Shown: positions 1-40,914 of the stretch, piece after piece
Numbering within the stretch: the first letter of the stretch is position 1
How the letters are laid out: every line of letters starts with the position of its first letter
Origin: a virus
Reading direction: 5' to 3' (one strand)
DNA: 40,914 bases
Virus record (IMG/VR): IMGVR_UViG_3300045988_066297
Notes under the pieces: model-generated
The model's input: only the letters and a program-made list of their open reading frames with translations
Told to the model about the DNA's origin: nothing
The model's database searches: none
Made by a program: the position numbers and the translations under genes

Positions 1-101
1 CCGGTTAATGGATTACCATTCGCATCGACAATAACCTTTCCCTTGAGTACATCATTAGCTGTTGCGGTTACTGGCTTTAACTTTGACTTTCCACCACCGC
101 C
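1..101. repeat. Terminal direct repeat, copy 1 (identical to 40814-40914)
   Basis: Bases 1-101 (ccggttaatggattacc...ttccaccaccgcc) recur exactly at 40814-40914. A minus-strand ORF reads in frame across the junction. Confidence 0.95.
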
Positions 102-128
102 ACCGGACTGAAATAAACACTTAGCCAT
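1..128 (-). CDS. 5' part of a wrap-around fibre/receptor-binding-like protein (continues 40813 down to 40294; 215 aa when joined)
   Basis: ATG at 128-126 is preceded by GGAGGTG (revcomp of 134-140). MAKCLFQSGGGGGKSKLKPVTATANDVLKGKVIVDANGNPLTG runs in frame through the repeat into ORF 40294-40800. Confidence 0.7.
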   Translation of the reverse strand, partial: MAKCLFQSGGGGGKSKLKPVTATANDVLKGKVIVDANGNPLT

Positions 129-141
129 AGTTTCACCTCCA

Positions 142-789
142 TCAACATCCCTTGAAAACGATAACGAGGTCCATGGTCGGCTTGTCGGTACGACACACTG
201 CCGTGATCAAGCCGTCGCCCGTCTCGCAGTACGTTACGAATCCGGTCTCCTCGGTGTACTTGCCATAGTCGAAGCCTTCCGGTACAGGGTCAGGGAAATC
301 GAACCATCGCTCTGGAGTGTCTGTCTTTGTCACGTCAAGGTCATTAATCGTCTGAGTGTATGGTGCGCTCTCACTCCAACCGGAAGCCGGAAATGTGAGT
401 CGTAATTTTCTAGCATCAGCCTTAGACGTTTCGAGCGACATGAGTTCCTGTCCGATGGTGATCGCTTCCCAATGGCCTGCCGTGAATGCCTCAGCAACAT
501 TGATATCCTGCTTTGCCTTATAAAGGTTTCCACCGCTGATGCAAATATCTCCGGTATGATAGGTGGCCTCTTCACTATACTCTGCTGCAATATTATGACT
601 GTCAAAACCGGCCGCCAGCATCTGCCACGACGCAGTCTCTTCTACTGGCGTTTTGGTTCCGTCTGTAGCTTTCTTACAAACGTAGTTGCTCGAACCGAAT
701 GCAACAAAATCAAGCGGAGTATAATTTGTTCCGATTGTAAATACTCCCTTTGGAATCAGCAGGACTCTACCTGCACTCTTTTCTGCCAT
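142..789 (-). CDS. Tail fibre / receptor-binding protein candidate
   Basis: 215-aa ORF with an AGGAGG RBS upstream, at the distal end of the late operon. The segment YHTGDICISGGNLYKAKQDINVAEAFTAGHWE resembles the Y-x-G-D...Y...W carbohydrate-binding (CBM5/12-like) segments of phage fibres. Confidence 0.5.
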   Translation of the reverse strand: MAEKSAGRVLLIPKGVFTIGTNYTPLDFVAFGSSNYVCKKATDGTKTPVEETASWQMLAAGFDSHNIAAEYSEEATYHTGDICISGGNLYKAKQDINVAEAFTAGHWEAITIGQELMSLETSKADARKLRLTFPASGWSESAPYTQTINDLDVTKTDTPERWFDFPDPVPEGFDYGKYTEETGFVTYCETGDGLITAVCRTDKPTMDLVIVFKGC

Positions 790-797
790 GTGACCTC

Positions 798-1637
798 CTA
801 AATAGTCGAGATTTCATACATTAAATCTCCGGTACTTGTATCAATATTAAAATCAACTGTCACTTTGCCTGCCGCCGATACATCCTGCGTGTACATCAGG
901 TCCCCGGTGGTGAAGTCTACGTGCAGATATGGGATAGTTAAGTTCATAAGAAAAGCTGTGTTCTCGAAACTCTCCTGTGCCTGCGCTGCGTAATACTTTG
1001 AGTTGTCAGTATCTTCACCTTCTCTTACTCCGGTGTTACCGTGCGCATAAGATTCGGATAAATTTCTAAAGTCTTTAAGCTCCTGCCGGTCGTTGTTAAA
1101 ATCGGCAATGGCAGCATTAAACGCGCTTTCCCTTGCGGCCTCGCCGCTCTCTCGATCCGTCTCAGCAGTGACACGCTTCTCCTCTGCCGCAACTCGTCCA
1201 GCTTCAGCCCTCTGATAGGATTCGTAATCTGCTTCAAAGTGCTCAAGCTCTGTCAGTTTTCCGGTATATTCCGCAGGCGTGTTGATCGCATCCTCGACGA
1301 AAAGCGCACCTGGATAGGAAGTCCACTTCACATTTCCATCTGCGTTAAGTGCTCTGATCTGAATAATTACAGATCCTGGCACCTGCAACATATTCTTTAC
1401 GATCGATAGGCACAGGTTAATATCCTTGTCTGTCGTCTCCTTCACAAGCGCTGCGGTGTCGGCCTTGTCGTTCGAGTACCGTAGATCCAGCACGAACGAA
1501 AGGTTCGCAAGGTCAACGCCGCCACTTGTCACTCTTTTCATATGGAAGATACGTGCTTCCGAGTTTGTGTCGTAGTTGGTTCCGATATTAAATTCTTCTC
1601 TAGGGATGACCATTTCCCTTCCGACAATTTCAATCAT
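798..1637 (-). CDS. Tail fibre / baseplate-type protein (BppU-like N-terminus, central coiled coil)
   Basis: 279-aa ORF. The N-terminal EEFNIGTNYDTNSEARIFHMKRVTSGGVDLANLSFVLDL...VIIQIRALNADG pattern resembles BppU_N. A charged coiled coil and the fibre-type segment DNSKYYAAQAQES follow. Confidence 0.45.
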   Translation of the reverse strand: MIEIVGREMVIPREEFNIGTNYDTNSEARIFHMKRVTSGGVDLANLSFVLDLRYSNDKADTAALVKETTDKDINLCLSIVKNMLQVPGSVIIQIRALNADGNVKWTSYPGALFVEDAINTPAEYTGKLTELEHFEADYESYQRAEAGRVAAEEKRVTAETDRESGEAARESAFNAAIADFNNDRQELKDFRNLSESYAHGNTGVREGEDTDNSKYYAAQAQESFENTAFLMNLTIPYLHVDFTTGDLMYTQDVSAAGKVTVDFNIDTSTGDLMYEISTI

Positions 1638-1700
1638 TTATTCATCCTGCAAAAGACATGGGACTCTGAATACTTTCAGAGCCCCAGAAACCATCGAATA

Positions 1701-1985
1701 CTAGCCGCCCAATTTGCCGATGCATTCATTGAGCATCTTGCGAACGTCCTCTACGCTAATAGAATCAGCCCGCTTAACGTCTTTCTGTGCACCATCGAGT
1801 ACCGTATGGATGTCTAAGCCGGCATGCTTGTATCCCATAGACTCGATTGCTTTAATGGACTTCAGTGTGTGCGTGAGCTTATCGACTACATCAAGATTAC
1901 TGTTGGACAGTTCACCTTTTTCTGCAATCTGGTCCAGCCCTTCACATACCATGCTCTCAATCTTTTCAAGAGATTCTGCCATCAT
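1701..1985 (-). CDS. Hypothetical helical protein
   Basis: 94-aa ORF whose start overlaps the upstream stop (ATGA). It fits the late operon on the coding strand. No motif recognised. Confidence 0.5.
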   Translation of the reverse strand: MMAESLEKIESMVCEGLDQIAEKGELSNSNLDVVDKLTHTLKSIKAIESMGYKHAGLDIHTVLDGAQKDVKRADSISVEDVRKMLNECIGKLGG

Positions 1986-2704
1986 GTCGTTGATCCTCCA
2001 GTCGTCGTTCCACTTCCGGTGTACGGATTAGGTACGATGTACGCCGGAACAGGTGCAGGCCGTCCAAGCTGGTTCACAATGTTATTCGCATTTGCTGCCT
2101 GTGCAGCCATGAGCTGTGAAGTCTGTGCAGTCTGCGATGCCGCAAGGTTCGCAAGATCAAGCTGAGTACGAAGCCGTGCAATGGTGTCGTTCTTCGCATC
2201 CATCTGATTCTGCTCAAGCTTGTTTAAGATTGCCTGTGTGTTCGCAGTATTCGAAGCCATCAAGTTATTCATCGCCTGATTGAGCGCTGTGCGATCCGCA
2301 CAATTCTCTGAAGCAACCGTGTACTTAATGTCTGAAATACCTGTCTGCAGCTGGTTCATGCCGCAAAGCTGTGCATACGACATATTGTTCAGCTGCTGCA
2401 TAAGGTTTGCCTGCCTGTTGCAGCCGGAAACCTCAGCCTGTGAAAAACCATTCGTTACTGCCGACTGGATGCCGTTCAGACCACCGATCAGTGCCTGCTG
2501 ATCGAATCCTCTCTGCATATCATTCGCGGTAGCCGGATTGCAAGGGCCTGCATTATTCATGCCGAAACCTCTTCCACCCCATCCCATGAAGATAAACAGA
2601 AATAAGATGATGATCCAGGATGCGGAGTCATTCCCCCATCCATAATTATTGTTTCCTGTGACAGCGGCAATGTCAGCCGGTGTCATTTCGCTTCCAAGTG
2701 CCAT
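1982..2704 (-). CDS. Membrane-anchored Q/N/A-rich protein of unknown function
   Basis: 240-aa ORF with one hydrophobic helix (SWIIILFLFIFMGW) near the N-terminus, a long Q/N/A-rich helical region with 4 Cys, and a P/G/T-rich tail. It is the first gene after late-promoter copy 4. Confidence 0.55.
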   Translation of the reverse strand: MALGSEMTPADIAAVTGNNNYGWGNDSASWIIILFLFIFMGWGGRGFGMNNAGPCNPATANDMQRGFDQQALIGGLNGIQSAVTNGFSQAEVSGCNRQANLMQQLNNMSYAQLCGMNQLQTGISDIKYTVASENCADRTALNQAMNNLMASNTANTQAILNKLEQNQMDAKNDTIARLRTQLDLANLAASQTAQTSQLMAAQAANANNIVNQLGRPAPVPAYIVPNPYTGSGTTTGGSTT

Positions 2705-2776
2705 TTTTATACCTCGCTTAAAAATAAAACAAGTTGTGATCCCTCTGGCCAGAAGGTAGTGCCCTTAACTACTATG

Positions 2777-2814
2777 AATGTATATTATCTTCAAAGATAA
2801 TAAAACCGATCTAT
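2777..2814 (-). promoter_or_regulatory. Late promoter candidate 4 (degenerate upstream element ATAGATCGGT + 22 nt + TACATT)
   Basis: Minus strand reads ATAGATCGGT (2814-2805), a 22-nt spacer, then TACATT (2782-2777). The architecture matches sites at 6914-6951, 18455-18492 and 26781-26818. The element differs from the other three by one base. Confidence 0.45.
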
Positions 2815-3023
2815 TTATGTCCGATCATGTTCATGAACTGCTGTGCCATGCTCTTCAGCTGGTTAAACTGCTGCTGTGACATCTGGCCGTTCTGCAACAT
2901 ATTCATTACAATCTGCTTTGGATTTCCATTGAAGCTGTTCTTGAACTGGTTGAACTGAGACATCATGTTTGAAAAATCACTCATCGGCGTGTTACCTGTA
3001 TTTCGATCAAACAGTGGATTCAT
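2811..3023 (-). CDS. Small Q/N/M-rich hypothetical protein
   Basis: 70-aa ORF on the coding strand, overlapping the upstream gene end. Composition is strongly biased (Q, N, M, F). Confidence 0.45.
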   Translation of the reverse strand: MNPLFDRNTGNTPMSDFSNMMSQFNQFKNSFNGNPKQIVMNMLQNGQMSQQQFNQLKSMAQQFMNMIGHK

Positions 3024-3351
3024 GGTCCTCTCCCTTCTTCAAAAGTTCATCAATATAAGACTTCATTTCTTCCTTCGTGACGTACTGTGACATATTCTCA
3101 TTTTTGGCAGGCTCTTTCCTCTCCGTAAAGTCGAACGTCCGAAGCGGCTGCGGCATTCCATTTACGTCCGTGCTCTTGATATAGAACACCGGGTTTTCTG
3201 AATCCATCAGCCATACCGTCCTTCCAGCCGGAACAATATATGCTTTTGCGCCTGCCTCCCCCTGCACCCAGATCGGTGCAGAAGCTTCCGGCTGTTGAAA
3301 GCCCTGCCCGGAATATCCTCCTGCGTATGCATAAGGATTAAAGTTCATCAT
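3007..3351 (-). CDS. Hypothetical protein
   Basis: 114-aa ORF directly downstream of the endolysin, with an AGGAGG-type RBS (revcomp of cctcctag at 3359-3366). No motif recognised. Confidence 0.5.
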   Translation of the reverse strand: MMNFNPYAYAGGYSGQGFQQPEASAPIWVQGEAGAKAYIVPAGRTVWLMDSENPVFYIKSTDVNGMPQPLRTFDFTERKEPAKNENMSQYVTKEEMKSYIDELLKKGEDHESTV

Positions 3352-3368
3352 AGTACACCTCCTAGCAG

Positions 3369-4154
3369 TTATTCAGTTAAAATGTGCTGCTTTCCGTCCT
3401 TATCGGAAACATAGAGCGCACCTGCAAGGCTTGCTCCCTTTCCTTCTTCTGGCTGGAAATAGTACCAATCATCTCCGATCTGCTGCCACCCTGTGAGCAT
3501 CTGACCTTGATTGTCGAAGTAATACCGATGCCGATTAATACTTCTCCACCCATGCGCGTTCTCGCCCTTCTTCAGGCGATAATACCAATTTGTACCGTCA
3601 TGAATCCATCTCGGGTAATGGTCCTCAGTGCATTCTGCCTTTCCGTAATTCGGATGCCCATATCCGGCAATGCCAGAATAATTACGTGAATAGGTCTTTT
3701 TCTTCACGCCTCCGCCATTTGGAACCACGCCGGAAGCGCCGGAAGTGTTTCCTTCAATCGTGATGATGGTTGACGAGGTGACACCCACCACGATACCGGT
3801 GTGGCATATGCGCTGTGAATTTTTGAAAAATACCTGGTCACCGACTGCAGGAATCATCGACAACCGGCCAACCTTCTTGTACTTGTTCGCTGATGTCGGC
3901 GTATAGTAGCTATTGAACCCTCCACAAAGAAGCTCGTTTGCCGCATTCTTTCCGAAAGCCCTCATGAAGCACCATGAAACGAATGCATCACACCAAGACT
4001 GCCCTTGCATGGATGGGTCAATATCACGCCAGTATTTTGTAAAGTTGCCGGAGCCTGCGTTCCCAGTCTTACTATCAAGATTTTGAATGCTTGCCTTCTC
4101 AAGGTATCCGAGTTCAGATTCTGCCACATTGAGAAGCTTATTAATATCATACAT
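3369..4154 (-). CDS. Endolysin: N-terminal CHAP/NlpC-P60-type peptidase + C-terminal cell-wall-binding repeats
   Basis: CHAP pattern ELGYLEK...SWCDAFVSWCF...GDQVFF...ICHTGIVVGV...IEGNTS (Cys/His/Asn-type triad). The C-terminus has WYY/GW repeats (GWRSINRHRYYFDNQGQMLTGWQQIGDDWYYF) like CW_binding_1. It overlaps the holin stop. Confidence 0.85.
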   Translation of the reverse strand: MYDINKLLNVAESELGYLEKASIQNLDSKTGNAGSGNFTKYWRDIDPSMQGQSWCDAFVSWCFMRAFGKNAANELLCGGFNSYYTPTSANKYKKVGRLSMIPAVGDQVFFKNSQRICHTGIVVGVTSSTIITIEGNTSGASGVVPNGGGVKKKTYSRNYSGIAGYGHPNYGKAECTEDHYPRWIHDGTNWYYRLKKGENAHGWRSINRHRYYFDNQGQMLTGWQQIGDDWYYFQPEEGKGASLAGALYVSDKDGKQHILTE

Positions 4155-4569
4155 CAGAGTGCATGTCCTTCTTTTTCAGTGCTTCAATGGCCTGCTTCAT
4201 AACGTCTGGATACTCCACGCCCATAAGCCCAACATTTTCCAAAATGGAAAGAATTTCATTTGCAGAGAAGCCAATCACTAAAGAATTTCGAATATACTGC
4301 GTACCAATCGTGAGGTCCATGTAATGGGCCACGAGTACAACAAGAATAATCATGCCTTTTCGGATCAGCCCTTTAAATCCAGCGCGTGACTCAAGACTTC
4401 CGTCTTTGCTCTTCGTTGATCTGTGCCAGACTGCTGCCACAAGCACGCCACTGATGTAGTCCACGCACATGGAAATGACCAAAAGCTGCATATAATAATC
4501 CCATCCGCCGAACGCGGAAACGAGGATTCCGCCAATGGCCCCAATCATTGTAATATACTTTGTACTCAT
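4147..4569 (-). CDS. Holin (Phage_holin_4_1 / TcdE-like family)
   Basis: 140 aa with several TM helices. IGAIGGILVSAFGGWD...LLVISMCVDYISGVLVA...FKGLIRKGMIILVVLVAHYMD...GFSANEILSILEN matches the toxin-secretion/phage-lysis holin pattern. It sits immediately upstream of the endolysin. Confidence 0.85.
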   Translation of the reverse strand: MSTKYITMIGAIGGILVSAFGGWDYYMQLLVISMCVDYISGVLVAAVWHRSTKSKDGSLESRAGFKGLIRKGMIILVVLVAHYMDLTIGTQYIRNSLVIGFSANEILSILENVGLMGVEYPDVMKQAIEALKKKDMHSDV

Positions 4570-4579
4570 AACAGTGCCC

Positions 4580-4900
4580 TTAAAAATTCACCACCTGTGT
4601 CTTCTGCATTCTTGCATCAAGCTCCCGTGCGTGCGAGTCCTGTGCGATCGACTGATCGATGATATCCGCGACGATTCTCGGAATCATAAGCGGCACACCA
4701 CGCGGCACAGAATACTTCACGCCATTCACGGTTACGTTTAGAGGGAACTTATACTTCTCGCCATCCTTAAAGAGCGGCGCATGCGCAACGTAGTCGTCTT
4801 TCTTTTCAACAGGAGCAGTATCCTCTGCGGTCTCCTCAACAGGAGCGATCTCCTCTGCTACTGCCTCAATCGGCTCAGCTTCATTCTTCTTCACTGCCAT
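4580..4900 (-). CDS. Hypothetical protein downstream of the capsid gene (acidic N-terminus)
   Basis: I prefer the ATG at 4900 because it has an AAGGAG RBS (the ORF-track start is 4942). The product is 106 aa. The position after the MCP suggests a head-associated role, but this is unproven. Confidence 0.45.
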   Translation of the reverse strand: MAVKKNEAEPIEAVAEEIAPVEETAEDTAPVEKKDDYVAHAPLFKDGEKYKFPLNVTVNGVKYSVPRGVPLMIPRIVADIIDQSIAQDSHARELDARMQKTQVVNF

Positions 4901-4954
4901 ATCTATCTCCTTTAATATCGCATGGGGCTTCATCGGCCCCATGCATGCTTAGAC

Positions 4955-5959
4955 TCAGGATGCCTTGTAAGAGCAAGCGGTCTCGATACGTACCATGTAG
5001 TCCTCAACCAGACGCTCTGCAGTCTTGGTCGCCTTCCAACCGATGGTCGATCTCTGATCGAGCGGATCAGCCGTACCGGCAGAACCCTTCTGCTTCACGA
5101 TGAGCTGCAGGCCGCCACCCTCGATGTTGGTCGTACCATACGCATTTGCGGCGATAATCAGGGTGGAATATACATCAAACTTCGTGCCGGAACCGCCACC
5201 GACCTTCTCGAAGATCTTCGCCTCGGTGGTCTCTACGAAACGCACACCGGCGATCTTACCGATCTCGTTGTTGTACATCTTGTCCGGGGAGGTGTACTTC
5301 TGCCACTCAACCCAGTTCGGGTCGGACATCAGGTCGTAAGAAACATCCGGGTGAATGATACCAACATAGCTGCCATCGATGGTACGTGCATTCTGACGCT
5401 TCAGCGTTCTCACGGCTGCACGAATCGCCTTGACGGTCAGTGTATCGGTCTCGAGGAGTGCCGCTCTACCGGCTCTCTCTGCCTCGTGGTACTGAACATT
5501 GGTACCGCCGTTCAGAATCTCACGGGTGACCGTATCCAGGCTTCGACCAGCCTGAGAGCCGATAAGCTGCGTCGCCTCAGTCTTTACGTTGTCGATCGAT
5601 GTCAGATCGAGCAGGTCGGTGATGATAACATAACCGCCGTACTGCTTCACCTTCGCAGTAAGTGCAGAGGTATCAAGCGCCTGGCCATCCGGTGTTACAC
5701 CCTCGACGAGTGCGTCCTGGATCTTCGCCAGCGGCATGAACTGTCTGAACTCGATCTCCTTACCGTTACCGGAAGGAATGTTTCTCTTCTGACCGAACTG
5801 ATCATGCACGAGCTCTGCTTCTGCAAGGTCAATGAGGTAATCAGAGTAATAGGTCTTGATCTCCGGTGCCAGGTTATTACCGGACGACGCGGAGGTCGTT
5901 GCGTTGATAACGTTATCAAACGCATGAAGGTTTAACTTATAAATCTTTGCTGTATGCAT
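4955..5959 (-). CDS. Major capsid protein (N4-gp56-like, HK97 fold) with N-terminal Prp cleavage motif
   Basis: 334 aa directly after the scaffold gene. NLAPEIKTYYSDYLIDLAEAELVHDQFGQKRNIPSGNGKEIEFRQF matches the N4-gp56 MCP family signature as I recall it. The N-terminus MHTAKIYKLNLHAF-D resembles the L27/80alpha Prp site. Confidence 0.85.
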   Translation of the reverse strand: MHTAKIYKLNLHAFDNVINATTSASSGNNLAPEIKTYYSDYLIDLAEAELVHDQFGQKRNIPSGNGKEIEFRQFMPLAKIQDALVEGVTPDGQALDTSALTAKVKQYGGYVIITDLLDLTSIDNVKTEATQLIGSQAGRSLDTVTREILNGGTNVQYHEAERAGRAALLETDTLTVKAIRAAVRTLKRQNARTIDGSYVGIIHPDVSYDLMSDPNWVEWQKYTSPDKMYNNEIGKIAGVRFVETTEAKIFEKVGGGSGTKFDVYSTLIIAANAYGTTNIEGGGLQLIVKQKGSAGTADPLDQRSTIGWKATKTAERLVEDYMVRIETACSYKAS

Positions 5960-5970
5960 AATGCTCCTTT

Positions 5971-6840
5971 TCAGAAGCGAACATCTCCAAACATAGAGCG
6001 CTTGGCGATCTCCGCTCTTTCCTGTTTCGAAAGTTTATGCACATCCTTTGACACCTTCGCGGCAGCCTGTGAACCGATCGCGTTCTCTCTCGGTCTCGAC
6101 CTTCTCGCTGCCATGTCCTGCACGGTCGCGCTTCGTACGGCATTGGCCGTCGTCTGCATCGCGCCGGACACGATCTCGTCTCCATGCACCGCATAGAACG
6201 CTCTCTCCATGGAAAGACCGCTCCGAAGTGCACTCTCAAAATCTGGATTACGAAGCTCTGTATCGAGATCGAAGGACGGGAACAGCGCCTTTAAGTTTGC
6301 GCTCTGCTTGTCCCACTCTGCCATCTGCCGATCAATCTGCTCGCGCCGCTCTGCCTGTTTCTGGGCCTCGCGGAACTCGCGGTTCTCTCTTTCCAGGTTG
6401 TCCCAGTTACGCTGCTCGTCGATGGTGCGCCCGTTCGCTTCTGCGCGCTCTGCGTACAGGAAATCATCATCCTTCAGCGCCTGCGTGATGGACTTGATGT
6501 CGCTGGCATCCTCGATGCCATACTTGGTGGCGAGCATCTGCATCACCTGGTCGCCGGCCTTTACCCGGCCTTCCATGGACTTATAGTCCTTGAACCGCTT
6601 GTTGAACACTTCCTGGAACTTCGTATCAAACCACTTCTTGGCTTCATCCTGGTGCCCGGAAATGAATGTCTCAAACTCTGTGCCTGTTGCTGCCGTGGCG
6701 TCCGGCTGATTACCGTCTGTGATCAGACTCGCCCCATTGCCAGCGGCGGCCTGGCCTGCATCGCCCGATGCTCCTGCTGCCCCGGAAGCGGCACCGCCGT
6801 CTCCCTCAAACGCATGGAGGTTTAACTTGAATTTCGTCAT
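5971..6840 (-). CDS. Scaffolding protein with N-terminal Prp cleavage motif
   Basis: 289 aa, highly charged and helical, with a G/A-rich N-terminal region, immediately upstream of the MCP. The N-terminus MTKFKLNLHAF-E shares KLNLHAF with the MCP. Confidence 0.7.
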   Translation of the reverse strand: MTKFKLNLHAFEGDGGAASGAAGASGDAGQAAAGNGASLITDGNQPDATAATGTEFETFISGHQDEAKKWFDTKFQEVFNKRFKDYKSMEGRVKAGDQVMQMLATKYGIEDASDIKSITQALKDDDFLYAERAEANGRTIDEQRNWDNLERENREFREAQKQAERREQIDRQMAEWDKQSANLKALFPSFDLDTELRNPDFESALRSGLSMERAFYAVHGDEIVSGAMQTTANAVRSATVQDMAARRSRPRENAIGSQAAAKVSKDVHKLSKQERAEIAKRSMFGDVRF

Positions 6841-6913
6841 AAAATAAGCTCCTTTAGCTTGCGCGGTCTATCCCGTGAGTCTTTCATCAGGCTACTACGC
6901 CTGTTCTTATTAC

Positions 6914-6951
6914 AATGTAAATGCTTTGCAAGCGAAAACAAACCGACCTAT
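6914..6951 (-). promoter_or_regulatory. Late promoter candidate 3 (ATAGGTCGGT + 22 nt + TACATT), upstream of scaffold/MCP
   Basis: Minus strand reads ATAGGTCGGT (6951-6942), 22 nt, then TACATT (6919-6914). It lies directly after the terminator at 6952-6981. Confidence 0.55.
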
Positions 6952-6981
6952 GAAAAAGGAGCCCCCGTCGCCGGGAACTCC
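6952..6981 (-). terminator. Rho-independent terminator after the giant gene
   Basis: Minus-strand RNA GGAGUUCCCG-GCGA-CGGGGGCUCC forms a 10-bp stem (two G.U pairs) with a GNRA-type loop, followed by UUUUUC. Confidence 0.7.
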
Positions 6982-7001
6982 TCATTTCATCGATATTCGC
7001 T

Positions 7002-10000
7002 TTAATACTTCTTGAAGGTGCTCGCCTTATAGCCTGCGATCTCCCACAGCTTCTTCTGCGCATCCGCAGAAAGTCCGCTGCCTCTCAGTACCTTCTTCAC
7101 GGCCTTCCGCCGGTCGTCACCATCCTTGCCGACCTTCGCAACGTCCATCTCCTCTTTCAATGAGAAGTAGTCCGCTGCATCATAACCGGCATCCGTCCAG
7201 TCCTTCAGCTTCGACGGCTTGCCCGACTCGATGCCCTTCTTCGAAAGGATCTCGTCCATGGCCTGTTCTCTTGCGAGCTGCTTCAGGTCGCCTGCAATCT
7301 TACTCTGCTTGTCCTCGCTGTCACTTGGGTTAATGCAGTCGTCCGCCAGATCGTAGTAGTAACTCTCATATGCGTCCTGGTACTGCATGTACTCCTTGCC
7401 GCTTAGGTCGTAGGTCTTACCATCCGACTTGATGGAAGTATTCATCACGCCAGGAAGAATCGATGCGTTACCGTTGCTCTCCACGATGTCGTAGATTGCC
7501 TTTCGGTCTGCATCTTCCACGCCGTGATCCGACTCCTTCCGGTATGCCTTCAGTTTGTCGAGTGCAGCGCGACGGATCTCTCGCTCATCCTCCTGGCCCT
7601 TCGCAAGGCCGATCGTCTTCTGATAGTACGACTTCATGTTACTGTCGAGCGTGCTTTCCAGTGCCTGCTCGTTCGTGCCGTAAGAGCTGTACATCATTTC
7701 CGAGTCTTCTGCCTTATCATAGATCCAGTTGCTGAGATCATTCGAATAGGTATTATCTCTAAGGTACGTATTCTTTACGCCCATCGTCCAGTCACGCTTG
7801 CCCTTCACTCCATTTCCGTCGTTGATTGGGAAAAGTGCGGAAGGATATGACCACATCCAGCCGAGAATATTCTTGCCGAAATGGTCGGCCTTCTGTGGAC
7901 TAATGCCGAGATACTTTCCGAGCAGGTACGCCATTTCGCTTGACTTCTCCGTGTACTGCAGCGCCGGCACCTTACCTTCATTCTGCTTACTTACGATCGG
8001 ACGGTTGAGGTAATCCTTATTCGCTCTAAGCTGCGACATTTCGCCAACAGCACCGAGTGAGCCAAGAAATCCGGTCGTAAAATCATCGTTTGCCGACTGT
8101 ACTCCATTCGCCATTACATTGACCGGATATTCTGCCAAATCAGACACAATACTCGGAAGTGTGCTGTCTGTAAGGTAGCTGTAGTATTCGTCGAAAGCGT
8201 GATCGTTATCGCCCACCGTTCTTTCAAGAAGTCTCTCAAAGAACGACTCCAGCACAGCTACGTTCTGTCCCTTCGGGATGGTGAAATACTTTCCATCGCC
8301 TAATGAGATACAGAAGTAGGAGTTCTTCGTGTAGTTCGAAAGCATATCGAAATCATCCTTGCTTTCTTTATTTCTACGCGACCATGCGACGACGAGTGCG
8401 GCCATGATCAGAGACAGCGCTGCGGAGAATGCAATTCTACCTGCAATCGCCCGTCCTCTCTCCTTGCCGTTCACCTCAACCCATTTTCCGGTACCGTCTC
8501 CGCCGTCTCCACCGTCTCCGGCACCGCCGACGAATTTCATCTCCCGAAGATCCTCGGCAGTGAAGTACCGGATCATCTTGTCCGTTGCCTGCACGCCTGC
8601 ATTGAAGAACGGGATAAACTGGTTGAGCGTTTTTGAATTGATGCCATTTCTACGGAAGTTTACCGTGATATCCATCGCAGCATAAAACGCCTTCTGCGGA
8701 TTCATGCCGGCTTCACGGCACATCTTATAGGTTGCGAATCTCGGCCCCATCTCGATCATATCCGAAACAAACATCGCCCATTTGAGCGGATTCATTTCCG
8801 GATGTTCTCTCGTAGAGCTGAGTAACTTTCGCATGTCCTTTACATAGTCCTTGCTGCCGGACCATACCGGTGCACCCTCACCGCCCATCGCAAGATACTC
8901 GGAGAAGAGCGGATCAACACTCTTGCCCCGTGCGTTGTTGATGTAGTTAAGGTAGGTATCTGCGACACCCTGCAGCATCTTTCCAGGATTCTTCGTCGCC
9001 ATTGAGTACGTAAGCAGCGTCTGTAGATCTCTCGGCGCATTGGAGAAGATCGACCAGATCACATTGTTTCCAGTGATGTTTGACGTGATGAATCTTGAAA
9101 CCGCTCCGAAAGCAGTGATCACCTTGCTGGCGTTCCGGTAGTCCATGGAAGTGATGGAGCTAAGAAGCAGCGGATCATTGATCTTCCAGAACTCCGGCTT
9201 ACCGGCTACAAGAATCTTGATCTCACCTCTGTTCGGTTTCGCCTTTCCAAGCTGGAACTGCGTCATCGTATCATCGATGGAACCAATGACTTCCTGTAAA
9301 GCATCCTGCATTTCCGGTGCGATTTCGATACCGGCAATGTCATGCGTTTCGTTATAGAGACGGTCCTTGATACCGCGAAGATCGACTTCGACCGGAACCT
9401 TCGGATCAGGCATCTTTTCCATGAATAAAGCATCTGCTTTACTTCTTACGGCTTCTCGTCTGAGCTGAAGCATGACTGCGTTTCTCGCGGCTGCATTCTG
9501 GAGCTTCGTGATGTTGTCGATGATGTTATCGACCGGATGGATCAGATCACGTCCGCTGCCCTTTGCCTTGAACAGCGAATTGCCGCGCTCCTTGAAGCCT
9601 GCTCGGAAGAACGGTACATAGCAAGGGTTCTCCTTCTGCATCGCCTTGTATGCGTCCGCAGAAATCAGCCCCTCGCCAACCGCATAAGTCCACATGAAGT
9701 CGCTTTCGAACTTATACAGTCTGTCAGCAGCTTCGATGAACTCCGGGTGTTCGGATTCGATCTCCTCGATCCGGTTCTCCATCCACTGCGCGTTGTTTTT
9801 GCGATCATCCGCAAATACGCGCTTGTTCTGGGCGATCCACTCGATACCATGCTTCACGGCCAGGTACTCACCGAATGCGATATAAACTTCCTTGTCGTTC
9901 ACATCGATACCGGCGAGCGCATCTTTAAGCCCTGGGCCAATATAATTACCGTCCAGATCATAGATGCCCTCTATGATGGTCTGTGCCACTCGTGCATCCG

Positions 10001-13000
10001 TATAGGCTGCATTCGTCGCATAGGTATATGTATTGGTGCCGTTTCTGACATCGAACTCGCGGAAGCCATGAACGGAATCTACATTTTCCTGGTACCAGCC
10101 ATGATACCAGTCGTGAAATTTCTCCATGTTCGTCCGGTAGTCCGGTCGGCTATCCTCTTTCAGTCTGATCGAGCTCTTCGCGTCGCCAGCATCCATCGAA
10201 TAGTATGCGTTCACCTGATCCGCGAAGCCGTTAAACTTCGCAAGCTCCCCAGGGCTCATCTGCTTGAGGATGTAGTCTGTGAGCTTCGGAAAATCGATAC
10301 GCGCTGCATCGCGGTTCTGTAAGTAGTACCTTACGAACTCTGCAAGTCCCTCCTTTAACTTGACCGATGCACTCTTTCCACTATAGAGATCAGCATTGTC
10401 CGGGTTCATGAAAAATGCGGTCTCGATGTCCTTGCGCACTTCCTTCGGAAGCCTTGCGCTGCCAGTAATGTTGTAGGTCTTGTCGAGCCAGTGACCGAAC
10501 TCGTGCGAGAATGTCGGAAGGTCGTTCGTGATCTTCGTCCGAATTCCGCGGTTCCGCTCATTGAACTCGCCCATATTTCCTTCACCCTTCACATACCGGG
10601 TGCCGGATGTTACATTGAATCCCCAGTCATGTGCCGCCTGGCCGATGATGTCTGACAGACGCTTCGATGAGGTCTCCGTACTATCCTCGTTCTTCTGAGC
10701 CGTCCAGCGTTCCTCTGGCTTCTCGCCATCCTCGCTCGGTGTTGGATTCTTCTTAGAGTTCAGCACTCCGCCGGACTCATCGCCCGTGTCGTCATGCTTC
10801 GACATACTATGAAGCACACCATCGTCAGATGATACCGGTCTTACATCAGATACGGGGTTATCGGCGATAATTGATTCAATTACAGCTTCCCCTCTCTTCC
10901 CTGTAGGAATAAAATAGCGCTCTTCACTGTTGATGATTTCCTTAATAATGCCAGGCATATCATCAACCTGCCACGTATTTGTACCGGTTAGTTCAATTCT
11001 CCATTCTCCCGAAACTCTGCGTTTTCTTAATCTCCATTTATCGCGCTTTAATGCTACCTCCTGATTGCTATCAAGAATTTCAGACATTAATTCCTTCGGC
11101 GTATACTGTTTCTTTGTTCGGGTTTGATTTAATGATCTAAGAACAGTATCGACAAAAGACGGTGAAATTTCGCGTCCAAGATACTGAGTACCATCCGAAG
11201 TTACAACTCGAAGGACTTTTCCTCGCGCATTTTCAATCTTATCCCAAACAGGTAAAAGCACACCTGTAAGTAAATGCAGATTGCTATCAAGATATTTAGG
11301 CGTTTTTTTAATTTCTTCGTTCCATGCATCTTCCCATTCGTTCTTTGGGATCTCTATAGGATTAAGTTTTTCTAACGTTTTGTCTTGATAAATGCTCCTA
11401 TATTCATAAACTGGTGATTTTATTTCATAAAGATCATGTACACGTCCCTTCGTATCTGTTTCAGTGCGGTGCATCTTATATACTGCACGAACCGAGCCAT
11501 CGCCAAATCTGCACAGTCTTAATCTGCCTTCTTTAATATAAAGATTCCATACTTCATCATCGGAACAATAAAACAGTTCCGGCATATCTTTGAAACTAAC
11601 AATAGTAGGCTTTCTATAGACTTTCATTTGAACGTACTGTGTTTCTGCTCCGGTTCTTTCGTCTACATGCACAGTTTTCTTGTCTATAACTTCGATTTTA
11701 TCGGCTTTGACAGATTCCATGCCACGGTCCAATGTTCCGTTCTGAATTGCAGTTTCTGTCATATCATTAAGCAGTGAGTAAAACTCGTTAAATACTTTGT
11801 TCTGATCTTCAACTTTTAATGACAATATACGGTTTAGGAACTTCGGCACATTTCTCAGATCTGGTGCTGATTCATTAATTGCAAAACCGCCCTTTTCATA
11901 AATGTTAATTCCTAAACTCTTGATTAAATCTCTGTCCGCACTTCTATAGAAATTCTCTAGTGCGTCTGCTGCTATAGGGGTTTCAAGATTATCCTTCTCA
12001 CTGAAAATACCACTACCAGCGTCACGCTGTCCCTGCGTTAATGCACCCAACTGATTGAGACGTTTTGCAATCGTCGCGGTAAATCTCTTTTGCCCCATTA
12101 CATTCGTTGTGACGAGTTTGTAAATAGGAGCACTTGCCTCATTGGTTCTATGCGTACGCCCCAGGCCCTGAATTGCGGCATCCGCCTTCCAACCAGGCTG
12201 AAGGATATAGTGGACTCTCTGCTGCTGATTTTTAGCTCTGCGATCAGCGTGATAACTCTTACCTGTGCCACCAGATTCAGAGAATACAAGAATACGTTTA
12301 GTTCCATTCTGAAATGCTTTCGCATCGGCTTCGCCACTTTTAACGCTTCTGTTTTCAATTATTCTCTTGACTGAACCATCAGCCTGCCTCTGATTGACAA
12401 CTCTTCTTGTTCTTCCTGTTACCTCCGCTACATTTTCAGTTCCAAATTCGTCAAGAAGCATTTCAAGCGGTCCGTCTGGGACCTTCATCTTTCCGATTTT
12501 AGTAATGAGCTGGTCTCGAAGTGCAACAGCTCTTTTGTCGAGAACCGGATTTCCTTGACTGTCCTTAACTGGTCTTGATAAGCGATTACCGTTTTCATCC
12601 TCATAGTCTTCGTATACCTGGACAGGAAATGACTTTTTAAGATAGTCAATAAGCGATTCCGACGGAGTAAGATCAAGGTTCTCAAGATCCCCTCCGTTTT
12701 TTTCGTTTTCCGCGATCTTTCTTTTCGCAGCCGCTTCATTCGTATTTGTGAGCTGAATAACTACACTTCTGCCATCGTCAAGTTGCTTTCTTATATCGTC
12801 GATCACACTAGGCATCGCCATAGAGGTGATGATCTGATTATAAAAGCTCTGAAGTCTTGACCAGAACTGGCCAACAGCTATAGCACGTGCATTTCTATTT
12901 CTGCTCTGACCTGTAATTTCGAGTGCAGAATCAAGATTCTGTAGGACAATTCGCCATCCGTCGCTCATTGTGTCGTAAATTTTTGTCTGAGCTGGTGTCA

Positions 13001-16000
13001 GCTCATGTTCGACCGTGTCATACTCTACACCTTCGTAGCTAATGCTTCGCGCCATATATGAACCCATAGCCTTCATATCTCTAGCTACAAGCTCCATGGC
13101 AGCAAGTCCGCCGCTGGAAATCTTCTCATAAAAATCGTTAAAATTCGCAAACGGTGTTCCCTTCCCCCATAGACCGAGTCTGTCAAGGTACGCAAAGTTA
13201 GAAATATCAGATGCACCAGTTGCTGTAGCGTAGAGAATTCGTGCATTAGGAAATGCCTGCTGAAGTTTAACGCCCCATACTGCCATTTGAGAAGTTGATG
13301 TCTTGCCCCATCCCTTTCCCTCAGTAGGAATAGCGTTTTTCATCATGTGGGCTTCATCAAAAACAATCACACCGTCAAAGTCTTTCCCAAGCCATTTGGT
13401 AAGTGTGTCAATTCCGTCCTGCTTACGGTCTCCGATCTGCTTGTATGAAGCAAACATAATACCTTCATCGTATGGAATATCACTGTTCTTGAACTTGGAA
13501 AAATCATATATTTCGGATGCATCCTGTCCAATATCTGACCAGTCTCGCTGCGCGTCAAGCCTAAGCGAAGGGTTCTTACTTACCCAAACAGCCTTTCTTC
13601 TCCCCTGGTTAAAGTTATCAAGAAGAATTGACGCAATTTGAACTCCCTTTCCTACGCCTGTTCCGTCTCCGATAAAATAGCCCTTACGTTCACCGCTTGG
13701 AAGTATCTGAGAGTGCGCCTGCCCTGCATAAACAATATTTTCAAGCTGTGCGCTTGACGGCTTACCGGAGTCAATAAGACTTTGCGGAAGATGCGGCGTA
13801 TATGTTGGCGTAGGCGGTTCTACTGCGCCCATGGCTGCACTTTCTACGAGCTTACCCGGGTGTGGCTTTGCTCCTTCAATATGCACCTTTGCTGGCTCAT
13901 ACGCAGTAAATTTACTATCAATATTAATCTTCGGCTTGCTTACACCTCGCTGTGATCCCTGAACATCTCCATGTACGAGTCTGACATTTCCATCAGACTT
14001 TCCATCGTTCTGATCGCTAACTGTTCCTGGTTCTGATTCGGATACCCGTTCTCCAGACTTTTTAAGTTTTTTAGTACTTCCTGCACTTCCTGATACTCTG
14101 CCACCGTTTCTAACGCGTGCACCAGTTCCTGATTCTCGTGAGGAATCCACTCTTCCATTCCGTCCAGTATCGTTTCTTCTTCCGTCGGCTGCATTTGAAG
14201 CCAGTTCGTCTGCCACTCCGTCTGTCTTTTCGGAAGTACTTCTTCCCTGTACCATGTTGCCAGATTTTCTATTCTGCTCCACAAATCTTCGTTCATTTCT
14301 CACTCCTTCCAGGTCGGTCAGCAGTTCGGAAAGGTCCTTGTATTCTCCGGTTAAGGTCTTTCCTTCCTGTGGGCCTACCTTATCAATGACTACCAGCTGG
14401 TCATCGAAAGTAGTTCCGTACTTCTGATAGTTGGAACCGTCAATGCGCACGTTCGACCGGATGGTGTATTCCCTGCGGAGGTCATTCCACCACGCGGAGA
14501 ACGCCGGTGCATCATCCGCCATGCCGCGACCGAGAATAGCGACCAGTCTGCCGCCTTCCTGGAGACGGTCGAGTGCCTGCTCGATGTGCCGCTTTGCATT
14601 GGCTGTCTTGTTGGTCTTCATTCTGCCTGCAGTAGATGAAAACGGCGGATTCATGATAACCACGGTCGGCTGAATATCGTCAGGAAGAACGTTATTGATC
14701 TGCTCTGCATTCTCGTTGAATGTGCCATCGAGTCCGAGCTCATTGAGGAAAGCAAGTCTGCGCTTTGAAAGCTCATTTCCATAAACCTTCGCGCCCCATG
14801 CTTTACCCCAAAGTGCAAGACCGCCAATACCGGCGGACGGCTCAAGCACAACATCATCACTCGTGATATTTGCCAAGCGTGCTGCCGTGAAAGCGATCGT
14901 CGGCGGCGTAGAGAACTGCTGATATGATTCCATCTCTTCGGTTCTCTTCGTCTTCGTAGGGATATTGCGCAAGATGTTCTGAAGCTCTGACAGCGTGTTG
15001 AGTGCATCTTCAAGTGATCCGTTTCCTGCCTTTACGAAATCGGCATTCATCAGATACTTGTTGATGCCCAGCTCCATACCGTCATAAGCATCTTTTACGG
15101 AATATGTGCCATCAGCCATCGTTCCGCCATAAGCATTATTCGCAACATCGAAAAGCCAGTTTGCCGTAAACGACTGGCCGGACGCAACCTTCGCTGCAAC
15201 TCTATCCGCGATGGATGACTGCGGATTGCTGTTTGCGACCGGCTTTTTCTCCGGCGCTGCAGGACTGGTTTTTGTCGCTGGCGCTGGCTTTGATGCTTCC
15301 TTCGGTGCTTCCTTCGGCTCTTCCTTCTTTTCCTCATTCTTCTGCATGCGGATGTTGTACTGATTATACCCCAGTTTCCACATAGCGTCAGCAGCATCCG
15401 GTCCGACCGGCATCTTGTAGAACTCAGCGAAGTTGCTGTCATTCGATAATCTCGAATACGGCTCGCCATTTAAGCCCGCCTGATAAACCTGTGCCATGAA
15501 ATTGTCCCACTTATAGACGGTCGATGTATCGACAGACGGCCACTGCTCAGAGCCAAGCGAGAAGAAATCGATGTATGTTCGTCTCTCTGCTTCCTTCGTC
15601 CCGAAACGCTTGTACGCTCTGTCCGTTAACGCATCGGCCACATCCGGCTGAAGAATTCCACCAGAAACAAAGCTGTCCGCTTCGGCAGCCGCTTTCTCGT
15701 TCCTCGTGAGGCCATTATTTTCCGCAAATTTAGTAAGATCATCGATAACCGCGTCACGTGACTCATACGGTTTTGTGACATAGCGAAGAGCCCGACCATC
15801 GACGATCACGCCGCCGAACTTGTCGTTTTTCGTGTCACGAAGGCGGCCAACATAGCCATCCTCGTCTGCGGTTATTTCGTACTCGATCTGATCAGCCGTA
15901 AACTTTCCGTTGCTCTTGAGCTTATCATGAAGCTGATTCGTCGTGAGCTTCCTGTCGGAATTTCCGACAGGTTCGTTTGTTTCTGGCTCCGGTTCCTGCT

Positions 16001-18419
16001 GCGACTCGCTGATCTCCTGTGCCGGCGCACTCTCATCAGAACCTACGTGCTTTCCTTCGAAAATATCTACGATCTTCTGTAAATCTTCCGGCGACGCATG
16101 ATTAATCGCATCCTGGTTGATGATACCGCCCTGATTAAACGCCCGGTCGATAATATCGCCCTGAGACTTCGGCTCGTCTTCGCTCTTTGGTTCCTCAATC
16201 AGATTCTGACTCTCCTCAGCCGTCGGCTCCTGGATCAAGTCCTGGCTGTTCTCTGTCTCCTGTGCGACCGGCGCTGCATCCTCCGTATTGATCGCTTCTA
16301 CGGCTGCCTGTGTCGCTTCCTTCGCTGCATCCGGTGTAGAATCCGCCGTGTTCTGCTCTGAGCGCTCCTTCAGCGCATCTACCGCCTCATTCACGGCATC
16401 ATGCGTAGCGTCCGCCACATTCTTCGTGTCGTCCGCAGTTTTCGTCCGCTTCTTTCTCGACTTCTTCAGCTTATCGACAGCCGCATTGGTGGCATCCTTC
16501 GTGTCTGATCCGCTACCCTCTGTCGTTACCGTAATATTGTTATCTGTTGAAATATCGTCCGACACATCGGCATCACTAAAAACCGGTGCTTCCGACGCCG
16601 GTGCCTGTGTGTCCATATTCTGTGCAGGAGCTTCACTGAATTCAGTGTAGTCGCGCATATCATTAAACAGCGTATTATCGTTTACGAACTGATCGCTCTT
16701 GAACTGATTCTGATACTCACGCTCCGCGCTTCTTCTCTGCTGCCAGTCGTCTGTCCGGTGCTCGATCTCGTTTCCGGCAAGGTGCAGCACATCACCGCCC
16801 ACGTTCATAAGCATCGAATTCGCCGCGCCAAGCGCCGCAGAATACCAGAATTCAGGGTCACTGAAAGAAAGACCCTTGACCGGATCAATGTTTCCGTTCT
16901 CGTCCTTACCCTCACCAAGGATCACATTCTTTGCGATCCCCTGCGTCCAGTACTGCAGTCCTTCCTGTGCTGCCTCACCGAGCGCATTCGCTCCATGGCT
17001 GCCGAGACGGTACAGAAGCCCTCTGCCAATATCAGACTTCACCGCCTTGTTGATTCCTTCTGCCGCCGCCTTTGCGATACTCGTATTGCCGAGTGCCTTC
17101 GCGATTCTTCCGCCACCGAATGCCTCGATACCACCGAGCAGCTTCTCCGTGTAGTACTCAGACGCCGCTTCCTCGCCAGCGTATAAAGCGGATTGAAGAT
17201 TGCTATGCCCGTTGTTGATTGCTTCCTGGTAAGAGTGCCCACCCTGTGAAGCGCCGAACAGCACATTTGACAGCGCCTGGATGCCTTCATTGCCCAAACC
17301 TGCAGCGCCACCCACAGCACTGCCGAGTGCAGCTGCGCCTACCATATTACCAGTCGAGGACGCAATATCCTGCAGTACGCCTTCGGCCTTTCCGGCCTTT
17401 TCCCTGCGCATCTGTGTCTCATAGTCATTCACAGACTGCGCACGCTTCTTATTGTCGAGCGTCGCCCACTGCGCGATCTTCTGAAGGCCCTCGCCACTGT
17501 TCGTAACGCCTCCGACGAACTGATTAGCAATTCTACCGGCGGCCACAGCATTCGCACGGTTTCCCTCTACGTTCTGCTTCGCCACGCGACGGTTGATGTC
17601 GTCCATGATCTTAGACCGGTACTCTTCCGCTGCGTCTCTGCCCTGCGAGTCGTACAGATGGTTGTACATGTACTTCTGTCCTGGCGTCATTTCAGAGTAC
17701 TGCCGGATCTGTTCAGGAATAGCCGCTGGATTTCTTTCGAGCTTTCGCATCTTCTCCGCTTCTGCGTCCGCCATCTTCAGCGGATTGCCGCCAGCGTTCC
17801 TGAGCGCGTTGATCGGTGCTTTCACCGCATCGACGATCACCTTGTTGATACCCTTGTTCGCGAAGTCCGTCATGGTAGCATGATGCCGCGTCGCCTGTGC
17901 AGTCGTATTGTTGCCCTTCTTCGCAACATAATCTACGAGCGACTTTGAGACCGTCGTCTGCGTGTTTCCGGTTCTCGTCGCTGTACTGGGTGTGGCAGTA
18001 CTCGGTGTAGTATTGCTCGGCGTTGAGCGGTTCTTTAGCTCGTTCAGCGCATCGTTTCGGATGTCATCACTCGTCAATGTCTGCTTCTTCGGCGTCGGGC
18101 GAGAATATCCATAGCGATTGCCTACATCATCCACCAGGTTCCTTGAAACGGTGCTCGCAGATCCTGTGTTGTAGGTCGCCTGCCGCTGCTGCATGCTGGT
18201 CTTCCGCTGTGAGCGCTCATGCGATGACTGAATGCTACGCTGCGTCGCAGAGTTCAGAGAATAATTGTCGTCCGCATCCTTCTCGTAGTAGTTCTCACGA
18301 TAAAGCTGCTGTGTCGGCTGATTCTCAATATGGTTCTGTTCGTCTCGATGCTCAGACTGACGGAGCAGCTCGTACTTCGTCTCTCTGTTAGCGATTTTTG
18401 ATCTCTTCTTTGCCATCAC
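7002..18419 (-). CDS. Giant polyvalent protein (3,805 aa): N6-adenine MTase + Strawberry-notch-like helicase + zincin metallopeptidase motif + C-terminal TM-containing region
   Basis: One uninterrupted ORF of 11,418 nt. All named motifs are in the same frame (see the domain sub-features). It occupies the portal-to-scaffold slot where MuF/gp7-type minor head proteins usually lie. Confidence 0.9.
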   Translation of the reverse strand: MMAKKRSKIANRETKYELLRQSEHRDEQNHIENQPTQQLYRENYYEKDADDNYSLNSATQRSIQSSHERSQRKTSMQQRQATYNTGSASTVSRNLVDDVGNRYGYSRPTPKKQTLTSDDIRNDALNELKNRSTPSNTTPSTATPSTATRTGNTQTTVSKSLVDYVAKKGNNTTAQATRHHATMTDFANKGINKVIVDAVKAPINALRNAGGNPLKMADAEAEKMRKLERNPAAIPEQIRQYSEMTPGQKYMYNHLYDSQGRDAAEEYRSKIMDDINRRVAKQNVEGNRANAVAAGRIANQFVGGVTNSGEGLQKIAQWATLDNKKRAQSVNDYETQMRREKAGKAEGVLQDIASSTGNMVGAAALGSAVGGAAGLGNEGIQALSNVLFGASQGGHSYQEAINNGHSNLQSALYAGEEAASEYYTEKLLGGIEAFGGGRIAKALGNTSIAKAAAEGINKAVKSDIGRGLLYRLGSHGANALGEAAQEGLQYWTQGIAKNVILGEGKDENGNIDPVKGLSFSDPEFWYSAALGAANSMLMNVGGDVLHLAGNEIEHRTDDWQQRRSAEREYQNQFKSDQFVNDNTLFNDMRDYTEFSEAPAQNMDTQAPASEAPVFSDADVSDDISTDNNITVTTEGSGSDTKDATNAAVDKLKKSRKKRTKTADDTKNVADATHDAVNEAVDALKERSEQNTADSTPDAAKEATQAAVEAINTEDAAPVAQETENSQDLIQEPTAEESQNLIEEPKSEDEPKSQGDIIDRAFNQGGIINQDAINHASPEDLQKIVDIFEGKHVGSDESAPAQEISESQQEPEPETNEPVGNSDRKLTTNQLHDKLKSNGKFTADQIEYEITADEDGYVGRLRDTKNDKFGGVIVDGRALRYVTKPYESRDAVIDDLTKFAENNGLTRNEKAAAEADSFVSGGILQPDVADALTDRAYKRFGTKEAERRTYIDFFSLGSEQWPSVDTSTVYKWDNFMAQVYQAGLNGEPYSRLSNDSNFAEFYKMPVGPDAADAMWKLGYNQYNIRMQKNEEKKEEPKEAPKEASKPAPATKTSPAAPEKKPVANSNPQSSIADRVAAKVASGQSFTANWLFDVANNAYGGTMADGTYSVKDAYDGMELGINKYLMNADFVKAGNGSLEDALNTLSELQNILRNIPTKTKRTEEMESYQQFSTPPTIAFTAARLANITSDDVVLEPSAGIGGLALWGKAWGAKVYGNELSKRRLAFLNELGLDGTFNENAEQINNVLPDDIQPTVVIMNPPFSSTAGRMKTNKTANAKRHIEQALDRLQEGGRLVAILGRGMADDAPAFSAWWNDLRREYTIRSNVRIDGSNYQKYGTTFDDQLVVIDKVGPQEGKTLTGEYKDLSELLTDLEGVRNERRFVEQNRKSGNMVQGRSTSEKTDGVADELASNAADGRRNDTGRNGRVDSSRESGTGARVRNGGRVSGSAGSTKKLKKSGERVSESEPGTVSDQNDGKSDGNVRLVHGDVQGSQRGVSKPKINIDSKFTAYEPAKVHIEGAKPHPGKLVESAAMGAVEPPTPTYTPHLPQSLIDSGKPSSAQLENIVYAGQAHSQILPSGERKGYFIGDGTGVGKGVQIASILLDNFNQGRRKAVWVSKNPSLRLDAQRDWSDIGQDASEIYDFSKFKNSDIPYDEGIMFASYKQIGDRKQDGIDTLTKWLGKDFDGVIVFDEAHMMKNAIPTEGKGWGKTSTSQMAVWGVKLQQAFPNARILYATATGASDISNFAYLDRLGLWGKGTPFANFNDFYEKISSGGLAAMELVARDMKAMGSYMARSISYEGVEYDTVEHELTPAQTKIYDTMSDGWRIVLQNLDSALEITGQSRNRNARAIAVGQFWSRLQSFYNQIITSMAMPSVIDDIRKQLDDGRSVVIQLTNTNEAAAKRKIAENEKNGGDLENLDLTPSESLIDYLKKSFPVQVYEDYEDENGNRLSRPVKDSQGNPVLDKRAVALRDQLITKIGKMKVPDGPLEMLLDEFGTENVAEVTGRTRRVVNQRQADGSVKRIIENRSVKSGEADAKAFQNGTKRILVFSESGGTGKSYHADRRAKNQQQRVHYILQPGWKADAAIQGLGRTHRTNEASAPIYKLVTTNVMGQKRFTATIAKRLNQLGALTQGQRDAGSGIFSEKDNLETPIAADALENFYRSADRDLIKSLGINIYEKGGFAINESAPDLRNVPKFLNRILSLKVEDQNKVFNEFYSLLNDMTETAIQNGTLDRGMESVKADKIEVIDKKTVHVDERTGAETQYVQMKVYRKPTIVSFKDMPELFYCSDDEVWNLYIKEGRLRLCRFGDGSVRAVYKMHRTETDTKGRVHDLYEIKSPVYEYRSIYQDKTLEKLNPIEIPKNEWEDAWNEEIKKTPKYLDSNLHLLTGVLLPVWDKIENARGKVLRVVTSDGTQYLGREISPSFVDTVLRSLNQTRTKKQYTPKELMSEILDSNQEVALKRDKWRLRKRRVSGEWRIELTGTNTWQVDDMPGIIKEIINSEERYFIPTGKRGEAVIESIIADNPVSDVRPVSSDDGVLHSMSKHDDTGDESGGVLNSKKNPTPSEDGEKPEERWTAQKNEDSTETSSKRLSDIIGQAAHDWGFNVTSGTRYVKGEGNMGEFNERNRGIRTKITNDLPTFSHEFGHWLDKTYNITGSARLPKEVRKDIETAFFMNPDNADLYSGKSASVKLKEGLAEFVRYYLQNRDAARIDFPKLTDYILKQMSPGELAKFNGFADQVNAYYSMDAGDAKSSIRLKEDSRPDYRTNMEKFHDWYHGWYQENVDSVHGFREFDVRNGTNTYTYATNAAYTDARVAQTIIEGIYDLDGNYIGPGLKDALAGIDVNDKEVYIAFGEYLAVKHGIEWIAQNKRVFADDRKNNAQWMENRIEEIESEHPEFIEAADRLYKFESDFMWTYAVGEGLISADAYKAMQKENPCYVPFFRAGFKERGNSLFKAKGSGRDLIHPVDNIIDNITKLQNAAARNAVMLQLRREAVRSKADALFMEKMPDPKVPVEVDLRGIKDRLYNETHDIAGIEIAPEMQDALQEVIGSIDDTMTQFQLGKAKPNRGEIKILVAGKPEFWKINDPLLLSSITSMDYRNASKVITAFGAVSRFITSNITGNNVIWSIFSNAPRDLQTLLTYSMATKNPGKMLQGVADTYLNYINNARGKSVDPLFSEYLAMGGEGAPVWSGSKDYVKDMRKLLSSTREHPEMNPLKWAMFVSDMIEMGPRFATYKMCREAGMNPQKAFYAAMDITVNFRRNGINSKTLNQFIPFFNAGVQATDKMIRYFTAEDLREMKFVGGAGDGGDGGDGTGKWVEVNGKERGRAIAGRIAFSAALSLIMAALVVAWSRRNKESKDDFDMLSNYTKNSYFCISLGDGKYFTIPKGQNVAVLESFFERLLERTVGDNDHAFDEYYSYLTDSTLPSIVSDLAEYPVNVMANGVQSANDDFTTGFLGSLGAVGEMSQLRANKDYLNRPIVSKQNEGKVPALQYTEKSSEMAYLLGKYLGISPQKADHFGKNILGWMWSYPSALFPINDGNGVKGKRDWTMGVKNTYLRDNTYSNDLSNWIYDKAEDSEMMYSSYGTNEQALESTLDSNMKSYYQKTIGLAKGQEDEREIRRAALDKLKAYRKESDHGVEDADRKAIYDIVESNGNASILPGVMNTSIKSDGKTYDLSGKEYMQYQDAYESYYYDLADDCINPSDSEDKQSKIAGDLKQLAREQAMDEILSKKGIESGKPSKLKDWTDAGYDAADYFSLKEEMDVAKVGKDGDDRRKAVKKVLRGSGLSADAQKKLWEIAGYKASTFKKY
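8382..8435 (-). other. Predicted transmembrane helix inside the giant protein (aa ~3329-3346)
   Basis: IAFSAALSLIMAALVVAW is flanked by basic residues (RGRAIAGR / SRRNKESK) and preceded by the G/D-rich linker GGAGDGGDGGDGTG. Confidence 0.6.
10260..10650 (-). other. Zincin-like metallopeptidase region of the giant protein
   Basis: HEFGH at 10491-10505 (aa 2639-2643). A downstream EGLAEF could supply the third (Glu) ligand in a gluzincin-like arrangement. Confidence 0.55.
12060..13790 (-). other. Strawberry-notch-like (AAA_34 + Helicase_C_4 type) SF2 helicase region of the giant protein
   Basis: GYFIGDGTGVGKGVQIASILLDNFNQGRRKAVWVS (P-loop 13644-13670), VIVFDEAHMMKN (DEAH 13347-13358), and SGGTGKSYHADRRAKNQQQRVHYILQPGWKADAAIQGLGRTHRTNEASAP (GRTHR 12147-12161). 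These match Sbno-family helicases motif for motif. Confidence 0.85.
14400..15060 (-). other. N6-adenine DNA methyltransferase domain of the giant protein (gamma-type motif order)
   Basis: SAM-binding motif I VLEPSAGIGGLALWG (14821-14843) lies about 65 aa before catalytic motif IV VVIMNPPF (NPPF 14640-14651). Confidence 0.85.
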
Positions 18420-18454
18420 GTTCTCCTTAAATTAAAGTAAAGTTGCTACCGTCA

Positions 18455-18492
18455 ATTATGAGTGAAGGCGTAAAAAAACGTCACCGACCTAT
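18455..18492 (-). promoter_or_regulatory. Late promoter candidate 2 (ATAGGTCGGT + 22 nt + CATAAT), upstream of the giant gene
   Basis: Minus strand reads ATAGGTCGGT (18492-18483), 22 nt, then CATAAT (18460-18455). The flanks CCAT...TTTTTACG are shared with the site at 26781-26818. Confidence 0.55.
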
Positions 18493-18541
18493 AAAAATGG
18501 ACCGCAGTGTTACCACCACGGCCCCAAAAAGGAGGAAACGA

Positions 18542-19969
18542 TTACATATCGCCAATAATCTTAAATTGTTCAGACATTTTCTTAGCCCATGCGCTGGCCG
18601 CTTCCTTCGCTCTGTTCCGCGCGTAGAATGCAGCCTTCGCGTCGATCATGCCCTCTGCCTTCGCGTCCTCATATGCCTGATCATAGGCATCGTTCTTCAC
18701 GGTCTCATACCGGCTCTCGTACTCTGACTGAGCCATCAGGTTACGCGTGTCTTTACTTCCGGCAGACGGATACTGTTTCTTGAATGCGGAATCATCCGTG
18801 TAAATATCTTTCGCTGTGCTCTTGCTTGAGCCACTGCCCCTGGATCGCCTGCTTCCACCTGATCCGGAAGATTTTTTCGCCTTCGTCGCCTTTGCTGCTG
18901 CCGCAATCTGTGCAAGTGCGCTTGCCGCGTCTCCGGAGAAACCGTACTTTTTGTTGTACTGGTTGATGCGATCCGTGAGGTAGGAAGGAACCGGAAGACC
19001 GGCCTTCGCAAGCTGTGTAGCTGTTGTAACGGCGTTCTGGTACTGATTGTCGTCTCTGTTCAGCTCGTCCTGCTCTGCGCTGTACCCGAAGTTCCTGTCG
19101 GTATCATAGCCGCTTCTATCCTGCTGGAAGGAGTTCCAATACTGGTTCGCGTTATAGTTCCGGTCTGTCTGCCAGTCTGCAACATCATCTCTGTACCGGC
19201 CGTACATGGTGTTGTCCTGCGACTGGTAGGCATTGAGCTTCTTATAGTCATTCGCCTGGTTGTCGGTGTACATCTGATACGCGAGATTCAGAAGATTCAG
19301 ATTGTTGTCATTCATCCCCTGCATCGTGTTGTCATACGCCTGCTGGCCGACTGCCTGTCCATAGGAGGAGCCATAGCCGCCGGTCTGTGCGTTCGCGGAT
19401 GCCATCGCATCATTCATGGCTCGCTGTGCCTGTGCCTTGTATCGCTCCGCGTACTGATCGTAGAGCGCGTTATAGTTCGCATCCGACTTCACATCAAACG
19501 GCTTCTGGTTTCTGATGATCTCCAGAAGACTATTGATCGTGCCCTCATAAGCGGACTGGTACTTGTCTGGTCGTGCATCATCGGTCTCGAGCATCGAGTT
19601 CTTGTAATGCTCAGTGAGCTCCGTCGGCTTGAAGCCCTGCTGCCATGCCTTCGAACCATCAGAACCATACAGAGGTGTAGAGCTGCCATTGGATGGCGTG
19701 GTTCCGGTCGGTGTGCTATTTTCTGCCGTTCCGGTTGATCCTTCCGCTGTCGGGACCTGTGCCTGCTGTGGGTTGGTCGCCGCCGCTGCCGCCTGCTGCA
19801 GGGTCGCCTGTGACATTGGACTCAGCGTATTCGCAGGCTGTGTATCTGTCTGCTGCGCTGCAGGATAGTTTACGCTATTGACACCACTGCCCACGACGCG
19901 AGACTTGCTTGTTTTCTTTTTCTTTGTGTATGTGGTTGGGTCAATCCCCGTCCCGATCACTCTTGCCAT
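18542..19969 (-). CDS. Q/N/Y/D-rich structural (possibly internal/ejection) protein
   Basis: 475-aa ORF with a GGAGAGAAGGAG RBS. N-terminal duplication (RVIGTGIDPTTY / RVVGSGVNSVNY). The core is rich in N, Q, Y and D with recurring DxxN/YxxQ strings, and there is a basic S/G/K-rich stretch. It lies between structural genes. Confidence 0.4.
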   Translation of the reverse strand: MARVIGTGIDPTTYTKKKKTSKSRVVGSGVNSVNYPAAQQTDTQPANTLSPMSQATLQQAAAAATNPQQAQVPTAEGSTGTAENSTPTGTTPSNGSSTPLYGSDGSKAWQQGFKPTELTEHYKNSMLETDDARPDKYQSAYEGTINSLLEIIRNQKPFDVKSDANYNALYDQYAERYKAQAQRAMNDAMASANAQTGGYGSSYGQAVGQQAYDNTMQGMNDNNLNLLNLAYQMYTDNQANDYKKLNAYQSQDNTMYGRYRDDVADWQTDRNYNANQYWNSFQQDRSGYDTDRNFGYSAEQDELNRDDNQYQNAVTTATQLAKAGLPVPSYLTDRINQYNKKYGFSGDAASALAQIAAAAKATKAKKSSGSGGSRRSRGSGSSKSTAKDIYTDDSAFKKQYPSAGSKDTRNLMAQSEYESRYETVKNDAYDQAYEDAKAEGMIDAKAAFYARNRAKEAASAWAKKMSEQFKIIGDM

Positions 19970-20105
19970 CCTTCGTCTCCTTCTCTCCGCTGTCTAAAAT
20001 CTGTCGTAGCAGGACTACGTTCTTACAGTTTTCATAGCCTCTCACTTCCAAGGATTCGAGCAGCACCCGAGCTGTTCTTATCTGTGTTTCGTCGTATAAA
20101 ATCAT
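19941..20105 (-). CDS. Small hypothetical ORF (54 aa), translationally coupled
   Basis: The ATG at 20105 overlaps the upstream stop (ATGA). MILYDETQIRTARVLLESLEVRGYENCKNVVLLRQILDSGEKE... It is below the ORF-track length cutoff and overlaps the next gene start by 29 nt. Confidence 0.3.
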   Translation of the reverse strand: MILYDETQIRTARVLLESLEVRGYENCKNVVLLRQILDSGEKETKDGKSDRDGD

Positions 20106-20935
20106 GAGCCACCTCCGAGAATCAGATCATTTCCGTCACCTGTTGGGCCGCCGGATGAGCTGTCATCGGTTGAGTCGCCAGGAGATGAACCACCACCCGA
20201 CAAAGAGCCGACAAGATTCTTAATATATGAACGGATCGTCTGACCGTTGTAGTACAGCGTCCCGTTGATATCCACTCTGTCCTGCCCATTCACGGACAGT
20301 GTTGCTTGACTTCCATCCCACCCGGCCCAGAAGAGAAGTCGTCCGGTCCCGACGACATCGCCGGTTGACATACCCGTCACCTCATCATCTGACTGGAAAA
20401 TGTTACGACCGTAACTGTCATCGCAGATAAAATCTCCGATAGACACGTATCCTTTACGTGCCTTGAACGGAATATCCGAGTTCGTACTGTTTATCGTAGA
20501 ACCGTTGATGGTGCCGCCGATGATCTTCGCTGCACTCACTGTGCCGCTGAACGTTCCGTTACCAGCTGCATCGATCTTCAGATTCGTCGCATCGACCTCG
20601 AATTTACCGGTCGTCAGCTTGATGCGGTCTCCGGAAAGCTCCATCGAAGAGGAACCGGACGGCGTTTCGGCTTTCAGAGATAGCAGGTCTGACAGCAGCG
20701 TGATGGATGTGTTGTAGTGCTTCTCATTATCCTCCACCCGAAGTTCGATCTGGTCTGCCTTCACCTCGACGGATGCCAAGCGCTCACCGCGCTGCGCGTA
20801 GATCAGTCGCGCGGCCTCCGAATAGTTCTCTTCCGGCGTGAGATTATTAAACATGTAGGTCAGATTTTCATTCAGTTCATAAAGATACGACTCGATCTTA
20901 CTACTATCGACGGTATCCTGTGTGAATATAGCCAT
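20102..20935 (-). CDS. Fibre/spike-like structural protein
   Basis: The ATG at 20935 gives MAIFTQ (the ORF-track start at 20944 is a GTG). The N-terminal YLYELNENLTYMFNNL... pattern followed by IELRVEDNE resembles N-termini of phage minor structural/fibre proteins. The C-terminus is G/S/T-rich. Confidence 0.4.
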   Translation of the reverse strand: MAIFTQDTVDSSKIESYLYELNENLTYMFNNLTPEENYSEAARLIYAQRGERLASVEVKADQIELRVEDNEKHYNTSITLLSDLLSLKAETPSGSSSMELSGDRIKLTTGKFEVDATNLKIDAAGNGTFSGTVSAAKIIGGTINGSTINSTNSDIPFKARKGYVSIGDFICDDSYGRNIFQSDDEVTGMSTGDVVGTGRLLFWAGWDGSQATLSVNGQDRVDINGTLYYNGQTIRSYIKNLVGSLSGGGSSPGDSTDDSSSGGPTGDGNDLILGGGS

Positions 20936-22466
20936 TGATCTCACTTCCCAGCTCTATAGTGTTTGCCATCGCGACGATCTTACACGGGCCGGTGCCCTCG
21001 ATGCGGATGCGATACTTGCTGCATCGTCTCGGGATGATCGGGATCGTGTAAGTCTTATCCATCGCACTGCGGATGAATCCCTTATGCTCCCACATAGGGC
21101 CGTCGTCGAACTTCGCAAAGAACTTCACCTCGCTGCCTACCGGCATCACGAAATTGATAAGAACCTTTGAAACGTACTTCTGTTCCATCGCAGATCCTCG
21201 CAGATCTCCCGACTCGAGAAACCACCTGATCGGTTCCGTATCGTTGCCGTAAATATCGCGAAGATTATTCTCTGCATCAACATAATGAAGCATGCCTTCC
21301 GAATACTGAACGAACTTGAAGGCTGTATCGTCCTCAACATCCCATACACTGGTCAGCGGATTATACACGAGCAGCGTCTGTGCGCCTCCCAGCTTGCATG
21401 ACAGATAGAGCTTGCCGTCGTACTGTGCTGCTGCCGCGTCCGTGATCTCCTGCGTGATGTTCGTCGAGATCTTCTCCGGCACGCCGCCCAGGTATCTGTA
21501 CACGCCATCCCTGGAAACATAATACAGAGTTTCGTTGATGGTTACGAGCGACCTATCACAGCCAGCGCGCACACCAGGCAGCGTCTTTTCGAGCAGGGAG
21601 AAGTTCGACGGCTTGTCACCTCTAAGCACGTGGAAGGTTGACTCCTTGAAGAATATAAGGTATGTGCCGTACTTGCTGATGCCGGTGAAGTCTCCGTCTG
21701 ATCCGACCGTCGCCGCCCATGCGTTGTTTGCTTCCTTCTCGTAGTTGTACCAGTTCTTCGGGTCTCCGATCTTGCAGCAGTAGACCTCGTGATTCTTGCT
21801 GGAGCATCCCCATAAGCGGTTGTCTCGCTCCGTGATAAAGTCCATGTCCGGTACTTTCCGCTCGAATGTAGCCGTGCTGGTGAACTGATCGGTCAGAGAA
21901 CCGGTCACGATGATGTAATCGGTGCCGCCGTCGGTAATCACTTTCGTGCCGTTGTATTCTGAATTGGACGCGCCGGATATGGTCACGTTGTCGCCGGTCT
22001 TGAATGCGTTCCCGATGCCCGCAAGCGTGATCTTCGTGAATACGGAGCCTTTCGACAGCGGCGCAAACACTGCGCTGCCGCTTACCTTCGCTGTCATGTG
22101 GTCCACGGTGCCGGTGAATGTATTGAAGATGATGTGGTCGGGGAATACGCAGATATACGCACCGATGCCAACGAGCTTCTTGTCTCCGTCCGTCACGGTG
22201 AATACTTCCTTGTCCTTGTAGTAGGCTTTCGTCCCGTCGATGTAGAACAGACCGTTCTTGTAGAAGATGCCTTTCGGATTCTCGAAGGTCTTCTCTACGG
22301 TGCCTCGTGCTGGTCTCGTGCTGATCGCAGGGTAATGTCGATCGCACATATTCTTCATCGCAGCCCACTCTCCCCGGCTCGTGATCATGTTCTGATTCAC
22401 TCCCAGGAAGCGGTCCGTGATGGAGCTCGCCCGATTATCTGATGTTGTGATCTGTGGTAGTCGCAT
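20904..22466 (-). CDS. Large structural protein (tail/nozzle candidate, repeated beta-strand-like Y/F motifs)
   Basis: 520-aa ORF in the structural block. Recurrent motifs (LFYIDGTKAYY, TLYYVSRDGVYRY, KLYLSCK, MLHYVD) suggest a propeller-like repeat. No enzyme motif seen. Confidence 0.35.
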   Translation of the reverse strand: MRLPQITTSDNRASSITDRFLGVNQNMITSRGEWAAMKNMCDRHYPAISTRPARGTVEKTFENPKGIFYKNGLFYIDGTKAYYKDKEVFTVTDGDKKLVGIGAYICVFPDHIIFNTFTGTVDHMTAKVSGSAVFAPLSKGSVFTKITLAGIGNAFKTGDNVTISGASNSEYNGTKVITDGGTDYIIVTGSLTDQFTSTATFERKVPDMDFITERDNRLWGCSSKNHEVYCCKIGDPKNWYNYEKEANNAWAATVGSDGDFTGISKYGTYLIFFKESTFHVLRGDKPSNFSLLEKTLPGVRAGCDRSLVTINETLYYVSRDGVYRYLGGVPEKISTNITQEITDAAAAQYDGKLYLSCKLGGAQTLLVYNPLTSVWDVEDDTAFKFVQYSEGMLHYVDAENNLRDIYGNDTEPIRWFLESGDLRGSAMEQKYVSKVLINFVMPVGSEVKFFAKFDDGPMWEHKGFIRSAMDKTYTIPIIPRRCSKYRIRIEGTGPCKIVAMANTIELGSEINGYIHTGYRR

Positions 22467-22902
22467 GTGGCCTCCTTAATGGCATGTGCGTCCGTCTGTA
22501 CCAACTCGAGTACTGGCTCCACTCGTTCTCAAATGCCGCTGCTTCCATGTTGTAGCGATTGACTTCTCCGTTGTAGAAGTCAATCTTCGCAAACACATAG
22601 GTCGTATAGCAGGCGTTGAACTGATCCGGTATCAGCAGCTCACGTTCTGCATCCTCGTCATAGACATAGGACTTGAATACTGGAGGCTCAGCCGGTGGCT
22701 GCTCGTCCGGCTTGTAGTTATCCACGCCGGGAAGGACCGTGACCGGCTCTTTCGGAATCGGTGGCTTCGGCGGCTCGGCACGAGAAATCACCTGATCCAT
22801 CGCCATGAACTCGACCTCGTTCACCCACTGCGTGAGCATGTCCTTCGTGTACTCACTCGGTCTGAAGCTCGTAATATTCGCGATTAGTTCAGATAGTGTC
22901 AT
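22435..22902 (-). CDS. Head-tail adaptor / head completion candidate
   Basis: 155-aa ORF between Prp and the structural genes, with a proline-rich central linker. The function is assigned from position only. Confidence 0.25.
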   Translation of the reverse strand: MTLSELIANITSFRPSEYTKDMLTQWVNEVEFMAMDQVISRAEPPKPPIPKEPVTVLPGVDNYKPDEQPPAEPPVFKSYVYDEDAERELLIPDQFNACYTTYVFAKIDFYNGEVNRYNMEAAAFENEWSQYSSWYRRTHMPLRRPHATTTDHNIR

Positions 22903-23209
22903 ATCTCACCTCTACATTCTCCGGGTAGTTTCCCTCCAGGCTCTCTGCTCCGATCTGAAACATCCGTACTGCAGTGTCGATCTCCGGCGTCGGGCCATCC
23001 GGTCGCTCGATCATGATCATGAAGTTGCCTGGATCATCCTGATACATCGGGAGCGCCTCTGGATGATCATGGAGCATATAGTTAATCAGCGTATAGGCCA
23101 GCATGGATACCGACGCGCACACGATGTCGTGTCCCGGGTCGTAGTCTGCATGGCCGATCAGCGTGATCATGGTATTACGATGTTGGTTTAGTATTCGAAT
23201 GTGCGTCAT
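22889..23209 (-). CDS. prp: Prp-family cysteine protease (ribosomal-processing cysteine protease homolog)
   Basis: ITLIGHADYDPGHDIVCASVSMLAYTLINYM... and the C-terminal YPENVEVRY align with the Prp/DUF464 pattern (GHAD..G.DIVCA.VS ... Y.ENI.L.Y) known from S. aureus Prp. It follows the portal gene. Confidence 0.8.
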   Translation of the reverse strand: MTHIRILNQHRNTMITLIGHADYDPGHDIVCASVSMLAYTLINYMLHDHPEALPMYQDDPGNFMIMIERPDGPTPEIDTAVRMFQIGAESLEGNYPENVEVRYDTI

Positions 23210-25001
23210 GTACGTTTACCCTCGTTTCCGGTTCTGCCTGTGCAAGCCCCATACCCTGCATGGCCTGAAGCACACGTGTATCTCCGCCCTGCGCCAGTGC
23301 CTGTGCTGACAGCTGTGCTACCTGCTGCAGCTGCTGGATCTGCTGAGCCATCATGCTGTTCTGCTGGATGCCCTGCCGTACCTTCTCCTTACCCTCAAAG
23401 TCCATCATGTCGATGCACTGAAGGGCCTGCTCTGCCATCTGAGGATTGAAGAAGCCCAGGTTATAGAACTGAAGTGCCAGCTCGTTCTGCGATACCGTAG
23501 TGAACGGGTTCTGCTTCTGTGCTCGTGGATCTACATCGAAGATCGGCTCTTCCGTCTTGAAGTCCTGTCCTGCGATGGACTGCGTGCCGCCAAGCAGGGC
23601 TGCATTGTTCATCGAAACATAGTCCGGCTCTCCACCATCACCTGTGATTCGGAAAGTCCGCTCCGTGTCGTAGAACTGCCGGATCAGCTCAATAGCCATC
23701 TTGCAGATGTCCGTATAGGTCCGATAGCTCCCCTTGATGATGTCTCGCGAGGTCTTGTTGCCGGCCTCCTGCAGCGCCGTGATCGCGCTGGCTGCCGTTA
23801 CGCCGCTCGTGCTGCCGCCCTGGTTGAAATCTCGGTTGGAGCTCGTCTCCTTTAGCTCGTTCACCTTGTCCTGCAGCACATAGAGATACGTGGAGGAAAG
23901 CTGTGGAGTCTCGAATGAGCGCAGGTTATCATCATTCGGTGAGCCAGCCACATGGACGATACGTTTATGAATATCTCTGAACTCCTCCTCGTTGATGCCG
24001 CAGTTGTCCTTTGCGAAATACCGGCGCGTTGCACCCTCCTCCGCATTGATGATAATGGCAGCGCCAAGTCTGTCGATGTACTCCTGCGCGTCCTTTTCAA
24101 CATCGATGATACCGAAGCCGGCTGGCGTACCCTTCTCCGGGTAAAGCACGTCCATCACGAACGGGTACTGGCCGTGATCGTAGATGCCGTTCTCGTATGC
24201 AGGATCGTTTTCAGAAGCAAACAGGACTGTATCTCCGCAGTATTTCACTAAATGGACCTGCGTGCCGTTCTCGACCTTCACCTTGTAGTACCAGTCAACG
24301 ACGATCGACTTCTCCGTCGTATCTACTGTGTCATCGTAGTGGTACTGCTTCCGGTCAATGGTGGTGCCAGACAGCTTTCCGACGAGCTCCGGGTACTGGT
24401 GCTCGAGTGAGTCGTTATCCTGTAGAGACAGCACGAACAGGTTCTTCGACTCCTGGATGTCCTGGATGCCCGGCTCCCAGTAAAACGACAACATATCGAC
24501 CGGACGGATATCAATGTCTCCGGTGCCGTGTCGCATGTCCTGATTCCAAAGAACAGCATAAACGGATGTGCCGTGCTTCAGCTTGTCCCACCAGTTGTCC
24601 GAGTAAGTCTTTTCGAAGTTGCAGTTATCGAAGATCACTGGCAGCACGCTCGACAGCATGTGCGCGGTGTCCTCGTCGTTACGCTCTCGTGGCAGCACGA
24701 TCGGCGTCGGGAAGTTGTCCATCGCGTCTGCGTGCTTGTTGATGATCGAGTTGAAGAGCCAGGCGGATGTGCTCTGCTCCTGTCTCTCCATCGTGTCACG
24801 GTGAAAGTTCTTCCAGTGCTGCAGCTTCCACCAGTCCTCATTGTCAACGATGCGCCTGTCCAGCTCCTGTTTACCGGCGATGTACTTCTCCAGCGTCTGC
24901 TGCGCGGTCTGTACAGCCAGCGTGTCGATCGGGCCGGAGTTTTTCTCCGGCTCCGGTGACTGCTGCTGTGGTTGCACCTCTACATTATCAATCGTTACCA
25001 T
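23175..25001 (-). CDS. Portal protein (SPP1 gp6-like)
   Basis: 608 aa immediately downstream of TerL (start overlaps the TerL stop). It has the size, position and N-terminal DNEDWWKLQHW-type segment typical of gp6-like portals. Confidence 0.8.
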   Translation of the reverse strand: MVTIDNVEVQPQQQSPEPEKNSGPIDTLAVQTAQQTLEKYIAGKQELDRRIVDNEDWWKLQHWKNFHRDTMERQEQSTSAWLFNSIINKHADAMDNFPTPIVLPRERNDEDTAHMLSSVLPVIFDNCNFEKTYSDNWWDKLKHGTSVYAVLWNQDMRHGTGDIDIRPVDMLSFYWEPGIQDIQESKNLFVLSLQDNDSLEHQYPELVGKLSGTTIDRKQYHYDDTVDTTEKSIVVDWYYKVKVENGTQVHLVKYCGDTVLFASENDPAYENGIYDHGQYPFVMDVLYPEKGTPAGFGIIDVEKDAQEYIDRLGAAIIINAEEGATRRYFAKDNCGINEEEFRDIHKRIVHVAGSPNDDNLRSFETPQLSSTYLYVLQDKVNELKETSSNRDFNQGGSTSGVTAASAITALQEAGNKTSRDIIKGSYRTYTDICKMAIELIRQFYDTERTFRITGDGGEPDYVSMNNAALLGGTQSIAGQDFKTEEPIFDVDPRAQKQNPFTTVSQNELALQFYNLGFFNPQMAEQALQCIDMMDFEGKEKVRQGIQQNSMMAQQIQQLQQVAQLSAQALAQGGDTRVLQAMQGMGLAQAEPETRVNVHDAHSNTKPTS

Positions 25002-26395
25002 TAGTTATCTCTCCTTGCTGGCATGATCTCGAGCGGATCTTCCGGTGGAAGCGGGTCACGCTCGGTGAAATGTTTCATGTTCTGACGTGGGTTCAGCGGT
25101 CGTTCCTGGAATACGTACCGTGTCTCGTCGTAGATGTGATCCTCCATGTCTGTGTCGATGTCCTCGACGTGCTTATCGTCATAGATCAGTAATGGGATGG
25201 TGCGGATGAACTGCTTGCAGGACTTGAAGCAGTAAAACATCGGGATTCCCTCGCGGTCGAATGACAGCCGGTAATGGAACTGCATCAGACCAGCGATGCG
25301 CGTATGATCGCCCCTGCTGTTGTATACTCCTGCTCGTTCAAACATGTCCTCGATAGACTCTCCGGTGTCTGAGCCCCAGATTGCCGGATCTGCGATGCCG
25401 TAGACCCTCCGCCCCCGTATGTTCGGATCAGTGCGTTCGATCTCTTTAATTCGTTCCGCAATCTCCGGTACTGTGAGCTGCCGGCCTGTGTTCGGCTCTG
25501 ATGTGCAGCCATAGTCCTCTCTGATCCGATACAGGATGCCGTCATGATCGAGTGCAAACCACCCGACACTGTAAGGCTTGCTGTAGCCGTGGTCATAGCC
25601 TCTGTAGATCTTCCATGTGGGCGGTATCGTGAAGTCGTCAATCACGTGCGTCCACCGCCGGTCCTGGTAGTGTGCTGGATCATCGGTCCACTCGTTGAAT
25701 ACCTGGCCGATGAAGCTATCCCAGTCTCCCTCAAGCCATGCCTTCCGCTTCGCCTCTGGCAATGCTTCCAGCGCGCGCACATACTCCGGGTCTTTCTCCA
25801 TCAGGACGGCGTTGTCGTAGACCAGCGACTGAATGAAGCTGTAGTCCTCCGGATACTCATTCTCCGTGTACTGCCGTGTGATGAACAGCCGCTTGATATA
25901 TCCATGTCCCTTGCCTCCCGGGTTGCAGGTGTAGTAGGTCCGTCGTGGGAAGTCCGATGTACCTCTGACGCAGGCGTTGAGATCCTTGATCTGCTGCTCC
26001 GTGAGCTGCGTCGCCTCATCGATGTAGAGGATATCTACCTCAGTACCTTGGTACCGGTCAGTATCTGAATCCGTTGCACAGTAACCGAATAGAATCGTGC
26101 TGCCGTTTGGAAACGTCATGATCTTATCAGAGTTATTGTACTTTATCGGGCAGCCTGGCGCACCAACATGCAGCAACCGTATCAATGGTCGTATGTGGTT
26201 TGCCTTGAGCTCAGAATATGTCCGTCTGATAACCATCTGCTTGATGCCTTGATAACTGTTGGCCATGAGAATGAGCTTTGCACGTACCGCCCAGCTCTTT
26301 CCACCACCTCTGGCACCGCCAAAGGCCACATGTCGGTGATGATCTCTCAGAAACCTGTCCTGCTTCACATTCGGACTACCAATATCTACATTCAT
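25001..26395 (-). CDS. terL: Terminase large subunit
   Basis: Walker A FGGARGGGKSWA, Walker B-like ILYIDEATQL, and a C-terminal nuclease-type region (YGIADPAIW...D). 464 aa, overlapping TerS (ATGA). Confidence 0.9.
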   Translation of the reverse strand: MNVDIGSPNVKQDRFLRDHHRHVAFGGARGGGKSWAVRAKLILMANSYQGIKQMVIRRTYSELKANHIRPLIRLLHVGAPGCPIKYNNSDKIMTFPNGSTILFGYCATDSDTDRYQGTEVDILYIDEATQLTEQQIKDLNACVRGTSDFPRRTYYTCNPGGKGHGYIKRLFITRQYTENEYPEDYSFIQSLVYDNAVLMEKDPEYVRALEALPEAKRKAWLEGDWDSFIGQVFNEWTDDPAHYQDRRWTHVIDDFTIPPTWKIYRGYDHGYSKPYSVGWFALDHDGILYRIREDYGCTSEPNTGRQLTVPEIAERIKEIERTDPNIRGRRVYGIADPAIWGSDTGESIEDMFERAGVYNSRGDHTRIAGLMQFHYRLSFDREGIPMFYCFKSCKQFIRTIPLLIYDDKHVEDIDTDMEDHIYDETRYVFQERPLNPRQNMKHFTERDPLPPEDPLEIMPARRDN

Positions 26396-26709
26396 CCTGT
26401 GTAATCATCCCCTCCGTTGATCGTGATCTGGATCGAGTTGTCCGTCGTCTGCTCCTGATCCGGGTGCTGGCCGAGCATCTTCATGAGAAACTCGAGTGAG
26501 TTCAGATTCCCCTTCTTTGCCAACTTCTTCTGTGCTGACAGCATGGTCTCGATCTCTTCCTCTGTGAGATCGTCTGCCAGAGCCTGTTTGAACGTCTTTA
26601 TGTTTTGTCGTGCTTTTCCTGAAGCAATGCCGCCCTTCCTTCCCCTCTCTCGTGCTTCTGTCGCGGTTGGTCGCCTAAGGTTCGCGTCCTGCTTTGGGTT
26701 ACGGGCCAT
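26392..26709 (-). CDS. terS: Terminase small subunit candidate
   Basis: 105-aa basic protein (RKGGIASGKAR...) immediately upstream of and overlapping terL. It is the first gene of the late operon. Confidence 0.55.
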   Translation of the reverse strand: MARNPKQDANLRRPTATEARERGRKGGIASGKARQNIKTFKQALADDLTEEEIETMLSAQKKLAKKGNLNSLEFLMKMLGQHPDQEQTTDNSIQITINGGDDYTG

Positions 26710-26780
26710 AGAACTCAGCCCCTTTCTGTGTGTTTAATAGTGTCACCTCTGCCGTGGTCTCTCCCATGAGTCATAATGAT

Positions 26781-26818
26781 ATTTTCGGGCATGTTTTCGT
26801 AAAAACAAACCGACCTAT
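26781..26818 (-). promoter_or_regulatory. Late promoter candidate 1 (ATAGGTCGGT + 22 nt + GAAAAT; TATCAT 5 nt further), upstream of terS
   Basis: Minus strand reads ATAGGTCGGT (26818-26809), 22 nt, then GAAAAT (26786-26781). It follows the early-operon terminator. Confidence 0.5.
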
Positions 26819-26830
26819 TTTATGGAATGT

Positions 26831-26867
26831 GGAAAACAAAAAGAGGGCTGCCAACTAGCAGCTCTCT
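26831..26867 (-). terminator. Rho-independent terminator ending the early operon
   Basis: Minus-strand RNA AGAGAGCUGC-UAGUUG-GCAGCCCUCU (9 bp with 1 mismatch), followed by UUUUGUUUU. It lies right after the stop at 26872. Confidence 0.7.
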
Positions 26868-26871
26868 TTTA

Positions 26872-27294
26872 TCACTTATTATTGACTGTCTCTTCGATAT
26901 GTTGACCTCTGAAATTGATCCGGAAAAGCTCGTGATTATCCAATAATACCGATATATCGACATCAAGTAGGCCAATCCTTTGACTGCAAATGTTCATGCG
27001 GCCTTCCTCCATAAGCTTTCGCGCAACTTCCGGCTCGTATCCCATGCTTCTCAGTGTGTCTTTGATTTTTTCGTCGAGCCAATATATACACTGATCGTAG
27101 CTAGATGGACTACCCCATAATGCTTCGAGTTCTTCACTCAATGGGAGTCTACAATCATTAAGATTGTATCGAGCAGGACGTAACATATTAAAGTTCCGAA
27201 GATATGCTCTATAGTCATCTCTCCACGAATGTATCCCAGATACATGAGCACAGTCATCAATGTCTGAATTCCGAGAACCGTTTCCATCGTTCAT
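26872..27294 (-). CDS. Hypothetical protein, last early gene (positional candidate for a late-gene activator)
   Basis: I prefer the ATG at 27294 because it has a GAGGAGG RBS (the ORF-track start is 27324). No recognisable motif. The regulator idea rests on position only. Confidence 0.4.
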   Translation of the reverse strand: MNDGNGSRNSDIDDCAHVSGIHSWRDDYRAYLRNFNMLRPARYNLNDCRLPLSEELEALWGSPSSYDQCIYWLDEKIKDTLRSMGYEPEVARKLMEEGRMNICSQRIGLLDVDISVLLDNHELFRINFRGQHIEETVNNK

Positions 27295-27355
27295 AGCTCC
27301 TCCTCTATAAAAATCTGTAATCAATCAAAGAATATTTGTTTTGCTTTATACCTTC

Positions 27356-27685
27356 TCACCTCATATATTGTAGCACATATTCAATCGTCATTGCCTGCGG
27401 AGACTCAATCCAACACACTAATTCATGTCCCTGATACAAAGCAGCCATGATAACGAAGAAGGCAATAAAAGAGAGAAACATTATCACCTCGAAATAATCC
27501 TCTTGTTTTTTTACGCAGACGATGATCCATACCAGTAGTATTAAAAACGCAATCGCCATAACGGCACACATAAATATGTGATGTACAATATTCATTCTCG
27601 AAAGTTCTGGTACGATCTGCTCAGCTGGGACGCCGAGTTTTCTAGCTATCTCCTCGATAACTCCCATTGCAATATCTACGTTCAT
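27356..27685 (-). CDS. Small membrane protein (2 TM helices)
   Basis: 109 aa with hydrophobic segments HIFMCAVMAIAFLILLVWIIVCV and VIMFLSFIAFFVIMAAL. Confidence 0.55.
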   Translation of the reverse strand: MNVDIAMGVIEEIARKLGVPAEQIVPELSRMNIVHHIFMCAVMAIAFLILLVWIIVCVKKQEDYFEVIMFLSFIAFFVIMAALYQGHELVCWIESPQAMTIEYVLQYMR

Positions 27686-27699
27686 TCATCTACCTCCTA

Positions 27700-28014
27700 T
27701 CAATCGTTGATAATTTTGATTCCATACTCGACGCATGCCATGTGCTCTATCCGACAGCCTCGGTTCTCATCCCATCTATTCTCCCATCCGCTAACGAAGT
27801 ATGCCGCGTCGGCTCCTGATAAGATCCTAAGCGACTCGCCGAGGTACCATAGTGGACTTTCGCTATCTTCTTCGGTGATCGAGTCTATGATGTAGGCCTT
27901 CTCCCCGGTGCATGCAGCGTAAGCCTGACACTCGTCGATTGCTTTAGCGCGCTCCGCCTTGATCTCCGCATCTGTTTTGTTTCTCCTTGACTGCGATATA
28001 AAAATTTGCATCAT
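27700..28014 (-). CDS. DUF4406 / nucleoside 2-deoxyribosyltransferase-like protein
   Basis: PLWYLGESLRILSGADAAYFVSGWENRWDENRGCRIEHMACVEYGIKI matches the DUF4406 pattern (...L..cDa.y...GWe.S.G...E...A...G..i). Confidence 0.55.
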   Translation of the reverse strand: MMQIFISQSRRNKTDAEIKAERAKAIDECQAYAACTGEKAYIIDSITEEDSESPLWYLGESLRILSGADAAYFVSGWENRWDENRGCRIEHMACVEYGIKIIND

Positions 28015-28038
28015 CTGCCCCCTACCATTTTGGTAATA

Positions 28039-28635
28039 TCAACAAATTTGTTTCGATCTCTTATTCCACCACTCTGAGAGCTCTTTCAGACCATCCTTCT
28101 CTCGAATGATGTTACCCATCCAGTCGATGCGATAGGTGCTTTCAGAGCTTTTACGAACACCACATCCATCACATCTGACTGTCACAGGGATTGAGAGTGT
28201 CACTCCATCGTAATGACCGCTCAAATGATTAATTTTAATATTCGGAGTCTCACCGCAAAACGGGCAAGGCTTTAAAGGCGATATGCGATTCTTGTTCCAC
28301 GTTACAAAGTTCGTGATTTTACTGAGTAACTTACTCGGCTTTCCGTCAAAGCAAATCGCCCTGTCATCGATATAAACAACCGCAGGTGGCTTCTCTGCCA
28401 TGACCGCATCCACTTCGATGCCGTTTTTCTTGAGGTAGTATTTAACAGCTTTCATTCCTTCCGGCACGATACACCTGCTGGAAACAACCACGACATTGTA
28501 CAGTTTCCGAATATCAGCAATCGCCTCGCGAATGCCAAAAACAGGTGCGTCGGGAATAACGTCGGCCCCCTGCCACGGAGACGTATAGCTATGGATTACG
28601 CCATCAAAATCAAATACTACGGTTTCTTTTTTCAT
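28039..28635 (-). CDS. Fusion protein: HAD-type phosphatase (N) + Lar-family restriction-alleviation zinc ribbon (C)
   Basis: N-terminal HAD motif I VVFDFDGVIH, with VVVVSSR as a possible motif II. The C-terminal CPFCGETP...VRCDGCGV...ELSEWWNKR matches the Lar family pattern (CPFCG ... C..C ... WN.R). Confidence 0.6.
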   Translation of the reverse strand: MKKETVVFDFDGVIHSYTSPWQGADVIPDAPVFGIREAIADIRKLYNVVVVSSRCIVPEGMKAVKYYLKKNGIEVDAVMAEKPPAVVYIDDRAICFDGKPSKLLSKITNFVTWNKNRISPLKPCPFCGETPNIKINHLSGHYDGVTLSIPVTVRCDGCGVRKSSESTYRIDWMGNIIREKDGLKELSEWWNKRSKQIC

Positions 28636-28790
28636 TCTTCCACCCTCTCATTCTTCTGCTTACCCTTAATATATTTACGAATCACCGCCTGCACGTCCTC
28701 ATAGCAGCGCTTATCCGTCGTCTCCATCTGAATGCGATACAGCCGTTCACCTTTTTCATTATGTGTAAGTTGCGAATTAAAGCCTGTCAT
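28632..28790 (-). CDS. Small hypothetical protein (52 aa)
   Basis: I prefer the ATG at 28790, just after the upstream stop, with a GGGTGGA RBS (the ORF-track start at 28859 would overlap the upstream gene by 68 nt). Confidence 0.4.
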   Translation of the reverse strand: MTGFNSQLTHNEKGERLYRIQMETTDKRCYEDVQAVIRKYIKGKQKNERVEE

Positions 28791-28791
28791 C

Positions 28792-29202
28792 TTATTCCAC
28801 CCTCTCAATCTTCGGGATCGGCTCATTGCCATACTGCATCGGTTCACTGGCTCGGACATCCCATTCTAGTTTTGTCGGAGCATCTAACCATTCCTGATGC
28901 CGTAGCACGTCATAAACGGTTTCCAGCTCCAGCACTGTGATAGATTTCATGGTGCTGGTATTCTGCCAGCAGCCGTGCATCACGCCATCGAGCACAGGTC
29001 TGATCGCCTCACGAGTTCTATAATAGTTTACAAATACCCGCTTGCCCTCATCGGTGCTTGTATTAAACTCGATATTATCCCCCATTGTTACAAGCCACTC
29101 GGTCAGATCATCCGCCTGTCCCATTCCGGTACGCATCATCAGGTTAACCGCACGAAGAACAGCGTTGAGCTGCACATCTGTTAATTCAATTCTGTACTTC
29201 AT
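28792..29202 (-). CDS. Hypothetical protein
   Basis: 136-aa ORF with an ATGA overlap to the upstream gene. No motif recognised. Confidence 0.5.
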   Translation of the reverse strand: MKYRIELTDVQLNAVLRAVNLMMRTGMGQADDLTEWLVTMGDNIEFNTSTDEGKRVFVNYYRTREAIRPVLDGVMHGCWQNTSTMKSITVLELETVYDVLRHQEWLDAPTKLEWDVRASEPMQYGNEPIPKIERVE

Positions 29203-29393
29203 TCTTCCACCACCTTGAAAGTCTCTTCAAAATCAGCCTTACCGATTTTTATGGTAATGTTCTTATAGTTGAGTAAGACCATGTTTCCATCTGCTTCCGC
29301 TTTCCACTTTTGCTGTGGATATACTCCAATGCTACAACAAGCCCCATCAGGGCACATGAACATTAATACGCTGCCTTTAGGTCTAACGATCAT
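29199..29393 (-). CDS. Hypothetical protein
   Basis: 64-aa ORF with an ATGA overlap to the upstream gene. No motif recognised. Confidence 0.45.
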   Translation of the reverse strand: MIVRPKGSVLMFMCPDGACCSIGVYPQQKWKAEADGNMVLLNYKNITIKIGKADFEETFKVVEE

Positions 29394-30025
29394 TCATCCT
29401 CCTTCTCCTTCATCCATTCTGCAATCGTGATTTGTCCCTTGATCGTGTCGTCCTGCGTCCACCAGCGGAATACGTCCTCGCCGGTTTCCCAATTGCAGAC
29501 CATTCCGCGCTCCTTCCGCTTCTTATTCATCCGGTCGAATGCACGAATGTAGTTTTCTTTGAACTTCGGATAGTCGCTGAATTCTTTCGCGATTACCTTC
29601 TTCGACGCCATCGGGCATCCGATACACCCAACGCGCGTATAACCTCTATCATAGAGTGGGTTGTACTTTATACCGTTCTCACGAATGAAATCCCAAATAT
29701 CAGTTGCTTTCCACTCGATAATCGTATTAACCATTAAGTCGGAATTTTTCTTCGCGGCCGTGATTAACTTACAATCCCATACCTCATCACGTGTCTGCGC
29801 TTCTTCGTATACTTCCGCTGAATGCTCATATGTAAAACCGCTGGACTTGAATTTCGTTTGGCCTCGAATCTCAAAGTCGTTTCTACTAGAACGTTGAATT
29901 GATTCCTCTCGCCTTACGCCAAGGGCTACAATTCTGTTTGGCGTTGATTGTTCCTTGAGGACTTGGCAACAATATCTTGCAATACGCGTCGGTGGAACAT
30001 TCTTATGCACAATCAGCTTCCACAT
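29390..30025 (-). pseudogene. PAPS reductase / CysH-like PP-loop protein, C-terminal fragment (after frameshift)
   Basis: MWKLIVHKNVPPTRIARYCCQVLKE...VGCIGCPMA is typical of phage PAPS-reductase-family proteins. It joins the N-terminal fragment if one G is removed from the G8 run (C8 on plus, 30035-30042). Confidence 0.75.
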
Positions 30026-30317
30026 ATTCGTCGGCCCCCCCCTTGTACGTCGGATAGAGAATGGTCGCCATGCCCCCTCGAGCTCGTTCAGCCGCAAAGA
30101 CTTCCCGAATGTGGTAGACCGTTTCCGGCGCGTCAACCGTCGTGTGCGAGTTGATAAGCTCGTACTTGATACCGCTCATCCGAGTGAGTGCCAGCAGTAC
30201 GTCCGAGTCCTTGCCACCGCTATAAGCGATAATCAATGGCTTGCCGTAATACTGTTCGGACATCTTCGCCGCGAGCTGCAGCTTCTTAATGGCGCGGTCA
30301 ATTAATTCATGTTTCAT
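30003..30317 (-). pseudogene. PAPS reductase / CysH-like PP-loop protein, N-terminal fragment (before frameshift)
   Basis: PP-loop PLIIAYSGGKDSDVLLAL. The frame ends 10 codons after the homopolymer. A G7 tract would give ...ILYPTYKGGPTNMWKLIVHK..., a continuous 308-aa protein. Confidence 0.75.
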
Positions 30318-30370
30318 CCTTTCCGTCCTTCCGCAAATTCATCTAAACAATATGCTTTCATGCCATCACC

Positions 30371-30436
30371 TCACATCGTAGTGACCAGCCATACCACGAA
30401 ACCGACGGCTGCCATTGCAATAAACATCTCAGTCAT
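30371..30436 (-). CDS. Tiny hydrophobic peptide (21 aa)
   Basis: AAAGGAGGAAAC RBS then ATG. MTEMFIAMAAVGFVVWLVTTM forms a single TM-like helix. It is below the ORF-track cutoff. Confidence 0.35.
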   Translation of the reverse strand: MTEMFIAMAAVGFVVWLVTTM

Positions 30437-30457
30437 GTTTCCTCCTTTTCCGTTTAT

Positions 30458-30538
30458 TCATCTAAACAGTATCGCCACAATCAGTACGATCATGGCGAGT
30501 ACCGTAATCAACAGTATCAGATTGACCAAATCAGTCAT
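30458..30538 (-). CDS. Tiny hydrophobic peptide (26 aa)
   Basis: GGGAGGAGATCA RBS then ATG, overlapping the upstream stop. MTDLVNLILLITVLAMIVLIVAILFR forms a single TM-like helix. Confidence 0.35.
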   Translation of the reverse strand: MTDLVNLILLITVLAMIVLIVAILFR

Positions 30539-31142
30539 TGATCTCCTCCCAGGTAAATCTCCCCTTGCCTGAGTTACGCCACTGTCCCAACCCCTTGTAC
30601 CGACCGTAGTTCAGCCATTCGCGGACCGCTGCTGCATGCTTGTCCTCCAGGCATTCGACCGTGAACTCGATCCAGCTTCCGGTTGGAACCGCTTCCGAAT
30701 TCGCAAGCGCTACACGCTCGCCCATCGCTGTAGCAGCACGCAGCGGTCTCTGACAGTTCCCCATCGGGCCGGACATGTGGATCTGGATCATGCGAGGAAA
30801 GACGAAGATGCAGCCGTCGATGATCTTCTTAAAAGCCTTGATGCTGCACGACTCCTTCGAGTAGTCCTGCCCCTTGCAGCGAGACAATGCGCTGCATGTG
30901 TCCTTGAAGAATCCCTTGATCTGGTAGTCCCAGAACATCGGCGTCTCTCCATCCTCAATGCGTGGAAATACGGTCATCTCCTTGTGCTCTACCTCGTCTG
31001 CGCCGAGTGCAGCGACCTCTTCCTCTCTCGATGGTGCGTCCGGTGCCTTGCTGGCGATGAACTCGCTGTGCACCTTCTTGTCTGCGTTTGCTGTACCTAA
31101 AACGTCCTCAGTAAATGTTAATCTTACGTGTACCGTTTCCAT
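30531..31142 (-). CDS. RAMP-like protein (Cas7/Csm3-like motif pattern), function unknown
   Basis: The ATG at 31142 has an AAGGAG RBS and gives 203 aa. Motif order: VHVRLTFTEDVLGT (beta1 + G), DYQIKGFFKDTCSAL (like the s.lKG.lR motif), RPLRAATAMGERVALANSEAVPTGSWIEFTVECL (like R...tG....l...E.vp.G..f.f.i) and a C-terminal glycine-rich loop GLGQWRNSGKGRF (GhGxxxxxGxG). The similarity is judged by eye only. Confidence 0.3.
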   Translation of the reverse strand: METVHVRLTFTEDVLGTANADKKVHSEFIASKAPDAPSREEEVAALGADEVEHKEMTVFPRIEDGETPMFWDYQIKGFFKDTCSALSRCKGQDYSKESCSIKAFKKIIDGCIFVFPRMIQIHMSGPMGNCQRPLRAATAMGERVALANSEAVPTGSWIEFTVECLEDKHAAAVREWLNYGRYKGLGQWRNSGKGRFTWEEIND

Positions 31143-37827: not shown

Positions 37828-38259
37828 ATGGATAAAAAGACTTTTTCCCAATATGAAAGCCAATCAGTAAACAGGATAAGAGAACTGATTGCGACTCGAT
37901 GTAATGGGAGCCAACAGGAGTTTGCAGACAGAACCCACATAAGCAAGGCGTCTATTTCGCAATACGTAAATGGGAGGAACACACCTTCCAATCTGACAGC
38001 TCAGAAGATCGCAGACGCCTTTATGGTAGACCCAGCGTGGGTGCAAGGTTTTGATGTTCCTATGAAAGAACAGACCTACTACACCAACCCTGAGACAGCT
38101 GCTAAAGCGCAGGAACTTTTCGACCGGCCAGGAATGCGAATTCTATTTGACGCAGCGCAAGACGCAAAGCCAGAAGACTTGCGAAAAGCAGCCGAGTATC
38201 TTGAGTTTCTAAAATGGGGCGGAAAACAAATTGAGTACGAAGCGCATAAGGAGATGTAA
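37828..38259 (+). CDS. CI-like repressor (XRE-family HTH)
   Basis: SQQEFADRTHISKASISQYVNGRNTPSNLTAQKIADAF is an XRE HTH. 143 aa, divergent from the cro-like gene. Confidence 0.8.
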   Translation: MDKKTFSQYESQSVNRIRELIATRCNGSQQEFADRTHISKASISQYVNGRNTPSNLTAQKIADAFMVDPAWVQGFDVPMKEQTYYTNPETAAKAQELFDRPGMRILFDAAQDAKPEDLRKAAEYLEFLKWGGKQIEYEAHKEM

Positions 38260-38636
38260 TGAAAAGATTATTAGTATTGGTAGCGTCACTAGTTATTGCT
38301 TGTTCAGTACCAACTCATGCTGAATATAACGAGCATAGACATAATCCATATAAAACGGCGAGTGAGTCACTAGCTTACGAAGTTGGGTATGATAACGGAT
38401 ATTTCGACGGGCAGGAAGACGGTTATGATTCTGGTCTCGATGATGGGCGCGAAAATGGATATCCAGAAGGTGAAAGTGAAGGATACGAAAATGGATATAA
38501 AGAAGGGTATGATAAAGGCAGATACGATATGCGTATCGAGCAAGAACGGCACGACAGCACCATCAGAATCTTGGTTTTTATCGGCGGCGTGATTGCCTTT
38601 ATTGTGTATCAGTTTGAGAAGAAAAAGTTTGAATAA
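38259..38636 (+). CDS. Lipoprotein with acidic G-Y repeat region and C-terminal TM anchor (lysogeny-expressed; exclusion candidate)
   Basis: Signal peptide plus lipobox MKRLLVLVASLVIAC. Repeats GYDNGYFDGQEDGYDSGLDDGRENGYPEGESEGYENGYKEGYDKG. C-terminal helix ILVFIGGVIAFIVYQF. The start overlaps the repressor stop (TAATG). Confidence 0.6.
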   Translation: MKRLLVLVASLVIACSVPTHAEYNEHRHNPYKTASESLAYEVGYDNGYFDGQEDGYDSGLDDGRENGYPEGESEGYENGYKEGYDKGRYDMRIEQERHDSTIRILVFIGGVIAFIVYQFEKKKFE

Positions 38637-38645
38637 GGAGGAATT

Positions 38646-38735
38646 ATGGAACGCAGAGTAGCTTGCTACATCCGTGTGAGCACTCAGGAACAGGCCACGC
38701 ACGGATTTTCTGTAGGTGAAAGGAGGTGCGTATGA
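38646..38735 (+). pseudogene. Remnant of a serine recombinase N-terminus (29 codons)
   Basis: AAGGAGG RBS then ATG. MERRVACYIRVSTQEQATHGFSVGE matches the catalytic N-terminus of serine integrases (..VA.Y.RVST..Q...GFS...Q). The match breaks at the AGGAGG RBS of the tyrosine integrase. The stop TGA overlaps the int ATG (ATGA). Confidence 0.65.
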
Positions 38736-39787
38736 AACTACCAAATGGATATGGAAGCGTATCAAAAATGTCCGGTAAGCGTCGGCATCCATGGCGGGTA
38801 AGAAAAACTACTAAATGGGTTCTCGATCCTGTCACGGGAAAAGCTAAACAGCAGAGCATTGTCGTCGGATACTATGCAACCAAGGCCGAAGCGCTACAGG
38901 CATTATCTGAATACAATAAAGACCCATTCGATCTGAAGTTCAGTAGCAAGACTATGAAGGAAGTCTACGAAGAATGGTCTGAGCGCAAATTCACGGAGAT
39001 CTCTGATCAGAACATTAAGGGATATAAAGCTGCATGGAAGCTTTGTGAACCAATTCAAAATATGCGCTTCGTAGATATCCGCATCGATCATCTTCAGAAG
39101 CTCGCGGATGAATCCGGTAAAAACACTCCGACACTAAAAAAATTCAAAGTGATGCTGAAGGGCCTTTTTGATTATGCCGTAGTTCATGGAATCATCACAC
39201 AGGACCGGAACATCGTTTCATACCTGGACATTACTCATGCAGGAAATCCGAACGCACGAAGTCATACACCATTCACCACCGATCAGGTCGATCGGCTGTG
39301 GGAAGCTCACGAAAGCAACGAATATTACTCTATCATCTTAATGCTGATCTATACCGGGCTTCGTATCGGTGAGCTGCTGGATCTCGAGAAAAAGGACGTG
39401 CATCTCGATGAACGATGGTTCTTTGTGAAGGAATCGAAAACGGACGCCGGCATCCGATCGGTGCCAATCGCGCGCAAAGTGATGCCATTTTTCGAATACT
39501 GGTACGCAAAGAACGATTGTCCATACTTGATCAGCACACCTGATGCTCGACATTTTGAGTACCGGAACTATTTCGACTCGTATTGGAAACCACTGTTAAA
39601 GCACATCGGGATGGAATCCCATCGGCCTCACGACACCCGCCACACCTGCATATCCATGCTGACGGCAGCCAAAGTCGATGAACGTTTTATTCAGAAGATC
39701 GTCGGGCATAAAGGACAGAACGTGACCCAGCAGGTCTATACTCACCTCGAAATAGAGGAGCTGATTGCTGAAATCGACAAAATATAA
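38732..39787 (+). CDS. int: Tyrosine integrase
   Basis: LIYTGLRIGELLDLEKKDV (Arg), HDTRHTCISML (H-x-x-R), GHKGQNVTQQVYTHL (His and Tyr nucleophile). The ATG at 38732 is 5 nt after AGGAGG. Confidence 0.9.
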   Translation: MKLPNGYGSVSKMSGKRRHPWRVRKTTKWVLDPVTGKAKQQSIVVGYYATKAEALQALSEYNKDPFDLKFSSKTMKEVYEEWSERKFTEISDQNIKGYKAAWKLCEPIQNMRFVDIRIDHLQKLADESGKNTPTLKKFKVMLKGLFDYAVVHGIITQDRNIVSYLDITHAGNPNARSHTPFTTDQVDRLWEAHESNEYYSIILMLIYTGLRIGELLDLEKKDVHLDERWFFVKESKTDAGIRSVPIARKVMPFFEYWYAKNDCPYLISTPDARHFEYRNYFDSYWKPLLKHIGMESHRPHDTRHTCISMLTAAKVDERFIQKIVGHKGQNVTQQVYTHLEIEELIAEIDKI

Positions 39788-39823
39788 TTTGTGCCATACG
39801 TGTGCCATACGTGTGCCATACCG
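39788..39823. repeat. Tandem 11-bp repeats GTGCCATACGT x3 (candidate integrase arm-type sites)
   Basis: Copies start at 39791, 39802 and 39813. The 24-mer TTTGTGCCATACGTGTGCCATACG (39788-39811) recurs exactly at 39983-40006. Confidence 0.6.
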
Positions 39824-39877
39824 TGAAAAAATCGCCCGTTATCAGAAGAGATTTCAAAATTAATAAAATAAGAAAAG

Positions 39878-39917
39878 CCCTTGGAAATGCTGGATTTCCA
39901 AGGGTTCTGTTCTTTTT
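39878..39917. terminator. Bidirectional rho-independent terminator between int and the end of the late operon
   Basis: CCCTTGGAAAT-gctgg-ATTTCCAAGGG forms a perfect 11-bp stem. It is followed by TTCTGTTCTTTTT on plus and preceded by an A-rich run, which is T-rich on minus. Confidence 0.8.
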
Positions 39918-39982
39918 CGATATACGGTTTGTATTATCTCTTTGAGAACTACAACCAACGCTTTTGCGTTAGTTTATGGCTG

Positions 39983-40006
39983 TTTGTGCCATACGTGTGC
40001 CATACG
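39983..40006. repeat. Second cluster of GTGCCATACG repeats (x2), same orientation
   Basis: Exact 24-bp copy of 39788-39811, 195 bp away, flanking the terminator-containing spacer. Confidence 0.6.
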
Positions 40007-40082
40007 CAAAATGCAAATACAAACTAAGCGACCGTCTCCGCGAAGGCGAGTGCAGGAAAACCTTGAGCCGGCTCCTTGTTGC

Positions 40083-40283
40083 CTAGAAATAGTAGTTGTT
40101 GCTCTCAGAGCCAAATTCCACAACGTACGTCTTCTTATCTATGACGTTATCGGTTTTAAACAGGTTATGCTGTTCAGTGACTCTGACTGCAAAACCCTCG
40201 TTTCTGAGCTTGTCCGCAAAGGCCATACCGAGCGCAACGTCAGCTTCACCTATAAATGTTCCTCTTCCATTTATCTCGAACAT
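40083..40283 (-). CDS. Small hypothetical protein, last gene of the late operon
   Basis: I prefer the ATG at 40283, with an AAGGA RBS overlapping the upstream stop, giving 66 aa (the ORF-track start at 40361 would overlap the fibre gene by 68 nt). Confidence 0.4.
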   Translation of the reverse strand: MFEINGRGTFIGEADVALGMAFADKLRNEGFAVRVTEQHNLFKTDNVIDKKTYVVEFGSESNNYYF

Positions 40284-40293
40284 AGTTTTATCC

Positions 40294-40914
40294 TTAGTAA
40301 TAGCCCGCAGCGAAACCATCGACAGAGTACCTTTCAACCGGAAAATATATTGTTTTCCCATTTATTAATTTTGAATTAGCGGTTATCGTCACGGTCCAAT
40401 AATTCGTATTTACGCCTTCCACTATAAGCATGACATATGCCCCGTTTTTATCTAAAGCACCAGAAATAAGACTGTCGATACTGCTGCCACTCTGAGAATA
40501 ACATACATGTGCGTATGTCTTTGGGAAAAAATCAAATGTTACATCATAGTGTTTAAGACTTCTCGCTCCTCTACTGGTGTCATATGAAATCATACCGCTG
40601 TTACTCGCGACCTTCCCAGAAAACATTTTTTGAGCGAACTTCTGAGCATTACCAGCCACACCGAAAATCGTCTTACCACTCACAATGTTCGAGGCTACTA
40701 GATTGGCATCGCCTTTAACCGATATATCCCCAGTCATGTATTTACCGTTGCATGCTACTGTTTTATTTGAGCTTGACGGTGTAATGGTCTGAGCACTCAT
40801 TGACTCAATCGTTCCGGTTAATGGATTACCATTCGCATCGACAATAACCTTTCCCTTGAGTACATCATTAGCTGTTGCGGTTACTGGCTTTAACTTTGAC
40901 TTTCCACCACCGCC
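40294..40914 (-). CDS. 3' part of the wrap-around fibre/receptor-binding-like protein (5' end at 128-1)
   Basis: The frame is open from 40914 to the stop at 40294. ...TGTIESMSAQTITPSSSNKTVACNGKYMTGDISVKGDANLVASNIVSGKTIFGVAGN resembles repeat segments of phage fibre proteins. Confidence 0.6.
   Translation of the reverse strand, partial: GGGGKSKLKPVTATANDVLKGKVIVDANGNPLTGTIESMSAQTITPSSSNKTVACNGKYMTGDISVKGDANLVASNIVSGKTIFGVAGNAQKFAQKMFSGKVASNSGMISYDTSRGARSLKHYDVTFDFFPKTYAHVCYSQSGSSIDSLISGALDKNGAYVMLIVEGVNTNYWTVTITANSKLINGKTIYFPVERYSVDGFAAGYY
40814..40914. repeat. Terminal direct repeat, copy 2 (identical to 1-101)
   Basis: Exact 101-bp identity with the start of the window. Confidence 0.95.

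Follow-up and report, generated by a model that had tools for sequence, protein, structure and literature searches.

The window, that is, the whole analysed stretch of 40,914 nucleotides of viral DNA, carries a 101-bp terminal direct repeat and thus comprises 40,813 unique bp, of which a single gene on the minus strand takes up 27.97%. A previous, sequence-only reading had described this gene as one uninterrupted open reading frame (ORF) covering about 28% of the genome, and this description is correct. The length of 3,805 aa given at that time is valid for the entry in the ORF list, which counts 3,805 codons from a GTG; however, the next codon is an ATG (position 18416), and because an AAGGAG sequence sits 8 nt upstream of it, the likelier product starts there and has a length of 3,804 aa, a mass of 422.6 kDa and a pI of 5.55. 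The chain begins with a polar leader, an all-alpha N-domain, an acidic linker, domain X and a block of methyltransferase (MTase) and Strawberry-notch (Sbno) translocase, and this block is followed by a linker, a zincin, a helical core, a hydrophobic helix, LPD38 and a tail. The features of the locus are:

18499-18524, minus strand: terminator of the preceding gene (-19.9 kcal/mol, z -5.3)
18484-18455, minus strand: weak sigma-70-like promoter, GTGACG-18-CATAAT (9/12 matches)
7002..18419, minus strand: giant ORF, uninterrupted, stop codon at 7002-7004
17802..18416, minus strand: aa 1-205, polar, basic, low-complexity leader, S/T/N/Q-rich (composition)
16722..17801, minus strand: aa 206-565, conserved all-alpha N-domain (homologues, alignment A5, AF2)
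15975..16721, minus strand: aa 566-814, acidic D/E/T/A-rich linker, probably disordered (composition)
15327..15974, minus strand: aa 815-1030, domain X, globular (phmmer matches in a few giants)
14217..15239, minus strand: aa 1060-1400, conserved pre-MTase region and predicted N6-adenine MTase (phrog_6263, invariant motifs)
10797..13865, minus strand: aa 1518-2540, Strawberry-notch helicase of the SWI2/SNF2 clade (Pfam AAA_34, Helicase_C_4)
10257..10664, minus strand: aa 2585-2720, predicted zincin-like metallopeptidase, start of the C-terminal module (motifs, AF2)
8529..10256, minus strand: aa 2721-3296, body of the C-terminal module, largely helical (homologues P0001-P0039, phrog_9854)
8382..8435, minus strand: aa 3328-3345, hydrophobic, transmembrane-like helix (Kyte-Doolittle 2.32)
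7818..8357, minus strand: aa 3354-3533, LPD38 (Pfam PF18857)
7005..7817, minus strand: aa 3534-3804, charged, helical, conserved C-terminal tail (alignment A1)
6945..6990, minus strand: intrinsic terminator directly 3' of the giant ORF, a hairpin followed by UUUUUCAU

Gene neighbourhood, phage and host

The giant gene is part of a series of genes encoded on the same strand in the order TerL, P22-like portal, Prp, four further genes, giant, phrog_13908 and MCP, and one of the four genes between Prp and the giant corresponds to the PHROG 'internal virion protein'. The ORF had been placed between portal/adaptor genes and scaffold-MCP; the order of portal and MCP is indeed as described, but 'adaptor' and 'scaffold' are merely positional guesses. 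The proposed 'minor-head-protein slot' is likewise a positional analogy only: no Phage_Mu_F domain was found in Pfam scans of the whole protein (E ≤ 0.1) or of eight segments covering all but the Sbno helicase segment (E ≤ 1), and a minor head protein of the MuF/SPP1-gp7 type was therefore rejected. In relatives, the giant gene follows the tail genes and adjoins the lysis genes instead of lying between the portal block and MCP, and its position alone is therefore not diagnostic. An ORF of tape-measure size is absent from the ORF list of the window.

The upstream intergenic region (18455..18524) contains the terminator of the preceding gene first and then the sigma-70-like site, and the hairpin of the terminator downstream of the giant ORF has a folding energy of -26 kcal/mol (z -5.46) and is followed by a U-run. 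Both the terminator and the promoter-like element that had been suggested to bracket the ORF are therefore present, although the promoter site is weak. An integrase and a CI-like repressor are encoded elsewhere in the window, and the phage is temperate. It is presumably podovirus-like, and its host is presumed to be Gram-positive because of the CHAP/choline-binding endolysin, the phage-encoded Prp and homologues derived from Clostridia.

Domains of the giant protein

The leader is matched by close relatives only (P0041, P0047). The N-domain, by comparison, was found near the N-terminus in most of the best 150 of 409 matches of an exhaustive search, and many of the proteins that carry it have a length of 2,000-4,670 aa. 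It is characterised by the signature GG-x-x-Y-x-E ... E-x-x-T-N-x-LLGG ... SEA-x-QE-Y-x-Q, by ten invariant residues in alignment A5 and by a G/A-rich, moderately hydrophobic helix at aa 358-375, and its AF2 model (pLDDT 74.8) consists of helices only. The N-domain is not contained in Pfam or PHROGs and has no significant match in the PDB, neither by sequence nor by fold; its profile matches aa 205-328 of VvAW1 gp01 with 40.8 bits. For the acidic linker, homologues were not found beyond close relatives, and domain X is matched by phmmer in P0063, P0070 and P0157 and has no Pfam or PDB match. The N-terminal 1,100 residues or so had been regarded as a region without a motif; however, they hold a domain of about 350 aa common to hundreds of giants, and a second conserved region of this N-terminal third lies directly before the MTase. 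The latter spans around 70 aa, contains invariant G, K, D, D, E and N residues, is widespread and occupies the position of LPD36, the domain N-terminal to the MTase in DarB-type dyads; the Pfam model LPD36 (four helices, GxGU motif) is not matched there, and a conserved GxGU motif could not be placed.

An MTase domain specific for N6 of adenine is predicted on the basis of family-invariant motifs and a PHROG match. The motifs QQFSTPP (TP motif), EPSAGxGG (motif I) and MNPPFS (motif IV), as well as NE, are invariant in 13 sequences (alignment A6), and their order, TP motif, motif I and then NPPF, is that of the gamma-class adenine MTases of the EcoKI/TaqI type; for motif I and NPPF, this order had already been recognised. 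NPPF is located at aa 1256-1259 (nt 14640-14651) and VLEPSAGIGG at aa 1190-1199, which corresponds to nt 14820-14849 and not to 14821-14843 as previously given. The region matches phrog_6263 'DNA methyltransferase' with an E-value of 1.9e-12; the Pfam models MTS and N6_Mtase (E 0.02 for the latter) remain below threshold, as does the MTase in NCBIfam, and a profile search against the PDB yielded weak matches to NPPF-type MTases and type I M subunits.

The MTase lies immediately upstream of AAA_34 and Helicase_C_4 in the same chain. Both Pfam profiles are covered practically in full, AAA_34 by aa 1518-1816 (profile positions 1-306/306, E 8.2e-114) and Helicase_C_4 by aa 1983-2234 (2-270/271, E 7e-81), thereby establishing the Strawberry-notch assignment made from the motifs. 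Walker A (GDGTGVGKG, aa 1583-1591, nt 13644-13670), DEAH (aa 1687-1690, nt 13347-13358) and motif VI are all intact. Motif VI, QGLGRTHRTNEASAP (QGLGRTHR at 2083), is present as reported, but it is found at aa 2083-2097 and nt 12126-12170 rather than at 12147-12161. A C-terminal extension reaching to about aa 2540 always accompanies the helicase, and in many homologues the block of MTase and helicase (aa ~1025-2530) moves as one unit. The GC content is 0.41-0.45 across the helicase region vs 0.52-0.55 in the flanks. When aa 1060-2540 were searched by tblastn in 50,697 phage records, 10 matches were obtained, and phages Parlo and Skulduggery, with genes named 'DarB-like antirestriction', match in the MTase part only. 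The Strawberry-notch version of the DarB-type dyad is thus essentially absent in cultured phages; in metagenomes it is common.

The C-terminal module, which comprises zincin, core, hydrophobic helix and LPD38, is conserved and encompasses about 1,200 aa. The zincin is predicted from family-invariant motifs and the modelled topology: HEFGH (aa 2638-2642, nt 10491-10505) is followed by Asp 2645 and, on a later helix, by EGLAEF (aa 2689-2694) with Glu 2689 and Glu 2693, and all 23 aligned sequences agree in the residues H, E, G, H, E, A, E and R, the Asp being at least 90% conserved. In the AF2 model, the elements follow in the order H3-14, E18-20, E32-35, E40-43, H49-64, H99-116, that is, an N-terminal helix, three strands, the HExxH helix and the Glu helix, as in the core fold described in PMC5512222, and an Asp three residues after HExxH fits the phage-type clade of the same study. 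Pfam and NCBIfam did not match the zincin, a PDB profile search was empty, and Foldseek against the PDB gave a best E-value of 0.17, IrrE/PprI-type zincins reaching a probability of just 0.14-0.33. The earlier zincin assignment with its downstream EGLAEF nevertheless holds on the basis of the invariant motifs and the predicted topology.

The most conserved part of the helical body is a core at aa ~3040-3290, in which the residues N, R, D, E, R, D, T, F, G, N, F, N, Q and R do not vary. By tblastn, the helical body with this core was matched in VvAW1, Stx phages (933W family), Burkholderia phage DC1, Bacillus phage Page and the Methanosarcina virus MetMV, and BFVD contains 51 significant fold matches for the helical body and core, PTXU04 among them (E 8e-18). 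A G/D-rich linker (aa 3297-3310) precedes aa 3328-3345, the most hydrophobic 18-mer of the whole protein, which has basic residues before and charged residues after it; both the linker and the helix are found where they had been described. An equivalent helix (Kyte-Doolittle 1.3-2.3), with a basic cluster before and NNxDDE after it, is present in every aligned homologue spanning the region, all but the short P0023, and it also aligns in VvAW1 gp01. The combination of protease and transmembrane helix is therefore not the unusual feature that had been suggested but a conserved module of the family in all aligned homologues. LPD38, large polyvalent protein associated domain 38, is matched with 69.5 bits vs a cutoff of 27 (E 5.2e-19) and was found in 25 of the 27 family members. 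The window protein ends where the C-terminal module ends, as do its homologues, in which extensions beyond the module amount to 0-14 aa in 25 of the 27 members and about 80 aa in the other two (A1). The C-terminal 1,100 residues, also considered to lack a motif, hence contain LPD38 and the conserved core.

Taken together, all motifs listed in the sequence-only reading are present in frame, and the coordinates of NPPF, GDGTGVGKG, DEAH and HEFGH were accurate. Profile searches made the Sbno assignment significant and added LPD38, but left MTase and zincin without significance in Pfam and the PDB.

Family layout and function

Parts of this layout recur in hundreds of metagenomic proteins with lengths of 2,000-4,670 aa, and several have it in full, as do P0041, P0061, P0077 and P0085. 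Close relatives are mosaic along the chain, with a nearly identical C-terminal module and strongly diverged other segments. The module is always located at the C-terminus, preceded by extensions of 0-975 aa with different effectors, and in relatives it is fused to ADP-ribosyltransferases, RNases, a zeta toxin and others; the giants P0072, P0081, P0124 and P0138 consist of N-domain and C-terminal module only. Judged by these sequence comparisons, N-domain and C-terminal module form a chassis, which also occurs on its own and is common to phages of Gram-positive and Gram-negative hosts, and the cargo is located between its two ends.

The explanation that we favour, with moderate confidence, is that the giant is a packaged entry protein of the DarB-like/LPD38 group, in which the conserved chassis carries a DarB-like methylase-translocase as cargo. 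Its packaging and delivery are probable, packaging because the C-terminal module is homologous to proteins whose relatives occur in virions, and its enzymatic activities are presumed. The giant would be made late, together with the head proteins, and one or a few copies would enter the procapsid by way of the chassis. When infection starts, it would exit via the portal and the short tail, and the hydrophobic helix, perhaps together with the G/A-rich helices of the N-domain, may engage the cytoplasmic membrane within the entry conduit. The zincin could cut the chain at flexible linkers, before or after delivery, and the MTase-translocase, released or tethered, would track the incoming genome and N6-methylate adenines, which would shield this DNA in cis against restriction by the host, the mode of action proposed for P1 DarB.

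The protein had previously been interpreted as an injected anti-restriction or host-takeover effector. The class is upheld, but 'effector' is probably too narrow since the module occurs without enzymatic cargo. Cargo-free modules and the critical LPD38 protein of PTXU04 suggest that the protein has a core function in entry or structure and that the anti-restriction enzymes were grafted onto it, and since PTXU04 gp25 is essential in a laboratory host, the task of the conserved part probably goes beyond countering restriction. Furthermore, the phage also encodes a Lar-type restriction-alleviation gene, and anti-restriction need therefore not depend on the giant protein. The split into chassis and cargo predicts that entry should require the chassis on any host, and the cargo on restricting hosts only.

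Rather unlikely is a variant in which the protein is packaged and ejected, and the MTase-translocase mainly serves genome entry: a helix-anchored translocase would pull the DNA in, analogous to the enzyme-driven internalisation in T7 and N4, and methylation would be secondary or a self-mark. This would fit with the conserved hydrophobic helix that directly precedes LPD38 in a chain also containing a double-stranded DNA translocase, with the requirement of an LPD38 protein for infection of a laboratory host (PTXU04), with the conduit-forming role proposed for phi24B gp47 and with the ability of SWI2/SNF2 enzymes to translocate on duplex DNA (PMC5512222). However, relatives consisting of the chassis only exist, and others carry ADP-ribosyltransferases, RNases or toxins in place of the helicase; the translocase can therefore not be a general entry requirement in the family, and the strict coupling of MTase and helicase suggests that methylation is the point. 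It is tempting to speculate further, although we consider it unlikely, that the giant forms a membrane-embedded entry device from both ends, in which the Sbno translocase, held by the hydrophobic helix at the cytoplasmic mouth of the device, reels the genome into the Gram-positive cell, and the adjacent methylase marks every stretch upon its entry. If true, genome internalisation and protective methylation would be coupled in one virion-delivered machine, and the N-domain and the core at aa 3040-3290, for which structural relatives are lacking, would represent novel folds for forming a conduit, with an occurrence in an archaeal virus as well.

Orphan methylases with a cytoplasmic site of action are common among phages, and the giant could accordingly be an unpackaged, membrane-tethered DNA-modification enzyme produced late to methylate progeny genomes prior to packaging, its position among head genes reflecting transcription timing. 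The location in a late operon, flanked by its own terminators, is consistent with this possibility, which is nonetheless improbable: LPD38 and the whole C-terminal module are shared with virion proteins detected by mass spectrometry, fusions of the module to toxins and host-modifying enzymes are sensible only if these are delivered, and LPD38 is found in phage-type proteins only, a class that is likely capsid-packaged (PMC5512222). It is very unlikely that the giant acts as a weapon against competing mobile elements or as a superinfection-exclusion factor, whether the prophage expresses it or it arrives with the infecting virion, instead of protecting the DNA of the phage itself. Some domains of polyvalent proteins may target other parasitic elements (PMC5512222) and the phage is temperate, with integrase and CI-like repressor, but the gene lies among the late structural genes and in their orientation, not in the lysogeny module, and no offensive activity is obvious for a methylase-translocase that lacks a nuclease domain. 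Finally, the chance that the long ORF is an artefact of chimeric assembly or of genes joined through sequencing errors is negligible, as nothing except its unusual length speaks for it and an identical 3,804-aa protein is called on three independent contigs of 20-50 kb, an intact homologue has 3,821 aa, many collinear homologues have 3,000-4,700 aa, and VvAW1 gp01 shows the same layout in the finished genome of an isolate.

Comparison with known systems

Phage-type polyvalent proteins combine 2-15 functionally distinct domains in one large polypeptide, and LPD38 is restricted to this type, which is encoded by (pro)phages and likely packaged into the capsid; the MTase-SWI2/SNF2 dyad and processing by zincins have been described as well (Iyer et al. 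2017, PMC5512222). The window giant unites N-domain, MTase, Sbno helicase, zincin and, as shown by the PF18857 match, the polyvalent-specific LPD38 in 3,804 aa, and it is encoded among the virion genes of a phage with a portal-terminase system and, elsewhere, integrase and repressor genes.

Among the closest counterparts is the 'DarB-like antirestriction' protein gp01 of the Vibrio phage VvAW1 (YP_007518343.1; 3,640 aa), which is encoded in the virion module and accounts for 28.2% of a 38,682-bp genome, the same share of a genome of similar size; BLASTP matches it with an E-value of 4e-30. It is collinear with the window protein from N-domain to LPD38 at near-identical residue numbers, with the N-domain core at aa 205-328, an adenine MTase at about aa 1,000-1,130, an SF2 helicase at aa 1,655-2,245, an HEMAH/EGFAEF zincin at about aa 2,636, an aligned hydrophobic helix and LPD38 at aa 3,338-3,504. 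However, the C-terminal modules are just about 22% identical, the helicase of gp01 is of the classical SNF2/ResIII and not of the Strawberry-notch type, its MTase matches Eco57I-type models, the host is Gram-negative, and the gene is located after the tail and 'DNA ejection' genes and not before scaffold/MCP. Functional data on gp01 were not found in the literature.

The giants of Bcep22-like podoviruses, Bcep22 gp75, JC1 gp69 (4,515 aa) and the 'multidomain SLT/helicase/methylase' protein of DC1, are also encoded by single ORFs in the virion module and combine LPD38 with an SNF2-like helicase and a methylase. In contrast to the window giant, they are larger, possess a lytic transglycosylase, lack the Strawberry-notch helicase and belong to phages of Gram-negative hosts, and similarity, with an E-value of 4e-9 between the DC1 protein and the window core, was detected over about 260 aa only. 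JC1 gp69 was identified by mass spectrometry in CsCl-purified virions with 51 peptides (PMC9144972), and its gene takes up 22.1% of the JC1 genome. Together with VvAW1 gp01, it is a precedent for a size relative to the genome that had been thought unusual.

Two further giants with LPD38 are phi24B gp47 (2,811 aa) and PTXU04 gp25 (2,198 aa); like them, the window giant has core, hydrophobic helix and LPD38 at the C-terminus and is encoded in the virion module. The window core matches an 'LPD5 domain-containing protein' of the 933W family by sequence (E 1e-7), and the polyvalent protein of Escherichia phage PTXU04 is matched by fold, as mentioned above. The cited papers report no methylase-helicase dyad for these proteins, which also differ in their further LPDs (LPD1, LPD5) and in a metallopeptidase of another classification. 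phi24B gp47 (LPD38 and MPTase) occurs abundantly in virions, is not seen in cryo-EM and was proposed to be a conduit-forming ejection protein (bioRxiv 10.64898/2026.04.10.717836), and knockdown of PTXU04_00025 (gp25) sharply lowers the plating efficiency, showing that it is critical for infection of a laboratory host.

The archetype of the dyad is P1 DarB, in which an N6-adenine MTase precedes an SF2 helicase in one chain, as in the window giant. Packaged into the head, DarB acts in cis to guard the incoming DNA against type I restriction (PMC5512222). It was not matched in the tblastn search of aa 1060-2540 against the 50,697 phage records (E ≤ 1e-3) and, as summarised in PMC5512222, has neither the LPD38 module nor the N-domain; moreover, P1 is a myovirus, unlike the window phage, and DarB depends for its packaging on DarA, Hdf and further partners, none of which was identified in the window phage. 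The virion RNA polymerase of N4 (3,500 aa) is likewise a giant enzyme in the head of a podovirus that is ejected into the cell, and its zincin-like MPTase region is required for encapsidation (PMC5512222). Its cargo, however, is an RNA polymerase, no sequence relationship to the window giant was detected, and in the Foldseek search its structure was among the non-significant matches only.

Experiments on such giants have shown no more than that they are present in virions and that one of them is important for infection, yet they are among the largest single investments of any small phage, in the present case 28% of the coding capacity. Profiles, invariant motifs and the homology to VvAW1 gp01 and to the C-terminal modules of other giants bear out the proposed DarB-like polyvalent protein encoded among head genes, and the window giant thus joins the giant polyvalent phage proteins, a class described before, in which its relatives occur in virions and seem to assist genome entry while bearing anti-restriction enzymes, rather than opening a new category.

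The giant open reading frame and its domains

The open reading frame at 7002..18419 on the minus strand comprises 3,805 codons when counted from GTG by the ORF finder. Its second codon is ATG (18416-18414), which is preceded 8 nt upstream by AAGGAG, and the most likely product of the gene, here called the giant, is therefore a protein of 3,804 aa (422.6 kDa, pI 5.55). The gene occupies 27.97% of the unique sequence (40,813 bp); the window has an exact 101-bp terminal direct repeat (1-101 = 40814-40914), in which a circular assembly overlaps itself. The identical protein was called on three independent contigs of 20-50 kb and an intact metagenomic homologue of 3,821 aa exists (P0041); the reading frame is therefore real. 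This confirms the ORF proposed in the sequence-only reading, and every motif listed there was found in frame, with corrected positions for motif I (14820-14849) and motif VI (12126-12170). The following elements flank the gene:

6945-6990, minus strand: terminator 3' of the giant (hairpin -26 kcal/mol, z -5.5)
18484-18455, minus strand: weak sigma-70-like promoter (9/12 matches)
18499-18524, minus strand: terminator of the gene upstream of the giant (hairpin -19.9 kcal/mol, z -5.3)

The 13-mer TTT(T/C)ATAGGTCGGT is found on the minus strand directly after both terminators (6942-6954 and 18483-18495). Two matches compared with about one expected by chance are not significant alone; that both copies are placed identically suggests a regulatory or promoter element common to the two sites.

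Domain map of the giant (aa; basis of the assignment in brackets)
1-205: polar, low-complexity leader (composition)
206-565: conserved, all-alpha N-domain (exhaustive HMMER relatives, alignment, AF2 model)
566-814: acidic linker (composition)
815-1030: 'domain X', common to a few giants (phmmer)
1060-1400: conserved pre-MTase region and N6-adenine methyltransferase, MTase (PHROG, invariant motifs)
1518-1816: AAA_34 (Pfam, E 8e-114)
1983-2234: Helicase_C_4 (Pfam, E 7e-81)
2235-2540: helicase C-terminal extension, constant companion of the helicase (phmmer)
2585-2720: putative zincin (motifs and AF2 topology)
2721-3296: helical body with a highly conserved core at about 3040-3290 (homologue alignment, tblastn)
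3297-3310: G/D linker (composition)
3328-3345: hydrophobic helix (present across aligned homologues)
3354-3533: LPD38 (Pfam, E 5e-19)
3534-3804: conserved tail (alignment)

Judged from its sequence, the helicase is unambiguously of the Strawberry-notch (Sbno) type: the AAA_34 and Helicase_C_4 models were matched over their full length and far over threshold, with Walker A, DEAH and motif VI all preserved. For the MTase, Pfam and NCBIfam gave sub-threshold matches only (N6_Mtase, E 0.02; MTS, E 0.001), and PDB profiles matched weakly, to NPPF-type MTases and type I M subunits. The segment matches a PHROG DNA-methyltransferase family (E 2e-12) and, in tblastn, the 'DarB-like antirestriction' genes of the phages Parlo and Skulduggery, and QQFSTPP, EPSAGxGG, NE and MNPPFS are invariant in 13 diverse homologues. 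The succession of TP motif, motif I and NPP(F/Y) is the pattern given for the DarB-type gamma-class adenine MTase (Iyer et al., PMC5512222). The zincin has no match in Pfam and no significant one in the PDB by sequence or fold. Invariant across 23 sequences are HExGH, a Glu-x-x-Ala-Glu 47 residues on and an Arg; the Asp located three residues past HExxH reaches at least 90% conservation. The AF2 model (pLDDT 76, pTM 0.69) predicts the canonical zincin core, in which three strands follow an N-helix and precede the HExxH helix and the Glu helix. This core and the Asp define the common phage-type metallopeptidase clade (Iyer et al., PMC5512222). The zincin call is accepted on motif and predicted topology rather than on a significant match to any established zincin. 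Of the three enzymes named in the sequence-only reading, profiles thus back the helicase and, through PHROG but not through Pfam or NCBIfam, the MTase. A MuF-type minor head protein was rejected, as Pfam scans of the whole protein and of eight segments, which together covered all but the Sbno helicase, gave no Phage_Mu_F match.

Conserved ends and exchangeable middle

The terminal thirds of the protein, previously described as carrying no nameable motif, are not blank, but contain a conserved N-terminal domain and a conserved C-terminal module. Queried with aa 1-1130 or aa 201-600, a word index returned essentially no relatives, probably because the candidate list was saturated by G/A-rich, low-complexity words; an exhaustive HMMER search of the N-terminal region found 409. 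Among the best 150 of these 409 matches, the N-domain (residues about 215-560) lies near the N-terminus in most, many of which are 2,000-4,670 aa long, and a second widespread region, residues ~1025-1130, directly precedes the MTase. The alignment of the N-domain contains the invariant residues Y, A, G, E, L, G, E, E, Q and G, and its AF2 model is an all-helical bundle (pLDDT 74.8). In cultured phages, tblastn found no N-domain; a profile alone detects it, in gp01 of phage VvAW1.

At the other end, aa 2560-3804 as a query found 39 proteins, in all of which a block of ~1,200 aa (the C-module) ends at the C-terminus or within about 80 residues of it. The extensions ahead of it range from 0 to 975 aa and bear ART-PolyVal, zeta toxin, PBECR3, LPD3 and other domains. 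Apart from the short P0023, which does not span the region, all aligned homologues carry a hydrophobic helix at the equivalent position, with a basic cluster on its N-terminal side and NNxDDE on its C-terminal side. The combination of a protease with a transmembrane helix, which had been thought unusual, is therefore a constant of the family.

PDB sequence and profile searches with the C-module, the N-domain, the Sbno block, domain X and the Sbno C-terminal extension gave nothing significant, nor did Foldseek against the PDB with the AF2 models of the C-terminal module and the N-domain; membrane-protein and helical-bundle matches were regarded as noise and were not used as evidence for membrane insertion. 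The N-domain and the core at aa 3040-3290 remain folds without known relatives.

A local phmmer comparison of the giant with the 150 best representatives revealed the full architecture in P0041 (3,821 aa), P0077 (3,918), P0085 (3,696) and P0061 (4,320). P0058, P0062 (4,670), P0088, P0115, P0159 and others match from the pre-MTase region onwards with the N-domain undetected, and the match of P0157 starts at domain X, its N-domain being only marginally matched. P0072, P0081, P0124 and P0138 consist of the two conserved ends, without MTase or helicase; some giants share the MTase-Sbno block (aa ~1025-2530) alone, joined to different C-termini, and other N-domain giants bear ARTs, PBECR RNases, LPD23, MuF_C or RadC instead. 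The simplest reading of these alignments is a conserved two-ended chassis, formed by N-domain and C-module, which would carry exchangeable cargo in mid-chain.

The G+C content is 0.41-0.45 over the Sbno helicase part (10000-14000) versus 0.52-0.55 elsewhere in the gene and in the head module, which is consistent with cargo exchange. The gene is mosaic. Relative to P0041, identity is 96-100% in the C-module (aa 2601-3400), ~49% in the second half of the N-domain, 32% in the linker at aa 1401-1500 and 42-59% in the helicase C-extension; the low-G+C segment 10000-14000 is the most diverged part of the giant in this comparison. Borrowing of the MTase-Sbno block from conjugative elements is unsupported: of two giants scanned, P0102 has an InPase, a phage-type-only domain, and LPD3, and P0187 contains helicase and MTase only. 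The Sbno dyad is common among metagenomic giants and nearly absent from cultured phage genomes, where tblastn gave 10 weak matches, none of them over the helicase.

Genome setting of the giant

The neighbours of the giant all lie on the same strand, in the order of the first ten lines below:

25001-26395, minus strand: TerL
23175-25001, minus strand: P22-like portal
22889-23209, minus strand: phage-encoded Prp cysteine protease
between Prp and the 520-aa protein, minus strand: 155-aa protein
20904-22466, minus strand: 520-aa protein, the third gene upstream of the giant, matching the PHROG 'internal virion protein' family phrog_511 (E 7e-62)
adjoining the phrog_511 protein, upstream of the giant, minus strand: 280-aa and 475-aa proteins
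7002-18419, minus strand: giant
directly after the giant, minus strand: 289-aa scaffold-like phrog_13908 protein
4955-5959, minus strand: MCP
after the MCP, minus strand: holin and CHAP/choline-binding endolysin
37828-38259, plus strand: CI-like HTH repressor
38726-39787, plus strand: tyrosine integrase

The giant thus has the portal block on one side and the scaffold-like and MCP genes on the other, whereas in relatives the gene follows tail genes and adjoins lysis genes. The phrog_511 protein is likely its partner in a set of internal or ejection proteins; the 280-aa and 475-aa neighbours have no informative matches. Besides the giant, the ORF finder detected no ORF of more than 608 aa, and hence none of tape-measure size, in the window, which also encodes an ERF recombinase. 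We infer that the source is a temperate, podovirus-like phage. Its host is probably Gram-positive, because the lysin is a choline-binding CHAP enzyme, the phage encodes Prp and a homologue is found in a Clostridia MAG. Among GenBank phages, no near-identical DNA was found.

The lysogeny module (37828-39787) is encoded on the opposite strand, and GC and AT skew change sign there. Two minus-strand loci, at 28039-28635 and 29390-30136, encode a Lar-type restriction-alleviation domain (Pfam, E 8.5e-9), whose N-terminal fusion partner is sugar-isomerase-like, and a PAPS-reductase-like protein; in Bcep22-like phages, a PAPS reductase (gp65 in JC1) likewise lies close to the DarB-like giant. A close relative, JGI contig Ga0116616_1000178, has a serine recombinase and an RVT_1 reverse transcriptase beside a DUF6273 protein instead, which may constitute a diversity-generating retroelement.

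The same KLNLHAF heptad opens the scaffold-like protein (MTKFKLNLHAFEG..., 6808-6828, minus strand) and the MCP (MHTAKIYKLNLHAFDN..., 5918-5938, minus strand), and these are the only two matches to this type of pattern in the six frames of the window. The heptad resembles the site at which Prp cleaves L27 in Firmicutes and the capsid proteins of phage 80alpha, suggesting that both proteins are trimmed N-terminally by the phage's own Prp. The giant was rejected as a Prp substrate, since the motif occurs at these two N-termini only.

Proposed role and comparison with known phages

The giant has a modular anatomy and intact catalytic motifs, is encoded in the late head module and is homologous to giants that are associated with virions. 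It would be synthesized late, incorporated into the procapsid via its chassis and ejected ahead of the DNA or with it; the hydrophobic helix would then engage the membrane, the zincin would cut the protein at its linkers, and MTase and translocase would methylate the entering DNA in cis, as proposed for the P1 protein DarB. By our rough estimate, a few copies (0.4-1.7 MDa) would be comparable to the ejection-protein load of P22. The main rival explanation also has the giant packaged, but regards the translocase as an entry motor; relatives consisting of the chassis only and relatives with non-helicase cargo argue against this as a general rule. That the giant is a late methylase which is not packaged is unlikely, as its C-module is shared with virion proteins and toxin-bearing relatives.

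Using the C-module, tblastn matched 337 phage records, including Vibrio podophages, the 933W/Stx family, Bcep22-like Burkholderia phages, a Pelagibacter phage, Page-group Bacillus megaterium podophages and a Methanosarcina virus. In the latter, MetMV (MK170447.1), a hypothetical protein at 40663-41685 matches the core of the module (E 2e-8; query aa 370-722 of the 1,245-aa C-terminal segment), and the C-module therefore crosses the divide between bacteria and archaea. In a viral library, the C-module model had 51 significant fold matches, PTXU04 among them; each is to the C-terminal part of a large polyvalent protein. When PTXU04 gp25 is knocked down, plating drops strongly. JC1 gp69, an LPD38 protein of 4,515 aa that takes up 22.1% of its genome, is present in purified virions (PMC9144972), and phi24B gp47, which has LPD38 and a metallopeptidase, is abundant in virions, invisible in cryo-EM and a proposed ejection protein (bioRxiv 10.64898/2026.04.10.717836). 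LPD38 is phage-only, and the MTase-SWI2/SNF2 dyad, occasional Strawberry-notch versions of it and processing by zincins have been described (Iyer et al., PMC5512222).

The closest parallel is 'DarB-like antirestriction' gp01 of VvAW1, which is collinear with the giant, has 3,640 aa and accounts for 28.2% of a 38,682-bp genome. Its N-domain core (aa 205-328) is placed as in the giant and is followed by an Eco57I-type MTase at ~aa 1,050 and by LPD38 at aa 3,338-3,504; its HEMAH/EGFAEF zincin and hydrophobic helix align with those of the giant, whereas its helicase (aa 1,655-2,245) is SNF2/ResIII instead of Sbno. Size, genome share and domain set therefore all have precedents; the sequence-only reading named the protein class and the domains rightly, but was wrong in considering the protein unusual. 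A specialist in DarB-like giants of podoviruses will find no surprise here; the family is under-studied, however, and the division into chassis and cargo suggests clean experiments. Particular to the giant are an Sbno dyad that is rare in cultured phages, its position ahead of the scaffold-like and MCP genes, and its unmatched folds.

Follow-up and report, generated by a model that had tools for sequence, protein, structure and literature searches.

The window, by which we mean the entire 40,914-nt stretch of viral DNA that was analyzed (IMG/VR record IMGVR_UViG_3300045988_066297), constitutes a temperate phage genome of ∼41 kb that carries nearly all of its genes on the minus strand (Table 1). 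A search of GenBank phages returned no DNA near-identical to the window, and the relatives detected in GenBank at the protein level are unannotated gut contigs. The close relatives are IMG/VR contigs from gut and rumen, together with prophage-sized contigs in MAGs of Oscillospiraceae and other Clostridia. Because the relatives sit in Clostridia MAGs, the host is taken to be a Gram-positive anaerobe in which Shine-Dalgarno sites and intrinsic terminators operate.

Table 1. Coordinates of the promoter elements, terminators and genes of the window that are discussed in the text.
Feature	Positions	Strand	Remarks
Site 1 upstream element ATAGGTCGGT	26809-26818	-	about -44 to -35; before terS operon
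Site 1 -10-like hexamer GAAAAT	26781-26786	-	22 nt after decamer
Site 2 upstream element ATAGGTCGGT	18483-18492	-	before 3805-aa polyvalent-protein gene
Site 2 -10-like hexamer CATAAT	18455-18460	-
Site 3 upstream element ATAGGTCGGT	6942-6951	-	before scaffold and major capsid genes
Site 3 -10-like hexamer TACATT	6914-6919	-
Site 4 upstream element ATAGATCGGT	2805-2814	-	before operon 1982-2704 and subsequent genes
Site 4 -10-like hexamer TACATT	2777-2782	-
Doubtful fifth site ATAGGTCGCT-22-TATTAT	21519-21556	-	inside gene; one mismatch
Terminator hairpin ending early operon	26847-26862	-	upstream of site 1; -17.3 kcal/mol, z -3.8, T run after
Terminator hairpin, 11 pairs	18499-18524	-	directly upstream of site 2; -19.9 kcal/mol, z -3.7, T run
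Terminator hairpin, 12 pairs	6956-6983	-	after giant gene, directly upstream of site 3; -22.8 kcal/mol, z -4.0, T run
Canonical early promoter candidate TTGACG-17-TATACT	37711-37739	-	adjoins Cro-like gene
Candidate trans-acting factor, 83 aa, four cysteines	31937-32188	-	early gene
Winged-helix protein	32166-32399		HTH_39, E 6e-19; overlaps start of four-cysteine gene
DUF6291 protein	32362-33081		replication module
HNH-like 100-aa protein	33211-33513
Large terminase	25001-26395
Portal, P22-type	23175-25001
Prp protease	22889-23209
Giant gene, 3805 aa	7002-18419		polyvalent protein with Sbno-type helicase and LPD38
Major capsid protein	4955-5959
Cro-like DUF739 protein	37445-37687	-
CI-like repressor	37828-38259	+
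Integrase	38726-39787	+

The window contains four exact matches to ATAGRTCGGT, all on the minus strand and all situated between minus-strand genes. These are the four copies to which an earlier note on this DNA had drawn attention, and an exact search finds these four only. Across 100 dinucleotide shuffles of the sequence the average is 0.11 matches, and four are never reached. The composite pattern TAGRTCGGT-N22-NANNNT recovers the same four places with zero mismatches, confirming the 22-nt gap that had been described between each decamer and its -10-like hexamer (GAAAAT, CATAAT, TACATT and TACATT at sites 1 to 4). The predicted start at site 1 is an A near position 26774, and the site 4 decamer overlaps the stop codon of the upstream gene 2811-3023. 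A consensus promoter scan picked only site 2, in the form GTGACG-18-CATAAT. The flanks that sites 1 and 2 had been said to share (CCAT... / ...TTTTTACG) do not align in register, and relatives do not retain them; we therefore give this likeness no weight. A look-alike at 21519-21556 was considered as a fifth promoter; its motif is exact in L068-70, and because the codons differ in L035, L066 and L071, it is probably a coding coincidence.

Sites 1-3 are each preceded by a G+C-rich hairpin and a T run characteristic of intrinsic terminators, with TTTTT following every hairpin and z values of about -3.7 to -4.0, in agreement with the observation in the earlier note that three of the four sites come right after terminator-like hairpins. 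The same note called the site 2 hairpin weaker, but at 11 pairs and -19.9 kcal/mol it is comparable to the other two. No hairpin was found upstream of site 4 (z 0.08). Terminator hairpins and T runs also stand ahead of most sites in the relatives. The suggestion that transcription would re-initiate after terminators fits this anatomy. A search of the window against Rfam and for tRNAs returned no family and no tRNA, and RNA-level explanations of the sites were rejected on that basis. The leader shared after site 1 was considered as a regulatory RNA and likewise rejected; it is the remnant of a PhageMetallopep gene.

The motif was examined in related phages at loci anchored on terminase or capsid genes. 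The 9-mer TAGGTCGGT recurs in these relatives ahead of terS, the giant gene, the scaffold and major capsid genes, and the homologue of operon 1982-2704, within surroundings (terminators, spacers and leaders) that are unrelated in sequence. The site 1 element is found at the same place in L001, L003, L004/L035 and L078, where terminators and spacers differ; the site 2 element is kept in L001, L002/L034 and L003; and the site 3 element is kept in L022-L025 and L027-L030, with unrelated flanks in L025-L030. L022 carries the same variant, ATAGATCGGT, at site 4. In L030 the homologous distal operon lies elsewhere in the genome, yet it is again preceded by a terminator and TTAGGTCGGT-22-TAAACT. The decamer is kept at equivalent intergenic positions in related phages, as the reading in the earlier note requires, with diverged flanks and a fixed distance of 22 nt. 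The motif is real, non-random and conserved. A literature search for the motif string retrieved unrelated primers only.

The spacing was evaluated with 19 non-redundant TAG[GA]TCGGT sites by scanning offsets 8 to 39 for similarity to TATAAT. The mean match is 3.89 of 6 positions at offset 22, as compared with 1.4-2.6 at the other offsets. The A2 and T6 positions that define a canonical sigma-A/sigma-70 -10 element are present in all four hexamers of the window and, at offset 22, in 14 of the 19 sites. Two of the 19 (in L040 and L048) occur in a different context, are not followed by a -10-like hexamer and look like chance matches. In a position-by-position count, only the 9-mer (W W T A G/T G/A T C G G T), the -10 and, weakly, a T-rich patch around -29 to -27 carry information. 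The count additionally shows enrichment of A 7 nt downstream of the hexamer, at the predicted +1. With the hexamer placed at -12 to -7, the element would span about -43 to -35 and abut the position expected for sigma region 4. The element tolerates some variation, including TAGATCGGT at site 4, TATGTCGGT in L033, L071 and L082, TAGATAGGT at the terS site of L002, and TAGGGCGGT with a gap of 23 nt in L068-70.

The weakness of the -35 position remarked upon previously extends to the relatives. No TTGACA-like hexamer is present 16-18 nt upstream of the -10, positions -34 to -30 carry at most 0.36 bit, and none of the positions separating the element from the -10 shows conservation. By way of comparison, the candidate early promoter of the same phage has a canonical TTGACG, and the late promoters, which have no such -35, would therefore need help. 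The sites do not have the features of promoters for a phage-encoded RNA polymerase of the T7-like or N4-like type: the conserved part is limited to 9-10 nt and the -10 hexamer, unlike the long promoters of those enzymes, which include the start site. The giant gene was considered as a virion RNA polymerase and rejected; it is no polymerase, and an Sbno helicase and LPD38 were found there.

In order to identify a candidate for a trans-acting factor, we searched every early ORF of the window with models for RinA, ArpU, sigma, sigma70_r4, DUF1492 and other Ltr proteins (Pfam, PHROG and NCBIfam). None gave a match, consistent with the earlier statement that no RinA-, ArpU- or sigma-like gene is recognizable. 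The same note had postulated a late activator and had named, from its position, the 140-aa product of 26872-27294 (also delimited as 26872-27324). The activator itself remains a good fit to a conserved upstream element of promoters that have no -35, but the named candidate does not hold. It has no Pfam or PHROG match, its homologues occur only in L002/L034 and L078 (L063 and L081 are further loci of contigs L002/L034), and it is missing from L003, L035/L004 and L045/L046, all of which carry the identical motif. ORF 28792-29202, which has a weak match to a PHROG 'transcriptional regulator' (E 6e-4), was rejected because it is absent from L035 and L045. The window, L035 and L045 have three proteins in common in their early regions: the DUF6291 protein, the HNH-like 100-aa protein, and an 83-aa protein with four cysteines encoded at 31937-32188. 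The gene for this last protein is masked in the window by a longer spurious ORF.

The 83-aa protein (MDKVGFKFESTTIKCPLYRNVVRTNKGQFQGVECAKEEHLGFDATHIIRLRNREELRDYLEIFCEDMYESCPIYQYYTREWRD) contains cysteines at positions 15, 34, 64 and 71, of which the first and last form part of CP motifs (residues 15-16 and 71-72). Its family comprises ∼65 clusters at 50% identity among 1.84 billion representatives; Cys15, Pro16, Cys34, Gly41, Cys64 and Cys71 are invariant throughout, and Phe42 and Pro72 are nearly so. By residue count, basic residues outweigh acidic ones in the N-terminal half and the reverse holds in the C-terminal half, and the protein is not basic overall; some family members have added K/R-rich tails. 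The family has no match in Pfam (E up to 1), PHROGs or NCBIfam, its profile finds nothing among PDB sequences, and word-index homologue searches return few proteins, none of them named. An AlphaFold model built from a 20-sequence alignment (pLDDT 77.8, pTM 0.67) consists of three strands followed by two helices. An earlier model from 11 sequences had a pLDDT of 51 and was unusable. Foldseek comparison of the model yields no match in the PDB and none that resembles sigma region 4, and the sole match in BFVD is an uncharacterized 70-aa gut-phage protein. No recognizable DNA-binding fold was found in the protein.

The distribution of the gene follows that of the motif. The four-cysteine gene is present in every motif-bearing contig for which the early region is available, and its homologues in the window, L002, L004/5/L035, L045/46, L062-L071 and L078-L085 all lie on motif-carrying contigs. 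A scan of viral and metagenome contigs with the family profile matched the motif carriers (031645, 000045, 3300021254_000074, 3300021400_000058, 3300021426_000314, 057092, 021287, 094392 and 3300037400_001124, among others). The gene is absent from ∼25 loci of more distant relatives, examined over up to 10 kb of early region, and these same loci have no site that combines the element with a -10, apart from one chance match in a coding region. As the TerL proteins of the TAGGTCGGT phages are 75-95% identical, these phages are all related and the co-occurrence of gene and motif is confounded by common descent.

Gene order provides a further connection. In L064-66, L068-71, L073, L074, L077 and L082, the four-cysteine gene is the last early gene and is followed in order by a terminator, the element, 22 nt, the -10 and the terS operon. 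Late activators of Firmicutes phages are classically encoded there, by the last early gene ahead of terS (PMC3753634). The window differs in that the gene does not adjoin site 1 and terS but stands 5 kb upstream of them.

More divergent family members are accompanied by other G-rich 9-mers at the same spacing. In L075/L076, where the protein is 42% identical, TGGGGTGGT-22-TACAAT/TAGCAT/TAAAAT occurs twice in each, before terS and before scaffold. L077 (36% identity) has TGGGGTGGG twice, and L089 (34% identity) has T(G/A)TGGTGGGGGATTTTA before terS and before scaffold, in both cases with the same 22-nt gap. The corresponding arrangements are TAAGTGGGT-22-CAGAAT in L073 and TTAATCGGT-22-CATAAT in L074; no clear element was found in L090, whose protein is 40% identical. 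The proteins of the TAGGTCGGT and GGTGG lineages differ systematically in the segments that follow the first CP motif and LGFD, although these differences may reflect only phylogeny. The pair TATGTCGGT and TAGGTCGGT was considered as an instance of covariation between protein and site and was rejected; because nearly identical proteins accompany both (L082 versus L064), the difference is one of site degeneracy.

Several other explanations for the element were weighed against these data. One is that it represents the -35-type site of an alternative sigma factor, supplied either by the host (e.g., a sporulation or stress sigma) or by the phage. Like a sigma element, the site lacks symmetry, is present as a single copy and keeps to one distance from the -10, and Clostridia, the host clade, are rich in alternative sigmas. 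However, the -10 hexamers are sigma-A-like (TAnAAT), no sigma-like domain was detected in the phage ORFs scanned, and the 22-nt gap is, to our knowledge, ∼5 nt longer than any spacer of the sigma-70 family. Moreover, the element varies by phage lineage (TAGGTCGGT, TGGGGTGGT, TGTGGTGGG) while the type of -10 is constant, which points to a phage-specified determinant. We consider an alternative sigma unlikely, and slightly more so than the possibility that the activator is one of the other conserved early proteins, which is itself improbable. Genes for the HNH-like zinc protein and the DUF6291 protein are found in all phages of the TAGGTCGGT clade with early-region coverage, with HNH-like homologues in L072 and L075 as well, and the winged-helix protein of the closest clade has a bona fide DNA-binding fold. 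Nevertheless, none of the three genes adjoins a late promoter, as the four-cysteine gene does in many lineages, and each is distributed differently from the motif. HNH-like homologues occur in L010, L011, L019, L021, L040, L054 and L057, which have neither the motif nor the four-cysteine gene; the DUF6291 protein belongs to the replication module and is missing from L075, where the promoter architecture persists; and the winged-helix protein is missing from L035, L045/46 and L068-71, all with the same motif.

The decamer might alternatively serve as an operator through which a repressor silences the late genes in the lysogen, given that the phage is temperate and encodes a CI-like repressor, or as a loading site for a Q-like antiterminator, given that each site is close to a terminator. 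The site is not palindromic, unlike CI and Cro operators, and it occupies a position at which a -35 is missing, such that the promoter would be weak even without a repressor. As for antitermination, the terminators lie upstream of the promoters, leaving nothing to read through before the next unit. We regard both roles as very unlikely. Least plausible of all is that the four copies are the remnants of a duplicated terminator-promoter cassette in which the decamer is functionless. Sites 1 and 3 do share TTGTTTT after the decamer, and sites 3 and 4 share TACATT, as a duplication might leave, but in the relatives the flanks are unrelated while the 9-mer and its spacing are exact, a pattern unlike that of neutral decay.

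The reading we favor for the motif is that of an upstream specificity element in activator-dependent late promoters, which define four late units. We consider it probable that the decamer (core TAGGTCGGT) is a late-promoter specificity element recognized by a phage early protein, the likeliest being the product of 31937-32188. Three points of this reading are inferred from sequence comparison: that transcription starts at these sites, that a protein binds the motif, and that the four-cysteine protein is the binder.

This arrangement can be compared with late switches known from other phages. In phages of Firmicutes, late activators of the Ltr superfamily (RinA, ArpU, LtrA/sigma70_r4, LtrB/DUF1492 and LtrC) act at terS promoters (PMC3753634, PMC3152322). 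The window phage resembles these systems as a temperate phage of Firmicutes in which a small regulator would be produced from a CI-controlled early operon, would turn on the genes for packaging, morphogenesis and lysis, and in many relatives is encoded by the last early gene, directly upstream of terS. In contrast to the Ltr regulators, which are ∼130 aa, basic, and equipped with a C-terminal domain that resembles sigma region 4, the candidate has 83 residues, of which four are invariant cysteines, lacks an overall basic character, and is predicted to adopt a fold for which no match was found. The sites on the DNA differ as well: the Ltr systems have a repeat region at a single terS promoter, whereas here one asymmetric 9-10-mer is found at each of four promoters distributed across the late region.

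A second parallel is offered by the P2 Ogr, P4 Delta and 186 B proteins, phage proteins of ∼72-80 aa with four cysteines that act with the host sigma-70 holoenzyme at late promoters with a -10 and a poor -35. The system described here likewise combines a very small four-cysteine protein with several late promoters that have a -10 and no good -35. Ogr functions in Proteobacteria hosts, has the cysteine arrangement C-x2-C-x22-C-x4-C, and recognizes a dyad site, TGT-N12-ACA, near -55. The cysteines of the 83-aa protein are instead spaced C-x18-C-x29-C-x6-C, its putative element is at -43 to -35 and has no dyad, and the Ogr_Delta Pfam domain gives no match to the protein at E up to 1.

A further comparison is with activators whose sites adjoin or cover the -35 position, such as CRP at class II promoters, lambda cI at PRM, and Spo0A at spoIIG, where the -35-like and -10 elements are 22 bp apart. 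The late promoters of the window are similar in having an element around -40 that would abut sigma region 4, a -10 of the sigma-A type, and a non-functional -35 spacing. The element differs from the 0A box (TGTCGAA) and from CRP and cI operators. Its variation by phage lineage makes it likely that the phage encodes the factor. WhiB-like (Wbl) proteins, which occur in Actinobacteria and in phages of that phylum, are ∼80-100 aa in length, with four invariant cysteines (C-x(n)-C-x2-C-x5-C) and, in some cases, a basic tail at the C terminus. Through region 4 of sigma-A they act on DNA immediately ahead of the -35, and the cysteines of the Whib domain ligate an Fe-S cluster. The four-cysteine family is similar in its small size, its four invariant cysteines and the K/R-rich tails of several members, but the cysteine spacing and the host phylum are different, and no match to the Whib Pfam domain was found in the protein. 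In its logic the proposed system resembles the late switches of other phages (Ltr/RinA, Ogr) and the activators with sites beside the -35, yet by the features that define these families it belongs to none of them. A metal or Fe-S center in the 83-aa protein is a speculation that derives from its paired CP motifs in phages of strict anaerobes.

A model for the early-to-late transition can be proposed on this basis. Upon induction, the early operon, which includes the four-cysteine gene, would be read from the canonical promoter near 37739, with transcription ending at the 26847-26862 terminator. The accumulated factor would then recognize the element at about -43 to -35 and recruit or position the host RNA polymerase holoenzyme, thereby turning on the four late units: the block from terS to the 475-aa gene, the giant polyvalent gene, the scaffold, capsid and lysis block, and the distal block. 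The terminators ahead of the first three units may insulate them from early read-through and from each other, an arrangement that the distal block does not have.

For the uncultivated phages of gut Clostridia, there are essentially no mapped promoters or known regulators. The proposed promoter grammar (element, 22 nt, -10) can be read from sequence, would divide the late region into four units, and may be used to annotate transcription units in prophages of Oscillospiraceae and other Clostridia. The unannotated 83-aa family, for which there is no characterized structural match, is the likely early-to-late switch. We suggest, tentatively, that these proteins could form a new family of Clostridia phage late activators, unrelated to RinA/ArpU/Ltr and to Ogr, in which each lineage reads its own G-rich 9-mer, set exactly 22 nt upstream of a sigma-A -10 where a -35 would otherwise be. 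If so, they would enlarge the set of late regulators known from Firmicutes phages by a new family of activators, offer lineage-specific pairs of protein and DNA site with which to study the evolution of specificity, and provide small, orthogonal promoter-activator parts for use in anaerobes.

The late region of this temperate phage, whose late promoters are proposed to consist of the decamer ATAGRTCGGT and a -10-like hexamer 22 nt downstream, contains a gene remnant. The conserved leader that lies between the decamer at 26809-26818 and terS (see the table) derives from a PhageMetallopep (PF18894) gene, of which it is the leftover 5' end; the gene is intact in the related phage loci L035 (9207-9620) and L045 (14750-15142), in each case placed between the late promoter and terS.

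Two look-alikes of the decamer lie within genes. The first, ATAGGTCGCT-22-TATTAT (21519-21556, minus strand), falls in the gene for a 520-aa protein; the exact motif TAGGTCGGT is found in L068-70, the codons differ in other lineages, and the match is probably a coincidence of coding, not an internal promoter. The second, AGAAGTCGGTGATTATTTTTACGC (37499-37508, minus strand), has two mismatches to the decamer and is located within the Cro-like gene. Its similarity is to the site preceding the giant gene, GTCGGTGA...TTTTTACGC, in both the core and the flank downstream of it.

Features of the window
Feature	Position	Strand	Remarks
Polyvalent protein, 3805 aa (giant gene)	7002-18419	-	AAA_34 + Helicase_C_4 (Strawberry-notch type), ResIII, LPD38
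Conserved leader ATGACTCATGGGAGAGACCACGG	26745-26772	-	between the first decamer site and terS
Conserved 82-aa ORF	31701-31949	-	overlaps end of four-cysteine gene
Winged-helix HTH_39 protein	32166-32399	-	Pfam E 6e-19

The start of the four-cysteine gene (31937-32188), which encodes the candidate late activator, is overlapped by the winged-helix gene; this gene and the 82-aa ORF are both small and easy to overlook. A longer ORF running across them (31861-32256) looks spurious. Near the organizer-like DUF6291 gene, a stretch of ~530 bp (31180-31712) contains few ORFs and dense degenerate repeats phased at 10-11 bp, with units ATGCCATTGC and TGCTTTGCGTTGC. This stretch, which differs by indels from one close relative to another, probably serves as a replication origin of the iteron type.

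The PAPS-reductase-like gene (29390-30317, minus strand) is split: the ORFs 30003-30317 and 29390-30136 overlap each other and match successive portions of phrog_424; its L035 counterpart is unbroken (319 aa). Either the gene is frameshifted or a pseudogene, or the split is a sequencing error. Directly downstream of the integrase gene, near opposite-strand ORFs at the right end of the window, a hairpin of 13 pairs with T runs on both strands (39876-39906) looks like a bidirectional terminator.

The giant gene is provided with a proposed late promoter and a terminator of its own, and would thus constitute a single-gene transcription unit.
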